DNA of 64,000 nucleotides from an uncultured Chloroflexia bacterium (GTDB lineage: Bacteria; Chloroflexota; Anaerolineae; JAAYZQ01): positions 160,001 through 224,000 of the forward strand of contig CAVOXA010000005.1 of the NCBI GenBank assembly GCA_963700285.1. Reading direction: 5' to 3'. Shown piece by piece: positions 1-64,000 of the stretch; within the stretch, counting starts at the first letter, position 1, and every line of letters begins with the position of its first letter. Made by a program: the position numbers and the translations under genes. A model generated the notes under the pieces. It ran no database searches. It saw only the letters and a list, made by a program, of their open reading frames with translations, and had not been told where the DNA came from.

Positions 1-937
1 CCAGCCAGGGCTATGGCTTTGCCACGACCAGCTACAGCACCAACGGGCTGGCGGTGCGCCAGGGCCTGGCCGACCTGGTAGACGTGGTGGACATTTTTGC
101 CAAGGCAAAGGGGACGCCTGGCAGGGTCTACCTGGTCGGCGTGTCCGAAGGGGGCTTATTACGACTCTGGCCGTGGAGGGTGAACCACAGGTCTTTGACG
201 GCGGGTTGGCCCTGTGCGGGCCGTACGGTGATTTCGTCCACCAGGTCGACCACCTGGGTGATATGCGCGCCGTCTTTGACTACTTTTTTCCAGGCTTGAT
301 ACAGGGTAGCGCGGTCGACATCCCCGCCTGGCTGGTGATGGGCTGGGAAGCCTACTATGAGACGACGGTACTGCCCGCACTCCAGGATCCGGCCAACGCT
401 GGCAAGGTGAGCCAGTTGCTGCAGGTCACCCAAATGCCCTACGATCCCCTCCAGCCTGGCGCCAGGGAAGAGGCCATCTATGACGTGCTGAGCTACAACA
501 TTGTGGGTACCAACGATGCCAGGGGCAAGCTGGGTGGCCAGCCCTTTGACAACGTGGATCGGGTCTATACCGGCTCGAGCGATGATGGCCGTCTGAACCG
601 CCTGATCAAACGTTATGGCGCGGATGCAGCCGCCCTGGCCGAGATCGAGGCTGGCTACCAGACCAGCGGCGAGCTGGAGGCGCCGCTGGTCACGCTGCAT
701 ACCACGGGTGACCACGTCGTATCCTACTGGCAGATGACCCGTTACCGGGCCAAGACCATCGGTGCCGACAACATTGCCTTGCATGAGGCAAGGACTGCGC
801 CGCGCTATGGGCACTGCCAGTTCGAGGCGACCGAGGTGCTGGACGCCTTCAACCGCCTGGTTGCCATGGTCAACGATCCACCCCCGTACCGCCCGGTCCA
901 GCGACTCTTCCTGCCGTTGGTTGCCCGCGCTGACTGA
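1..937 (+). CDS. Alpha/beta-hydrolase-fold protein, 5'-partial, 1-nt frameshift near 157
   Basis: Frame 3 reads GYGFATTSYSTNG...VYLVGVSEGG (GxSxG), continuing into ORF 173-937 with HTTGD and YGHC. Ends LFLPLVARAD. Confidence 0.75.
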   Translation, partial: QPGLWLCHDQLQHQRAGGAPGPGRPGRRGGHFCQGKGDAWQGLPGRRVRRGLITTLAVEGEPQVFDGGLALCGPYGDFVHQVDHLGDMRAVFDYFFPGLIQGSAVDIPAWLVMGWEAYYETTVLPALQDPANAGKVSQLLQVTQMPYDPLQPGAREEAIYDVLSYNIVGTNDARGKLGGQPFDNVDRVYTGSSDDGRLNRLIKRYGADAAALAEIEAGYQTSGELEAPLVTLHTTGDHVVSYWQMTRYRAKTIGADNIALHEARTAPRYGHCQFEATEVLDAFNRLVAMVNDPPPYRPVQRLFLPLVARAD

Positions 938-1151
938 TCTCAAAACGGAATGACCTGGCAGGTCTGAGGAACTCCCTCTGATAGGCAAGGATCTCTGACT
1001 TTTCGATGGAGGGAGGCAAAGAGAACAGCGGATGGGCGGATTAATGCTGCAGTGGGCAGCCAGATCCGAGAACTCTGCCCATCCGCTGTCTTGCCGATGG
1101 GCACAGGTCTCCAGCTGGTCAGATCGTTGGGTTGCTGCATAGTTGCCGTTG

Positions 1152-1180
1152 TTGACAATGTGCCTCAGACATGCTATACT
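1152..1180 (+). promoter_or_regulatory. Sigma70-type promoter upstream of the S8 gene
   Basis: TTGACA-17 nt-TATACT with extended -10 TG. Confidence 0.7.
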
Positions 1181-1433
1181 GCACCCATCTCGCCCGTCGC
1201 CTGTAACTCGCCCGCAGGTGTTCTTTCCCTTACTGCTACCCAGTCGACTACCGGTCTTGTGTGGGCAAATTCTAGTCTGGTTGAACCAGGTTTGTTCCGG
1301 TTAGATCTGGTCAGGTCCGACCGGACCTGGCCAGGGTTGAGAAGGCTCGACAGTTTTCTCGTAGGCCCGATCCGGGACCCCTGAAGGTGGGGCCAGCGGA
1401 ACCTGGCCGGGTAGATGCGGGTCTGGAGGTACG

Positions 1434-2849
1434 ATGAGCGGTTTGAAACGAATACTCGCGGTTCTTGCTGCTGCTACGGTACTGGCCACTATGGCTGTGC
1501 CCGCCCTGGCCCAGACGCAGGGCGTTTCGTATCTGATCGTCGCCGAAGGGAACAATCTGCCGGTGGGCCTCGCCGGAGAGGTAGAGGCTGCTGGCGCAAC
1601 CATTGCCCGGACCATCTCGGAGATTGGGATCCTGGTGGCCGATTCGCCAGATCCTGACTTTGCCGCCGTGGTGTCCGACCTGCCTGGCGTCCGAGCCGTG
1701 GTCCCCAACGTAGGGCTGCAGTGGTTCATCCCCAGCTACCGGGAGGCGGTTACGGTCCAGACCTTGAACAATCCGGCCTGGGATGATGAGTTTTTTAGCG
1801 ATCTGCAGTGGGGGCACGACGCCGTGGACGCTTCCGATGCCTGGGAAAAGGGCCACCGGGGCGCTGGGGTACGCGTGGCCGTACTGGATACCGGCTTTGA
1901 CCTGGACCACGTGGACCTCTACCCCAACGTCAATTTTGCCCTGAGTGCGAATCTGACCGACGAAACACTGCTCTACGCCCAGCCTGACGTGTTCAGCCAC
2001 GGTACCCACGTGGCGGGCATTATTGCCGCTGCCGACAACGGCTTTGGCCTCCTGGGCGTAGCACCCGAGGCGGAGTTGGTCCTGACCAAGGTGGTCCGGG
2101 ATGATGGCAGCGGTCACTTTGCCTGGATCCTGGCGGGCATTGTCGAGGCTGTCCAGTCCGAGGCCGACATCGTGAACCTGAGCCTGGGGGTGGCCTTGGT
2201 CCGGCAGGGCTACCAGGACCCGGGTACGGGCCAGTGGGTGAGCGCCAATCAGGTCGCCGAGCTGGCCAATGCCATGAGCCGGGCGACGACCTACGCCTAC
2301 ATGCAGGGCACGACCGTCATCGCCGCGGCGGGTGACTATGCGCGGGACGGTGGTCCCGGGACCGACCCTGACGATGGGTTGATCCACCTGCCAGCAGAGG
2401 CCGGGGGTGTGCTGACGGTGGCGGCCACGACGCCCGTGGGTTGGGCGGCTGGTCCGCCCGACGCCGACCTGGACACGCCCACGCGCTACAGCAATTATGG
2501 TGACTCGTTCGTCGACCTGGCCGCCCCCGGCGGTGATGTGAGCTATGCAAGCGATGAGATGTGCGAAATGGGACCTGTCGTCCACGACTGTTTCGTTTTT
2601 GACTTGGTCCTGAGCACCGGCAGCGATCTGGAGCCGGGCTATGCCAGCTACTTTTGGACGGGGGGAACGGGCGTGGCGGCCGCCTATGCCTCAGGCGTAG
2701 CCGCCCTCATCATTGCCGCCCATGGCGGCGATCTGAAACCCTCCCTTGTCGAGGTCGCCCTGCGCCAGTCCTCTGACGACCTGGGCAAGCCCGGCCGGGA
2801 CGACTTTTATGGCTACGGCCGCGTAAACGCCGGCAACTATATGAAATAG
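1434..2849 (+). CDS. Secreted S8 subtilase-family protein, catalytic Ser apparently missing
   Basis: Signal peptide, prodomain, VLDTG, HGTHVAG. Ser motif reads GTGVAAAYASG instead of GTSMAxPHVAG. Confidence 0.85.
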   Translation: MSGLKRILAVLAAATVLATMAVPALAQTQGVSYLIVAEGNNLPVGLAGEVEAAGATIARTISEIGILVADSPDPDFAAVVSDLPGVRAVVPNVGLQWFIPSYREAVTVQTLNNPAWDDEFFSDLQWGHDAVDASDAWEKGHRGAGVRVAVLDTGFDLDHVDLYPNVNFALSANLTDETLLYAQPDVFSHGTHVAGIIAAADNGFGLLGVAPEAELVLTKVVRDDGSGHFAWILAGIVEAVQSEADIVNLSLGVALVRQGYQDPGTGQWVSANQVAELANAMSRATTYAYMQGTTVIAAAGDYARDGGPGTDPDDGLIHLPAEAGGVLTVAATTPVGWAAGPPDADLDTPTRYSNYGDSFVDLAAPGGDVSYASDEMCEMGPVVHDCFVFDLVLSTGSDLEPGYASYFWTGGTGVAAAYASGVAALIIAAHGGDLKPSLVEVALRQSSDDLGKPGRDDFYGYGRVNAGNYMK

Positions 2850-2889
2850 CACATCAGCAGGTAGCAATCGTGAAAACGGCTGGAGGATC

Positions 2890-3786
2890 GTGCCGAAACG
2901 ATCCGCAATAGTCCCAAGTGTGATATTCCTGCTGATGGCGACCCTCCTCTACCTGATGCTTCTAGTTGCGTGTGCCCAAACCCCACCGGCTGCGCCCGCC
3001 TACGGCCCAGGCGTGAGCCGGGCCCGCTCCACGGATGGCGCCGAGATGATCCACGTGCCAGCCGGCAAGTTCCTGATGGGCGGTACCGATGCTGACCCCA
3101 AGGCCGGAGACGACGAGATGCCCCAACACACCGTCTACGTGGATGCCTTCTGGATCGATCGGACTGAGCTCACCAACGCCCGGTACGTCCAGTTCTTGAA
3201 TACTCTGGGTGGACACCAGGGTCTATGTGGAGGGCGCGACTGCGCAGAGACACAGGTCGGCGAGGAGGACAGCCACATCTTTTTCCAGGGTGGACGCTAC
3301 CTGGTTGAGGGCGGCTTTGAGGATCACCCTGTGGCGGAAGTGACCTGGTACGGTGCTCATGCCTACTGCGAGTGGGCCGGCGCGAGGCTGCCGGCAGAGG
3401 CCGAGTGGGAAAAGGCCGCACGAGGCGTCGACGGGCGCCTTTATCCCTGGGGCAATGATGTCCCCGATTGCGGCAAAGCGCAATTCGGCGATTGCGGCGG
3501 GACGACGGTGCCCGCTGGTTCCATGCCTGCGGGCGCCAGCCCCTACGGCGTGCTGGACATGGCCGGCAACGTGTGGGAGTGGGTAGCCGACTGGTACGAC
3601 CCCGCCTACTATGCTTCGTCTCCGGCCCGGAATCCTCTGGGGCCGGAGACCGGCCTGCGCAAGGCATTTCGTGGCGGATCGTGGGGCTATCCAGCGGCAT
3701 TCATGCGGGTCAGCGACCGCGCTCGCAACCGCCCGACCTATGCCGGGTTCAACGTGGGCTTTCGCTGTGCAGTGCCTGTGAGGTAG
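2890..3786 (+). CDS. Formylglycine-generating-enzyme (SUMF1/FGE-sulfatase) domain lipoprotein
   Basis: LVAC lipobox, F(L)MG, RLPAEAEWEKAARG, DMAGNVWEW, RGGSW, GFRC. Confidence 0.9.
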   Translation: MPKRSAIVPSVIFLLMATLLYLMLLVACAQTPPAAPAYGPGVSRARSTDGAEMIHVPAGKFLMGGTDADPKAGDDEMPQHTVYVDAFWIDRTELTNARYVQFLNTLGGHQGLCGGRDCAETQVGEEDSHIFFQGGRYLVEGGFEDHPVAEVTWYGAHAYCEWAGARLPAEAEWEKAARGVDGRLYPWGNDVPDCGKAQFGDCGGTTVPAGSMPAGASPYGVLDMAGNVWEWVADWYDPAYYASSPARNPLGPETGLRKAFRGGSWGYPAAFMRVSDRARNRPTYAGFNVGFRCAVPVR

Positions 3787-3811
3787 CATTGCTGTGTCCT
3801 GGCTCTGGACT

Positions 3812-5079
3812 GTACGGCTGTTGCATTGTCCCTTGACATGCACTGCCAGTCAGATCTGTCATTGCGAGCGAGCGAGAAGCCGGGCTGGTGGCTCTGCTGC
3901 CGATCAAGCCCTTTTCGGTCCAGAAGGCCGCCCAGGCGTGGAAGATGGACCCGGCCGACGCCCAGCAGGTGCTGGACGAACTGGCCGGCAGGGCCATCCT
4001 GTTGGATGTCATGGACCCCCAGGGGCAGCAGCTCTACATGCTGCCTCCGCCGATGGCCGGCTTTTTCGAGTTCTCCATGATGCGGATTCGTGGGCGACGT
4101 CGACCAGAAGGTACTGGGCGAACTCTTCTACCAGTACATGAACGTGGAAGAAGAGTTCATCAAGGCGCTCTTCACCCACGGGGAAACCCAGCTCGGCCGG
4201 GTATTTGTCCAGGAAGCAGCGCTTTCCCACGACAACGCGCTGCACGTGCTGGATTACGAGCGGGCCAGCGAGGTGATCAAGACCGCCACCCACCGGGGCA
4301 TCAGCCTCTGCTACTGCCGCCACAAGATGGAGCACGTGGGCCGGGCCTGCGACGCGCCCATGGACATCTGCATGACCTTTGGCGGGGTGGCTGCTTCGCT
4401 GATCAGACACGACTTTGCCCGCGAGGTGGACGTGGCCGAAGGGCTGGACCTGCTCCAGCAGGCCCAGGACCACCACCTGGTTCAGTTCGGCGAGAACGTG
4501 CGCCACGAGGTGACCTTTATCTGCAACTGCTGTGGCTGCTGCTGTGAGGCGATGATCGCCGCCCGCCGGTTCGGCTGGCTGCACCCGGTCCACACCACCA
4601 ACTTTGTCCCTCGCATCCAGCTCGAGGCGTGCAACGGCTGTGGCAAGTGCGTCAACGTCTGCCCGGTGGAAGCGATGACGCTGGTCTCGGCCAACGACCC
4701 CCACCGCCCCAAGCGGCGCAAGGCCTGGTTGAACGAGGAGCTCTGTCTGGGCTGCGGCGTTTGCGTCAGCGTCTGCCCCAGCCAAGGCCTCCGGTTGGAA
4801 TCTCGGCCGGAGCGGGTCATCACACCGCTGGACTCGACGCACCGGACCGTGGTCATGGCCATCGAGCGCGGGATGCTCCAGGACCTGATCTTTGACAACC
4901 AGGCGCTGGCCAGCCACCGGGCCATGGCGGCCATTCTGGGCGTCATCCTCAAGCTGCCGCCCATCAAGCAGGCCTTGGCCAGCCAGCAGATGAAATCGCG
5001 CTGGCACAAGTGGAGATCGCTTTCCCTCCGGCTGGGACAGGTGCTGACGCTCGCGATGACGACTTTGCAACAGCCGTAC
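3812..5079. mobile_element. MITE with IS1182-like ends, carrying a gene fragment
   Basis: Perfect 14-bp inverted ends GTACGGCTGTTGCA/TGCAACAGCCGTAC, flanked by direct repeat TCTGGACT (3804-3811, 5080-5087). Both arms match the 138-bp element at 34316-34453. Confidence 0.75.
3867..5002 (+). pseudogene. 4Fe-4S dicluster protein fragment: no start codon, C-terminus replaced, frameshift near 4090
   Basis: SEREAGLVALLPIKPF..., CYCRH, CNCCGCCC, CNGCGKCVNVCP, CLGCGVCVSVCP. Both ends run into MITE arm sequence. Confidence 0.8.
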
Positions 5080-5139
5080 TCTGGACTGGCAGGTCGTTTG
5101 ATGAGGAAGAGGATCGATGATATCACATCCCCCCGCTTA

Positions 5140-5355
5140 AACCTTTCATTCCCGTAGCAAGTCGCGACGTGGTTTCACATGCCCCAGCCGGACATCAGCC
5201 GGGACGAGGGCTACTGGCAGCAGGGTGGCTGGCCCGAGCTGCTGAGCCGGTGCACGCCAGAAATCCTGACACCCGAGTTAGTCCGCCGCATCGTCACGCT
5301 CTGCGCGACCCATCCTCACTGGAAGCGGGAAGAAGTGTATCAACACCTGCAAGAT
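5140..5355 (+). pseudogene. Possible transposase HTH-region remnant
   Basis: QVATWFHMPQPDISRDEGYWQQGGWPELLS...ELVRRIV resembles an HTH segment and has an in-frame stop just upstream. Recognised from memory only. Confidence 0.35.
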
Positions 5356-5432
5356 CTCTTCTGTGGTATAATCCCCTTTGTCCCGCAGGCGCAGGTAGGC
5401 TGGAACACATTTGACAGAGGAGACAGAAACTC

Positions 5433-7061
5433 ATGCACGCACACGCGGATCGCGACGTGATCATTCACAACGGTACCATCTATGATGGCCATGGGGGCGC
5501 GCCTTTCACGGGCGACCTGGCCATTGACGGCGACACCATCGCCGCCGTCGGCTCCCTGGAAGGCGTCCGAGGCCGCATCGACATCGACGCGACCGGTCTT
5601 GCCATAGCTCCAGGATTTATCAACATGCTCAGTTGGTCCGTCGAGTCCCTTATCGAGGACGGGCGCTCCCAGAGCGAGATCCACCAGGGCGTGACCCTGG
5701 AGGTCATGGGAGAGGGAACCTCGGGCGGGCCGCTCAATGAGGAGATGAAGAGGCAAAACGCCGAGCGGCAGGGCAACATCCGCTACGACGTGGAATGGAC
5801 CACGCTGGGCGAGTACCTGGAGCATCTGGTCCGCCGCGGCGTTTCACCAAACGTCGCCTCTTTCGTGGGCGCGACCTCGGTGCGCATCCACGAAGTAGGC
5901 TATGCCGACCGGCCCCCGACGCCCGAGGAACTGGCCCGCATGCGCGAGCTGGTACAGGTTGCCATGACAGAGGGCGCGGTGGGCCTGTCGACGGCCCTGA
6001 TCTATTCCCCGGCCTGCTATGCCGCGACCGACGAGATCATCGCCCTGGCCCAGGTCGTAGCCGATCATGGCGGGTTGTACATCTCGCACATCCGCAACGA
6101 AGGGGTTCAGTTGCTGGAGGCCCTGGATGATTTTCTGTCTGTCCCGCGGGCTACCGGTGGCTCGGCCGAGGTCTATCACCTGAAGGTCTCCGGGCGGGAC
6201 AACTGGTACAAGCTGGACGACGCCATCGCCAAGATCGAGGCGGCGCGCGCCGAAGGGCTGGCCATCACCGCCGACATGTACACCTACCCCGCTTCTTCGA
6301 CGGGCCTCGCCGCCACCATGCCCCCCTGGGTGGAAGAGGGCGGCCACCGGGCCTGGATCGAGCGGCTGAAGGATCCGGCCGTACGCCAGCGGCTGCAGCG
6401 CGAGATGCTGACGAGCAGCGAGGAGTGGGATAGCACCTACCTGGCTGCCGGCGGGCCGCAGAACGTGGTACTCATTGGCTTCAAGACCGAGGCCCTCAGG
6501 CCCCTCACCGGCAGGACGCTGGCCGAGGTGGCCGCCATGCGCGGCACATCGGCGGAGGAAACCGTCATGGACCTCATCATCGAGGACGACAGCAACGTGG
6601 GCGCCGTCTACTTTTCCATGTCCGAGGACAATGTCCGGCGCCAGGTCGCGCTGCCCTGGGTCAGTTTCGGCTCTGACGGCGCCTCACAGGCGGCCGAGGG
6701 CGTGTTCCTGGAGCGCAGCACCCACCCACGAGCCTATGGCAACTTTGCCCGGCTTCTGGGCAAGTATGTCCGGGACGAGGGACTGGTCCCCCTGGAGGAG
6801 GCGGTCCGGCGGCTGACCTCCTTTCCGGCCCGGAACCTCAAACTGCAGCGCAGGGGCTCGCTCACGCCGGGATACTATGCCGACGTCGTCGTCTTTGACC
6901 CCGCGACCATCCAGGACCAGGCGACTTTCGAGAAGCCACACCAGTACGCCACGGGCATGGTCCACGTCTTTGTCAACGGCGGCCACGTGCTCAAGGATGG
7001 CGAGCATACCGGGGCCACACCGGGTAGGGTTGCGCGCGGACCGGGCTGGCGTCCCGGCTAG
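5433..7061 (+). CDS. N-acyl-D-amino-acid deacylase (amidohydrolase family)
   Basis: APGFIN, YISHIRNEG, YHLK, GSDG, HPRAYGNF, ADVVVFDP. Confidence 0.9.
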   Translation: MHAHADRDVIIHNGTIYDGHGGAPFTGDLAIDGDTIAAVGSLEGVRGRIDIDATGLAIAPGFINMLSWSVESLIEDGRSQSEIHQGVTLEVMGEGTSGGPLNEEMKRQNAERQGNIRYDVEWTTLGEYLEHLVRRGVSPNVASFVGATSVRIHEVGYADRPPTPEELARMRELVQVAMTEGAVGLSTALIYSPACYAATDEIIALAQVVADHGGLYISHIRNEGVQLLEALDDFLSVPRATGGSAEVYHLKVSGRDNWYKLDDAIAKIEAARAEGLAITADMYTYPASSTGLAATMPPWVEEGGHRAWIERLKDPAVRQRLQREMLTSSEEWDSTYLAAGGPQNVVLIGFKTEALRPLTGRTLAEVAAMRGTSAEETVMDLIIEDDSNVGAVYFSMSEDNVRRQVALPWVSFGSDGASQAAEGVFLERSTHPRAYGNFARLLGKYVRDEGLVPLEEAVRRLTSFPARNLKLQRRGSLTPGYYADVVVFDPATIQDQATFEKPHQYATGMVHVFVNGGHVLKDGEHTGATPGRVARGPGWRPG

Positions 7062-7128
7062 GTGAGCAACCCAGGCCAGCGAGGCTGCGCCAGGCCGGTC
7101 AGGGCCCGCCGGACGCAGACCAGCCGTG

Positions 7129-7151
7129 ACCCTTCGGCTTCGCTCAGGGCA
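7129..7151. repeat. Small REP-like hairpin
   Basis: ACCCTTCGGCTTCGCTCAGGGCA between convergent genes. Confidence 0.5.
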
Positions 7152-7264
7152 TGCGTGTCCGGCCTACGAGCAGCAGCGCCCGATGAATCGGGCTTGGGAC
7201 TGATGGAGAAGCCCCGTTTACGGGGCGTAGCTTGGTAGCGCGGGCGCTTTGCCCGCGTGGCTCC

Positions 7265-8071
7265 TCAGGGTCTCCTGCCGCCCCGATAGCGCTCCGTCCA
7301 GTGCGTCTCTTCCAGGCGCGAGATCTGGACCACCGGCCGCTGGTGCGTCGTGGCATGGATGAAGCGACCCTCGCCCATGTGGAGGCCGACGTGTGTGATC
7401 CGCTCCCCTCCAAAGAACACCAGGTCGCCGGCCTGCAGATCCTCCTTTTCCACTGCCGCCAGATCCGGCTGGGTGAATTGGATGTTGGCATCGCGCAGGA
7501 GCTGCACACCGTGCAGGCCCCAGACCAGTTGCACAAAGCCGGAACAGTCGATGCCCAGTGGCGTGCAGCCTCCCCATAAGTAGGGCAGTCCCAGAAAGCG
7601 CTGAGCTGTGCCAATGACGTCGTCCACGCTCCCCCGCGACCGTGGCTCGCCAGCCGGGATGATCTTTATGTCTCCCCGTTTCAACCAGCGCCCGGGACCG
7701 CCGGGCAGCGCAACGCGCAGCCAGTCCTCCCCCTCCTCGGCCACCTCCAGCCGGCAGCCGATGGTTGCCTGGAGCGCCGGCAGGCGCTTGCTCACCGTCG
7801 GCTCGTGGTAGAGAAAGGCAATGAGGCTGGTGACCTGGCCCACCTGCCCCGACGAGGCATAAGGAACCTGGTCCTCAACGTAGATGCGTACATTGCGGGC
7901 GGGGATCCAGCCCTCATACTGGTCGGGTAACTGGACATAATGCCAACTGCCCTGGCTCTCTTTGATTGTCACCCCCGAACCGAGGACTGCTTGGGTCACC
8001 AGGTCGGCGGTCAGGTCAGGCCGGCTGAAAAGATTGGCGATGCTATCAAGTAGGACACCTTGGGATGGCAT
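7265..8071 (-). CDS. NlpC/P60 (C40) peptidase with SH3-like domains, YkfC-like
   Basis: PYLWGG, GIDCSGFVQ, GDLVFF, HVGL, FIHA. RBS GGAGAG before ATG at 8071. Confidence 0.9.
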   Translation of the reverse strand: MPSQGVLLDSIANLFSRPDLTADLVTQAVLGSGVTIKESQGSWHYVQLPDQYEGWIPARNVRIYVEDQVPYASSGQVGQVTSLIAFLYHEPTVSKRLPALQATIGCRLEVAEEGEDWLRVALPGGPGRWLKRGDIKIIPAGEPRSRGSVDDVIGTAQRFLGLPYLWGGCTPLGIDCSGFVQLVWGLHGVQLLRDANIQFTQPDLAAVEKEDLQAGDLVFFGGERITHVGLHMGEGRFIHATTHQRPVVQISRLEETHWTERYRGGRRP

Positions 8072-8301
8072 TCTCTCCTCCAGATCTGCAATGGAATTCA
8101 CCAAGTATAGCACAGCTCGCTAGCGTGCCCAAACGTGTATGCAATTTGTGTGCACTGTTATGCTATATTGGTTTTAGTCCGGGTTCTCCTCCGGTCAAGC
8201 AGGATCCGTGGCCCCGTGGTAACGAGCCAGCCCGCGCATTTGCCGGGGTCACGGATCCGTGGAGAGCGCGCAGGCATCTGTAAGAGAGGAGAAAGTCTAT
8301 C

Positions 8302-8619
8302 ATGGTAGAGATACACTTGTACGGCAAGCTCCGGCAATACAATGGCGGCACCAAGACGGGATCCGACAGCGTCCTCATGCTGGAACCCGGCCCCGACGAA
8401 ACCATCGCCACGCTCCTGGCAGGCGAAGGCATCCCCGTGGAAGAGATCAACCACATCTTTGTCAACGCCAAACTGCTTTCGACCCGTACCTCCATGGGCA
8501 GGTACTATGGTTATCAGCAGGTTGGCGAGAGCCTTTCCCAATGGGACCTGAGCATGCCGGTTGGCCACGGCGACCGGCTCGGCCTCTTTGGCAAGGACAT
8601 GGCGATATTGGGCATGTAG
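8302..8619 (+). CDS. MoaD/ThiS-like beta-grasp protein without C-terminal GG
   Basis: VEIHLYGKLR, TIATLL, HIFVN, GDRLGLF. RBS GAGGAG. Confidence 0.65.
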   Translation: MVEIHLYGKLRQYNGGTKTGSDSVLMLEPGPDETIATLLAGEGIPVEEINHIFVNAKLLSTRTSMGRYYGYQQVGESLSQWDLSMPVGHGDRLGLFGKDMAILGM

Positions 8620-8652
8620 GTCATTCTCGCACAGGGCTGACCAGTCCTGGCC

Positions 8653-8709
8653 AGGCCTCGGAGGTTGCGAACCTGCCGTTCGTCCGAAACCTCCGAGGTC
8701 TCTTTTTTT
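8653..8709 (+). terminator. REP-like hairpin with U-tract, probable intrinsic terminator
   Basis: AGGCCTCGGAGGTT...AACCTCCGAGGTCT followed by T7. Same family as 50771 and 58191. Confidence 0.7.
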
Positions 8710-8730
8710 GCAGACAAAGGTCGCCTGCCC

Positions 8731-9453
8731 GGGTATTCAAAGCAGAACCGGAGTCGGGGAGGAGTAAAACGGTAACATCTGGGGTTGATAGCTGGACGGA
8801 GCCCCGGGACGGCAGTTGAAACGAAGCAGAACGGGCACCAAGCTGGGCCAAAGGCTTCCGGCAGGCTAATAGGGCTTGGATCTTGGGCCGAAAAGGGCTG
8901 GGGGCGGGTCAGAAGGTCCGAGGAGCCGTCTCTGGAAGCTTCAAGCAGGATCTACAAGTAGGGGACAACGCGCCACGCGCACAGGCGCTCGCGAGGCGTC
9001 TGGTAGCAGAGAGTTATTCTCAGGTTGAGCCAGCCACCAAGGTCGCTTCGCGTACCAGCCGGGCCAGGGTTGTCAGGGTCGACCAGGTGTCAGCCAGGAA
9101 GGTGAGGGCCTTGCCTCGCAGGCCGCCGTAGACCGGCAGGGGTTTGAGCCCCCACTGCTGGAAGGTAGCATTGCGCGCTCCAGAGGCATTGCGGGCTCGA
9201 TGGTAGAGACGCTTCCAGGCCGGTGAGCCGAAGGATAGGTCGTGGGCCAGGCTTTGGCACAGAACCACTTGTATCGTTGGCGGCTGCCGTCGAAGCCGTT
9301 GGCCATGGAAGCATAACCGAAAGGGCAAATGGGCCGATCATGGAACACCTCCAGAGTGAGATGTCCCATGATCCCATGAGATGGCTCAGCTGCGGAGCTC
9401 GAGGCTGAAAAACTTGGGGTTGATAGCGGGCTTGAGTTCTGCTTCGAAAACCC
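8731..9453 (-). mobile_element. Internally deleted IS with terminal inverted repeats and a transposase-like C-terminal remnant
   Basis: Ends GGGTATTCAAAGCAGAAC and GTTCTGCTTCGAAAACCC. Minus-strand remnant WKRLYHRARNAS...LARLVREATL. Second copy at 31772-32051. Confidence 0.65.
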
Positions 9454-9524
9454 CCTGAGGGCCATCCTTGCCTTTTGAGCCTGGTAGTGGTATACTCCGA
9501 GCCGTTCAAATCGGAGCTGATTCT

Positions 9525-10820
9525 ATGGCCAAAACCTACATCGCGAACCTTCGCCTGCTCAGCCGGGACGTGCGTCTGTTTCTCGTGGCCACGGCTCTCA
9601 TTGGCTTTTCCTGGGACGGCATCCGTACTGTCTTGCTCAACCTCTACCTGCTGCGCCTGGACTATGGTCCTGAAACCGTTGGCGTGATCAACGGGATCGG
9701 GGCCTCTGCTTTTGCCCTGGTGAGTTTGCCTGCCGGCCTGTTGGGTGCCCGCCTGGGCAGCCGGCACATGATCCTGGTTGGCGTGACGCTGATGGCGGCC
9801 GGGCTGGGGTTGCTGCCTCTGGTCGAACTCTTGCCGGAAGCGTGGCGGGTAGCCTGGCTGTCGGCGGCGACTGTACTCACCTACCTGGGCCTGGTCCTGT
9901 ACTATGTGAACAGCCTGCCCTTTCTGATGGGGGCCACTGGACGGGAAGAGCGCGACTATGCCTTTGCCGCCCAGATAGCCCTGATGCCGCTGGCGGGCTT
10001 TGCCGGCAGCCTCGTGGCTGGTTTCTTGCCGGGGCTGGTGGCAGGGATTTTGGGGGTATCGCCCCAAGACCCGGCGGCCTATCGCTACCCCCTGCTATTG
10101 GCAGCCGTGATGTTGGTGCCCGGGATCCTGGCACTGATACCCGCGAGCGAGATCGTTGCCGACGAGGGAGAAAGTGCCAGGGCCAAGGCCGCGGAAGAGG
10201 AGGCGGCCGACCGCCGTAGCAGCCGGCCGCCCTATGCGCTCATCGTCATGATGGTCCTGGTCGTGGGGCTGCGTTTTGCCGGCAGGGGGCCGCTCATGAC
10301 CTTCTTTAACGTTTACCTGGACGACGCCCTGGGCGTGCCTACGGTCGTGATCGGGTCGCTCATCGCGATGGGGCAGTTTGTCTCCGTGCCGGCCGCGCTG
10401 CTGGCTCCGCTGGGCGCCGCCCGCTGGGGCAATGGCCGGATGATCTCCTGGGGCACCATGGGCGTGGCTCTAGCCATGCTGCCGCTGGCGCTGATCCCTC
10501 AATGGTGGGTGGCGGGCGCCGGTTTTGTGGGAGCCATCGCCATGTTCTCCGCGTCTACGGGGCCCATCCGCGTCTACAGCCAGAACCTGGTCACCCGGCG
10601 CTGGTGGGGGGCAATGTCCGGCGCGGTGATGATGGGTTCGGGGCTCGGCTTGGCCATCACGACCTTGATCGGCGGTTTTGCCGCCGCCGCGTTGGGCTAT
10701 CGCGCCCTGTTCCTCGTCGGTGCGGGCCTGGTGGCCGCCGGTGCTGTCTCTTTCTGGGCCTATTTCCGTGTTCCCAGGGGCGAGCTGGCCCGCCGTTCAT
10801 CCGGCCCTCCGACCGCGTAG
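9525..10820 (+). CDS. MFS transporter
   Basis: About 12 hydrophobic segments, GLLGARLGSR motif A. Paralog of 14629-15924. Confidence 0.9.
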   Translation: MAKTYIANLRLLSRDVRLFLVATALIGFSWDGIRTVLLNLYLLRLDYGPETVGVINGIGASAFALVSLPAGLLGARLGSRHMILVGVTLMAAGLGLLPLVELLPEAWRVAWLSAATVLTYLGLVLYYVNSLPFLMGATGREERDYAFAAQIALMPLAGFAGSLVAGFLPGLVAGILGVSPQDPAAYRYPLLLAAVMLVPGILALIPASEIVADEGESARAKAAEEEAADRRSSRPPYALIVMMVLVVGLRFAGRGPLMTFFNVYLDDALGVPTVVIGSLIAMGQFVSVPAALLAPLGAARWGNGRMISWGTMGVALAMLPLALIPQWWVAGAGFVGAIAMFSASTGPIRVYSQNLVTRRWWGAMSGAVMMGSGLGLAITTLIGGFAAAALGYRALFLVGAGLVAAGAVSFWAYFRVPRGELARRSSGPPTA

Positions 10821-10847
10821 CGCCATGGACGCAGGGAGTGAAGCGTC

Positions 10848-11801
10848 ATGCGTCTAGCGGTTCTGGCCGATACCCACGGCAACTTGCCCGCTCTGGAGGC
10901 CGTCCTGGCCGATGCCGGGGAATGGGCTGTGGATGGCTACCTGGTCGCCGGCGACATCAGCGGCGGGCCGCGGGCCGGGGAGACCATCGCCCGGCTGCGA
11001 TCCCTGAACGGCTGCCTGATCCGGGGCAATGGCGAGGAATACGTGCTGGACTACCACGCGGGGCGGGCTCCCGCTTCCTGGTACACCGGCGAATTGTGGT
11101 CCAACCTGCGCTGGTCCTACCAGCGGCTCGACCGGGACGACCTGGCGCTCATCGCCGGCCTGCCGGACCAACGGCTTGTGTCCGTGAATGGCGCCGCCCC
11201 CATCCGCATGGTCCACGGCACACCCTGGAGCACGCGCGAGTTCCTGTACCCGGACAGCGACCCGGTGGCGTTAGAAGCTTTTGGACGTGCCGGATTGCTC
11301 CCGGATGACCACCAGGTGCCCCGCCTGATGGACGTGCTTTCTGGATGCCAGGAAGCCGTGCTGGTCTGCGCGCACTCGCACATCCCCTGGAACCAGGAGA
11401 GCGACGAGCTGTTGGTGGTCAACCCCGGCTCGGTGGGAGCGCCCAACAACGGCGACGCCCGGGCCCAGTACGCCATATTGACCTGGCAAGGGGGACGCTG
11501 GCATGCGACGCTGAGGGCGGTCGCCTATGATCTGGACAGGATCCGGGCGGCCTATCGTGACAGCGGGCTTCTCGCTGCCGGTGGCGTGATGGCCGAGGCT
11601 TTTCTGCTGGGTATCGTTACGGGTGAGAACATACCGGGCCGCTTTGTCGCCAGCGTTCGGCGCCTGGCCGCCGAGGCCAGGTGCGAGCCACACGATCCGG
11701 TGCCCGACGAGGTCTGGCTGGCGGCCATCGCGGCCTTTGATTGGGGCGACGGCCAGGCCGCCGTCGCCGTCCATATGGAGAGAACCAAGGCAGCGGGGTA
11801 G
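10848..11801 (+). CDS. Calcineurin-like metallophosphoesterase
   Basis: DTHGN, GD, RGN, VHG, HSH, NPGSVG. Confidence 0.9.
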   Translation: MRLAVLADTHGNLPALEAVLADAGEWAVDGYLVAGDISGGPRAGETIARLRSLNGCLIRGNGEEYVLDYHAGRAPASWYTGELWSNLRWSYQRLDRDDLALIAGLPDQRLVSVNGAAPIRMVHGTPWSTREFLYPDSDPVALEAFGRAGLLPDDHQVPRLMDVLSGCQEAVLVCAHSHIPWNQESDELLVVNPGSVGAPNNGDARAQYAILTWQGGRWHATLRAVAYDLDRIRAAYRDSGLLAAGGVMAEAFLLGIVTGENIPGRFVASVRRLAAEARCEPHDPVPDEVWLAAIAAFDWGDGQAAVAVHMERTKAAG

Positions 11802-11840
11802 GCCAGCGCCCTGCTGACAAACAAGATCTGGAGGACTTGC

Positions 11841-12719
11841 ATGAAGCCAGACTATGAGCAATTGCGGGCGGACCTTCACCGGGTCTACAAGGAAGAGCAC
11901 GATGCGCTGGATGAGGCCGCGACCCTTTGCCTTCTGGAAGAGGGCCGTCGCTGGAATCTGGCGCCCACACTGGAGGCCGGCGGCGTACTGGTCTTTGCCC
12001 ACGCAGGGGTCAACGATTGCGGCCACCAGGCGGCTGCTGCCATCCACGCCTGTCTCGACAGTGGCGCCGACCGGGTGCTTCTCGTCTGCGTGCTGCACTC
12101 TTTGAGCGAGGAGATGGAGCTGGCCCGGGTGCGCGTTGCCCAGGGCGGGGATCTGGCCCAGGAGCCTCTGCGCGGCATCCAGGGCCCAGGGCTGGCCGGC
12201 CGCGAGGAGTGGCGCTGGGACCACTCTCTGTACAGCTTTTACCTCCTCTGGGAGGCCGAGTTGGCTCGCCGCGGCATCGAGGGCCCAAAAGTCATCGTCC
12301 GCTATCCCTATCTGGCGGGCGGCAGGCCGGACACCCTGCCGGGGATCGAAGAACTGGAAGAGATCGCCCGGGACGCCGTGGTCATTTCCACGGCCGACTC
12401 TTTTCACCATGGCATCAGCTATGGCGATCCCGCGGACAAGGCTTTCTTCCCGGCAACGGGTGGCCTGGCTCTGGCCCGATCCCGTATCCAGGAGGGGATC
12501 GATCTGTTGGCCAGGGGCGACTATTGGGGCTACAACCAGCACTGTGTCAGCGCCAAGAGCGACGCGCGCGATGCCGGCCAGGTCTTTCGCTACCTGCGCG
12601 GCCCCATGTCGGGTACCATCCTGGATCTGACCTACACCGACACCACCGATCTCTACAACGCTCCGGCGCCATCCTGGGTCGCGGCGGCCATGGTCGACTG
12701 GATGCCTCTTGGCAAATAG
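11841..12719 (+). CDS. Hypothetical protein, MEMO/AmmeMemoRadiSam-B-like
   Basis: FAHAG, VLH, DHSL and TADSFHHG match the spacing of MEMO-family motifs. Confidence 0.55.
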   Translation: MKPDYEQLRADLHRVYKEEHDALDEAATLCLLEEGRRWNLAPTLEAGGVLVFAHAGVNDCGHQAAAAIHACLDSGADRVLLVCVLHSLSEEMELARVRVAQGGDLAQEPLRGIQGPGLAGREEWRWDHSLYSFYLLWEAELARRGIEGPKVIVRYPYLAGGRPDTLPGIEELEEIARDAVVISTADSFHHGISYGDPADKAFFPATGGLALARSRIQEGIDLLARGDYWGYNQHCVSAKSDARDAGQVFRYLRGPMSGTILDLTYTDTTDLYNAPAPSWVAAAMVDWMPLGK

Positions 12720-12778
12720 TACGAGCTTGTTGGCTCTAGCGGGCATCCACCCTGCGGAGGTCACGGTTGCTGGTGGCG

Positions 12779-12810
12779 TGGATTCCCGCCAAAAGCCTGC
12801 GGGAATGACA
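12779..12810. repeat. REP-like palindrome
   Basis: GGATTCCCGC-CAAAAGCCT-GCGGGAATGAC. Confidence 0.6.
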
Positions 12811-12835
12811 GGGCAGCGTCGATCGGCCGGAGCAC

Positions 12836-12864
12836 TTGACCCGGCGCGCGTTTGGCGGTATACT
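12836..12864 (+). promoter_or_regulatory. Sigma70-type promoter
   Basis: TTGACC-17 nt-TATACT upstream of the SRPBCC gene. Confidence 0.6.
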
Positions 12865-12964
12865 GGAGAAGCAAGCATTCGGGTTGTAGTTCGCTGTGGG
12901 CGTTTTGCCATCGAGTGGGCGCCTGTGCGGCCAACTGCGGGCGTCGAGAGAGGAGATGCTTCGC

Positions 12965-13468
12965 ATGAGCAGTGAGATCTGTCTCCCTCCCATCCAGGTC
13001 AATACCTACATCGCCGTTCCGCCTCCGCGCGTCTACGAGGCCCTGACCACGGGTTTGGTATGGGATGCCTGGTTTACCCAGGGCACGGAGGTAGAGGCCC
13101 GGCCAGGTGGCACCATTCTCTTCCGCTGGGTAGAGGCCCAGGTCGACCGCTACACGGCGACAGCCGGTGGCCCGGTGCTGGAAGCGGATCCGCCGCGCCG
13201 CTTTGTCTTTCAGTGGACGCCCGGCGACAGCACCACGACCATCGAGTTCGATCTCGAGCCGCTGGGACCCGGTACCAAACTGTTGGTGAAGGAGAGCGGC
13301 CACGAGGTGACCCAGAAGGACGTGGAGGCGCTGGTCGATTGCGCGGCGGGCTGGGGTGAGGCGCTGGCACTGCTCAAGTTCTACCTGGAGTACGACGTAA
13401 CCTATGGAGAGGTTCCCCACGGGGAACCTGTCTCCCAGACGGCGCGCGCCGGCGATCCGGCGCGCTAG
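12965..13468 (+). CDS. SRPBCC/AHSA1-like protein
   Basis: PPPRVYEALT, RPGG, DPPRRFVFQW, GW...L.LLKFYLE. Confidence 0.85.
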   Translation: MSSEICLPPIQVNTYIAVPPPRVYEALTTGLVWDAWFTQGTEVEARPGGTILFRWVEAQVDRYTATAGGPVLEADPPRRFVFQWTPGDSTTTIEFDLEPLGPGTKLLVKESGHEVTQKDVEALVDCAAGWGEALALLKFYLEYDVTYGEVPHGEPVSQTARAGDPAR

Positions 13469-13485
13469 AAAAGAGTCTGCCAGCC

Positions 13486-14181
13486 ATGATCGAGTTGGTT
13501 GTCTTTGACACGGCCGGGACGACGGTAGAGGATGGGGGCCAGGTCTTCAATGCCTTCAGGGATGCCCTGGGCCGGCAGCAGATCGCCGTCACGGAGGCGG
13601 ACCTCCGACCGTGGCGAGGCGCCTCCAAGCGCAGCGTTCTGCGTGCCTTTGTCGAGCGGCAGTGGGGCCCCCAGGCCGCGGGCAACGACCAGCGCGTCGA
13701 AGAAGCCTACGCCGTGTTTCAAAGCAGCCTGGAGCAAGGGTTTGGCCGGGCTGACTTGCGGCCCATCCCCGGGACGGGGGCGACTTTTGAGTGGCTGCGG
13801 GCGCGCGGGATCAAGATCGCGCTGACGACCGGGTTCTACCGGCGGGTGGCGGACCCCATCCTGGAGCGGATGGGCTGGACCAACGGCGCCATTGATGCCA
13901 GCATCTGCAGCGATGACGTGGCGCAGGGCCGGCCAGCGCCCTATATGATCTTCCGCGCCATGGAGGCCACGGGCGCGCTGGACGTGCGCCGGGTCGCCAA
14001 GGTGGGCGATACGCTGCTCGATCTGCAGGCTGGCCGGAATGCCGGGGCCGGGCTGCTGGTGGGTGTGCTCTCTGGCAGCGGTACCCGCGAGGCATTGGAG
14101 CGGGTTGAGGGCGCGCGGATCATGGCCAGCGTCGCGGACCTACCCGCACTGCTGGATCAAGGGCCAACCGCTGGCAAATAG
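13486..14181 (+). CDS. Phosphonatase-like HAD hydrolase
   Basis: VVFDTAGTT, LTTGF, GRPAPYMI, KVGDT. Confidence 0.85.
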   Translation: MIELVVFDTAGTTVEDGGQVFNAFRDALGRQQIAVTEADLRPWRGASKRSVLRAFVERQWGPQAAGNDQRVEEAYAVFQSSLEQGFGRADLRPIPGTGATFEWLRARGIKIALTTGFYRRVADPILERMGWTNGAIDASICSDDVAQGRPAPYMIFRAMEATGALDVRRVAKVGDTLLDLQAGRNAGAGLLVGVLSGSGTREALERVEGARIMASVADLPALLDQGPTAGK

Positions 14182-14248
14182 TCACAGCCGGCCTGCAGCC
14201 AGATGCCGGAAGCCCACATACACCTCCGGCGCCCGGAAGGTACCGTGT

Positions 14249-14608
14249 ATGGACAAGGTCAGCCTGGCCGAAAAGTTTGGCTTGTTTGACGACCATTGGT
14301 CGCCCAAGATCGTGGGCGAACTCAATGGACAGCACGTTCTCCTGGCCAAGGTGCGCGGCGAGTTCATCTGGCACCAGCACGAGGCGCAGGATGAGATGTT
14401 CCTGGTCGTCAAGGGCCGCGTGACCATCCATTTCCGGGACAGAGACGCCGTCCTGGAAGAGGGTGAGTTCATCGTTGTGCCCCGGGGCGTGGAGCACAAG
14501 CCGGCCGCCGAAGAAGAGGCACAGATCCTGCTGTTTGAACCCCAGGACACGGCGCATACGGGCAATGTCCGCTCCGAAAAGACCGTGGACAGATTCGAAA
14601 GGATCTAG
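14249..14608 (+). CDS. Cupin-domain protein
   Basis: GEFIWHQHEAQDEMF, VPRGVEHKP. Confidence 0.9.
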   Translation: MDKVSLAEKFGLFDDHWSPKIVGELNGQHVLLAKVRGEFIWHQHEAQDEMFLVVKGRVTIHFRDRDAVLEEGEFIVVPRGVEHKPAAEEEAQILLFEPQDTAHTGNVRSEKTVDRFERI

Positions 14609-14628
14609 GCGCGAGCCTGCTCCAGCCA

Positions 14629-15924
14629 ATGATTGGTGCCTATCTGGGAAAGCTGCGGCTCTTCAACCGGGATGTCCAGCTCTACCTGTTTACCTCGATC
14701 TTGCGTGGCTTTGCCTGGGACGGCATCCGCGTCGTCCTGTTTAACCTCTACCTCCTGCGCCTGGGCTACGGCCCAGAGTTCATCGGTGTGGTGAACGGGG
14801 CGGGAGCCCTGGCCTTCTCGCTCTTTTGCCTGCCCGCGGGCTTGCTGGACCGGAGGTGGGGCAGCAGGCGACTGCTCATCGCCGGACTGAGCATGTCGGC
14901 GGTGGGGCTGATTCTGCTGCCGCTGGCCGAGTTCGTACCGGCGGCCTGGCAGGCGGGCTGGCTGGGGGGCCTGTACGTCGTGGTCAATCTCGGTTTTGCC
15001 CTGTACTTTGTGAATGGCCTGCCCTTCTTGATGAGCGCGACGGGGCCCGAGGAACGGCACTATGCCTTTTCCGTGCACATCGCGCTGGTGCCCCTGGCCG
15101 CGTTTGCCGGCAGCCTGGTCGGTGGCGTGCTGCCGGGGCTGACTTCCGTGTTGTTGGGCGTGACCACACAGGATCCGGCGGCGTATCGGACCTCGATCTG
15201 GTTGGCCGGCCTGGCCATGATCCCCGCCGTCTGGGCCATGCTGGCGACGCGTCCGGCGCATGCCCGGCGGGGCAGCGTAGGCGTGGCCAAGGCGCCAATG
15301 GGCCTGGGCGCCATAGCCAGCGTCCGGAGTATCGTTCCCTACGCGCTGATCATCATACTTTCGGTGGTCGTGATGCTGCGTTTTGGGGCCTGGGCCGCCC
15401 TGACTACCTTCTTGAACGTCTATCTGGACGATGCGCTCTCCGCCTCGACGGTGCTCATTGGCTTGCTGGCGGCTGCCGCGCAACTGGCCGCCGTGCCTGC
15501 CGCCCTCGCCGCCCCGCTGGCAGTCGAGCGCTGGGGCAATGGACGGGTCATTACTCTGGGCTCGTTGGCCATGGGGTTGGTTATGCTGCCCCTGGCCCTC
15601 GTTCCCCATTGGAGCGTGGCCGGACTCGGCTACCTGGGCGCGTCCATCGCCTACTATTTGACGACTGGCCCCATCCGCGTCTACAGCCAGGAGATCGTCT
15701 CACCGGCCTGGCGGGGGACCATGTCCGGTGCGCTGGGTCTGGGGGCGGGACTGGGCAGGTCGGCCGTGGCGCTTGCCGGCGGATTTGCCATTGCCGCGCT
15801 GGGCTACCCCAGCGTCTTTCTGGCCGGCGCAGCGATGGCCGTGGCCGGCGCGCTGCTTTACTGGGCCTACTTTCGTTTCCCACGCGGCGAGCTGGCTCGC
15901 CAGGGCGCCGCAGCAGGGGACTGA
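14629..15924 (+). CDS. MFS transporter, paralog of 9525-10820
   Basis: Shared FxWDGIR, NLYLLRL, DPAAYR, TGPIRVYSQ, YFRxPRGELAR. Confidence 0.9.
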   Translation: MIGAYLGKLRLFNRDVQLYLFTSILRGFAWDGIRVVLFNLYLLRLGYGPEFIGVVNGAGALAFSLFCLPAGLLDRRWGSRRLLIAGLSMSAVGLILLPLAEFVPAAWQAGWLGGLYVVVNLGFALYFVNGLPFLMSATGPEERHYAFSVHIALVPLAAFAGSLVGGVLPGLTSVLLGVTTQDPAAYRTSIWLAGLAMIPAVWAMLATRPAHARRGSVGVAKAPMGLGAIASVRSIVPYALIIILSVVVMLRFGAWAALTTFLNVYLDDALSASTVLIGLLAAAAQLAAVPAALAAPLAVERWGNGRVITLGSLAMGLVMLPLALVPHWSVAGLGYLGASIAYYLTTGPIRVYSQEIVSPAWRGTMSGALGLGAGLGRSAVALAGGFAIAALGYPSVFLAGAAMAVAGALLYWAYFRFPRGELARQGAAAGD

Positions 15925-16082
15925 GGCTGGGCGATCCGCCCGCTGGTAGGCACTGGCTACTGCCCTACTACTGGTTGACTCTGCCCTGCAGTGGGGTACC
16001 AGAACAGGACAGAAAACTGCGGGAGGATGGGCCGGCAGGTGCAGTTCATCGAAGTGTGGTTCTCAGGAAAGGATAGTGGAAT

Positions 16083-16682
16083 ATGGACAGGCTAGTCTAT
16101 CTGATCACCCATCCCGATGTGATCGTCGATCCGGAGGTCCCTGTATCCAGGTGGCCGCTGTCGGCGCTGGGCAGGGCGCGCATGGAACGGATGCTGCAGA
16201 AACCCTGGGTCCAGGGCATCGGCGCGGTCTATAGCAGTACCGAGCAAAAGGCCGTGGACGGCGCCCAGATCCTGGCATCGTACCTGGGCCTGCGTTTTGA
16301 GATGGTCGAGGATCTGGGCGAGGTCGACCGTTCAGCGACCGGCTATCTTCCAGCCGGCGAGCACCAGGCAGCCGCTGCCTTGCTCTTTGCCCGGCCCGAC
16401 GAGAGCGTTCGAGGCTGGGAGACGGCGCGAGATGCGCAGAAGCGCATGGTTGCTGCCGTCGACGCTGTCCTTGACGCTGCGATGGCAGGGGGCGATGTGG
16501 CCATTGTAACGCACGGAGGCGTGGGCGCTCTGTATCTCTGCCATCTAAAAGGGATCGAGATCGATAGGGGCCAGGAGGCGCCGCATCCAGGGGGCGGCTG
16601 TTACTATTGCTTTGATGCGGCCTCACGGGCCCTGGTCCATGGCTGGAGGACCATCGATGGCAAGGTATGGCGGGTGGGCTGA
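16083..16682 (+). CDS. Histidine phosphatase family protein
   Basis: YLITHP, YSSTEQKA, LGEVDR, VTHGG. Confidence 0.8.
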   Translation: MDRLVYLITHPDVIVDPEVPVSRWPLSALGRARMERMLQKPWVQGIGAVYSSTEQKAVDGAQILASYLGLRFEMVEDLGEVDRSATGYLPAGEHQAAAALLFARPDESVRGWETARDAQKRMVAAVDAVLDAAMAGGDVAIVTHGGVGALYLCHLKGIEIDRGQEAPHPGGGCYYCFDAASRALVHGWRTIDGKVWRVG

Positions 16683-16822
16683 ACCACAAGGTGCTCGACC
16701 TTGACGTACCCAACGGCGCGGTCATCTGCAGTCGAACTCGCCTTCTCACTGCTGCGGGCAAAGACCTGGCAGCGTTGGGTAGGGGCACGGCCCCGTCAGC
16801 CGGAAGCCATGTGGAGCCCGTG

Positions 16823-17161
16823 ATGGAAGGACTCCTTGGGCGCATTCTCGTCCTGGCCGGCGGGCTGGCAATCGAGATGGCGATCATCGCCGCCGTCGTC
16901 GTGGTACTGGCCCTCAGGGCAAAGAATCCAGTCGCCAGGGTCCTGGTCTGGATAGTGGTCCTCTACTTGCTGTTCGGACTCTTGTATAGCGCCGTGGGTC
17001 TGTACTGCTACAATGTGAGGAACTGGGAGGTATACGGCGGTCTGTCGGTGCCGCCTCTCTTCTGTCCCATGGGCATTTTTGACTTGCTGATGTGGCCCGT
17101 GTACGTGTGGGCCAACTGGATCAACGGCTTTGGTGTCTTGGGGAATTGCAGGCCATTCTAG
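16823..17161 (+). CDS. Small hypothetical membrane protein
   Basis: Two to three hydrophobic segments, GGAG upstream. Confidence 0.55.
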   Translation: MEGLLGRILVLAGGLAIEMAIIAAVVVVLALRAKNPVARVLVWIVVLYLLFGLLYSAVGLYCYNVRNWEVYGGLSVPPLFCPMGIFDLLMWPVYVWANWINGFGVLGNCRPF

Positions 17162-17213
17162 CCTTCATCTGCTCACAGATTGCCCCGCCGCTGCTCCGCG
17201 CTCTGATAGACCT

Positions 17214-17545
17214 CTAGAAGTCTCGAATCAGGGTGTTGCCTTTTCTCTTGTGCTGCTGCCATACCTTCCGCAGTTGTTCCACCGTTGGCAGATGGATAGT
17301 CCTCTCCGGCGCTGCCTTGTCAGCTATCGAGCCCAGCAGATAGGCGTCATCTTTTCCCACCGAAGAGGCCAGCTCGGCCCGCTTTTCCTTGCTTTGGGGC
17401 ACCCCTTTCCCTCGCCACACCATCGAGTACCGCTCCACCCAGTGGGGCCGCGCCACCTGCCGCAACCAGCCTGGGGCCTTCGCCGCCAGCTCCTCCAGTG
17501 CCAGACGACGCATCGTCTCCATCACCAACTCCAACCGAAGGAACA
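17214..17545 (-). pseudogene. IS1182-like transposase internal fragment
   Basis: RLELVMETMRxALEELAAKAPGWL...WVERYS...LRKVWQQH. No N-terminus or DDE core. Confidence 0.65.
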
Positions 17546-17695
17546 GAAGGAGAGCCAGGGCAGACGGGACAGCGATGTACCTGGGAATGGGTCTTTGTTT
17601 GGAATATCTGCTTCTCATCGGTTCTTCCTCCTACTCTCGGTGGTGGCAGATTCGCCACGCAGGTTTGGCAAAGCCGGCCTGGCAGGTCGCCTGCT

Positions 17696-18000
17696 GTCAG
17701 GCTTGCGCGGTACCTGCCACATCCCTTGATGTGATGAACTCGCTGACTATGACCCTGCTATCAGCGACAAAGTCGGGAGGGGCGGCCATGCCGTGGACCA
17801 TGCTCGGTACCAGCTCATCGGTACTTTTCCGGTCCCATGGATCCCGACAGCACCGTTTCGGCTACGTGGGCTGCCGCCCACGGCTCGATACTGCCAAAGG
17901 CCCAAGGCGTCACCCCGGCTTTCTGTAGCGCATCGGAAACCGTGAAGAAATCGCCCAAGGTCGAGGGGGCAGTTAGTGCATGGTCGGCAAAGACCTGCAC
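17696..18000 (-). pseudogene. Internally deleted sugar ABC substrate-binding protein remnant
   Basis: A middle segment (TAPSTLGDFF...LQKAGVTP...AHVAETVL) is joined to a C-terminal segment (ELVPSMVHGMAAP...FITSRDV). Confidence 0.55.
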
Positions 18001-18387
18001 GTTGTAGCACAGGACATTGCCCCGGTGAATGCCAACCGGTACCCCATTCCCGGTCCCAGGTTGTCCGACACATTTTCCCCACTCCGGCAGGCCATGCCCC
18101 CTCAGACTGTGGGCGATTGGCAGTTCTAAAGTTCACCGCAAAGACGCAAAGAAAACCAAGGACTGTGTGGGAAGAGACGCGCAGGGCTGCTCTCCTGGCT
18201 ACCGTCAAATTCTGGACCGGAGAAACGAGCTCAGCGCGGTGGTTGGCGTCGGCCGCGCAACACGCATGTTCCGGAAACAGTAGCATCACATCAAAGCAGA
18301 GGCAAGGGCACACGCCGGGACAGTGGTACAGTAGCCCGCTCTCCATTTGGCAAGGGCCGGGCGGGGGATTGCGCGCAGAGCGCGCTC

Positions 18388-18526
18388 CTGCGGCGATGAA
18401 TCGCCGACTAGGAACGTCTGATCGCCGGGTGTAGAACCGTTCGTAGAGCGCAATTCATCGCGCTCTTTGTGCTGGACCACAGTCCAGCACAAGCAAAATC
18501 GGGGGATGGGGCGAATTCACCCGCCT
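18388..18526. repeat. Cluster of REP-like palindromes
   Basis: CGGCGATGAATCGCCG, AGAGCGCAATTCATCGCGCTCT, TTGTGCTGGAC-CACA-GTCCAGCACAA, GGCGAATTCACCCGCC. Confidence 0.6.
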
Positions 18527-18529
18527 CAA

Positions 18530-21500
18530 TCACTCGCCCCCACACGCCACCGCCACGTCGCCCGTGCCCTCGCAGCCCGTCACCAGCAGGGGGCCGCTGG
18601 CTGGCGCCTCGGCAACCAAAGGACTCGCGCTGGTCGCCGCGGTCGCCGCGTCGGCAAAGGTGACCCGCAGATAGGGCTTGTAGTCCGACTCGCGGGTGTT
18701 AAAGCCGATCCAGCCCATCAGGCTGTCGTTGGCTTCGTTGGCGCGGACCATGAGGCCCTCGTTGGGCAGGCTGCCGTTCACCCAGCCCCGCACCAGGTTG
18801 GTGACGTCGAAAGACTGCCAGCTCCCGGCGTCCAGGTAGGCGATGGAGGCCGAGCCATAGGACTCGCCGGCCACGGGCTGGTTGTTCCAGGTGACCGATG
18901 CCTCGGCCCAGGGGTCGGTGGCGCGGTAGGTGGTGGCCGTGCGCGGCACCGTCGGCAGCCGATAGCAAAGGCGGTAGGTCCTCAGGTATAGGCGGGCGTC
19001 GTCGATGCGCGTCCCACCCGGGATGCTGGTCAGGTCGAACTTGAGCAGGCTGCGGGAGATCTGGTAATTGACGGGGGTCCCACAGTTGGCCAGCCCGTAG
19101 CCGGCCCACATGTCGCCGTTGGACCCAAAGTTCTGGTCCGGAACCCCCTGGTAGACGCCGGCATCCTCGATGGCCGGGTACTCGGTCTGCGTTGGATCCT
19201 TCTTGACCTCCACCGGCTGCCGGTTGCTCCAGTCGCTGTCGCCGGCGGGCCCGCTGGCCCGGACGCGGTAGTAGTGGAAGCCGGGTCGCATGTTGTTGGC
19301 ATCCCAGGAGGTGCCGGGGCCGGCATAGCGGATCGTTGGGCTGGTGAAAAAGATATTGTCGTCCTCCTGAAGCGTGTAGGCGCTGGCGCCGGCGGATGGC
19401 TGCCAGGTGACGGTGTAGCTGCCATTGCCATCGGCGTTGTCGATGGGCTTCAGGACCGGCGCGGCGGGCGCCTGCGGCTTGTGGCGCTGGACGATGGACA
19501 GGTAGAGGGTATTGGCGGCGCCGGCCTGCGTGTCCAGGGCGAAGGGCGAAAAGCTGTCGATGGACTGCGTTTCGACATAGAGGCCCCGCTCCAGATCCAG
19601 GCTGCCATAGCGGGTGGGCCTGGGCACCTGCTGCCAGCCGCCGGCATAGTGGTAGACGTCCAGCTCGTCCAGGGCCAGCCCCAGGCGATCCGCTTCGGCA
19701 AAGTAGTAGCGTACCGTCGCCTCCAGCGGCGCGCCGCTTTCGATCTCGTAGCAGCGGTTGACGCCGCTGATGCGGCCCGGGCAGTGCTGGTGGCCGGCGA
19801 TGGCCACCGCCACCAGGGGCGCCTCGCTGACCGTCACCTGAAAGGCGTCGGTGTCGCTCAGCCCGCCGGTGTCCTCGGCTCGGATCTGGACGCTGGTCGA
19901 TCCGGTCCAGTCGGCCTGGGGGTTGATGTCAACGTAGCGATTGGCGCTGAGGCCAACGCCCGCGCCGGGTTTTGGCGCGTTGTCGATGGCGTACAGGAGA
20001 CCCGCCGGCCCGTCCTCGGCGTCGCTGGCGTGCTGCCACAGATCGATGGCTTTTTCCAGCGCGCCGTTCTGCTGCAACGTCTGGTCGGGCAGCCCGTTGA
20101 GCACCGGCGCGGCGTTGGCCGGGTCGGAATGCTGGACGATGAGCTGGGGAGCGGTGGCCTCCTCGCGGGTGGCAAAGCCCCGCCAGCCCAGCTCCGATTC
20201 CTCCTGGCCGAGCAGGTAGATGCCGTGGTTGGTGCTGGTCCTGTCGTGCCAGGCCCGGACCATCTCTGTCACGTCGAAATCGTACCAGCCCCACGCGCCG
20301 TGGGGAATGGACTGGCTGCCGGCCGCCCCCGCATAGCCGGGGGCGTTGCTCCAGGTCACCGTGTCTTCGGACCAGTCCGCGGTGGCGCGATAGGCTGTGA
20401 CCTCCAGGCTGTCCTCCGCTGCCCCGTAAGAGACCACCAGGTAGAGCCTCAGGGTGGCCTGGCCGATCTCCGCCCCGTCGGGCAGGTCCGTGTCGTCGAA
20501 TTTGAGCAAGCTGCGCGCGACCTTGCCGTCGGGCTCCAGGTAGGTATCATAGCCGGCCCACATCATGCCCGTCGGCCGCGACAGGTCGGGCATGGTCCAG
20601 ACGCCGCCATAGTTGGTGGTTGGGTAGCCCTTGAGCAGGCCGGAGTCGGCGATGGAGGTCAGGACCGTCTGGCCCAGGGTACTCGCGGGCGGCGCCCCTG
20701 CGCTGGCTGGATCCGGGGCCGCCAGCAGGGCCGGCTGGCCGGCCGCGCTTTCATCGGCGACCCTGGCCGTGCCCGCTGTGGGCGTGAGGTCCAGCCCATA
20801 GTATCGGGTCTGGTCCCCGGCCTGGTTGCGGATGCGCAGGAAAGAGGTTGTGCCGCTGCCGGCCACGGGCAGCGTCTGCTTGAGCGTCCCGGCATTGGTC
20901 AGTTTTTGCTCGATGGTCAGCCCGCGGTTGCCCAGGTCCAGGACGGCCCCCTGATCGATGGTCAGGTTCCTGGCGGCGGCGATGCCCGAGGCGACGACCG
21001 GAGCCCGGGCCGTGGCCGGAATGAGGACGTTGTCCCCGGCCGTGGGCACGCCCCTGGGCGACCAGTTGCCGGCCTCGTGCCAGTCGGCGCTGCTGGCTCC
21101 AGTCCAGGTGACGACGGGCTCGGTAACCATGACCCTGAAGGTATCTGCGCCGGACAGCCCGCCGGGATCGGCGACCCTGACGGTCACGAGCGTCTGGCCT
21201 GTCCATCCGCTGGCGGGCCGAATGGTCACGTAGCGGTTGGCCACGATGCTCACGCCGGCGCTGGGTTCAGGCGCATTGTGGATGGTATAGATCAGTTGAT
21301 CGTCCCTCGATTGGGCGTCGCTGGCATAGGCCCACAGGTCAATGGCCCTGTCCTTGCTGGCGCCCATGGGCAGGGTCTGGTCGGGCAGGCCGGTCAGGAT
21401 GGGCGGCGTGTTCCCGCCATTGGGCGGCGTTCCCAGGTTCAGCCGGCCGGCGCCGTAGGCGTTGTCTTTGCCCGCCGGCCCCTGGTCCGCCGCCCGCTGC

Positions 21501-23110
21501 TCCAGGAATGCCTGCACCTGGGCGGGGCTGTAGGTCGGATTGGCGCCTTTGACCAGGGCCGCCGCGCCCGCCAGGTGGGGCGTGGCCGAAGAAGTTCCGT
21601 TGAAATAGGTGGGTCCGTAGCTTGCCGTCGAGACGTTGGCATAGCCACCCAGGTCGGGCTTGGTCGCGCCACCGCTGCAGGCCCCGCCCGGGCCAAAGGT
21701 GGGGCCCCGCGAGCTATAGCTCTCCAGGGGATAGGGCGCGCTGGCGTCCAGCGCGGCGCCGCTGGCGGCGTTGGTCGAGTCGGCGGGGAAGGTCAGGCTG
21801 CGTCCGGTGCTAAAGTGTTCCAGCGCCCCCATCTTGGGCGCCAATACCCGAAAACAGACGTTCCGCGAGGCGCTGTAGCGCCTGACCGCCAGGCCATAGG
21901 TCCCGCTGGTGGGGGCATAGATGCCGATGAATTCCTCGGGCGTGGCATAGCCGGCGATCTGGCGGTTGCGCGAGGCGGTCTGTAGGGTCCAGGAGGAGCC
22001 GGTCCAGCGGTAAAGCTCCAGATCATAGTCTTGGCCGGTGCGCGACCAGTCGTCCCAGTGCAGCCCGATGCGGATGGCCTGGCCGGCGTTGATATAGTCG
22101 GTGAACTCGTTGATCCACTCGCCCTGCGCCCACCTGTGGCGGCCGGAGCCATCGTCCTGGTAGGCGCCGTGCCACGTCTCGCCGGCCTCGTTGCCCGCCG
22201 CGGTGGCGAAAAAGATGCCGTTCTGCCGCGCCTTTTTGACGATATCGGCCAGAAAGCCGGTTCCGTCGCCGGGCCCGTCGATGGTCCAGCCCAGGGACAT
22301 GCTGATGACGTCCACACCGTCGGCGATGGCCCGATCGACGGCCTGCCCGACGTCGGTGTTATAGTTTACCTTGTGCAGGTAGAGGCTGGCTTGAGGCGCC
22401 ATATCGTGCACGATCTCGGCGCAGGCCGTGCCGTGGGGAGTCCCGCCGATCCCGGTGCCGGTCCAGTCATAGGTTGCGACGGTGGCCGGCAGGTCCGAGC
22501 CCAGCAGGCTGGCATAGCCGCTGAATCCGGCGTCGATGATGGCAATGCGCACCCCGGCGCCCAGATTGCCGGCCGTGTGCCAGGCCGTGGCGTTTGAGGC
22601 CGCGACCCCCTCCGATGTGTAGCGGCCGGCCGCCAACTCAGGTTCCAGCAGGACGGGCTGCCGCGGCTCAGTGATGAGTTCGATCTCCTCGCGTGCGGCC
22701 AGCGGCTCCAGGGCGTCGATGGGCACCCGGGCGACCAGGCGCTGGCCATACTGGCTCCTGACCTCGCCGCCCAGATCGGGCAGGGAGGCCGCCAGTTCCT
22801 CGAGTACCTGGGGCTCAGCGTGGATGGTGACCATCACGCGCCCCTCTTCCACGTCAACCGCACCGGTCGCCGAAAAAGCTTCCGCGCCCAGCGCGCCGGC
22901 GCGGTCGTAGGCATAGAGCAATTGGTTCAGGGACCATTCCAGTTTGGGATTGCTGCTGGCCGAGTCGGGCTCAGGGGCAGCTGGGCCTGGGCCCTGGCTT
23001 GCGCCGGTGGCTGCGCCGGTGACGAGAAGGGCGACGACCGTCAGCAGGCCCAAGATCGGGCGTGCCCAGCCTCTGCCTGGCCTCCGGTGCTGTTGCTCAC
23101 TGTGGTTCAT
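18530..23110 (-). CDS. Large secreted S8 serine peptidase with cadherin-like, Fn3-like and two DNRLRE/CBM96-like domains
   Basis: IIDAGF, HGTACAE, AAGN, GTSSATPHLAG. Two RSLLKFD...WxExxVTWxNxP domains. Internal LYLSIV motif. Confidence 0.9.
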   Translation of the reverse strand: MNHSEQQHRRPGRGWARPILGLLTVVALLVTGAATGASQGPGPAAPEPDSASSNPKLEWSLNQLLYAYDRAGALGAEAFSATGAVDVEEGRVMVTIHAEPQVLEELAASLPDLGGEVRSQYGQRLVARVPIDALEPLAAREEIELITEPRQPVLLEPELAAGRYTSEGVAASNATAWHTAGNLGAGVRIAIIDAGFSGYASLLGSDLPATVATYDWTGTGIGGTPHGTACAEIVHDMAPQASLYLHKVNYNTDVGQAVDRAIADGVDVISMSLGWTIDGPGDGTGFLADIVKKARQNGIFFATAAGNEAGETWHGAYQDDGSGRHRWAQGEWINEFTDYINAGQAIRIGLHWDDWSRTGQDYDLELYRWTGSSWTLQTASRNRQIAGYATPEEFIGIYAPTSGTYGLAVRRYSASRNVCFRVLAPKMGALEHFSTGRSLTFPADSTNAASGAALDASAPYPLESYSSRGPTFGPGGACSGGATKPDLGGYANVSTASYGPTYFNGTSSATPHLAGAAALVKGANPTYSPAQVQAFLEQRAADQGPAGKDNAYGAGRLNLGTPPNGGNTPPILTGLPDQTLPMGASKDRAIDLWAYASDAQSRDDQLIYTIHNAPEPSAGVSIVANRYVTIRPASGWTGQTLVTVRVADPGGLSGADTFRVMVTEPVVTWTGASSADWHEAGNWSPRGVPTAGDNVLIPATARAPVVASGIAAARNLTIDQGAVLDLGNRGLTIEQKLTNAGTLKQTLPVAGSGTTSFLRIRNQAGDQTRYYGLDLTPTAGTARVADESAAGQPALLAAPDPASAGAPPASTLGQTVLTSIADSGLLKGYPTTNYGGVWTMPDLSRPTGMMWAGYDTYLEPDGKVARSLLKFDDTDLPDGAEIGQATLRLYLVVSYGAAEDSLEVTAYRATADWSEDTVTWSNAPGYAGAAGSQSIPHGAWGWYDFDVTEMVRAWHDRTSTNHGIYLLGQEESELGWRGFATREEATAPQLIVQHSDPANAAPVLNGLPDQTLQQNGALEKAIDLWQHASDAEDGPAGLLYAIDNAPKPGAGVGLSANRYVDINPQADWTGSTSVQIRAEDTGGLSDTDAFQVTVSEAPLVAVAIAGHQHCPGRISGVNRCYEIESGAPLEATVRYYFAEADRLGLALDELDVYHYAGGWQQVPRPTRYGSLDLERGLYVETQSIDSFSPFALDTQAGAANTLYLSIVQRHKPQAPAAPVLKPIDNADGNGSYTVTWQPSAGASAYTLQEDDNIFFTSPTIRYAGPGTSWDANNMRPGFHYYRVRASGPAGDSDWSNRQPVEVKKDPTQTEYPAIEDAGVYQGVPDQNFGSNGDMWAGYGLANCGTPVNYQISRSLLKFDLTSIPGGTRIDDARLYLRTYRLCYRLPTVPRTATTYRATDPWAEASVTWNNQPVAGESYGSASIAYLDAGSWQSFDVTNLVRGWVNGSLPNEGLMVRANEANDSLMGWIGFNTRESDYKPYLRVTFADAATAATSASPLVAEAPASGPLLVTGCEGTGDVAVACGGE

Positions 23111-23171
23111 GTCCAGTCTCCCGTTCCGACTGTACCGGCCCTGTGGCGCCAGGCTGCCCTACGCGGGTGGA

Positions 23172-25896
23172 TCAGGGCCAGCGGTGCATGACCAGGGGCA
23201 GGTAGACGGTGCCTATCCGTTGGGACGGCCGGTCCAGCGCGAACTGAGAAGAAGCCTCGATGTCCCGGACCTCGACATACTGCGCCTCGCCTGGGTCCAG
23301 GGCTCCCCGGTCATGCAGGCCGGGAACCTCTGCCCACTGCGCCCCAAAGCGATAGGCCCTCAGGCCGTCCAGCATATGTCCATTGCGTTCGGCTTCACGA
23401 AAGTAGAAACGCACGTCGGCTCGTAGCGGGACGCTGCTGCGGAGTTCGTAACAGCGCCTCACCCCGCTGGTCCGCCAATCGCACAACTGGTTGCCCGATA
23501 TGGTGACGGTGACAACCGGCCCGCCGGCAGTGCCGCCCGGGTCCTGCCTGGACTGCGCATGGGCCGATTCTAGCGTTGCGTGAGTGGCGTCCGGCTGCGT
23601 TGCGTAGGGGCTCTTGTCCGAAACGGGATCCTGCCCACTGCTGCCATAGTCAGCGGCTTTTGGGTCCCCCCCGGGACTGCTTTCGTGATCCTCTTGGCCT
23701 GTATTATACCAGCGTGCTGCCGGGTCGGTCAAGTTCGGGCCGGGCTGGTCCCTGGTGGCTGCCGTCTGTCCGCTACTGCTTTCCCACCCGTCGTAGGCGT
23801 TTTCCAGGTCCAGGCCATAGTAGGCGGCCCGGCTGCCGGCCTGGTTGGAGAGGCGGAGAAAGGCCGTCGTGCCGCCGCTGTCCACCGATTTCGTCTGCTT
23901 CAGGATGCCGTTGTTGGTGACCCTTCCCTCCACGCGCAGGTCCCGTGTCGTCAGGTCGAGCGCGGCGCCGGCCTCTAGGGTCAGGTCTCGCACGGCTGCA
24001 TCGCTTTTAGAGATGATGGGCTGCTTGCCGGTGGCGGGGATGGTGACATTCTCTACGCGCGATGGGACCCCGGCCGGCGTCCAATTCTCAGGCGCATGCC
24101 AGTCCCTGCTAGCGCTCCCGTTCCACCTCTTGGCGGCGGTGGTGACGGCAAAGCCGCCGTCCAGCGCGCCGGAACGGCCGCCGGGGTTGCTGACAACCAC
24201 GTCCCAATTGCCGCTGGCCGCCCCGGTCAGGTCGATGTCGCAGGCTATCCGAGTATCGCCGTCGACGACGACGCGGGTAGCCTGCATGTCCTGCTCGCCG
24301 GCCTTGGCCAGCTTGACGCTGGAGCCAGGTTGAAAATACGCGCCAGCCAGGCGGGAGATGTGCAGCACGCCGTCGTTGCTGCCACTTGCGGGCGTGATGC
24401 TGGTGACCTGTGGGGGCGGTGCTGAGGCCAGACTCTCCGCCGCCGAGGTCCGCAGCCGGACGCCCAGATCGGTACCATAGCTGGCGCCCATGTCGTGCCA
24501 CCAGTGCCCCTCACAACTGAGGTAGGTACGCCCGGGCTCGATCTTGCCGTCGGGGTCGCCGCCAAAGGGAAAGCCATAGCTGGCGTTGGTGGCTTTTACC
24601 ACCGCGACGACCTCCTGGCCCTGAGCCACCCGGATTGGCGCGTCAAAGCGCACCGAGTGATAGCCCGCTTCGCCAAAGCGGCTGTCCAGCTTGCTGGCCA
24701 GCAGGCCGCTGAGCGCGTCACCGTCAAACTCTCTGTAGAGAAAGACGTCCACGTCTGTCGTAGCATCGGTCGTCCAAAACTCGATGCGCTCAATGTTGGC
24801 CTCTGTGGGCGCGCTGAACTTGGCCAGCCCCCATGCCGTCGTGTCCTCGCAGCCCCAGGAATGCCGCCAGCCGCCCTCGTCATAGTGCCAGAGCGCGCCT
24901 TCCGGGTCATAGTTCTGCCACTCCTGCACAAAGTTCGAAATGGCGCCAACGTTTGCCGAGCCATAGCTGGCATAAAAATAGCCCTGGTCGCCCCAAGCTG
25001 GGCCCCAATTGTTCTTCAGGATCCAGCCTTCCGCGGGGCCGGTCCCGCCTCGGACGGGCGGCAGCCGGTTGCTCCAACCCACCAGCAGGACGGTGTGGTT
25101 GACCCGCTCCGGAGCGACCCTGTAGTCCAGGGTGAAAGAGCCGTCGTAGGCGGGGTTGAAACCGCCGTCCAGGTCGATGAAGGTGGAGACGCTGATGCGG
25201 GCCATGGTCGTAGAGATAGCGCTTGAGCACCCGGGGATCCGGCGGGGACCCGGCCGAAATGAGGCGCCAGTCCAGGACGGTCTGCTGGTAGGGACAGGCG
25301 GCGCCGCAGGCCACGTCGCCGGGCACGTAGGGGTCGCACGACTCCAGAACCGTACCCGTCTGCGAGAACAGGTTGGCCAGCATCAAGCTGTTGCCGCCGC
25401 TGCAGCTCCCCCAGGGAGAGCCGGGCGGGTACTCGAAGCGGTTGCGAGCGGACCAGTTGCATTCTTTTGCGTGGTTCTCAGAGAGGTCGTAGGGGCCGGC
25501 GCCATCCATCAGCAGCCTGGCCTCCATCTGGCCCAGAAAAGCGAAAGCGTAGCAGGCCGCGCAGGCGTGCTCGTCCCGAACCGCGGTGATATAGCTTTCG
25601 CCGTTCTGGTCGCGCCAATCGAATGTGTCTGGCAGATCCTGGCCCAGGCTGGCTGCGTCCGGCCTCTGCGCTGACAGGTGGGACAGATCGACGGGGGGCA
25701 GCAGGGAGCCGGCATCAAGCCGGAGGGCCGGCAGCGGCGCCATGCGGGGCTGCCGGGGCCCGCTGGCAGACGGCGTCTGGGTGCTCAAGCTCAACGTAGT
25801 GGCGGCCAGGATCAGCCCGGCGGCCAGGATCTGGGCGGCCCGTTGCCAGATTTGGGTCAGGAATGGATGTCGTGGGGTGTCGTGGTTGTGCTTCAA
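23172..25896 (-). CDS. Secreted C1 (papain-like) cysteine peptidase with lectin-like and IPT/TIG domains, 1-nt frameshift near 25200
   Basis: LPDTFDWRD, CAACYAFA, LSEN, NHTVLLVGW, WILKNNWG. Ends VYLPLVMHRWP. Confidence 0.85.
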
Positions 25897-26016
25897 AGTA
25901 GTCGCTCCTGTTGGCTGTTGTGGGTGTTGGCATGGCCGTCGCAGGCCGGTCTTCTGGCGATCTCCTTTGTGCTAGAACTCGTTTAATTAAGCTTGAAAAC
26001 TGTATAGAAAGTATGA

Positions 26017-26044
26017 ATTATACCGTAAGTGGGGAAAATGTCAA
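26017..26044 (-). promoter_or_regulatory. Consensus sigma70 promoter for the protease pair
   Basis: Minus strand TTGACA-16 nt-TATAAT in an AT-rich tract. Confidence 0.7.
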
Positions 26045-26366
26045 GAAGAAAAGAGTCCGCGGTGCAGCGACGCCCACTATAGACAAAAATCTACGCTCTG
26101 TCAACCTGAGGCCAGGCCACTGTCAAAACGGCATAGACGCATGCCTGTCATGCCCGCCCCTACCGTCGTGGGGGAGACCTATGGCGGGCAAGTTTCGCCG
26201 GCCAATATGACAACGAATCAAGAGGATTAAGCGAATCGGCTGAGACCGGATTCGATGAATCCCGTAGATTCGTCGTCACATTGAGTGGGTAAGAACTGGA
26301 CCTCGGAGGGTGAGGTGGGTGCGGTGGGTGCGGGCATGACAATCACAAGAGGCTGGTTTTGGGACC

Positions 26367-26395
26367 TTGACGCTGCCAGCAAACTGTGCTACAAT
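26367..26395 (+). promoter_or_regulatory. Sigma70-type promoter
   Basis: TTGACG-17 nt-TACAAT with extended -10 TG. Confidence 0.65.
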
Positions 26396-26451
26396 CTGCA
26401 TGCTTGCGCCAACCCTTTGGACGAGTTGCACAGGCGAAGGAGAACGCTCTA

Positions 26452-27186
26452 TTGAGAAAAGATGTACAGCCCGGCTGGCCCATGGCCATCCCGGAGATGG
26501 CCGGTCCTCGGCAACTGGAGGACCTGATCCCCATCGATAGCTTTGTGGGCACCAGCCTGATCCTGCGCCAGGATGGTCGCCTTCTCTATGGCATGCGTCC
26601 CATCCGGGAGGTGCAAAAGCGGCCGCTGATAGAGCTGACCGGCATCGGGGGCGGCATCGAAGAGGTGGATGAGACCTATGCCTCGGGCGTGCTGCGTGAG
26701 GCGCGGGAGGAGATCGGTTGCGGCGAGGGGGCCGGGGCAGGCTGCCGGGTCAAGCTGCTCCCCTGTGACAGGACGCTGGTGGTCCGCGGCCAGGAGCAGA
26801 TGGAATGGGCCAAACTCCAGGGCCCGCAGAGGCCGGCCGCGGTCGTGTACCGCTACTACCGGACCCCTCCGCACCGGCCCTGGCACGCGAGCAACCGGGG
26901 GCAAGGTTGTCTTGTTGTTTTTCTGGCCGACTTGGAGGGCCAGCCCTGCCCGACGATAGAGCTGCCCTGGCTGCTGTGGATGAGCCCCGAGCAGGTCCTT
27001 GAAACAGCGCGGCGGGATGCACCACTTTCCGATCTGTTGGGCGACGGGGCCGAGCTGGTGCTGGGCCCTATGGGCGCGCCGCCTGACGCGAGTTGTGTCA
27101 GGCTCACCGATTCCCAGGAGGCATTGGGGCTGGCACTGGGCGAGGCATTGCCGGGATTCTACAGGTCATTCGACGCAGCCGGTTAG
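26452..27186 (+). CDS. NUDIX-domain protein
   Basis: GGGIEEVDETYASGVLREAREEIG Nudix box. Start uncertain. Confidence 0.75.
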   Translation: MRKDVQPGWPMAIPEMAGPRQLEDLIPIDSFVGTSLILRQDGRLLYGMRPIREVQKRPLIELTGIGGGIEEVDETYASGVLREAREEIGCGEGAGAGCRVKLLPCDRTLVVRGQEQMEWAKLQGPQRPAAVVYRYYRTPPHRPWHASNRGQGCLVVFLADLEGQPCPTIELPWLLWMSPEQVLETARRDAPLSDLLGDGAELVLGPMGAPPDASCVRLTDSQEALGLALGEALPGFYRSFDAAG

Positions 27187-27255
27187 GGCATGGGACCCGG
27201 CCAGCGCATGGGTTGCAGGGCTTGGCGAGGCTTTTGACGTCAATTGGGAGGAGAC

Positions 27256-27801
27256 ATGGTGGGGCAGGACTGGTCGTCAGATGCGAACGATTTGCTGGCT
27301 GCCTATGCTCGCTCGCCCACAGCGCTGAGAGAGGCCCTCGCAGACGTCGACGACGAGGCTCTGGACCTGGCCCCGCCGGATAGCGGCTGGACCATCCGCC
27401 AGATCGTGCACCACGTTGCTGACGGCGATGACCTTTGGAAGACGTGCATCGAGGCCGCCCTGAGCGAACGCGGCGAGGATGGCGGCGCCGTGGGGCGCGC
27501 GGTGTTTGGCTTGCAGTGGTACTGGGACAAGCCCCAGGACGAATGGGCAGAGTTCTGGGCCTATGCGGAGCGGGAGATTGAGCCTTCGCTGGACCTGCTT
27601 GAGGCGAACCGCCGGCGGACCGTACAGTTGCTGCGCCATGTGCCCGAGCCTCTGGCTCGCTGTATCACCGTCCGCTGGCCCAGCGGCCGGGAACAAGAGG
27701 TCACCGTCGCCTGGGTGGTTGAGATGCAGACCCGGCACGTTGCCGGCCACATCGACGACATCCAGAGGATCCGTGATGCCTATGCTTTGCCTGGCGTCTA
27801 G
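27256..27801 (+). CDS. DinB/YfiT family protein
   Basis: GWTIRQIVHHVAD, HVAGHIDDI. Confidence 0.85.
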   Translation: MVGQDWSSDANDLLAAYARSPTALREALADVDDEALDLAPPDSGWTIRQIVHHVADGDDLWKTCIEAALSERGEDGGAVGRAVFGLQWYWDKPQDEWAEFWAYAEREIEPSLDLLEANRRRTVQLLRHVPEPLARCITVRWPSGREQEVTVAWVVEMQTRHVAGHIDDIQRIRDAYALPGV

Positions 27802-27962
27802 ACCGCAGGTTCGATGGCTGACCTCCGGCAGCTGGCCCTCCACAGAGAACTGGCCGACCCGAATGCACACAATGCCATCAGAATACCATCTAGCAGCCTG
27901 GGCTTCTCACCAGGGCGTTGGCCCGCCGGTACCTGGCGCAGGCGGGCAGGTAGGGTACGCGC

Positions 27963-28802
27963 GTGCAGATATCCAAGTATCAGGCGCTGGGCAATGACTA
28001 CCTCGTCATGGCGCCCGCGGAACCGGGCCAGACCCTGGCCCCCTCTCAGATCCGTCTTGTCTGCGATCGCCACTATGGCCTGGGCTCCGACGGCATCCTG
28101 CTGGGCCCGCTGGCGACGACGGGGGCCGACTTTGGGCTGCGGCTGTTTAACCCCGACGGCGGCGAGTTTGAAAAGAGCGGCAACGGCCTGCGTATCTTTG
28201 CCCGCTACCTGTGGGACAGGGGCCTGGTGGGCGAGGAAGCTTTCACCATCATGACCCCCGGCGGCCTCGTCCAGGCGCGGGTCCACCCGGGCGGCCGGCG
28301 GGTGACGGTCGGCATGGGGCGGGTGAGTTTTGATAGCCGCCAGATCCCGGTCCAGGGACCGCCCAGGGAGGTCATCGACGAGGTCCTGGTCGTGGAAGGG
28401 CAGGCGCTGGCCTACAGCGCCCTGACCATCGGCAACCCCCACTGCGTGGTCCTGGGACAAACGGTGAGTGCCGAGACCGCTCAGCGACTGGGCCCCCACA
28501 TCGAACGCGATCCCCGCTTTCCCAACCGGACCAACGTACAGTTCCTGCGCGTCCTTGACCGGAACGCCATCCAGATCGAGATCTGGGAGCGGGGGGTGGG
28601 CTATACCCTGGCTTCCGGCAGCAGCAGCTGCGCCGCGGCGGCGGTGGCCCACCGCCTGGGCCTGTGCGAGGCACAGGTCGCCGTCCGCATGCCGGGCGGG
28701 GTCATCGACATCAAGATCTCTGAGGATTGGTCGGTCTCCATGGCGGGCGCCGTGACCCGGGTCTTTGAGGGCCACTTTTTCGAGGAGGCGTTCTCGTCGT
28801 AG
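27963..28802 (+). CDS. dapF: Diaminopimelate-epimerase family protein, Ser/Ser active-site variant
   Basis: KYQALGNDY, DRHYGLGSDG, FNPDGGE, GNPH, FPNRTNV, WERGVG. Catalytic positions read KSGNG and ASGSS. Confidence 0.85.
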   Translation: MQISKYQALGNDYLVMAPAEPGQTLAPSQIRLVCDRHYGLGSDGILLGPLATTGADFGLRLFNPDGGEFEKSGNGLRIFARYLWDRGLVGEEAFTIMTPGGLVQARVHPGGRRVTVGMGRVSFDSRQIPVQGPPREVIDEVLVVEGQALAYSALTIGNPHCVVLGQTVSAETAQRLGPHIERDPRFPNRTNVQFLRVLDRNAIQIEIWERGVGYTLASGSSSCAAAAVAHRLGLCEAQVAVRMPGGVIDIKISEDWSVSMAGAVTRVFEGHFFEEAFSS

Positions 28803-28889
28803 GCCGGCCCGGTTTTCGAGACTGGCCGGTCTGGAAGCCTGTCCAACAGGGCCGTTCGCCCTACCTGTCCAAATGGAGCCAGATCGTCC

Positions 28890-30218
28890 ATGCCTGTAAA
28901 ACCGTCGAGAAATGATGAGACGCTGACCCTCTCCCGTGAGGAAATGCGGGTCCTGGGCTATGGGGTGGTCGACCTGCTAGTCGAGCATTTCGCCGGCCTG
29001 GGCGAGAAACCGGTCACGCGCTGGGCGGATCGGGCCGAGATGGAGGCCCGATTGCGGGAAGCACTGCCGGAACAGGGCTCCGACGCCCTGGCCTCCGGCT
29101 ACAATGTATTTGCCGGTACCTGGCTGGAAGCCTCGGGGCCGGGACAGATCGAGCTGGTCACCATCGACTGGCTGCGGCAGGCTGCCGGCTGGCCGGCCAG
29201 CGCCGGCGGCCTGTTTGTCAGCGGCGGTTCCATGGCCAACATCACGGCCCTGGCCGCGGCCAGGCACGCGAGGCTGGGTGGCCACAGCCAGGACGCGGTC
29301 CTCTACTGCTCGGACCAGACCCACGCCTCCATCGCCCGCGGCCTGCGCGTACTGGGCTTCCGGGAAGACCAACTGCGCGTCCTGGTCTCTGACAGCCGCT
29401 ACCGCCTTGACCTGCCCTCCCTGCGCCAGGCCATCAATGGGGACCGGGCGGCCGGCCGCAGGCCCTTTTGTCTCGTGGCCAACGCCGGCACGACGAACAC
29501 CGGCGCCGTGGATCCCTTGCCCCAACTGGCAGAGGTCTGCCGCCGGGAAGATCTGTGGCTGCACGTCGATGGCGCCTATGGCGCCGCGGCCGTCCTCTGC
29601 CAGCGGGGCCGGGAGGCCCTGGTTGGATTGGAGGCCGCCGACTCTCTGTCCCTCGACCCCCACAAGTGGCTTTTCCAGCCCTACGAGATCGGCTGCGTCA
29701 TGGTGCGCGAGCAAAGCTGGCTGAAGGACGCCTTCCATATCTTTCCCGAGTACCTGGAGGATGTCGAGGGCAGTGAGGGGGAGATCAACTTCTGCGATCA
29801 TGGCATCCAGCTCACCCGCGGCTTCCGGGCGCTCGAACTCTGGATGTCACTCAAGGTCTTTGGCGGCGCAGGCTTTCGGGCGGCGTTGAACCGGGGCTTT
29901 GAGCTGGCCGAGGTCGCCGAGGCGGCAGTGCGCGAGCAGCCCGGCTGGCAGGTGGTCACGCCGGCCCAGATGGGCGTCGTCACCTTCCGCTGCGCCCCTC
30001 CGGGACTGAGCGAGGAGGCGACGGACCACCTCAACAGGGCCCTGGTTGGGGAAATGATGGCTGATGGTTTTGCCATGATCAGCTCCACCGTGCTGCGCGG
30101 GCGGACCGTACTGCGCATGTGTCCCATCAATCCCCGTACCAGCGATGAGGAGGTGCGGGCGACGGTGCGGCGGCTGGCCACGCAGGGAGAGGATCTCCTG
30201 GCCCTGAAGATGACATAA
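28890..30218 (+). CDS. PLP-dependent group II amino-acid decarboxylase, apparent in-frame deletion near 29080
   Basis: SGGSMAN, AGTTNTGAVD, WLHVDGAYG, DPHKWLFQPY. Confidence 0.85.
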   Translation: MPVKPSRNDETLTLSREEMRVLGYGVVDLLVEHFAGLGEKPVTRWADRAEMEARLREALPEQGSDALASGYNVFAGTWLEASGPGQIELVTIDWLRQAAGWPASAGGLFVSGGSMANITALAAARHARLGGHSQDAVLYCSDQTHASIARGLRVLGFREDQLRVLVSDSRYRLDLPSLRQAINGDRAAGRRPFCLVANAGTTNTGAVDPLPQLAEVCRREDLWLHVDGAYGAAAVLCQRGREALVGLEAADSLSLDPHKWLFQPYEIGCVMVREQSWLKDAFHIFPEYLEDVEGSEGEINFCDHGIQLTRGFRALELWMSLKVFGGAGFRAALNRGFELAEVAEAAVREQPGWQVVTPAQMGVVTFRCAPPGLSEEATDHLNRALVGEMMADGFAMISSTVLRGRTVLRMCPINPRTSDEEVRATVRRLATQGEDLLALKMT

Positions 30219-30280
30219 GCAATCCCTGGGCAGAACCGCGTGGTACTCGCCTTGGGGTGAGAAAGAGCGGGGTGGCGCGA

Positions 30281-30697
30281 GTGAAAAAGGTCGAGTTCGA
30301 ACTGGAAATCTATACGTTTCAGATCGACTTTGCCAATCATGTCAGCAACATCGTCTACGTCCAGTGGATGGAGATCGGCCGTACCAGGCTTTTGGCGGCG
30401 ATAGGTCTGCCCATCGAGCAGCTTACCCGCGTGGGCATCGCCCCCGTCCTGGCCTCTACAGAGATCGCCTACCAGGAGCCGCTGTACCTGGGCGACCGGG
30501 TCCGGGTCGAGGTGTGGATCTCGGAGCTGCGGCGCGCTTCGGCCCGGCTCGCATTCCGTTTCTACAAGAACGGCGATGTCCGGGTCGCGTCCGGTTCCCA
30601 GAAGGGCTTGTTTATCCATCTCGATACAAAGCGGCCCTACCGGATGAGCGACGAGATGCGAGCCAGGTTCGCGCCGTATCTGGCCGGCGAGGCATGA
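30281..30697 (+). CDS. 4HBT/YbgC-like acyl-CoA thioesterase
   Basis: IDFANHVSNIVYVQWMEIGR, PLYLGD. Confidence 0.85.
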   Translation: MKKVEFELEIYTFQIDFANHVSNIVYVQWMEIGRTRLLAAIGLPIEQLTRVGIAPVLASTEIAYQEPLYLGDRVRVEVWISELRRASARLAFRFYKNGDVRVASGSQKGLFIHLDTKRPYRMSDEMRARFAPYLAGEA

Positions 30698-30854
30698 TCC
30701 TGAGCCACTCTCGCTCGAGGCAGGTCCGTGACCTGCTGGTGGACGGGAGCGGGAAGCTGTGGGCCGGCCTTGATCTGTAGGCTGTTGGGCCGGTCACGGA
30801 CCGGCCCAAAGCGGGATACCGCGGTAGGTTGGCCGTTGCGCAGGGAGGCAAGGA

Positions 30855-30950
30855 ATGGGCATAGCTGAATTGGGCTTTGGTCTGGGACTGTTGCTGGCAA
30901 TGGTAATTATCGCGGCAGTTGTTGTCTTTGCCGCTAGCCGCAGGCGCTGA
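30855..30950 (+). CDS. Putative 31-aa single-pass membrane peptide
   Basis: GGAGG RBS, MGIAELGFGLGLLLAMVIIAAVVVFAASRRR. Confidence 0.45.
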   Translation: MGIAELGFGLGLLLAMVIIAAVVVFAASRRR

Positions 30951-31012
30951 GCCCCAGCCTTCAAGGTTGCACGATATCTCTGATGCCGAAAGCGGAGCAA
31001 AGGAGGTTCCAC

Positions 31013-31714
31013 ATGACAAGTGACCTGCTACCAACAGAATTCACCCCCACCCATCACGCGCTGCTTTTCGCCTGGCTGGCGCGGGCCGTGGTGCGGCGAG
31101 AGGGAGAGACGCGGGGGGAGGCCATCGTGCGCCGCGGGGTGCGGAGCTATGGCGAGCAGCGGGGCCATCGCATGGCCCTGCGGGCGGAGGCCGACGGCTG
31201 GCCGCTGGACATGAACGCCTACCGGGCCTACGGCGAATGGCGGGCCCCCGAGGGGTCCACCGCCGCAGAGCTGGTGCGAGAGGCGCCCGACCCGGTGCAG
31301 CACGTGCTCGAGTGCCCCTGGCACCGGGCCTGGGTGGACGAGGGGCTGATGCCCTACGGCCGGCTCTACTGCCTGGAGGTCGACCACGCCCTGGCGCGCG
31401 GCTTTGGCCCCGATACCCGGCTGGGAGTGAACAGTATCAAGTCTAGCGGCGATGATTGTTGCGAGTTTGTCTACCACGGCGCTGACCTGGAGAGCCGGGT
31501 CCAGCCCAAAGGGCAGACCGTGATGCCCTGGGAGTACCACCTGGGACACCTGTACAAGACCATGACGGAGGTACTCGTCGAGGAGATGGGCGAGGCGGGG
31601 GAGGAGGCAAGCCGCGAGGCATTGGACGGGTTTGCCGCGCGCTATGGACGGGACGCGGCTCGGATGGTCGAGGTGAACGCCGAGGCAGATTTTGACCGGC
31701 TGCCGGAGAGATGA
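31013..31714 (+). CDS. L-2-amino-thiazoline-4-carboxylate hydrolase-like protein
   Basis: YGEQRGHRMA, CPW, YCLEVD, GF, CEF. Confidence 0.7.
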   Translation: MTSDLLPTEFTPTHHALLFAWLARAVVRREGETRGEAIVRRGVRSYGEQRGHRMALRAEADGWPLDMNAYRAYGEWRAPEGSTAAELVREAPDPVQHVLECPWHRAWVDEGLMPYGRLYCLEVDHALARGFGPDTRLGVNSIKSSGDDCCEFVYHGADLESRVQPKGQTVMPWEYHLGHLYKTMTEVLVEEMGEAGEEASREALDGFAARYGRDAARMVEVNAEADFDRLPER

Positions 31715-31722
31715 GCGCGCGC

Positions 31723-31763
31723 TTCAGACTTCCAAAGTCGAGGCCAGACTTCGGAAGTCTGAA
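31723..31763. repeat. REP-like hairpin
   Basis: TTCAGACTTCCAAAGTC...GACTTCGGAAGTCTGAA. Confidence 0.7.
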
Positions 31764-31771
31764 CTGGGAGC

Positions 31772-32051
31772 GAGAGGTTGAGCCAGTCACCAAGGTCGCT
31801 TCGCGTACCAGCCGGGCCAGGGTTGTCAGGGTCGACCAGGTGTCAGCCAGGAAGGTGAGGACCTTGCCTCGCAGGCCGCCGTAGACCGGCAGGGGCTTTG
31901 ATCGCGCTGAGCTTAGCGGCCATTGTGCCCTCCTCGCCACCGCAGCCAACCAGAGTGGAATGTCCCATTATCCCATGAAAAGGCTGGCCACGGGGCTCAG
32001 GGGCGAAAACCTTGGGGTTGATAGTGGGCTTCAGTTCTGCTTCGAAAGCCC
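31772..32051 (-). mobile_element. Second, shorter deletion derivative of the IS at 8731-9453
   Basis: About 125 bp nearly identical to 9022-9145. Same end GTTCTGCTTCGAAAGCCC. RBS plus ATG fused directly to the C-terminal remnant. Confidence 0.7.
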
Positions 32052-32064
32052 TCCATACTGGTTC

Positions 32065-32093
32065 TTGCATATGCTGTGAAAAGCGGGTATAAT
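32065..32093 (+). promoter_or_regulatory. Sigma70-type promoter
   Basis: TTGCAT-17 nt-TATAAT. Confidence 0.6.
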
Positions 32094-32199
32094 AGGCCAC
32101 TGGTGCCGGAGCTGTCCATAGGTGGATGGGTTCCTCTGGTCGCTTGTCCAGGGGCCGCTTGGCACAAATCAAGCTCTTGAGGTCGAAAGGAGAAAAAGC

Positions 32200-32739
32200 A
32201 TGTCTGCTGCAAGTGTCGCGGAAAAAGAGACCCGCCGGGTCCCATGGTGGGTGATTCTCATCGAAGGGATCGCCCTCGTAATTCTTGGATTGCTGTGGCT
32301 GGCCAACCCCGCGGCGACCACGGTCGTCTTTATCTTTATGCTGGGCATCTACTGGCTTGTCGCCGGTATATTCAAGATCATCAGTATCTTTCTCGACCAC
32401 TCCATGTGGGGCTGGAAGCTTTTTGCCGGCATCATTGGCATTATCGCCGGCATCCTCATCATCCAGCACCCACTTTGGAGTTCGGTCCTCGTCAGCGCCA
32501 CGCTGATCATCATCCTGGGTATCCAAGGACTCGTCTTTGGCGCCATCGGCGTCTACCAGGCATTCAAGGGAGCCGGCTGGGGCACGGGGATCCTGGGCGC
32601 TATCAGCATCGTCTTTGGCCTCTACCTCCTGTTCAACATCGGGAAAGCAACGTTCGTACTGCCGTGGGTGCTGGGCCTCCTGGCCCTGGTGGGCGGCATC
32701 GTCGTCATTGTGCTCGCCTTCCGGCAGAGGTCAGAGTAA
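32200..32739 (+). CDS. HdeD/DUF308 family membrane protein
   Basis: WWVILIEGIALVILG...NP, six hydrophobic segments. Confidence 0.85.
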   Translation: MSAASVAEKETRRVPWWVILIEGIALVILGLLWLANPAATTVVFIFMLGIYWLVAGIFKIISIFLDHSMWGWKLFAGIIGIIAGILIIQHPLWSSVLVSATLIIILGIQGLVFGAIGVYQAFKGAGWGTGILGAISIVFGLYLLFNIGKATFVLPWVLGLLALVGGIVVIVLAFRQRSE

Positions 32740-33104
32740 TACAAGTTCGAAGCGAAGCTCTTGCACCTGGGCGCCCGCCAGGACCGGCGGGCTCGCGCTG
32801 GTCGCTTATGGTCTCCCGACCGGGATATCTGTTTATGCTTTGATGGCTCGGTCTGGAGGCCATTCGTTTGAGTGGAAGGAGGCGCGAACCGTGCCTGCTA
32901 CGGAGCTACAGGGATCTATCTTTGAAGGGGAAGCAAGCGCCACGGCGAGGAGCAGACCGAAGATGAGCTGGCTGCCATCACGCAAGAGCTCGCAGGGCTC
33001 AGGTTTCTGTTTGGGGAGCGCGATGCTGAACGGCGCCCCATGCGTGCCGCTCGAACCGCCTCAACGGACAGCGGCCCGGTGGGAAAGGGAGGAGAGAAAG
33101 GCCC

Positions 33105-34424
33105 ATGATGGTGGACCGCCTGTTTGAGAGCAAGGGTCGGGTCGCCGTTCATATGGCGCCGAGGAAGGTATCGGTGCCTCCAGGGGGGAGCGTGTCTGTG
33201 CCCCTGGTCTTGCTGAACGGTGGATCAGAAGCCGATTTCTTCAAGCTATCCGTCCAGGGCCTTCCATCCAACTGGGTGTCGCTGCCCTCACCCGTGGTGC
33301 GGATCCGTGAAGGGGAACAGAGGGATATAGCGCTGCTTATCCGGCCACCCGATTCCAGCCAGATCCGCGCTGGGCGACACCCCCTTGTTGTTCGGGTGAC
33401 CAGCCATGCCGCTCCAGGCGACGTGGTGGAGCTGGAAGGCACGCTGACCGTGGCCACGCTTGAGGTAGAAGGCCCGGTTGGTCTGCTCTTGGCTTCAAAC
33501 ACCTTTTCGGCCGTGCCCGGCGAGCGTACGACTGTCCCGGTGGTCCTCCTGAACCAGGCTACCAAAGACGACGTTCTTCAGTTGGCTGTAGATGGGATTC
33601 CGGGCAATTGGGTGTCCTATTCACAGGCATTGGTCCCGCTGGCTCCCGGCCAGCAAAAAGAGGTCTCTGTCGCCATCCGGCCGCCTCCCGGAACCGAGAG
33701 CCGGGCCGGGCGCCACCCTTTCAGGATCCAGGTCGCCAGCCAGGTGAATCCTGAGGATGCGGCCGAGGCAGAGTGCGTGCTGACGGTGGCGACTTGTGCA
33801 GCTTTTGCGGCTGCGCTGGACCCGATGTGCACGGAGGCTGGGGATCCGATACGAATCACCATTGAGAACCTGGGCAACTACCAGCAGGTTTTTGGCCTGA
33901 TGTGGCGCAGTCTGAACGATGAAGTGGCCTTTGAGGCCAGTGCGACTCGAAATGTGCGCATCCCTGCAGGCCGAACAGAGACGGTCGAGCTACGGGCTAC
34001 TCCCCGTCGTCGGCCACTGATCGGCGGCCAGATGAGCTATCCCTTCACAGTTCGGGTACGGTCGGCCGATCACGAGGTACAGGACCTGCCAGGTGAAGTC
34101 ATTAGCAAGGCACGGGTACCGACCTGGCTGGTTCTGATTGTGCTCGTCCTGGTTCTGGCCTTGGCCTGCTTGTCGGCTTTTGTCCTGGTCGGAGCGGATC
34201 TACCTGACTTGAATCCGGCTGGGCCCGCGGCCACAGGTTTGATACCAAAAGGGGCTGGGCTGCCTGCGGAGGAGCCTGTCATCTGCGTCGAACGATTGCC
34301 GCATGCTGTTGAGCAGGGCTGTTGCATTGTCCCTTGCCATACACTGCCCGCCAGATCTGTCATTGCGAGGCGCGCTGCTTGCGCCGTGGCAATCCCCAGG
34401 GCAAAGGTGGAGATCGCTTGCTGA
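33105..34424 (+). CDS. Protein with repeated Ig-like beta-sandwich units and a TM anchor, current C-terminus encoded by a MITE
   Basis: Two V.G.P.NWV...IRPP...RAGRHP repeats and a third divergent unit. Last ~35 codons lie in 34316-34453. Confidence 0.7.
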   Translation: MMVDRLFESKGRVAVHMAPRKVSVPPGGSVSVPLVLLNGGSEADFFKLSVQGLPSNWVSLPSPVVRIREGEQRDIALLIRPPDSSQIRAGRHPLVVRVTSHAAPGDVVELEGTLTVATLEVEGPVGLLLASNTFSAVPGERTTVPVVLLNQATKDDVLQLAVDGIPGNWVSYSQALVPLAPGQQKEVSVAIRPPPGTESRAGRHPFRIQVASQVNPEDAAEAECVLTVATCAAFAAALDPMCTEAGDPIRITIENLGNYQQVFGLMWRSLNDEVAFEASATRNVRIPAGRTETVELRATPRRRPLIGGQMSYPFTVRVRSADHEVQDLPGEVISKARVPTWLVLIVLVLVLALACLSAFVLVGADLPDLNPAGPAATGLIPKGAGLPAEEPVICVERLPHAVEQGCCIVPCHTLPARSVIARRAACAVAIPRAKVEIAC

Positions 34425-34453
34425 CGCTCGCGATGACGACTTTGCTACAGCCC
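34316..34453. mobile_element. 138-bp MITE (empty form)
   Basis: Ends GGGCTGTTGCA and TGCTACAGCCC, flanking direct repeat ATGCTGTTGAGCA, internal GTCATTGCGAG...CTCGCGATGAC palindrome. Confidence 0.8.
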
Positions 34454-34474
34454 GATGCTGTTGAGCAGGGTAGA

Positions 34475-34503
34475 TTGACAAACGGCCTCACTGGTAGTAG
34501 AAT
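34475..34503 (+). promoter_or_regulatory. Sigma70-type promoter
   Basis: TTGACA-17 nt-TAGAAT. Confidence 0.65.
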
Positions 34504-34546
34504 GGTATGGTACCTGCCGTCATCAATCAGATCCTAAAGGAGACGA

Positions 34547-34930
34547 GTGACAAATATGACCAAGAAGCCCCAAAAAGCCCCCAAGGAGAGAGGTTGCTGG
34601 CTGACCGGCTGGCTGATCCTGATGCTGGTCCATGGCATTGTCTCCTCGTTGCTCATCTTTTACCAGCGCAACCAGGAGGGCGGCGATCAGACTATCTGGC
34701 TGGGCCTGCTGCTACTCGCGTCCATCGCCATCGTCGTAGCGACTGTCGCCATCTGGTATTGGCAGCGCTGGGGCCTGATTCTGTACGCCATCGCGATTGG
34801 CGCCAGCATTGTCGCAGGCCTTATCCTGACCCGTACGCAGTTGTGGGTCTTTCACGAGATCATCCCCCTGGCCATCCTGGGCTACCTGATCAAGGACAAG
34901 TGGGCCGACTTTGGTATGGACACGAAATAG
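34547..34930 (+). CDS. Hypothetical 4-TM membrane protein
   Basis: RGCWLTGWL, WYWQRWG. AAGGAG RBS. Confidence 0.75.
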   Translation: MTNMTKKPQKAPKERGCWLTGWLILMLVHGIVSSLLIFYQRNQEGGDQTIWLGLLLLASIAIVVATVAIWYWQRWGLILYAIAIGASIVAGLILTRTQLWVFHEIIPLAILGYLIKDKWADFGMDTK

Positions 34931-35021
34931 GGTGGGACCGGCATCCAGCGCGCTCGGCCCCGCGCCTTGTGCTGCGTACCCTCGGGATGTCTTGTCAGGT
35001 TGGGATTGGAGGCACGGTGCT

Positions 35022-35756
35022 ATGAATGACGTCGATGGGAATGACCTGGAGCTCCTGACCCGGTTCCTGGTTGGCATCGTGCTGCTGGGCGGTGATGTGC
35101 TCATGCAGCGCATCCGCGAAGTGCAGGGAGAGTTGGTCGCCCATCCCGACGTGATGGCTCAGCCGGCAAGCCTTGACAAGGCGTCGGCCCGTGATCTCGC
35201 ACGCTACTTGGCCATTGGCCTGACCGTGCGAGGGCAGAACCTCCTCTTGAAGGGCGTGCGCCGCGGCTTCAATCTCTCCCTGGGTACGGCCAGCTGGTCT
35301 CTGGGCTGGCTGGACCGCGCTACCGACAACCGGTTAATGCGTCCCTTCCGCCGGCCCGTCGAATCACGTCTGCAGCGGTTGGACCGTGAGACGGGGCAGG
35401 TTATCCGCGAAGGGCAGCTTGAGGAACTGAAGGGCAGGTTGCTGGCGCAGGAGGCGGTGATGGAGATCATCGATGACGTGATCGAGTTTGTCGCCGAGAA
35501 CCCGGAAGCTTCGGCCTGGATCCAGCAGGTAATTGGCGGGCAAAGCATTGGTCTGGCCACGGCGATGAGGGATAATGCCCGACAGTTGACGGTGTCGTCC
35601 GACGGCCTGGCGGAATCGATGGCTCGCCGGATACTCCGGCGCACTCCCCGCCAGGCGCTGCCACCATCACCCCTGGCCGGCAGGCCGCAGACGATGTATG
35701 ACCCAGAGACTGCGGCGAAAATGGTGGAAGAGCATGAGCAACCCACAACTGGATGA
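35022..35756 (+). CDS. Hypothetical helical protein
   Basis: GGAGG RBS. Overlaps the RDD gene. Confidence 0.65.
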   Translation: MNDVDGNDLELLTRFLVGIVLLGGDVLMQRIREVQGELVAHPDVMAQPASLDKASARDLARYLAIGLTVRGQNLLLKGVRRGFNLSLGTASWSLGWLDRATDNRLMRPFRRPVESRLQRLDRETGQVIREGQLEELKGRLLAQEAVMEIIDDVIEFVAENPEASAWIQQVIGGQSIGLATAMRDNARQLTVSSDGLAESMARRILRRTPRQALPPSPLAGRPQTMYDPETAAKMVEEHEQPTTG

Positions 35757-36297
35757 GGGCAGTCAGCCAACGCTGCTTGGTCAGTATGCTGGTTTTGTCA
35801 CGCGGTTGATTGCCTGGATCATCGACCAAGTGATTCTCGCCGCCGCCATTACCATCACCATCGGGGCAGGCAAGTTTCTTCTGCAAGTTTTTCCAATCAA
35901 TGAGTGGCTTGGCCTTGACCAAGTCATGACAAACATCACCCTCGTTGTTGCCATTGCGGTTGCTATCACGCTTCCGATTGTCTACAATATCGGCTCCTGG
36001 TTGCTGGCCGGACAGACGATTGGCAAATGGGTCATGGGTGTGCGCATCGTCCGCACGAACGGAGAGCGCATGCGGTTCGGCACATGCGTACGGCGCCAGA
36101 TCGGCTACCTGGTCTCGGCCATTCTGTTCCTGGGTTATCTCTGGATCTTGGTCGACAACAGGCGCCAGGGCTTTCATGACAAGATCGCCGGTACCTTTGT
36201 CATCTATTCGTGGCCAGAGAGCGCGCCGGTCAGGCCCATCCAGGATCGCGTGCGCCGTTTCAGGTTACAGCAACAGCCTGCCCAAGACCCCGAGTAG
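35734..36297 (+). CDS. RDD family protein
   Basis: YAGFVTRLIAWIID, GQTIGK, RQGFHDKIAGT. Confidence 0.9.
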   Translation: MSNPQLDEGSQPTLLGQYAGFVTRLIAWIIDQVILAAAITITIGAGKFLLQVFPINEWLGLDQVMTNITLVVAIAVAITLPIVYNIGSWLLAGQTIGKWVMGVRIVRTNGERMRFGTCVRRQIGYLVSAILFLGYLWILVDNRRQGFHDKIAGTFVIYSWPESAPVRPIQDRVRRFRLQQQPAQDPE

Positions 36298-36320
36298 AGA
36301 CTGCACCGGAAGGGCAGCAC

Positions 36321-36351
36321 AAAGGACGCAACCGGCCGGTTGCGTCCTTTT
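36321..36351. terminator. Probable bidirectional terminator hairpin
   Basis: AAAGGACGCAACCGGCCGGTTGCGTCCTTTT between convergent genes. Confidence 0.75.
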
Positions 36352-36397
36352 CCTGCTCGTCCTCTGAGCGCAGTGCCTGGTCAGGCATCGACCTCTC

Positions 36398-37789
36398 TTA
36401 TCCCAAAAGCAGATAGGGATTCTCCACCAACTGCTTGACCCGCTGTAGAAAGCGGGCCGCCGGCGCGCCGTCGACCAGCCGGTGGTCAAAGACCAGGCTC
36501 AGTGTCCACATCTGCCGTGCCACGATCTCGCCCTCGCGCACTACTGCCTTGGGCAGGATCCGTCCCGCGCCCAGGATGGCCGCTTCCGGCAGGTTGATGA
36601 TGGGCGTAAAGGCGTCCACGTCGTACATGCCCAGGTTGGTGATGGTAAAGGTCCCCCCGCTCAGGTCGTCGGGCAGCGACTTGCCCACCCGGGCCCTATC
36701 CACCAGCGCCCGGAATTCGGCGCCAAAGTCACGCAGACCCTTCTGGTCCGCGCCACGGATGACCGGCACCAGCAAGCCTCGCTCCGTGTCGACGGCCATG
36801 CCCACGTTGATGTAGGGCAAGTGCTCCAGGGCTCCTCCATCCTCACTGAGGCGAGCGTTCATGTAGGGGAACTCGCGCAGCGCCCGGGCGACGATAACAC
36901 CCAGCAGGTCGTTATAGCCCGGCGCAAAGCCCCACTCCTCGGTGACCGCGGCCTTGAGCTGCTCTCGCGCCTCCACAAAGGCGCCGGCGTCGGCCTCGGT
37001 AACCAGGGTCACGCGGGCCGTGGCTGCGTCGCTGGCCGCCATGCGCTGGGCGATGATGCCTCGCAGACCGGCCATCGGGACCTGCCGGATGCTTCGCTCC
37101 CCGGGTACAACAGCCGGTAAACTGGCCGGAACCGCGGCCGGCATCTCAACCGCTGGCGCAGGAGACTGGGCGGCGGCTTCTACATCCACTTTGGTGATGC
37201 GCCCGCCGGGCCCGGTGCCTGTCACCGCGGCCAGATCCACACCCAGGGCGCCGGCTGTCTTGGCGGCCACGGGCGTAACCTTGGGCCTAGAGGCCGCGTG
37301 GTCCAGGACGTCCTGCTCGACGATGCGACCGTTGGGACCGGTGCCGGTCACCAGGGCTAGGTCGATGTCCTGCGCTCGCGCCGCCTTGCGCGCCCGGGGC
37401 GAGGCAAAGATCCGGCCCGTGGACCGTACAAGGCCGGCTTCAATGGCTGTGGTCGCAGGTTCAGCGCTTTCATCTGCAGGTTCTTCTCCGGCGATTTCTG
37501 CCGTTGTAGTTACCGCTGCCGCGGCCCCATAGGACGAGATATCCTCGTCGGCCTCGCGGGTGATGAGGGCCACCGGGGTCAGTACCGGCACGACTTGTCC
37601 TTCCGGCACCAGGATCTTGCGCAGAAAGCCTCGCGCCGTGGCTTCGACGTCAAGGACCGCCTTATCCGACTCGACGGTGAAGAGCAGGTCGCCGCGTTGG
37701 ATGGGATCGCCTTCCTTCTTGACCCACTCGACGACAGAACCTTCTTCCATGGTTTGGCCCAACTTGGGCAGAATAACCTCAGTGATCAT
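36398..37789 (-). CDS. Dihydrolipoamide acyltransferase (E2)
   Basis: Lipoyl VESDKA, two subunit-binding repeats (GTGPNGRI, GTGPGGRI), FDHRLVDG. Confidence 0.95.
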   Translation of the reverse strand: MITEVILPKLGQTMEEGSVVEWVKKEGDPIQRGDLLFTVESDKAVLDVEATARGFLRKILVPEGQVVPVLTPVALITREADEDISSYGAAAAVTTTAEIAGEEPADESAEPATTAIEAGLVRSTGRIFASPRARKAARAQDIDLALVTGTGPNGRIVEQDVLDHAASRPKVTPVAAKTAGALGVDLAAVTGTGPGGRITKVDVEAAAQSPAPAVEMPAAVPASLPAVVPGERSIRQVPMAGLRGIIAQRMAASDAATARVTLVTEADAGAFVEAREQLKAAVTEEWGFAPGYNDLLGVIVARALREFPYMNARLSEDGGALEHLPYINVGMAVDTERGLLVPVIRGADQKGLRDFGAEFRALVDRARVGKSLPDDLSGGTFTITNLGMYDVDAFTPIINLPEAAILGAGRILPKAVVREGEIVARQMWTLSLVFDHRLVDGAPAARFLQRVKQLVENPYLLLG

Positions 37790-37792
37790 GGC

Positions 37793-38563
37793 TCATTTCC
37801 CCTCTGTGTTGGCTTTGGCCAGGGCCGCAGCCGTGGCTGCCCAGTCGGCGACAAATTGCGCTACCCCGATCTCTGTCAGTGGATGCGTGATGGCCTTCTT
37901 GAGCACAGAGGTGGGCACAGTTGCCACATCCGCGCCGATCATGGCCGCCTGGGTGATGTGGATGGGGTGCCGCACGCTGGAGGTGATGATCTTGGTGTCA
38001 AAGCCAAAGTTGTCGAGAATGGTGCGGATGTCGGCGATGACGTCCATGCCCTCGTTGCCGGCGTCGTCCAGCCGCCCAACAAAGGGCGACACGTAGGTGG
38101 CGCCGGCTTTGGCCGCCAGGAGCGCCTGGTTTGCCGAGAAAACCAGGGTCACATTAAAGCGTATGGCTTCCTCGGTCACGATCTGGCGCGCCCTTTCGAT
38201 GGGGGTGGCGCACTGGCCCTGCCAGGGGCAGCCGCTGCAGATGCTCACCGGGTCCGCATGGCGGCCGCGCAGCGCCTTGAGGGCCTTGAGCCCCTCTTCG
38301 ATGAAGGGGATCTTGACCACGACGTGGGGCGACCACTGGATGATCTGCAGCGCTTCGTCGATCATGTCCTGCGCGTCCGTGCCGATCACCTCGGCACTGA
38401 CAGGCCCCTGGACCAGGTAGCAGACCTCCTGGACGACTTCTTTATAGTCCGTGCGGCCCACCTGGGCCATCAGACTGGGATTGGTCGTCACCCCGTCAAT
38501 GATGCCCAGGCCCACCATTTCGCGGATCTCGTCGATGTTGGCGGTATCTAGAAAGATTATCAT
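37793..38563 (-). CDS. tal: Transaldolase (small Tal/FSA subfamily) with Cys-rich insertion
   Basis: FLDTAN, GVTTNPS, PVSAEV, VKIP, YVSPFVGRLDD. Glu/Phe pair is transaldolase-type. Confidence 0.85.
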   Translation of the reverse strand: MIIFLDTANIDEIREMVGLGIIDGVTTNPSLMAQVGRTDYKEVVQEVCYLVQGPVSAEVIGTDAQDMIDEALQIIQWSPHVVVKIPFIEEGLKALKALRGRHADPVSICSGCPWQGQCATPIERARQIVTEEAIRFNVTLVFSANQALLAAKAGATYVSPFVGRLDDAGNEGMDVIADIRTILDNFGFDTKIITSSVRHPIHITQAAMIGADVATVPTSVLKKAITHPLTEIGVAQFVADWAATAAALAKANTEGK

Positions 38564-38669
38564 TCACCTTCTCCCTTCTGAACAAGCATGTCGCCTGAGG
38601 GTTGATGACGGACGATGGACGGCAGACGAAAGAACCTGCATCCTGCTTCCGGTCGTCTTGCGCCTGTCG

Positions 38670-40755
38670 TCACCGAAGCACCTGGCGGATGCCGGCGATG
38701 ATGGACTCTACGTTGGGAATCGCCGCGTCTTCCAGGGTTTCGCTCATGGGCACAGGTACGTCGGCCGCTGCCACGCGCACCACCGGCGCGTCCAGCCAGT
38801 CGAAGACCTCCTCCTGGATGCGCATGGCCAGCTCGCTGATAAAGGAGCCGGTCTTGTAGGCTTCGGTGACGCCCACCACGCGCCCCGTCTTTTGCACCGA
38901 AGCGGCGATGGTCTCCATGTCCAGCGGCTTCAGGGTGCGCAGGTCGATGACCTCGACGCTGATGCCCTCCTCGGCCAGCTTTTCGGCCGCTTCCAGGGCG
39001 CGGTGCACCATGCGCGAGTAGGTGACCACCGTCACGTCGGTGCCCTCACGCTTCACGTCGGCCACGCCGTAAGGGAATGACATAATCCTCCTCGGGCACG
39101 TAGCCCTCGACGCCGTAGAGCATCTTGTGTTCGATGAACATGACCGGGTTGTCGTCGCGGATGGCCGCCTTGAGCAGTCCCTTGGCGTCGTAAGGGCGTG
39201 CTGGGCATGACGACATAGATGCCGGGAAAGTGGGTCCACAGGGCTTCCAGGCTCTGGGAGTGGTGGGCGGCGATGCTCCGCCCGGCGCCGCCCTCGGTGC
39301 GGATGACCATGGGCACGATGGTCTTGCCGCCAAACATGTAGCGGTTCTTGGCTCCCTGGTTGGCGATCTGGTCCATGGCCAGCGGCGTAAAGTCGACGTA
39401 CATGATCTCGGCGATGGGCCGCATGCCGGCCATGGCCGCGCCCACGGCCGCGCCGCCGATGGTCGCCTCGGAGATGGGCGTGTCGCGCACGCGCTCCGCA
39501 CCGAACTCGTCGAACAGGCCCTCGCGTGGCGCCATAGGCGCCGCCATAGAGGCCCACATCCTCGCCCATGATGAACACGCTGGGATCGCGCTGCATCTCC
39601 TCCCGCGGCCGCCTCCCGAGCGCCTCACGATAGCAGGATCTTGCGCGTGCCCGGCCCGCCAGCGCGGCATCTCTCGCGGAGCTCTCGCTCCTTGGCATAG
39701 TCCGCCTCAGTCCACTTGAAGGGCGCGTAGACAAAGTCCTCCAGCTCCTCGGCGGGCGGGCATGGCCGAATCGAGGGCAAACTCGGTCGCCGTCGTCAAT
39801 GGCGTCTTCGACCCGCTACCTCGAGCGCATCGATCTCCTCCTGGGTGCAGACGCCCGTCTCCACCAGCCAGGCGGCAAAGTTGGGGATGGGATCGCGGGC
39901 CTTCCAGGCGGCTTCCTCCTCCTTGGTGCGGTAGGCACGTGGGTCGGAGCGGGAGTGGCCATACCAGCGATAGGCCTGGCACTCGATGAGGGAGGGGCCT
40001 TCGCCCCGGCGGGCGCGCTCGACGGCCTGGCCGACCGCCTCGCGGACCGCCAGCACATCCATGCCGTCCACCACCACACCGGGCATGTCGTAGGCGCAGG
40101 CCCGGTCGGCGATGTCCAGCTTGGCCGCGGCCTTTTCCAGAGGGCACCGACATGCCGTACAGGTTGTTTTCCACGATGTAGACGACGGGCAGGTTCCACA
40201 GCCCGGCCATGTTCAGCGACTCGTGAAAGTTGCCGGTCTGCGACGCGCCGTCGCCAAAGAAGCAGAGGACGACCCGGTCGGTGCCCTGCATCTGCTGCGC
40301 CAGCGCCGGCGCCGGTGGCCACCGGGATGTTGCCGCCCACGATGCCGGTGGCGCCCAGGTTGCCCTTCTCCACGTCGGCGATGTGCATCGAGCCACCCCG
40401 GCCCAGGCAGTAGCCGGTCTCGCGGCCGCACAGCTCGGCCATCATCTTGTCATAGTGTTCCTGCTTGGCCTCTTCGGTCTTGGCGATGACTGCGCCCCGG
40501 GCGTGGCAGTGCCCGTGGCCGCGGTGGGTGCTGGTGATCAGATCGTCGTCGCGCAGGACCGAGATGGCGCCGACGGCGACGGCCTCCTCGCCGGCGTAGA
40601 GGTGTGAGGCGCCCTTGATGATGTTGCGCCCCAGCAGGTCGTAGACCCGGTCTTCGAACATGCGGATCTCCCACATCTGTCGCAGCAGGTCCAGGGCCTG
40701 TTCTTTGCTCAGTCCATGGTGCTTCTGAAAGCAGTTTGGTTCTCTCTTCAGCCAT
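38670..40755 (-). CDS. TPP-dependent acetoin/pyruvate-dehydrogenase-like E1, alpha and beta apparently fused, several 1-nt frameshifts
   Basis: Alpha: [25 protein letters not shown]. Beta: [19 protein letters not shown]. An open linker joins them. Confidence 0.8.
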
Positions 40756-40774
40756 TGTTCTCTCCTTGCTCTCA

Positions 40775-41946
40775 CTGTGGATTTGCTGTACAAATTGGAT
40801 GATTCCTCGCTTGCCATTGATCAACCAGGTGGGATCCTCTTCCGCCAGCGCTTCCGCTTGACCAGGCGCCAGACCCACCATGATTTCTCCCTTCAGCGTG
40901 CGCAACACCAGCAAGGGCGCTGGGAAGTAGTTGGCAACCTCTTCCATCGCGCTGTATCGTGCGGCCAGTGGCGATCGTCCAGCAACCGCCGGTAGTTTAC
41001 GTCCCCTTTGAGAATCACCAGGTCGGATGAACTCAGTTCCGCGCGCAAAGGCGCCGGCATCTGGTCGAACATCAGGCACTGAAGTCCAAAAGGGGTCGTC
41101 TTCAAGTCCGAGCGCGCCAGCAGCCAGATGCCGGGCCAGGCGCTCTCCCAGTGGTTCTGCCGGTAGTAGTGCCAAAAGGTGCCGCACGTCCTGGGGCATT
41201 GCATCGGAGACAAAGAAGGGCCGGCTCTTGAGGTGAAAGACCACCCTGCGCGTCCAGCCTTGCTTCAGTAGAAAACTGGCGAATGCCAGGTCAAAGAGCA
41301 GCTCCAGCCCGGCGTTGTCATTGATGAAATCGATGCGGCCCACACCGGCTGACAGCAGGCCGGCCACCTTTTTCGTGTGATCGATGAGGATGTTGTGGCG
41401 CTCCCTTCGGGTGGCCAGACCTCCCTGGGCCTGCTCGCGAATGGTACTATTGCTCAGATCGGCGCGATTGCCCCACAGGCAGGAATGGAGGTAGGCCACA
41501 AAGAGCTCATCTGGCGCGGCGCCGGGAAACTGTCCCCAGTTGGCTGCCAACCAGGCCACGGTGGCCTGGCTCAGCTTTTGTTTCTGCAGCCCAAAAGGGT
41601 CCTGGCCCTGCCATGGGCCGGGCTCAAGGTAGCGCACCACTTCCAGCAGGCGCCGATAAAAGTAGGACTCGGCCAGATACCAGGGTAGGTCCAGCCAGGT
41701 GTTGCCCTCATAGGCAGCCAGTTCCTGGTTCCACAGTGCCGCATCCGGGTCTGATGCTGCGAGCATCTGGACCGGCTCCTGGGCGATCTCCCGCCCAAAG
41801 GCTTCCAGTGTCCATATAATGTCTATCGGATAGCCATTATCCTGGATGACCTGGGCAATGATCTGGGGCTTGCGCTCGACAATCGTGGCGCGAGCAAATG
41901 AGCCAGGCTCGGAAGTCATCAAGAGTGGCGGCTGGCCGTTATTCAC
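40775..41946 (-). CDS. ARMT1/DUF89 damage-control phosphatase, frameshifted
   Basis: LWGNRADLS, NDNAG, PFFVSD, KGDVNYRRL, RTLKGE. 3' end uncertain. Confidence 0.85.
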
Positions 41947-43426
41947 TGGCCACTTCTCTCTGGCTCAGCCGCAGGTACCGATCGTATGCTTCGTCCCAGG
42001 CGGCCGATTGTTTGGGCTCAAAGGTCGTGACCTCAAAGGAGCGGCGGACCAGGGCCCGGCCTTCGGCCAGGGACTCGATCTGGCCCAGAGCCAGGGCTTG
42101 GACCAGCACATTGCCGATGGCCGTGGCCTCTACCGGACCGGCGACGACCGTTTGGCCCGTGGCATTCGCGGCGAACTGGTTCAGCAGGCCATTCTGCGAG
42201 CCGCCACCGAATATGTGGAGTACCGGCAGCGGATGGCCGACCATCTCGGCCAGGTGTCCGGCCACCAGCCGGTACTCCATGGCCAGGCTCTCCAGCACGC
42301 AGCGAATGATCTCTCCCTTGGATTGCGGCACGACCTGACCGGTCTCCTGGCAGTAGCTCCGAATGCGGGCGGGCATGTCGCCTGGCTGCAGGAACCGGCT
42401 GTCGCTGGGAGCAATGATGGCAGCAAAGGCCGGCGCCTCCGCAGCCATGCGGGTCAGGTCGTCATAAGAATAGGCCCCGCCCGCGCGCGCCCACTCGCGC
42501 CGGCACTCCTGTACCAGCCACAGGCCCATGATATTCTTCAGAATGCGGAACGTGCCTTCGACGCCACCCTCGTTGGTCAGATTGTACTCCAGGCTTCGGC
42601 TATTGATGATCGGTTCCTTGGTTTCTACACCCATGAGCGACCACGTGCCGGAGCTGAGGTAGATGTAATCCGCACCCTGTGCGGGAACAGCCGCCACCGC
42701 GGAGCCAGTATCGTGGCCTGCCGTGGCGACAATGGGGATCGATGGGCTGCTTGTTTCCCTGGCCACCTGTGGCAGTAACTCACCCAGTACTGTGCCCGGC
42801 TGTACGATCTTGCACAAGAAAGCGGTGGGAATGCCCAGCTTTTCCAGCATGCCGCGGGCCCAGTCGCCCCGGCGGGGATCGTAGCACTGGCTTGTCGTGG
42901 CGATGGTGAACTCGCTGGCCTGGCGACCGCTCAGCCAATAGTTGAATAGGTCAGGCATGTTCAGGAAAGTTCGGGCAGCGTCCAGCAAGGGGGAGCCAGC
43001 CTGGGCCATGGCCAGCAATTGGTACAGGCTGTTGATCTGCATGAACTGGATGCCCGTCCGATCATAGATCTCGGCGCGAGGCACGATTTTGAATGCCTCT
43101 TTCATCATGCCATCGGTGCGGCTGTCACGGTAGTGGTAGGGATTGCCCAGCAGCGCACCATCTTTTGCCAGCAAGCCAAAGTCCACGCCCCAGGTATCCA
43201 GGCCAATGCTGGCGAGCTTGTGGCCGTAGGCGCTGGCAGCCTGGCCCAGGCCTTGTTTGATCTCGCTCCACAGACGCAGAACGTCCCAATGCAGGCTGCC
43301 CAAGACCTGCACGGGCCCGTTGCGGAAGCGGTGTACCTCCTCCAGGCGCAGGCGCTCGCCGTCCATGTGTCCCACCACGGCGCGCCCGCTTTCTGCACCA
43401 AGGTCAAGGGCCAGGTATTTGCTCAT
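41939..43426 (-). CDS. rhaB: Rhamnulokinase
   Basis: LALDLGAESGR, DTWGVDFG, YHYRD, SSGTWSLMG, NEGG, GPVEATAIGN. Confidence 0.9.
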   Translation of the reverse strand: MSKYLALDLGAESGRAVVGHMDGERLRLEEVHRFRNGPVQVLGSLHWDVLRLWSEIKQGLGQAASAYGHKLASIGLDTWGVDFGLLAKDGALLGNPYHYRDSRTDGMMKEAFKIVPRAEIYDRTGIQFMQINSLYQLLAMAQAGSPLLDAARTFLNMPDLFNYWLSGRQASEFTIATTSQCYDPRRGDWARGMLEKLGIPTAFLCKIVQPGTVLGELLPQVARETSSPSIPIVATAGHDTGSAVAAVPAQGADYIYLSSGTWSLMGVETKEPIINSRSLEYNLTNEGGVEGTFRILKNIMGLWLVQECRREWARAGGAYSYDDLTRMAAEAPAFAAIIAPSDSRFLQPGDMPARIRSYCQETGQVVPQSKGEIIRCVLESLAMEYRLVAGHLAEMVGHPLPVLHIFGGGSQNGLLNQFAANATGQTVVAGPVEATAIGNVLVQALALGQIESLAEGRALVRRSFEVTTFEPKQSAAWDEAYDRYLRLSQREVASE

Positions 43427-43465
43427 AATCATCCCCCACTACAGCCTGCCTCACCGGACTGGCAG

Positions 43466-44257
43466 CTAGCGCATCTCCTGGCCGCCCGTGACATTGATCG
43501 CCTGGCCGGTCATATAGCCTGCCTGCTCCGATGCCAGGAATACCACCACGTTGGTGATGTCATCGTAGGTACAGCCCCGCTTCATCGGCACCTGGTCGAC
43601 GTATTTCTGGCGGACCTCCTCCTCGGTGATCCCCCACTTTTTCGCGTACTGGCCGTAGAGCGAGTCTACCCACAGGGGCGAATCCAGCAGGTTGCCAGGG
43701 CATATGGCGTTGGCCCGTACGCCATACTCGGCCAGCTCCAGCGCGATGCTCTGGGTCAGACCAATGCCGCCGAACTTGGAGGCTGCGTAGGCGGAATTCT
43801 TGTAGCTGCCCTTCTTGCCCGATTTGGAGTTGATCTGGATGATGCTCCCGCTGCGCTGGCCCTTCATTACGCGCGCTGCGTGCTTGGCGCAGAGAAAATA
43901 ACCAACCAGGTTGACGTCGATCACCGCTCGCCACTTTTCGACCTGGAATTCGTCCACAGCCCCGGCGAGTAGAATGCCGGCGTTGGAGACCAGGATGTCC
44001 AGCCGGCCAAACTCGTCCACTGCGCGGTCGACCATGGCCTGGACTTGGTCCTCGTCGGTGACGTTTACGCCGATGCCGATGGCGCGATGGCCCGTCTGGG
44101 TCAGGATCTCGCTTGCTGTGTGCTCCGCGCCTTCCTGATTCAGATCGGCGACAACCACGTGAGCGCCTTCGCTGGCCAGCCGCAGGCAGATGGCCGCACC
44201 CAGCCCCTGCGCTCCCCCGGTCACCACCGCGATCTTGCCCTCCAAGACTCTGCCCAT
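43466..44257 (-). CDS. Sorbitol-6-phosphate-dehydrogenase-like SDR
   Basis: TGGAQGLG, IQINSKSGKKGSYKNSAYAASKFGG, GNLLDSPL, TGQAINVTGG (SrlD/SorD-like). Confidence 0.85.
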   Translation of the reverse strand: MGRVLEGKIAVVTGGAQGLGAAICLRLASEGAHVVVADLNQEGAEHTASEILTQTGHRAIGIGVNVTDEDQVQAMVDRAVDEFGRLDILVSNAGILLAGAVDEFQVEKWRAVIDVNLVGYFLCAKHAARVMKGQRSGSIIQINSKSGKKGSYKNSAYAASKFGGIGLTQSIALELAEYGVRANAICPGNLLDSPLWVDSLYGQYAKKWGITEEEVRQKYVDQVPMKRGCTYDDITNVVVFLASEQAGYMTGQAINVTGGQEMR

Positions 44258-44318
44258 TCCGTTCACTCCTTACCTATCACGCAGCACGTATTACGCACCA
44301 CGCAATACGCACCACGCC

Positions 44319-46091
44319 TCACGGCAGCATCTGCCTCAGGAATTCCTCTTCCGCTTCCACCGTCCACTCGCGCCCATCGCGCAGCTTGGCATAGACACTG
44401 GGCAGTGTTTCCTGGAGATCGGCCAGCGCGGTGAGGGGCATCTCTTTGATGTTGGGAAAGATGACGACCTTGCCCGGGAATGCGGTGTCTTGCACGGCCT
44501 GGAGGCCATCCCGGGCGGCACCCAGTGAGCCAATGGCGGCGACGGACCGGTTGGGCGACAGTTGCCCAGACTCGGCTTGGCCCAACATCAGCCGCAGGTC
44601 GTCGATGGTGGAGGCCGAGTGCCCGATGACGCGGGCGTCCTTGATAAAGGTGTCGCTCAGATCGAGATCGACCATCGTGCCCCGGGCCACACCGGCAAAG
44701 ACATTCATCACGCCCCCGGCAGCCAGATAGGTGGCCGCGTCGGCAATGACCGCCGGCACGGGCGCCAGCACAATGATGTCGTCAAAGCCGGCATTGTCGC
44801 CGGTCGCCTTGAAGCGGGCCATGCCGGCCTCGTAGCCATCCCGGTTCAGGGGGTTGAGACAGAGCCAGTCGATGCCCTTGGCCTCCGCTTCCGCGGCAAA
44901 GCTGGTGCACAGGTCATCCAGGCGCAGGTCGCTGACATCGGTGCAGACGATGGTCCCCGGACCATCGTGGGCTTGGATGGCCCGTTGGACGTGCATCCTG
45001 CCCATCGGCCCGCCGGCTCCCACGAACCAGGTTCGTCCGCCCGGTTTGAGCGAGGACCGTACCGGCACGTCGTTGTAGGCCCTGGCGATGTCGGGCTTGC
45101 ATCCGCCTACATAGACCCAGCGGTTATAGTGCACGCGCCCCACGTCCACGGACACCTTGCGCGACAGGGGGGTGTCGGCGATGATGGCCACGACACCGAG
45201 GTCAGCCAGATGGGGGCTGACGGTCTCGATGACATCGGCGTCTGCGCCCAGAACGACAACATCGTCCACGGGGGTCACCAGTGGCGTAGCCAGGTCCTCA
45301 ACTTGCAGTACCTCTATACCCAGAGCGGCTGCGCGTTGAGCAAGCCAGAGGGAAAAGCCAGCGGGAACATTACTCAATAGCAGGCGGCTGGGGTGCGACT
45401 TGGCGTCAAAACCGGCGCTGATGGTATAAGCTGGCTCCAGAGCAGAGCCAAGGCTAAGGTCCGCCGCAGGGTCCGCAGTGATCTGGTTCGAGGCGCCAAT
45501 GATCCAGGTCGTACCGCCGGCTTTAAGCCCGGTACGATAGGTCAGTCCATAGGCGGCGATCACGCAGGCCCAGGGTTCGGTCAGCGCAGATTCGGCATAG
45601 CCCGTATCGTCCTGGACGGGAATCAAATAGTTGCCGTCGTCGCCGTCCAGGATGCGTTGGTCAATGACCCCATACTGGGACAGACCGCCCTGGATCTCGT
45701 AGCCATAGGCATAGCCGATGCCGTCGACAAAGATATCAGCCTGGATGATAAAGCGGTCACCGACGTGGTACTGGTTGCGCAGGTTTTCGCCTACGCCGAC
45801 CACGGTCAGGCTCACCTCGTGGCCCAGTGTCACAGGATCGGCCCGCATGTCGCGATAGATGCGAGGGTGATCGGGGCCAAGGCGGATGACCTTGATGTCG
45901 GAGAAGCATAGTCCGGTGGCATCATGGCGTACGAGCAACTCGTCGGGGCCGTACTCGGGCATCGGGACCACGATGGGCTGTGAATTTTCGCCCAGGTTCT
46001 CCAATCCTGCTCCGTAGAGGGGCCAGAGGCGGTTTTGGTCGGGCAGTGCTACACTGGCGGTCCTGTACCTAGTTAGTTTGTCCTCTGTCAT
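44319..46091 (-). CDS. Zn-dependent MDR, L-sorbose-1-P-reductase-like, elongated (590 aa)
   Basis: LYGAG, GLCFSD, GHE, EPWACV, GAGGPMG. Confidence 0.8.
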   Translation of the reverse strand: MTEDKLTRYRTASVALPDQNRLWPLYGAGLENLGENSQPIVVPMPEYGPDELLVRHDATGLCFSDIKVIRLGPDHPRIYRDMRADPVTLGHEVSLTVVGVGENLRNQYHVGDRFIIQADIFVDGIGYAYGYEIQGGLSQYGVIDQRILDGDDGNYLIPVQDDTGYAESALTEPWACVIAAYGLTYRTGLKAGGTTWIIGASNQITADPAADLSLGSALEPAYTISAGFDAKSHPSRLLLSNVPAGFSLWLAQRAAALGIEVLQVEDLATPLVTPVDDVVVLGADADVIETVSPHLADLGVVAIIADTPLSRKVSVDVGRVHYNRWVYVGGCKPDIARAYNDVPVRSSLKPGGRTWFVGAGGPMGRMHVQRAIQAHDGPGTIVCTDVSDLRLDDLCTSFAAEAEAKGIDWLCLNPLNRDGYEAGMARFKATGDNAGFDDIIVLAPVPAVIADAATYLAAGGVMNVFAGVARGTMVDLDLSDTFIKDARVIGHSASTIDDLRLMLGQAESGQLSPNRSVAAIGSLGAARDGLQAVQDTAFPGKVVIFPNIKEMPLTALADLQETLPSVYAKLRDGREWTVEAEEEFLRQMLP

Positions 46092-46142
46092 GGCTATGTG
46101 CTCCTAATCTGATCTTGTCCCACCCCTACTGGCATGTGGCTG

Positions 46143-47498
46143 TCAGCTCCGCAGGCCGGACAGGAACCTGGCCGGGGGCTGTGCTGGATCCATCTGCCCA
46201 AGACGCTCCACACTGGCGCTCCCGGGCGGGATCAGGCGACCGGCCTTTGAATAGAACTCGTTGCGCTGGCGCCGAGCGGGAAGGTAGGCTGCGGCCCACT
46301 CGCTCTGGTAGCCCAGTCTGAGGGTTCGCTGCAGCATGGTGTGGCCATAGATGAAATAGGCCCCATCCAGGAAGGACTGGCGCACGGGCGCCAGCTCCGG
46401 CGCATCAAAGTCATCGACGAGCTTCTGGCCAAAGCTGTTCAACTCGGTGCCAATGTTCAGGGGCAGGTCCCGCTCCTGGGCCAGCTCGACCACGCGGTAG
46501 AGGTTCTGCACCTTCCGGCGGCGCGTTTCCGGATCCTGGATGTTCCAATTGCGATCGGGAATGATGTTTAGGGCTACCACGCCCTTGTCGATCAGGAAAC
46601 CCAGCCAGTCCTCCATGGCCTCTTCGGTGGCCGTGGTCCCGTCCAGGAAGGCGCAGCAGGGCAGGGCGCCGCTGGCCACGATCAACTCGTGGAAGGATTC
46701 AAGGGTGGGAAACATGCCCGAATCGGGCTGGACATAGCCCACACCGCCGCGTTTCATCAGTTTGGCGCGGATCAGATTCTGGAAGGCCGCCGAATCGCAC
46801 AAGATGGCGGTCACCTCATCGGCTGCGACGCCCAGCTTGCCGGCCCAGAATACCGCCGGGTCGGGAACCATTCGCTCCGCGGCCCGGACGTAGGCCAGAA
46901 CCATGTGCCGCTCGGTAGGATTGCCCGCCGGGGTCAGGGGCTGGACGTCGCGCTCATAGTCAACGGTGACCGGATCGAGGTAGGCGTTGACCCGGGCCAG
47001 GATGCCGCGGTTGCGCTCAGCCGCCCGCTGGCCCAGGCCGGCCAGGATGGTGGCGACGGCCTTGGGCACCTGGCTGGTGGTAAAGCCAATGCCCATGTGA
47101 TAGCAGACCCCAGGCTCGCCTGGCGAGTTGATCTCTTTGGTTCCATACTCGGGCACAAAGACGCGTGACTCGATGCCGGCGCTGCCCCGTACACCCAGGG
47201 TCTCACAAGCGCCCAGGAATTCGTCCACGCCCTTGAGCACGTCAAAGTCCACAATGCCGGCCGCCCTGAATCCTTGCTGCTTGGCCAGCCAGGCCAGCGA
47301 CGCCGGCGAGTGACCCAGCGCATTGAAGGAAAAAAAAGTGTGGAGGTGCATGTTGACCACATCGGTCTCTGGCTCCAGCCGGATCCTCCCTTTTTTGGTG
47401 AGGAGCGCCAATTCCTCGAGGCTCTCGCTTCGAAGGCTGGGGTCATAGCTATCCAGATGCGTCTCAAGTTCGCCGACTCGTTCCATGGCCTCTGTCAT
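46143..47498 (-). CDS. PHP-like metal-binding protein of unknown function
   Basis: NMHLHTFFS, GIVDFD, GIE, YHMG, ERH. Confidence 0.65.
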   Translation of the reverse strand: MTEAMERVGELETHLDSYDPSLRSESLEELALLTKKGRIRLEPETDVVNMHLHTFFSFNALGHSPASLAWLAKQQGFRAAGIVDFDVLKGVDEFLGACETLGVRGSAGIESRVFVPEYGTKEINSPGEPGVCYHMGIGFTTSQVPKAVATILAGLGQRAAERNRGILARVNAYLDPVTVDYERDVQPLTPAGNPTERHMVLAYVRAAERMVPDPAVFWAGKLGVAADEVTAILCDSAAFQNLIRAKLMKRGGVGYVQPDSGMFPTLESFHELIVASGALPCCAFLDGTTATEEAMEDWLGFLIDKGVVALNIIPDRNWNIQDPETRRRKVQNLYRVVELAQERDLPLNIGTELNSFGQKLVDDFDAPELAPVRQSFLDGAYFIYGHTMLQRTLRLGYQSEWAAAYLPARRQRNEFYSKAGRLIPPGSASVERLGQMDPAQPPARFLSGLRS

Positions 47499-47517
47499 CC
47501 CTCTTCCATCCAAGGCT

Positions 47518-48297
47518 TCATACCAATTCTACCTCTATCCTTTGCTGGCGCAGGGCAGCGATCATCTCTGGCGGCGCGGCGCTATCGGTGATCACCTGGT
47601 CCAACTGATCCACAGAGGCCAGCGAGGCAAAGGTGACCTGGCCCCATTTGCTGCTATCCACGACGGCGATGACTTTTTTGGACCGTTCGACCATGCGCTG
47701 CTTCAGTTCGACCTCGTACTGACTGGTGTCGGTCAGACCTTCCTCCAGGGTGAAGCCACCGGCGCTAAAGAAGCCTTTCTGCACGTGATAGCGCTCCAGG
47801 ATGCAGGCACCCTCATCACCCACCAGCGAGGCGGAGGCGGCGCGCAGCGTGCCCCCAGGCATGACGACGGTGACGCCTGGCGAATCAACGAACTCGAGGG
47901 CGGTGAACAGGCCATTGGTCACCACGGTCAGCTCATGGCGGTCCTTGAGATGGCAGGCTACCTGCCAGGCGGTCGTGCTTGCATCGAGGGCAATGGCGTC
48001 GCCGTCGCGGACCAGCGCAGCGGCTGCCTGCCCTATCCGCTGCTTCTCGGACAGGTGCAGCTCTTTGCGCAAGGCAAAGGCAGGGAGGTCCGCTGTGTGG
48101 TTGTTCCTGAGGACGGCGCCGCCGTGGGTGCGTACCAACCGGCTCTGCTGGTACAGGGTGGCCAGGTCGTTGCGAATGGTAACGGCGGAGACATCGAACC
48201 TGTCGCTGAGTTCAGAGACGGAGACGCGCCCTTGATCCTGGAGGATGGCCAGGATCTGATCCAGTCGCTCTTGAAGGTAAAGCTTCTCCGACATCAC
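47518..48297 (-). CDS. DeoR/GlpR family transcriptional regulator
   Basis: VSAVTIRNDL, RTHGGA, LDASTT, VVTNG, DSSK. Confidence 0.95.
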   Translation of the reverse strand: MMSEKLYLQERLDQILAILQDQGRVSVSELSDRFDVSAVTIRNDLATLYQQSRLVRTHGGAVLRNNHTADLPAFALRKELHLSEKQRIGQAAAALVRDGDAIALDASTTAWQVACHLKDRHELTVVTNGLFTALEFVDSPGVTVVMPGGTLRAASASLVGDEGACILERYHVQKGFFSAGGFTLEEGLTDTSQYEVELKQRMVERSKKVIAVVDSSKWGQVTFASLASVDQLDQVITDSAAPPEMIAALRQQRIEVELV

Positions 48298-48304
48298 CCG
48301 TGGG

Positions 48305-48379
48305 CTTTCATTTACTTTCGAATAATAGTGTTACTCTTTCAATTTCCGGAATGGTACCACAGAACGAAAGCGGTGTCAA
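48305..48379 (-). promoter_or_regulatory. Promoter of the deoR sub-operon with putative direct-repeat operator
   Basis: TTGACA-17 nt-TACCAT (48379-48351) with extended -10. Three GAAAG repeats downstream. Confidence 0.7.
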
Positions 48380-48525
48380 AGGCGAGTCGGGCCAATGACA
48401 GCCAGCCCGCATACCGGGAGGTCCTTGCAGGCTGGGAGCGGTTGCTGCGCTCTCTGCTTGAGTAACTGCTGCTGCCAGATTGCTGTCTTGGTGCTACAAG
48501 GTCAAGATGCCGGTGCTCCGGTGGC

Positions 48526-49290
48526 TTATCCGCTCCCCCACTCCTGGCGGCGGTACAGCTCGTCGGGACGGGTGTGGATGCGGGCTACGGCTTCTGGGCT
48601 CAAAAAGTGGAGGCCGCCCAGCGCGTAGGCGCCAATGATGACCCGGGCCGTCTTGACGTACATGGCCGTGATGTTCTCCACTTCGGACGCCGTCTTGCCA
48701 AAGGCGATGAGGCCGTGGTTCTGCATCAAGAGCACCTTGGGGACCTCACGGTACTCATTGAGGTATGCGTCGATGGCGTCGCGCACGGCCTGGGCCAGAG
48801 GCAGGCCGGGATCGGTGTAGGGCACGTAGACAGGAGCCAAACCGCAATAGACGATCTCATCGGGGAAGAGGCGTCCGGCGATGGCCTCCTCCGCCTTCTG
48901 TGAACAGAGGATGGCATTGACGGCGGTGGGGTGGGTGTGGCCCACAAAGTTGACTCCCTCCAGGCGCAGCGCCAGGGCATGCAGCACGGTTTCCACCGAA
49001 GGCCGGGCCGTCGCTTCGGGGTCAACGCGGGCCGCTTCCAGGCCGGCCCTGACCTCGTCGTCGCCCAGCTCGTCCGCTTCCAACAGGGATAGCACCCGGT
49101 CGAATCGAACTCGAACCAGGCCGCTGGCCTCGATGGTGCGCATCTCAGCGCCGCTGGCCTTCACCCAGAAGGTATCGGCATCCGCTTGCGCCGACGAATT
49201 GCCTTCACCCAACATGGCATAATCGTTGGCCGGGTCGCCCAGGTTTCGCGACATGGCGATCAGTTGTTCAAGGATCTGGTTGTTTGTCAT
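48526..49290 (-). CDS. Class II aldolase/adducin family, probable rhamnulose-1-P aldolase
   Basis: GEGNSS, KASG, RPSVET, HTHP, NHG. Confidence 0.85.
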   Translation of the reverse strand: MTNNQILEQLIAMSRNLGDPANDYAMLGEGNSSAQADADTFWVKASGAEMRTIEASGLVRVRFDRVLSLLEADELGDDEVRAGLEAARVDPEATARPSVETVLHALALRLEGVNFVGHTHPTAVNAILCSQKAEEAIAGRLFPDEIVYCGLAPVYVPYTDPGLPLAQAVRDAIDAYLNEYREVPKVLLMQNHGLIAFGKTASEVENITAMYVKTARVIIGAYALGGLHFLSPEAVARIHTRPDELYRRQEWGSG

Positions 49291-49441
49291 GGCTGTCTAT
49301 TCCTCTATGTTGGTAGAATCGGTTCGGACTGGTCCCTGTCTCGCCGGGTGGCTACGAATCCGTGTGCCCAGGCGCGGGTCACGGACCCGCGCCGAGCAGT
49401 TCAGGGATCAGGGCACGCGGCAGATTCAGAGCACCGAGGCG

Positions 49442-50726
49442 TTAGACCCGTCCTGCTAGTTCCTGCTTCTCGTAGGCCTTGATCTCGTCCATGAAGCCAA
49501 AGCCAACCGGCACATCCTGCTGCAGGCAGTAGGCAGTCCCAGACCGCGCCAAAGGGCAGGCCCTTTAGTTCTTCCAGCAGCGCCAGCCGGGCGGAATAGT
49601 CGCCGCCACGCTCCATCTCGCGCATCGTCTCGATGGGCTCCAGCAGGGCCAGCAGCAGGGCCCGCAGCGCGTTGCGCGTGCCGATGATCCAGGCCGCCAC
49701 GCGGTTGATGCTGGCGTCGAAAAAGTCCAGGCCGATGTGCACCCGCTCCAGGTAGTCGCCGCGCACGATCTCCTGCATGATGGCCTGCAGCTCGTCGGTG
49801 AGGGTGACCACGTGGTCGCTGTCCCAGCGCACGCCGCGGCTGACGTGCAGCAGCACCTCGTCGACATAGAGCAGCACCGCCGAGAGCTTGTCCGAGATGA
49901 CCTCGGTGGGGTGGAAATGCCCGCTGTCCAGGCAGAGCAGCACGCTCGATTGGCTCGACGGCGTAGCCCAGGTAGAACTCGTGCGAGCCGACGACATAGC
50001 TCTCCGAGCCGAGGCCAAAGAGCTTGCACTCCACGGCGTCCAGGTTGTAGCTGGGCTCGATGCGCTCGGCCAGGATGGCGTCCAGCGACTCTTTGAGCAG
50101 CCGGCGCGGCGTCTTGCGATCCACCGGCGTGTCCTTGAAGCCGTCGGGGATCCAGATGTTGGTCACGCAGGGCGTGCCCAGCTCCCGGCCAAAGTGCTCG
50201 CCGATCTTGCGGCAGGCGATGCAGTGCTCGATCCAGAACTGGCGGACGCCCGCGTCATAGCTGGCCAGCGTAAAGCCGTCGTCGGCCAGGGGATGCGAGA
50301 AAAAGGTCGGGTTAAAATCGAGGCCGTGGTCGTTGTCCCTGGCCCAGTCGACCCAGCCGGCAAAGTGCTCGGGCTGGAGCTCGTTGCGCTCGACCTGCTT
50401 GCCGCCCGTCTCGGCATAGATGGCGTGCAGGTTGAGCCGGTGCGTGCCGGGGATGAGGCTGTAGGCCATGTCCAGGTCGCCGCGCAGCTCGTCGGCGTTG
50501 CGCGCCTTGCCCGGATAGTTGCCGGTGGCGGCGATGCCGCCGCTCAGCTCGGCGTCGGGCGATCTCGAAGCCGGCGACGTCGTCGCCCTGCCAGCAGTGC
50601 AGGCTGATGGGGATCCGGGCCAGGGCCGCCAGCGCCTGCGTCGGTGTCGACGCCCAGCGCGGCGTAGCGCTCCCTGGCCAGGGCGTAGGCGCTCTGTATC
50701 TGTCCTTCTGTGGGTTGGTTGCTCAA
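49442..50726 (-). CDS. rhaA: L-rhamnose isomerase, frameshifted
   Basis: [62 protein letters not shown]. Confidence 0.92.
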
Positions 50727-50770
50727 TGCGTAATCTCCTGAGTTGCGTATCTTGCGGCTGGCCTTCTCGC

Positions 50771-50825
50771 TTCAGACTTCCGAAGTTGCGAACCTGCGGT
50801 TCGTTCAAAACTCCGGAAGTCTGAA
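50771..50825. repeat. REP-like hairpin with side loop
   Basis: TTCAGACTTCCGAAGTT-GCGAACCTGCGGTTCGT-TCAA-AACTCCGGAAGTCTGAA. Confidence 0.75.
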
Positions 50826-50831
50826 GTGCTG

Positions 50832-51935
50832 CTAACCATAGACCCCATGTTTCTTCACCGCGGCGATAAAGGTCTCGACATTCTCCATCGAGGTATCCGA
50901 CTGGATGATGTGGGCCGGGGAGCACATGTAGCCGCCGCCTTCTCCCAGTACCCGGATCTTTTCGGCGACGTCGGCCTCGATCTCCTCGGGAGGAACCGTA
51001 GGGCAAGAGGTGCTGCTGGTCGATGGCCCCCCAGAAGGAGAGGCTGTCGCCGAACTGGCTCTTGAGATCCTCTGGCTCGTGGCCGGGCACGTTGGGCTGG
51101 ACCGGGTTGAATACTTCCAGGCCGACCTCGATCCAGTCTCCCAGAATGGGGGCTACCGCGCCGTCGCAGTGCTGCATGATCATCAGGTTGGGGTTGACCG
51201 ACTTTAGTTCGGAATAGATCTCTCGGTAGGGCTCTTTGAAGTACTTGCGCCACATCCTGGGTGAGATGAGCATGCCGTTCTGGCCCCCAAAGTCGTCCCC
51301 GGCCCAGACGCCGTCGACACCCATCGAGACCAGCTTCTTGCCGATGGCCAACGAAAAGTTTTTTGTCTTTTCGATCAATGCCGGTACATAGTCCTTGCCC
51401 ATGGCCATGTCGATCAGCAGCTTTTCCATGCCCACCGCCAGGTGCATCAGGTCGAACATGGACAGCTCCATGTCACCGATGACAAAGTACTCGCCCCCGT
51501 ACTTTTCGATGTACATGGCCGCGTCGTCGTAGCGGCCCTCGGCCAGGGGATCTGGGAATTCGAATGCCTCCACGTCCGCGGCCGTCTCAAAGTGGGCCAT
51601 GGGCGGGGGGGCAACGACCTCCATGTAGACGGGCCCCTGGCGCAGCCTCATCTTGAACTCGTTGATGACATAACCATCGTCATCGATGGGATGTTCGTAG
51701 CCCCGGGGCAGGCAGCGCCGACGATGACACAGTCGCTGCCCATGGCCACGCGCAGTTCGTTGGCTGACAGGCGGTAGGTAAGGTCCTCGTAGCAGGCGGC
51801 GGTATAGTGCACGGGTATGCCGAGCTTGGCTCCAAAGGCGTCCAGCAGCGAGCGGCACAGATCAAACTGCAGGGGCACCCGATCGGTTGTACCCGTTCGC
51901 CGCAATGCTGTCAATACACGTTCTTTTGAGTTCAT
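50832..51935 (-). CDS. Uroporphyrinogen-decarboxylase/MtaA superfamily protein, frameshifted
   Basis: MNSKERV...DRVP, GDDFGGQ, HCDG, NPVQP, FWGAID, GGGY...AHIIQ. Confidence 0.85.
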
Positions 51936-52001
51936 GCTGTGTCCTCCCTTTGATGGAGACGTGCAACGCACGTTGCAACGTACGTTGCACGGGTGCTTGG
52001 G

Positions 52002-52325
52002 TCAATCCAGGTGAAAGACTTCCTGCAACTCGATCATGCTCTCGTCGGCGTGGGCGCCGTCCAAGCCTTCAAAGTAGGGCGCCATGAAATCCTGCCATTT
52101 GGCATTCACCTCTTCCTCCGCCATCCCATCCAGCGCGGCCTGAAAGCCTTCCGGCGTCTCAAAGTAGCCAAAGAGCAGGCCGTCGTCCCGCAAGAAGAGG
52201 GAGTAGTTGTGCCAGCCGGTCCGCCGCAGGGCATCGAGCATTTCAGGCCAGACTGCTTCGTGGTGCTCTCTGTATTCCTCCAGTTTGTCTTCCTTCACTT
52301 TGAGCAAAAACCCCACCCGCTTCAT
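52002..52325 (-). CDS. rhaM: L-rhamnose mutarotase
   Basis: YREHHEAVWPEM, HNYSLFL, LFGYFE, EVFHLD. Confidence 0.92.
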   Translation of the reverse strand: MKRVGFLLKVKEDKLEEYREHHEAVWPEMLDALRRTGWHNYSLFLRDDGLLFGYFETPEGFQAALDGMAEEEVNAKWQDFMAPYFEGLDGAHADESMIELQEVFHLD

Positions 52326-52560
52326 CTCGTTCTTCTCCTTAATGGCCTACGCTGGGGAACGAATCTTGCCCCTGGCGCAGATCACCTGAGCGCTCGGAGC
52401 GGGTCCGTGCCCCGCGCAGCCTGTCGCGCAGGTGCAGCCCGGCCAGGTTGCGGACCTGGCCTGAGCGGCAAGGAGACCCAGAGGGCATCCAGGGAACCTG
52501 GAGCGGAGGTGTTCTGCAGTCGTACGGTTGGGTACAGGCCTCGACCGTCAATCCAGCCTC

Positions 52561-53547
52561 CTACTCTCTGCTCATTACCTCCAGCACTGCGTCAATGATG
52601 TCCTGCTCTTTCGGCAGAGCCTCCAGCTCCAGCGGGCCGCTGTAGGGCAGGGGCACATCCTCAGTGGCGACCTGCATGATGGGTGCGTCCAGCCAGTCGA
52701 AGGCTTCTCGCTGCACCCGAGCGGCTACCTCCGCCGTGAAGCCGCCGGTCAGGTGCCCCTCGTTGACCACGACCAAGCGCCCGGTCTTTTGCACTGAGTG
52801 AATGATGGGCTCCATGCCCAGGGGCTTGAGCGTGCGGGGATCGATGACTTCGGCCTCGATCCCGTGGTTGGCCAGGTACTCTGCCGCATTCAGGGCAAAG
52901 AGCACCATGCGCGACGTGGCGACGATGGTCACATCTCGGCCGGCGCGCTTGACGTCGGCCACGCCGATAGGGATCAGGTACTCCTCGTCAGGCACGGGCC
53001 CGGTGCTGTTGTAGAGCAGCTTGTGTTCAAGAAAGACCACCGGATCGTCATTGCGGATGGCTGACTTGAGCAATCCCTTGGCGTCGTAGGGCGTGGCAGG
53101 CTGGATGACGATCAGGCCCGGGATGTGGACGTACCACATCTCCAGGGACTGGGAGTGCTGGGCGGCATTGCCGCGCCCACCTCCACCCTGGGCGCGTACG
53201 ACCATTGGTACCTGGGCCTTGCCCCCAAACATGTAGCGGGCTTTGGCCGCCTGGTTGACGATCTGGTCCATGGCCAGGGTGCTGAAATCGACGTAGAGGA
53301 TCTCGACGACGGGGCGCAGCCCGGTCATGGCCGCGCCCACGGCGATGCCGGTAAAGCCCGCCTCAGAGATGGGTGTGTCGCGTACCCGCTTCTCGCCGAA
53401 CCTGTCGTACAGGTCCTTGGTGACCTGGAACGGGCCCCCGTAGCGGCCAATGTCCTCCCCAAATACGCAGATGGAAGGATCGCGGGCCATTTCCTCGTGC
53501 AGAGCCTCGTTGAGGGCATCCACGTAGCGCAGTTCACGCATGGTCAT
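52561..53547 (-). CDS. TPP-dependent dehydrogenase E1 beta (AcoB/PdhB-like)
   Basis: [27 protein letters not shown]. Confidence 0.92.
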   Translation of the reverse strand: MTMRELRYVDALNEALHEEMARDPSICVFGEDIGRYGGPFQVTKDLYDRFGEKRVRDTPISEAGFTGIAVGAAMTGLRPVVEILYVDFSTLAMDQIVNQAAKARYMFGGKAQVPMVVRAQGGGGRGNAAQHSQSLEMWYVHIPGLIVIQPATPYDAKGLLKSAIRNDDPVVFLEHKLLYNSTGPVPDEEYLIPIGVADVKRAGRDVTIVATSRMVLFALNAAEYLANHGIEAEVIDPRTLKPLGMEPIIHSVQKTGRLVVVNEGHLTGGFTAEVAARVQREAFDWLDAPIMQVATEDVPLPYSGPLELEALPKEQDIIDAVLEVMSRE

Positions 53548-54572
53548 GATGCCCCCTTGGTCCCCACGCTCTCTGCCCGCCAGGCATAGACATCCTCCCA
53601 GAGCGCCTCGGTCTCGGGCTCAGGGCTACTGGCAGCATACTGCACGGCGTCCTCGATGTCATCGCCGGCCTTTGTGCGGAGGGACTCGAGCTCATCGGCG
53701 GTGAAACCGGCCTCGTTCACCAGGCGCTGGCCAAAACGGCTGATGGGGTCGCGGTCCGGCGCCTGCCACGCTTCGGCCTCGCCCTTGGGGCGATAGGTGA
53801 GCGGGTCGCCGACGGTGTGGCCTTCGATGCGGTAGGTCTGGGCTACCAGCAGGCTGGGTCCCTCGCCACCGCGCGCCCGCTGGGCGGCTTCCCTGACGGC
53901 GTCATAGACCGCCAGCACGTCGTTGCCATCGACGGTGGCGCCAGGCAGGCCAAAGGCCTGGGCCCTGGTCTCGATCTGATCGACGGCGATGAAGGGCAGG
54001 CTGGGGCTGAACTCGGCGTACTTGTTCTCCTCGCAGAGGTAGATAACCGGCAGCTTCCACAGCGCGGCCATGTTGGCCACCTCCATCAAGAGCCCCTGGT
54101 TGCTGGCCCCATCGCCAAAGAAACAGACGGCGATCTGGCCAGAGCCGCGCAGATCGGCGGAAAAGGCCGCGCCGGTGGCGATGCCCATCCCACCGCCAAC
54201 GATACCGTTGGCGCCCAGGATGCCTAGGTCCAGGTCGGCGATGTGCATCGAGCCGCCTTTGCCCTTGCAGTAGCCCGTGGTGCGGCCCAGCAGCTCGGCC
54301 ATCATCCGCTTCGGATCGCCGCCCTTGGCCAGGCAGTGCCCGTGGCCGCGATGGGTGCTGGTGATATAATCATCTCGCTTGAGGGCGGCGCAGGCGCCCA
54401 CGGCGATGGCCTCCTCGCCGATGTAGGCGTGGGTGGTCCCCCGGATCATGTCCTGCCGGTAGAGGGCCATGGCATTCTGGTCAAAGTAGCGGATCAGCCA
54501 CATGCGATGGTACAGGCCTGCCAGCCTGTCCCGGCTGAGCCCAGACAAGGTACCAGCGGATTGTAGATTCAT
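53544..54572 (-). CDS. TPP-dependent dehydrogenase E1 alpha (AcoA/PdhA-like)
   Basis: [32 protein letters not shown]. Confidence 0.92.
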   Translation of the reverse strand: MNLQSAGTLSGLSRDRLAGLYHRMWLIRYFDQNAMALYRQDMIRGTTHAYIGEEAIAVGACAALKRDDYITSTHRGHGHCLAKGGDPKRMMAELLGRTTGYCKGKGGSMHIADLDLGILGANGIVGGGMGIATGAAFSADLRGSGQIAVCFFGDGASNQGLLMEVANMAALWKLPVIYLCEENKYAEFSPSLPFIAVDQIETRAQAFGLPGATVDGNDVLAVYDAVREAAQRARGGEGPSLLVAQTYRIEGHTVGDPLTYRPKGEAEAWQAPDRDPISRFGQRLVNEAGFTADELESLRTKAGDDIEDAVQYAASSPEPETEALWEDVYAWRAESVGTKGAS

Positions 54573-55315
54573 CGGTAGTAGAGCCCGCCGTTGATGTCGA
54601 GGGTGGCCCCGGTGACAAAGGCCGCCCCGTCGGAGACCAGGTAGCGGACTGCCGCAGCGACCTCCTCCGGTTGCCCATACCGCCCCAGGTCGATGGCTTG
54701 GATGAGTTCGGCCTGGATCTCTTCTGACCAGCCCACTGTCATGTCGCTGGCGATGGTGCCGGGCGCCACACAATTCACGGTCACCCCGTCGGCGGCCAGC
54801 ATCTGGGCCAGCGACTTGCTGAGGCCGATCAGGCCCGCCTTGGAAGCGGAATAGTGGACCCCAACGGTGACCCCTCCCGACTGGCCGGCTACGGAGGCCA
54901 TGTTCACGATCCGGCCCCCCTGGACGCTCTGGCGCAGATAGGGCAGGGCAGCCTGGCAGCAGAAAAAAGCCCCTCTCAGGTTGATGTCGAGCATGCGGTC
55001 CCACTCGTCCTCTGTGATGTCGGCGATCCCCGTCAGAGCACAGATCCCAGCGTTGTTGACCAGGATATCCAGACCCCCGAAATGCTCGACCGTCAACTCC
55101 ACGGCACGCTGTACGTCCTCCAAACGCCTGACGTCGGCCGTTACGGCCAGGGCTTGGTCGCCGATGGAGCGGGCTGCTGCTTGCAGGACTGCGGGGTCTA
55201 TGTCTATCAGGGCTACCCCGGCCCCATCGGTGGCCAACGCCTCGGCGATAGCCAGGCCAATGCCTCTGCCGGCGCCCGTGATGAATGCAGTCCGTCCTGC
55301 CAATTCATGGTTCAA
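54569..55315 (-). CDS. SDR oxidoreductase
   Basis: TGAGRGIG, NNAG, YSASK. Confidence 0.9.
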   Translation of the reverse strand: MNHELAGRTAFITGAGRGIGLAIAEALATDGAGVALIDIDPAVLQAAARSIGDQALAVTADVRRLEDVQRAVELTVEHFGGLDILVNNAGICALTGIADITEDEWDRMLDINLRGAFFCCQAALPYLRQSVQGGRIVNMASVAGQSGGVTVGVHYSASKAGLIGLSKSLAQMLAADGVTVNCVAPGTIASDMTVGWSEEIQAELIQAIDLGRYGQPEEVAAAVRYLVSDGAAFVTGATLDINGGLYYR

Positions 55316-55335
55316 CGTATCCTCCCCGTCATTCC

Positions 55336-55707
55336 CTACGCCTTGCCGGGATCGTAGGCACCCGGGACTACGGGCGGCGAAAACAGGGTCACAACCCTCA
55401 GGGTCTGCTCGCCATCGGCGCGGATCTGGTGGGGCAGGCCCGGCGGGATAAAGACGGCCGCGCCGGGGATCATGGCCACCTCCTGGTCGCCGGCGATGAT
55501 GGCGCCCTCGCCAGAGATGACGTACAGGATCTCTTCCTGGGTGTCGTGGGTGTGGGGCGAGGCCAGCGTGCCGCCGGGAAAGTCGGCCAGGCCAAAGGTC
55601 AGGTTTTGGGTCTGGCAGTTCTGCGGCCCCAGCATATAGAACCAGTCGCGGCCAGGAAGATTGTATACAGTACAATTGTCAATGTGAGCGGATTCCAGTT
55701 TCGGCAT
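55336..55707 (-). CDS. Cupin-domain protein
   Basis: PHTHDTQEEILYVISG, IPPGLPH. Confidence 0.85.
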   Translation of the reverse strand: MPKLESAHIDNCTVYNLPGRDWFYMLGPQNCQTQNLTFGLADFPGGTLASPHTHDTQEEILYVISGEGAIIAGDQEVAMIPGAAVFIPPGLPHQIRADGEQTLRVVTLFSPPVVPGAYDPGKA

Positions 55708-55772
55708 TCTAACCCTCAAAAAACGTATTGTGCTGGGCAAAGGTGCCCTTCAGTGTCGGCAAACCTGCCAGG

Positions 55773-56456
55773 TCAGGCCCAGCTTTGTACCAGGGCCCGT
55801 ACCTCTTTGTCTGCACCGCCGGCGAGAGGTACGCCGTGACCGGGACAGAGCAGATCAAAATCCAGCTCGGCCATGCGGCGCACAGAGTCCAGCGCCTGGT
55901 CCATATCCAGGGTGAATGCCTTCGGCGGCGGCCCCAGCTTGCCTCGACGATGGTCGATGGCGTCGCCGCAGATGAGCACGCCCTCCGAGGGCAGGTGCAG
56001 GGCGGTGGACCCCGGCGTGTGACCGGGCACGTGGACGACCGTAGCGCCGCCCAGCAGATCCAGGTGATCGCCATCCTGGACCACAATATCCACTGGCGCA
56101 GCCTCGGCCCGGGGCATCAGTGGCAGCCGCTCTAGCAGGCGCATCAGCGCGCCCGGTGGTGAAGGCTGGGTTTCTTCCCCAGAGATGAAGGGTGCTTCGG
56201 CGTGGTGGGCGATTACCTGAGCTGGTGTGTGCTGCCTGAGATCGGCCAGGCTGCCCACGTGGTCCAGGTGGTTGTGGGTGATCACAATGCGGGCCAGGTC
56301 CTCCGCAGACAGGCCCAAACTCTCGATATAGCCCAGAATCAAATCGCATTGGCCTGGCATGCCTGCATCGACCAGGGTCAATTCGCGGTCTAGCAGCAGA
56401 TAGACATTGGCCCCTCGGATACCGGGAATCTGGTGTACATTCGGGATGATCTCCAT
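55773..56456 (-). CDS. Metallo-beta-lactamase-fold hydrolase
   Basis: THNHLDHVG, PGHTPG, GD, PGHG. Confidence 0.9.
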   Translation of the reverse strand: MEIIPNVHQIPGIRGANVYLLLDRELTLVDAGMPGQCDLILGYIESLGLSAEDLARIVITHNHLDHVGSLADLRQHTPAQVIAHHAEAPFISGEETQPSPPGALMRLLERLPLMPRAEAAPVDIVVQDGDHLDLLGGATVVHVPGHTPGSTALHLPSEGVLICGDAIDHRRGKLGPPPKAFTLDMDQALDSVRRMAELDFDLLCPGHGVPLAGGADKEVRALVQSWA

Positions 56457-56470
56457 AACCAGCCTACCTA

Positions 56471-57257
56471 TCAATCGCCGACGATCACGCCGTCGGGATA
56501 CTTTTTCAGCAACAACGGGTCGTGCGGCGGCACAAAGATGTCGGCGTAGCGCGGACGCGCTCCATGGCCTCGTAGCACTCGACGATGTCCACGGCCAGGC
56601 CGATGGGGTGGTTCTTTTCCAGGTTCTCGTAGTAGAAGATGGTGTCGCCGGGAAAGACGGCCAGGCCCTCTTTGGTCTGGACGGTGAAGGCCTGGCTGCA
56701 CATGGTGTGGCCGCCGACGTAGAAGGCGCCGATGCCGGGCATGATCTCGGACGCCTCATCATCCACCAGGATCAGCCGGTCGCGGGCCTCGCTGGCAAAG
56801 TAGGCCAGCACGTCGCGCGGGAAGAGGATGTCGGGCGTCAGGGCTGGGTGGGGCGGGTCGAGCGTCAGGTGCCAGCCGGTGCGCGACACGACGAACTTGG
56901 CGTTGGGAAAGAGCTTGGCGTTGGAGCAGTGATCGTAGTGAAGATGAGTGATAAGGACAGTGTTCTACGTCAGCCGGGTCGATGCCCTCTTGTCGCAGGA
57001 GCAAGGGAATATTCTGCGTCTCCATGTCCATGCGGAAGCGTCCCCGGTCGCCCTACGCCGGCCACGACCAGCGGCTGGATCTCGTCGACGTCGCGCACGC
57101 CGGTGTCGACCAGGATCACCTTGCCGTCGTCGCGGCGCAGGACGAACAGAAAAAAATCGGCGGTCATCCACTCACCCCAGCGCGACATGAAAAACATCTG
57201 CGGGCCGGGCACGGACTGTTCGCAGTACTTGATCGCCTTGATGCTGTAGGTTGCCAT
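56471..57257 (-). CDS. Lactonase-like MBL-fold hydrolase, frameshifted
   Basis: LVDTG, THLHYDH, GGHT, GD, PHDP across frames. Confidence 0.8.
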
Positions 57258-57332
57258 CTTGCCTCCTGCTGCGTGGCGTGTTGCGTGTTTCGTGTTCTGC
57301 ACCAACACGAACACGCAATATGCAACACGTGC

Positions 57333-58094
57333 CTACTGCAGATTCACCGACGTGCCGCCGTCCACGACCAGCATCGACCCCGTGCACCAGGCCGAGTCGT
57401 CGCTGGCGAAAAAGAGTACCGGCCCGGCAATGTCCTCGGGTTGGCCCAGGCCGCCAATCGGACCTCGTTTCAGCCAGTAGTCACGGACCTCCGGGTCGGA
57501 CAGGGCCTCGCGGTTGATGTCGGTCTCGACGGTGCCGGGCAGGACGGCGTTGCAGGTGATGCCATGCGGTCCCAGCGAGATGGCCATCGATTTGACCAGG
57601 AGATTGATGCCGGCCTTGGATGCGCAGTAGTGGGCCTGTTGGCTGCCGCCAAACTCGGCCGAGATGGAGCTGACGGCGATGATGCGCCCCTTGATGCCCT
57701 TGCTCGACCATCACCCGCGCCACGGCCTGGGAGCAGAGAAAGTAGCCCTTCAGATTGACATCCAGCACCTGGTCCCACAGCGCTTCGCTCATCTCCAAAA
57801 AGTCTTCGAAAGGGGCAGATGGCGGCGTTGTTGACCAGGATGTCGATGCGGCCCCAGCGCTCCACCACCGCATCCACCATGGTCTGCACCTGGCGCTGTC
57901 GGAGACGTCGGTGGGCACAAACGATGGCCTGGCCCCCGGCTGCGCTCGATGAGGCGCACCGTCTCGCGGCCCATCTCTTCGTCCCGGCCGACGACGGCGA
58001 CGCGAGCGCCCTCTTGGCCAAAGCGTACGGCGATGGCCCGGCCGATGCCGCGCGTCGCCCCGGTGACGATGGCTACCTTGTCTTTCAGGCGCAT
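57333..58094 (-). CDS. SDR resembling L-rhamnose 1-dehydrogenases, frameshifted
   Basis: TGATRGIG, NNAAICPF, GGSQQAHYCASK, CNAVLPGTVETDIN. Confidence 0.75.
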
Positions 58095-58190
58095 GGTCGC
58101 TCCTCGATCTTGCATGGTTGGTGAGACGACTGTGGTGATGGTCAGGTACAAGCTTCCGCGCTCGTACCCTGAACCTTGGTGTCTGATAAC

Positions 58191-58241
58191 CAGACCTGAC
58201 AGGTCGCGAACCCTCGGTTCGTGGCAGACCTGTCAGGTCGG
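58191..58241. repeat. REP-like hairpin with side loop
   Basis: AGACCTGACAGGTC-GCGAACCCTCGGTTCGT-GGCA-GACCTGTCAGGTC. Confidence 0.75.
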
Positions 58242-58246
58242 TCGGG

Positions 58247-61200
58247 CTACTTGGGCCGCTGCTTCGACGTTGTCCGCGTCGTAGACGGTAAACGGTCCCA
58301 TCAGGACGCGCAGACCCACGTCGCGGGTGGGGTCCTTCTCGATGGTGTAGGTGCCCATGCGGCCGGCCTCAAAGCGCTCGCCGACCGCTGCCTTCGATGG
58401 CGCCCGTCGCCAGCAGGTAGGTGACATAGTAGGTCAGGTAGCCGAGGTCGACAAAGCTCCACAGGGCGAACTCGGGCGCACAGCCGTTGAGGGTGTAGGA
58501 CACCATCTCGGCCGGCAGGCCCAGACCGCTGACCTTGACCGTGTCGCACAGGCCCTCGTCCTGCATGGCCTTGGCCGCGGCGGCGATGCCGACCGTGGTC
58601 GGGGCCATGATCAGTTCCATGTCGGGGTACTTGTCGACGAGGGCCAGGGCCTGGTTGTAGCTGTCCTCTGACTGGTCGTTGCCATAGACGATGTCCAGCA
58701 GTTCCAGGTTGGCGTAGGTCGGCATCGGTCTGCCAGGACCTCTTCCAGGGCGGCGATCCAGGCGTTCTGGTTGGCGGCGTCGGGCGACGCGGAGAGCACG
58801 GCGAACTTGCCGCCGTCGTCGCCGAGGATGCTCAGGGCCATGTCGGCCATGACCGTGCCGGTCTCGTCAAAGTCCACCTGGGCGACAAAGACCTGCTCGC
58901 CTTCGGCCGAGGGGATGGGCGAGTCCCAGGTGACGACGGTCATGCCCGCGTCGCGGGCTGCCTGGGCGGCGGGCGCGATCTGGTCTCCGGCGTTGTTGGA
59001 GATCATGATGGCGTCCATGGCCCTGGGTGGCGGCGGTGGTGACGATTTCGATCTGGCCGGCGACGCTGTTCTCCGGCGTGGGCCCCAGGAACTGCAGCTC
59101 GCCGGTGTTCTCCAGCTCGGCGTGGGCTTCCTTGGCGCCGTTGTTGGCCTGGTCAAAGACCAGGATGCCCAGGAACTTGGGCAGCAGCACCATGTTCAGC
59201 TTCCTGTCCCGGCTCAGCCACGACCGGCGCGCCCTCTGCCTCAGCTCCTGCGGTCCGGCCTCGGCCTCGACGTTGTCTTGCGTCGTAGACCTTGAAGGGT
59301 CCCATCAGGACGCGCAGACCGGCGTCGCGGGTGGGGTCCTTCTCGATGGTGTAGGTGCCCATGCGACCGGCCTCAAAGCGCTCGCCGACCGCTGCCTTCG
59401 ATGGCGCCGGTGGCCAGCAGGTAGCTGACATAGTAGGTCAGGTAGCCGAGGTCGACAAAGCTCCACAGGGCGAACTCGGCGCACAGCCGTTGAGGGTGTA
59501 GGAGACCATCTCGGCGGGCAGGCCCAGACCGCTGACCTTGACCGTCGTCGCACAGAGCCCTCGTCCTGCATGGCCTTGGCCGCGGCGGCGATGCCGACGG
59601 TGGTGGGGGCCATGATCAGCTCCATGTCGGGGTACTTGTCGACCAGGGCCAGGGCCTGGTTGTAGCTGTCCTCCGACTGGTCGTTGCCGTAGACGATGTC
59701 CAGCAGCTCCAGGTTGGCGTAGGTGTCATCGGTCTCCAGGACCTCTTCCAGGGCGGCGATCCAGGCGTTCTGGTTGGCGGCATCGGGCGAGGCGGAGAGC
59801 ACGGCGAACTTGCCGCCGTCGTCGCCCAGGATGCTCAGGGCCATGTCGGCCATGACCGTGCCGGTCTCGTCAAAGTCCACCTGGGCGACAAAGACCTGCT
59901 CGCCTTCGGCCGAGGGGATGGGCGAGTCCCAGGTGACGACGGTCATGCCCGCGTCGCGGGCTGCCTGGGCGGCGGGCGCGATCTGGTCTCCGGCGTTGTT
60001 GGAGATCATGATGGCGTCCATGGCCCTGGGTGGCGGCGGTGGTGACGATTTCGATCTGGCCGGCCACGCTGTTCTCGGGCGTCGGCCCCAGGAACTGCAG
60101 CTCGCCGGGTTCCCCAGCTCGGCGTGGGCTTCCATGGCGCCGTCGTTGGCCTGGTCAAAGACCAGGATGCCCAGGAACTTGGGCAGGAGCACCATGTTGA
60201 CTTCTTGGCCCGGCCTCGGCCATCACCGGCGCCTTCGCCGGCCTCAGCCTGCGGTCCAGCCTCGGCCTCGACGTTGTCCTCGTCATAGACCTTGAAGGGT
60301 CCCATCAGGACGCGCAGACCGGCGTCGCGGGTGGGGTCCTTCTCGATGGTGTAGGTGCCCATGCGGCCGGCGTTGAAAGCTCTCGCCTTCCTCGCCTTCG
60401 ATGGCGCCGGTGGCCAGCAGGTAGCTGACATAGTAGGTCAGGTAGCCGAGGTCGACAAAGCTCCACAGGGCGAACTCGGGCGCGCAGCCGTTGAGGGTGT
60501 AGGATACCATCTCGGCCGGCAGGCCCAGACCGCTGACCTTGACCGTGTCGCACAGCCCCTCGTCCTGCATGGCCTTGGCCGCGGCGGCGATGCCGACGGT
60601 GGTGGGGGCCATGATCAGTTCCATGTCGGGGTACTTGTCGACCAGGGCCAGGGCCTGGTTGTAGCTGTCCTCCGACTGGTCGTTGCCATAGACGATGTCC
60701 AGCAGCTCCAGGCTGGCGTACTTGTCGTCGGTCTCCAGGACCTCTTCCAGGGCGGCGATCCAGGCGTTCTGGTTGGCGGCATCGGGCGAGGCGGAGAGGA
60801 CGGCGAACTTGCCGCCGTCGTCGCCCAGGATGCTCAGGGCCATGTCGGCCATGACCGTGCCGGTCTCGTCAAAGTCCACCTGGGCGACAAAGACCTGCTC
60901 GCCCTCGGCCGAGGGGATGGGCGAGTCCCAGGTGACGACGGTCATGCCGGCGTCGCGGGCAGCCTGGGCGGCGGGCGCGATCTGGTCTCCGGCGTTGTTG
61001 GAGATCATGATGGCGTCCATGCCCTGGGTGGCGGCGGTGGTGACGATCTCGATCTGGCCGGCCACGCTGTTCTCCGGCGTGGGCCCCAGGAACTGCAGTT
61101 CGCCTGCGTTCCCCAGCTCGGCGTGGGCTTCCATGGCGCCGTCGTTGGCCTGGTCAAAGACCAGGATGCCCAGGAACTTGGGCAGCAGCACCATATTGAC

Positions 61201-61415
61201 CGTCTCGCCTGGGGTGGCATCTACCGGCCCGCCTTCGGGCTTTGACTCCGGGGCTTCGGTCGGCTTCCTCAGCCGGGGCCTTGGTTGGTTCGGCTGCGGC
61301 TGGTTCCGCAGTCGGTTCGGGCGCTGTCGTTGGCGCAGGCGTGGGCCCACAGGCAGCCATCACCATGGCCACAACCACGAGCAGCGTGATGATACGCCAA
61401 GTCTTGTGTCTTCAT
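58247..61415 (-). CDS. Rhamnose-type ABC substrate-binding lipoprotein with three tandem binding domains, frameshifted
   Basis: MAAC lipobox and Pro/Thr/Glu linker. MVLLPKFLG begins at 61194, 60195 and 59193 (about 1.0-kb period). Confidence 0.8.
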
Positions 61416-61562
61416 CCTTCTTACCTCCTCTTTCTTGTCTAGGACTATTTTCGGTCGAGCAAACAGATTCACTTCTTGTACGCGTACAGGTTTCCTGATG
61501 GCGCCTCCTTTCTTCATAGTTCCAAGCCAGCGCGTCCAACGCGAGAGCGCGCTCGCACCAAG

Positions 61563-62592
61563 GTTAGGTCTCTGGGCAGCCGCCTCCTGCGGCTGCGCCA
61601 TGTGTCGGCGGCGGTTCAGTGCCTCCCGGGCAGTGCCGACAAGGTTGGGGACCAGCACCGAGAGGATCAGCAGAACGCCGATGACGCCGGTCTGGATGTG
61701 GCCGGTGAGGTTGGCCAGCGACATGCCGTTGCGCAGGTTGAGGACGATCAGGATGGACAGCAGCACGCCACAGATCGAGCCGGAGCCGCCGAAGATGCTG
61801 ACGCCACCCAGCAGCACCATGGTGATGATGTCCAGCTCAAAGCCCAGTGGCCAGGTCGCCGCGGACGGCGCCCAGCCGGGCGGCAAAGAGCAGGCCGGCC
61901 AGGGCCGCGACGGTGCCCGAGGCGATGAACAGGATCATCTTGACCCGGCGCACCTTGACGCCCGAATAGCGGGCAACATCCGTGCTGTTGCCGATGACAT
62001 AGACGTAGCGGCCAAAACCGGAGTATTGCAGGATCACGACGGCGACGATGACAAAGCACGAAAAAGAGGATCATGGCCAGCGGGAAGGGACCGATGAGCG
62101 GCTGCTGGCCCAGGGCATCGAACCAGTCCGGGAAATCGCCGATGGAGCGGTCTTCCAGCAGGACGCGGGCCAGACCGCGGTACATGATCAGCGTCGCCAG
62201 GGTCACCACCAGGGAGGGCAGGCCGACGACGGCGATCCAGAAGCCGTTGAAGGCGCCGCCCAGCACGCCGATCGGCCAGGCTCAGCAGAAGGCCCGTCTG
62301 AATCGGCACGCCCTGCTCGTGAAACCAGCCCAGCGCGCAGGCCGACAAGGCCCATCATCGAGGCCACCGACAGGTCGATCTCGGCGTTGATGATGATAAA
62401 GGTCATGACCAGGGCGACGATGATCTTCTCAATGGACAGCTGGAACAGATTGATCTGGTTGCCGATGCTGAGATAGGCGGGCGCCTGGACGCTGTTGATG
62501 GCGATGATGATCAGCAAAAGGACGAGCAGAAAGCCTTCCCAGCTCTTGAGCCGCTCCCAGAGTCCAGACAGGAATCCTTGATTAGGCGACAT
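61563..62592 (-). CDS. Sugar ABC permease (RbsC-type), frameshifted
   Basis: [36 protein letters not shown]. 3' end approximate. Confidence 0.85.
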
Positions 62593-63652
62593 GGCTGCCT
62601 CCTTCCGGAGTCTCGAGTTCACTGCCGTCTGATTCATCTGCAGCTCGCTGCGCCGCGCCCAGAGGTTGCGCAACCGGTTCATGATCACCGTGTCGGCGGC
62701 GACGGCCAGCAGGATCAGCAGGCCCAGCAGGGCGTCGCGCCAGAATTCGCTGATCTCCAGCCAGCGGATCAGGCTGTTGTCCAGCAGGTCGATCAGGATA
62801 GCGCCCAGCAGGGCGCCGACGGCTGTGCCGATCCCGCCAGCATTGCTGACGCCACCGACCACGACGGCGGCCACCGATGCCAGTTCGATGCCCAGCCCGG
62901 CCACTACGGTGATGTTGCCAAAGCGGGCCAGGAACATGAACCCGGCCAGCCCGGCCAGCGCGCCGCAGAGCACAAAGGCGAGGAAGACGATGCGCTGCGA
63001 GGGAAAACCGGCGATTGCGGGCGGCATCCGGGTTGGAGCCGATGGCGTACAGCCGCCGCCCATAGGGCAGGTACTTGAGCATCAGTTGGAACAGCGATCA
63101 CGACGACGATCATCACGCCGACCATGAGCCGCAGATCCAGTTCGCCGATGCTAAAGATGTTGGCCCGGGGCAGGTTCGAGCAGCCACTCGGGCAGGTTGG
63201 AGGTCAGAACGGTCTGGGCATCCGAAAACTCGACCAGGAGCGTGCGGTAGATGGCCAGCGTGCCCAGGGTGACGATGATCGATGGGACCCGGCCATAGGC
63301 CACCAGCAGGCCATTGACCGCGCCCATGAGCGCGCCGATGCCGATGGCCATCAGCACCGCCAGCACCGGGCGCCATGTCGTTGTTGCCGGCCAGTTGCTG
63401 GCCCACAAAGTAGGCGGTAAAGCCGACGATGGAGCCGACGGATAGGTCGATGTTGCGGGTCAGAAAGACCAGCGTCTGGCCCACGGCCACGACGGCGATG
63501 ATGGCCACGCTGGTGGAAATGCGGTTGAAGAAGCGGGGGTTGAAATAGTTGTCGATCTGCGTGCCAAAGAAGAGCAGCACGAGGACGATGAGCAGCAGGG
63601 TGACCAACTCCCGGATCTGTTCGGGCTGAAAGCGGCGTCTCAGTGTACTCAT
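62582..63652 (-). CDS. Sugar ABC permease (RbsC-type), frameshifted
   Basis: [36 protein letters not shown]. Confidence 0.85.
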
Positions 63653-64000
63653 GGCTGGGCCTCCATGGTGGCCTGGCCCTCGTCCCGAGGGCGCTCTGCC
63701 CCATGGCTGCGGTCATGATCTTCTCCTGTGTGGCCTCTTGCCGGTCGAAGATGCCCATCTGCCGGCCTTCGCGCATGACCAGGATGCGGTCGCTCATGGC
63801 CAGCACCTCGGGCAGGTCGGACGAGATGAGGATGATGCCCAAGCCCTCGGCTGCCAGGTCGTTGATCATGTGATGGACCTCGGCCTTGGCGCCCACGTCG
63901 ATGCCGCGCGTCGGTTCATCCAGGATGAGCAGCTTGGGCTGGGCGTTGAGCCATTTGCTCAGCATCACTTTCTGCTGGTTGCCGCCGGAGAGCTTGTCCA
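63649..64000 (-). CDS. Sugar ABC ATP-binding protein, 3' part only
   Basis: [30 protein letters not shown]. Confidence 0.95.

Follow-up and report, generated by a model that had tools for sequence, protein, structure and literature searches.

Rhamnose and fucose rank among the major sugars in pectin, ulvan, fucoidan and mucins; in the phosphorylated routes known to us their methyl end becomes propanediol or lactate. Does a gene cluster in an uncultured Chloroflexia bacterium encode another fate for these carbons? The cluster lies at positions 36398..49290 of a 64,000-nt stretch of contig CAVOXA010000005.1 (GCA_963700285.1), which we refer to as the window. We read it as a rhamnose operon whose lower half would replace the split into DHAP and lactaldehyde by C3 epimerisation, carbonyl migration and ThDP/lipoamide cleavage to acetyl-CoA, and this is the interpretation towards which we lean. 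Whether it exemplifies a phosphorylated L-rhamnose and L-fucose route that is widespread, undescribed and built on a PHP-fold ketose-1-phosphate 3-epimerase and a dedicated 2-oxoacid-dehydrogenase-type complex, which would oxidatively cleave a 1-deoxyketose-6-phosphate to acetyl-CoA and erythrose-4-phosphate, is in our judgement an even question.

Gene inventory of the locus

The genes named in a preliminary description of this DNA are present in the order claimed, all on the - strand, as judged from open reading frames and profile matches. Immediately upstream, beyond 36398..49290, are rhaA, a UroD-like gene that recurs in related loci, and rhaM.

36398..37789, - strand: E2 dihydrolipoamide acyltransferase (PF00364, PF02817 twice, PF00198)
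37793..38563, - strand: TalC-type transaldolase (TIGR00875 270 bits, cut-off 246)
38670..40755, - strand: fused E1 alpha-beta (ThDP), frameshifted here; pieces 63-78% identical to an intact 697-aa relative
40770..41946 (lower end approximate), - strand: ARMT1/DUF89 sugar-phosphate damage-control phosphatase, frameshifted (PF01937 in two frames)
41939..43432, - strand: RhaB-like rhamnulokinase (TIGR02627 519 bits, cut-off 528; fuculokinase model 116 bits)
43466..44266, - strand: predicted SrlD-family polyol-6-phosphate 2-dehydrogenase (PRK12384 382 bits, cut-off 307)
44319..46091, - strand: predicted SorE/YggP-related Zn-dependent (MDR) ketose-1-phosphate reductase (SorE and YggP homology)
46143..47513, - strand: PHP-fold protein with altered metal site (PF02811 E 7e-5, under cut-off; structure match)
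47518..48297, - strand: DeoR-family repressor, RhaR-like (PF00455, PF08220)
48305..48343, - strand: tandem TGAAA/TCGAAA repeats, RhaR-operator-like (from sequence)
48351..48379, - strand: sigma-70-type promoter-like site TTGACA-17-TACCAT (10/12 matches)
48526..49290, - strand: class II aldolase, RhaE type, stand-alone (PF00596)
49460..50720 (ends approximate), - strand: L-rhamnose isomerase RhaA, frameshifted (PF06134 in two frames)
50838..51971, - strand: UroD/MtaA-like protein, frameshifted (PF01208; 77-84% to a relative in three frames)
52002..52325, - strand: L-rhamnose mutarotase RhaM (PF05336)

Comparison with the intact relative shows the E1 pieces, at least six here, to be parts of a single alpha-beta fusion of about 697 codons. 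The extra single bases at its breaks are absent from the contigs of close relatives, so assembly errors are the probable cause. ARMT1, which is accessory (10 of 80 related loci), rhaA and the UroD-like gene show the same kind of breakage.

A promoter had been placed ahead of the deoR run, and a matching site is found at 48379-48351. Shuffled versions of the region contain sites of this type just as often (3.3 versus 3 observed), so what argues for the promoter is its position, its orientation and the presence of a comparable site ahead of most related deoR genes. Repeats like those at 48305..48343 also precede most related deoR genes. The RhaR operator of Chloroflexus aurantiacus has the consensus TCGAAA, with L-rhamnulose as effector (PMC3870299), and we count the putative RhaR-type operator ahead of deoR as support for a rhamnose route.

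The SorE-like protein is 26-28% identical to annotated SorE (E 8e-19) and 30% identical to YggP, and it has the catalytic Zn ligands C62, H91, E92 and E172 in common with annotated SorE. It is 590 aa long, with a duplicated Rossmann region of which both halves align to SorE residues 167-309. For the SrlD-like enzyme, which we predict to oxidise 1-deoxyhexitol-6-P, the best match is PDB 5o3z (E 1e-77; next match 1e-46). Stand-alone as it is, the aldolase finds its best NCBIfam matches in the N-terminal domains of aldolase/SDR fusions. It keeps a catalytic-type Glu and three His (E100, H118, H120 and H192, retained in 41 relatives) and so could simply release lactaldehyde.

Translations and Pfam matches reveal a GDG...NN ThDP motif in E1 and, in E2, a lipoyl domain and HxxxDG; the full E2 complement is one lipoyl domain, two E3-binding domains and a catalytic domain with HRLVDG. 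In profile searches E2 misses the equivalog cut-offs for PDH, OGDH and AcoC (334 bits against 445 for the PDH model TIGR01349, and 87 against 307 for the AcoC model PRK14875). Pyruvate dehydrogenases are the closest solved relatives of E1. In a tree built from the relatives' sequences the module E1s nevertheless form their own clade, and several other E1 sets are present elsewhere in the genome. The operon has no E3, and the genome search returned E3 matches solely on other contigs, where they are frameshifted.

The transaldolase, the sole match of the TalC type in the genome, has a Cys-rich insert of about 30 residues, and its motifs SAEV and YVSPF are identical to those of the solved transaldolases 1vpx and 3r8r; a Glu/Phe active-site pair marks transaldolases. 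The preliminary description had made it a member of the pathway, but it occurs in 0 of 80 related loci and is not conserved in the module. The same description had recognised no lactaldehyde enzymes or microcompartment genes. This holds within the window but not genome-wide: two BMC shell loci lie elsewhere, one of which includes an acylating aldehyde dehydrogenase and the other a class II aldolase. The transaldolase count, the aldolase residues and these BMC loci all weigh against our reading. The genome's iron-dependent alcohol dehydrogenases fall short of the FucO cut-off of 523 bits, the best scoring 347, and no TIGR02632 (RhaEW) match in the genome exceeds the cut-off of 568 bits, the stand-alone aldolase scoring 79.

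Distribution of the module

We surveyed 80 related loci and 141 Anaerolineae genomes. Across the loci, SorE-like genes number 62, SrlD-like 56, E1 30 and E2 24; in the 32 loci that extend 9 kb or more to each side the counts are 28, 28, 15 and 15, and some of the genes counted as SrlD-like may be other SDRs. The same gene set, joined by E3, recurs in a distant subfamily of about 25% identity. At the genome level, PHP-like genes occur in 34, SorE-like in 49 and module-type E1 in 48. The PHP-like gene is accompanied by the SorE-like gene in 33 of 34 genomes, and module E1 in 42 of 48, which places E1 in 42/49 SorE-positive versus 6/92 SorE-negative genomes. Counter to full linkage, seven of the 49 SorE-positive genomes lack module E1; some of these MAGs may be incomplete.

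The pattern with respect to RhaEW is one of exclusion. A rhamnose isomerase (RhaA or RhaI) is encoded in 60 genomes: the module accompanies it in 40, RhaEW in 16, neither in four and both in none; RhaEW is absent from all 49 SorE-positive genomes, by a count in which seven candidates per genome were judged by score without a tree. Since the genomes are related, these counts overstate independence. If our interpretation is correct, the module route would be the commonest lower rhamnose pathway in Anaerolineae (40/60 rhamnose-isomerase genomes). The association extends to fucose: all 17 FucI genomes have a PHP-like or EryC-like gene, and 16 have a SorE-like gene. Thus the linkage check that had been suggested for this locus finds that the PHP-like, SorE-like, SrlD-like and E1/E2 genes travel with rhamnose and fucose genes, with RhaEW excluded.

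A predicted epimerase, the proposed route and its rivals

The PHP-like protein resembles PHP phosphoesterases in structure (RNase AM 9etk, Z 21.2, rmsd 3.1 over 271 aligned residues; 3o0f, Z 20.9; 2yb1 by Foldseek, E 9e-9). Its D89-F90-D91 aligns to the D-H-D of 3e0f, so that the metal His of PHP phosphatases is absent, and Phe replaces this residue in 39 of 43 relatives. E357-x-N359 presumably corresponds to the terminal D-x-H motif of PHP proteins. By analogy, we predict that the protein is a ketose-1-phosphate 3-epimerase, because an EryC relative replaces its gene in other genomes. Such a relative is carried by 13 of the 16 SorE-positive Anaerolineae genomes without the PHP-like gene, frequently at the position that the PHP-like gene has elsewhere. 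Each of the 13 genomes that encode the EryC-like TIM barrel is SorE- and E1-positive and PHP-negative, and in seven fetched loci its gene lies upstream of the SorE-like gene (four directly, three with one gene between). The barrel protein belongs to PF01261, and among PDB entries it matches 4k3z best (E 3e-34), which we take to be EryC under an older name. A Rhizobium match to it sits between a kinase, glycerol-3-P dehydrogenase, tpiA and rpiB, the layout of an erythritol operon, and EryC is D-erythrulose-1-P 3-epimerase (PMC10733421). The swap requires three to five changes on the SorE tree. The source genome itself has no EryC-like match; the window protein has the PHP fold, not the EryC barrel. 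Against this stand the modest identity (25-31%) of the EryC-like proteins to rhizobial plasmid matches, and a more distant EryC-like protein that adjoins the PHP-like gene in 3/80 loci (L042, L066, L074) and occurs elsewhere in 3/34 PHP genomes. The earlier guess of an epimerase gains independent support from this replacement.

In the route that we favour, RhaM, RhaA and RhaB would, by family assignment, produce L-rhamnulose-1-P, and the PHP-fold protein would invert C3 of the ketose-1-phosphate. By analogy with SorE/SrlD chemistry, the SorE-like enzyme would reduce C2 and the SrlD-like enzyme would oxidise the old C5, giving a 1-deoxyketose-6-P. The fused E1, with E2 and an E3 from elsewhere, would cleave off the acetyl group in the manner of acetoin dehydrogenase, and the erythrose-4-P would be taken up by transaldolase and transketolase. 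In the fucose branch, C3 inversion of L-fuculose-1-P would give 6-deoxy-L-sorbose-1-P, and from it 1-deoxy-D-fructose-6-P. (6-Deoxy-L-sorbose-1-P is what SorE's natural substrate becomes without its 6-hydroxyl.) Rhamnulose-1-P could be cleaved and re-condensed at C4 by class II aldolases and so join this pool, or could pass through the psicose/allitol series; both options would end in D-erythrose-4-P. Stereochemical bookkeeping indicates that, given SorE-type reduction, D-erythrose-4-P arises only after C3 inversion. The preliminary description had called for changes at both C3 and C4 to reach the D series. For D-erythrose-4-P the inversion at C3 suffices, because C4 becomes the aldehyde. Its interpretation as a whole is partly supported; the chemistry remains inferential.

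The strongest competing explanation, though an unlikely one, is that the aldolase yields DHAP and L-lactaldehyde, that E1/E2/E3 oxidise the lactaldehyde, and that the SorE-, SrlD- and PHP-like proteins serve a side purpose. A 2021 paper proposes this role for Athe_0702-4 of Caldicellulosiruptor bescii (PMC8579813), the aldolase retains its four catalytic-type residues, the propanediol made by C. saccharolyticus implies that lactaldehyde is formed, and the RhaEW exclusion would suit any substitute for lactaldehyde disposal. However, the sugar-phosphate enzymes, the most tightly linked members of the set (33/34), are then left without a role, as is the EryC-like replacement, and the published labels for SorE and SrlD ('Sorbose?') come with no assay (PMC8579813).

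Less credible is a scheme that omits the initial C3 inversion: carbonyl migration and E1 cleavage would yield D-threose-4-P or L-erythrose-4-P, and the PHP-/EryC-like protein would act later on the C4 product or as a phosphatase. The low identity of the SorE-like protein to SorE means that its stereo-preference may differ, the PHP fold is that of phosphoesterases, and EryC's known substrate has four carbons. Tetrose salvage via EryC requires TpiA-like and RpiB-like isomerases, which are not recurrent in the loci; a phosphatase is not expected to swap with an epimerase-family protein, and Phe stands in for a PHP metal His in most relatives (39/43).

We consider it quite improbable that the same net reaction proceeds via formaldehyde: lactaldehyde to propanediol to acetol, cleavage of acetol by E1/E2 to acetyl-CoA and formaldehyde, aldolase-catalysed addition of formaldehyde to DHAP, C3 epimerisation of the D-erythrulose-1-P formed, and conversion by the SorE-/SrlD-like pair to D-erythrulose-4-P. 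This scheme would use EryC's natural substrate, keep the aldolase in the pathway and make propanediol an overflow product, and RhaD and FucA are indeed able to join formaldehyde to DHAP, the resulting D-erythrulose-1-P then needing EryC (PMC10733421). The propanediol/acetol oxidoreductase and RpiB-type isomerase that it requires are not constant in the loci, and the SrlD-like protein scores above the sorbitol-6-P dehydrogenase cut-off, suggesting that its substrate has six carbons.

A split RhaEW, in which lactate comes from aldolase plus SDR and pyruvate from the Zn enzyme, with E1/E2 as an ordinary pyruvate dehydrogenase, is very unlikely. The distant subfamily does fuse aldolase and SDR in the RhaEW architecture (294 bits versus the TIGR02632 cut-off), and the nearest solved E1 relatives suit this assignment; yet the SDR scores as SrlD, E2 is under the PDH cut-offs, the module E1s group apart in a genome with several other E1 sets, and the epimerase has no role. 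Least probable of all is salvage by epimerase, reductase and dehydrogenase of non-deoxy sugars accepted by RhaA/FucI (L-galactose, L-mannose, D-arabinose, L-lyxose) with E1/E2 unrelated: C3 inversion of L-tagatose-1-P to L-sorbose-1-P, entering the textbook SorE/SrlD route, is established chemistry and 7/49 SorE-positive genomes lack module E1, but the E1 distribution (42/49 versus 6/92) and the RhaEW exclusion, which implies that the module does the main rhamnose job, weigh against it, and such salvage may be a side activity.

If the proposed route operates, all six carbons reach central metabolism, and simple arithmetic gives about 3.7 ATP per sugar versus 2 when propanediol is the product, with the drawback that more NADH is formed, a balance that would probably suit low-H2 syntrophic or respiring conditions. 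It would also mean a new activity for the PHP fold and a sugar-phosphate substrate for an E1/E2 complex, and would explain a rhamnose-induced Caldicellulosiruptor cluster left unexplained in print since at least 2013.

Comparison with known systems

For that cluster (Csac_0865-0876 / Athe_0695-0706) the published labels are a hypothetical protein, two class II aldolases, SrlD, SorE, E2, E3, E1, DeoR and RhaA (PMC4187192, PMC8579813); we liken it to the window cluster by these gene labels only. It is rhamnose-induced in C. saccharolyticus (PMC4187192) and tracks rhamnose growth in Caldicellulosiruptor (PMC4187192, PMC8579813), which we count in favour of the route. It differs from the window cluster in having lipA, lipB and E3 inside, and its SorE is 54% identical to Klebsiella SorE, much closer than the window's. 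In C. saccharolyticus, rhamnose fermentation yields propanediol, acetate, H2 and CO2 at 1:1:1:1 (PMC4187192), which leaves no room for major flux via the proposed route in those cultures; for these batch cultures it contradicts the preliminary description, in which the methyl end escapes loss as propanediol. As for novelty, the cluster itself had been noticed, in papers that leave its genes unexplained or assign E1/E2/E3 to lactaldehyde (PMC4187192, PMC8579813). Neither explains them as here, and we found no paper proposing this route.

The L-sorbose enzymes SorE and SorD/SrlD are a homologous reductase and dehydrogenase that achieve the same net end-to-end move of the carbonyl. In contrast to that system, the window cluster has no PTS genes, is fed by RhaA/RhaB and has a substrate predicted to be 6-deoxy; annotated SorE, of about 410 aa, has a single Rossmann region and belongs to a sorbose PTS operon, whereas the window protein is longer and duplicated. 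In acetoin dehydrogenase (AcoABCL), a ThDP E1 and a lipoamide E2 cleave a methyl-ketol to acetyl-CoA and an aldehyde. The window E1 and E2 share these cofactors and the predicted methyl-ketol cleavage, but the E1 subunits are fused, E2 scores far below the AcoC model, E3 is missing from the operon, control is by DeoR, and the predicted substrate is a sugar phosphate.

Like TrpH/YciV (RNase AM), with which its best structural matches lie (2yb1, 9etk, 3o0f), the PHP-like protein keeps HxH and the following Glu. Unlike them, it has D-F-D for D-H-D, only 16-18% identity and its own SPGEP, TERH, IIPDRNW and GTE-x-N motifs. With EryC it would share inversion of C3 of a ketose-1-phosphate, although its fold is not a xylose-isomerase-like barrel and its predicted substrate has six carbons. 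Finally, RhaEW (PMC3870299) occupies the same place in Chloroflexota rhamnose operons, under a similar DeoR operator, and the window aldolase resembles its N-terminal domain; unlike the route proposed here, RhaEW yields DHAP and lactate.

The rhamnose operon and its reading frames

The genes named in the preliminary description (aldolase, deoR, PHP-like, SorE-like, SrlD-like, rhaB, ARMT1, E1, transaldolase and E2) are all recovered by translation and profile matches at 36398-49290, all on the - strand. Since rhaA, a UroD-like gene and rhaM are placed upstream of this region, the run is a rhamnose operon. Compared with an intact fused relative of 697 aa, the operon's E1 falls into at least six aligned pieces. 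Short-read contigs of relatives (other strains than the source, the listed pieces being ~88-99% alike) lack single bases at 39191, 39606, 39634, 39757, 39783, 40145, 40306 and further places, and the genome's E3 and fucI, which lie elsewhere, show breaks of the same kind. We read the frame breaks as long-read insertion errors.

The promoter proposed earlier corresponds to a promoter-like site before deoR:

48379-48351, - strand: promoter-like site TTGACA-17-TACCAT, upstream of deoR

The number of such sites is no evidence for a promoter, as 16.5 kb contain 3 against 3.3 in shuffles. After the site come TTGAAAG, TCGAAAG and TGAAAG, the second and third spaced by 11 bases. These repeats resemble the operator of RhaR in Chloroflexus aurantiacus, a tandem of TCGAAA units; the effector of that RhaR is L-rhamnulose (PMC3870299). 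Of the 22 related deoR genes having upstream sequence, most have similar repeats ahead of them.

The window holds a second E1, a split alpha/beta pair upstream of rhaM (52561-54554, - strand), accompanied up to ~57300 by SDR, cupin and metallo-beta-lactamase-fold genes. The fetched loci L035, L041 and L043 also have this pair ahead of rhaM, and it groups apart from the fused E1s in a quick tree. A further E1 pair of the source genome (G000 C14:317435-322057) follows an isomerase-like barrel and, by eye, a putative RuBisCO-like gene.

Gene linkage and exclusion of RhaEW

The module is real and conserved; the biochemical roles of its members are predicted. Aligning the PHP-like protein to GTDB genomes gave at least 521 relatives, from which we kept the best 80, almost all from Chloroflexota. 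Among these best 80 of at least 521 loci, many of which are truncated, SorE-like genes occur in 62, SrlD-like in 56, class II aldolase in 47, E1 in 30, RhaB in 28, E2 in 24, RhaA in 23 and ARMT1 in 10. The 32 loci with flanks of at least 9 kb in each direction include 28 with SorE-like, 28 with SrlD-like, 15 with E1 and 15 with E2 genes. The same gene set recurs in three of seven regions around weak matches in another genome group; there the PHP-like gene is only ~25% identical, and aldolase and SDR are fused. E3 is confirmed in one of these three distant-subfamily regions. We found no PHP-like match in plasmids. One divergent protein, used as query against metagenomes, matched nothing beyond its own locus, and all clusters from the protein atlas were unnamed or labelled as PHP.

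The transaldolase, previously counted as part of the module, is found in none of the 80 loci and was dropped as a core member. It is the genome's sole match of its type, with true transaldolase motifs (which rule out an FSA releasing hydroxyacetone) and a Cys-rich insert. The insert (window 37793-38563, residues ~100-130) carries a CxxCxxxxxC motif that solved transaldolases lack and that may be a metal or Fe-S site.

Accessory genes of the 80 loci include dehydrogenases like those for galactitol-1-P (21/80), mannitol-1-P (14/80) and glycerol-1-P (5/80), and a 1-phosphofructokinase-like kinase replaces RhaB in some loci (together L031, L052, L054, L135-L139; L033, L040, L095; L068, L080). These genes hint at additional substrates entering the route, fucitol or rhamnitol for example. 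UroD/MtaA-like genes (window 50838-51971; L034, L056, L079, L095 and others) also recur, two types in 10/80 and 11/80 and a third in 6/80, and might serve O-demethylation of methylated deoxy sugars.

In the phylum to which the tool assigned the source genome, 300 sampled genomes held no close PHP-like relative and four distant ones, at odds with the Anaerolineae origin of the best relatives. The tool's placement may be off, and we therefore used 141 genomes from the class of a related Anaerolineae genome. Because these genomes are kin and their completeness is not stated, the counts that follow are patterns, not p-values. The PHP-like gene is present in 34, a SorE-like gene in 49 and the module-type E1 in 48 (at least 63% identity, next matches at most 54%; 12 genomes with only weaker matches left out). 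The linkage expected earlier is evident, with a SorE-like gene in 33 of the 34 PHP-like-positive and 42 of the 48 E1-positive genomes, and E1 in 6 of 92 SorE-negative ones. FucI occurs in 17 genomes, RhaA in 24, RhaI in 36 and RhaEW in 16 (one more, below the cut-off, left out). Among the 60 genomes with a rhamnose isomerase, 40 carry the SorE-like gene (35 of them with module E1), 16 carry RhaEW, none carries both and four carry neither.

In the source genome, no RhaEW exceeds the cut-off and FucI lies on another contig. The earlier statement that lactaldehyde and microcompartment genes are unrecognisable in the window does not extend to the rest of the genome, which holds Fe-dependent alcohol dehydrogenases and two BMC loci:

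G000 C10:1507600-1513100: BMC locus L150, shell genes with acylating aldehyde dehydrogenase, DeoC and RpiB
G000 C1:864000-868000: BMC locus L149, shell genes with class II aldolase

Disposal of lactaldehyde elsewhere in the genome is thus a possibility.

A predicted 3-epimerase and a proposed route to erythrose-4-phosphate

Gene families, linkage and exclusions are observed here; every substrate and product of the proposed route is predicted. Reduction at C2 and oxidation at the old C5, then cleavage of the acetyl group, would make the old C4 an aldehyde and leave the old C3 and C2 as the only stereocentres. Stereochemical bookkeeping with a SorE-type reduction leads from rhamnulose-1-P as well as fuculose-1-P to D-threose-4-P, and from the C3 epimers of both to D-erythrose-4-P. 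The route therefore calls for a single additional step, a ketose-1-P 3-epimerase; of the C3 and C4 changes formerly invoked, the first stands, and C4 would become the aldehyde. The epimerase would turn fuculose-1-P into 6-deoxy-L-sorbose-1-P, fitting SorE and SrlD. On the rhamnose branch, aldol cleavage followed by re-condensation may correct C4; this would run via lactaldehyde with a possible leak to propanediol. Two class II aldolases are present in some loci and in the C. bescii cluster, and the aldolase of the window resembles the RhaEW N-terminal domain, with one Glu and three His kept.

Sequence comparison points to the family occupying the PHP slot as this epimerase. Seven of 20 lower-identity SorE-like loci, from PHP-negative genomes, encode a xylose-isomerase-like barrel shortly ahead of the SorE-like gene; the usual order is RhaI, aldolase, barrel, SorE, SrlD. 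The barrel profile matches PDB 4k3z (E 3e-34), and a Rhizobium match lies within an operon of kinase, dehydrogenase, barrel, tpiA and rpiB. EryC is reported as D-erythrulose-1-phosphate 3-epimerase (PMC10733421) and named 'tetrulose-4-P racemase' in a figure legend (PMC11508834). Close EryC-like members (E <1e-100) occur in 13 of the 141 genomes, all with SorE-like and E1 genes and none with the PHP-like gene; seven contributed profile rows and six did not, and four weaker matches (E 1e-39 to 1e-53), three of them in PHP genomes, were set aside. A PHP-like or EryC-like gene is present in 46 of 49 SorE-positive genomes, and a FastTree built from 79 SorE-like proteins requires five changes of the EryC label, three of them forced by well-supported branches. 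The PHP-like protein as epimerase, suggested in the preliminary description, thus gains from an EryC-family protein in its slot; counter to displacement, a more distant EryC-like gene lies beside the PHP-like gene in three loci. The source genome, 89% complete, has no EryC-like gene. A 'fucose-only' label for PHP-negative genomes was dropped, as their loci carry RhaI and an EryC-like gene.

The model of the PHP-like protein (pLDDT 85) predicts a fold like the TrpH/RNase AM subfamily (Z 21.2, rmsd 3.1, 271 aligned). H56, H58, E115, H203, E357 and N359 are kept across 43 diverse relatives, 39 of which have Phe where PHP phosphatases have the His of D-H-D. The SrlD-like SDR passes the sorbitol-6-P dehydrogenase cut-off (382 vs 307) and has 5o3z as best solved relative; its identity to Klebsiella SorD is only 30%. 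For the Zn enzyme, SorE (26-28%) and YggP (30%) are the matches; it keeps the Zn ligands of both and has a second, degenerate Rossmann region. This duplicated region (window 44319-46091, residues ~190-330) lacks the GAGGPMG motif and is a possible regulatory or second binding domain. A SorE-like paralogue (37%) lies at G000 C14:101515-103209, among UroD-like genes and a kinase.

Comparison with Caldicellulosiruptor

Our literature search, with most subscription journals outside it, found no description of the proposed route. In C. saccharolyticus, rhamnose induces the cluster Csac_0865-0876, whose presence goes along with growth on this sugar, and the role of the cluster's other genes is called unclear (PMC4187192). 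Products are propanediol, acetate, H2 and CO2 at 1:1:1:1 (PMC4187192). For batch cultures of this species, that contradicts the earlier suggestion that the methyl end is not lost as propanediol. No other result speaks more strongly against the route as the main flux, at least in batch culture. The accessible parts of PMC13067940, PMC8600716 and PMC11365079 give no Caldicellulosiruptor yields, and that of PMC4510573 adds just a label. The C. bescii cluster is labelled FucA, RhaD1, hypothetical protein, SrlD, SorE, LipB, LipA, E2, E3, E1, DeoR and RhaA in PMC8579813, where the dehydrogenase is proposed to handle lactaldehyde. We lean modestly towards the original scheme, sharpened to a C3 epimerase step and erythrose-4-P, as the best reading. 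The proposed route would join known chemistries in an undescribed combination.
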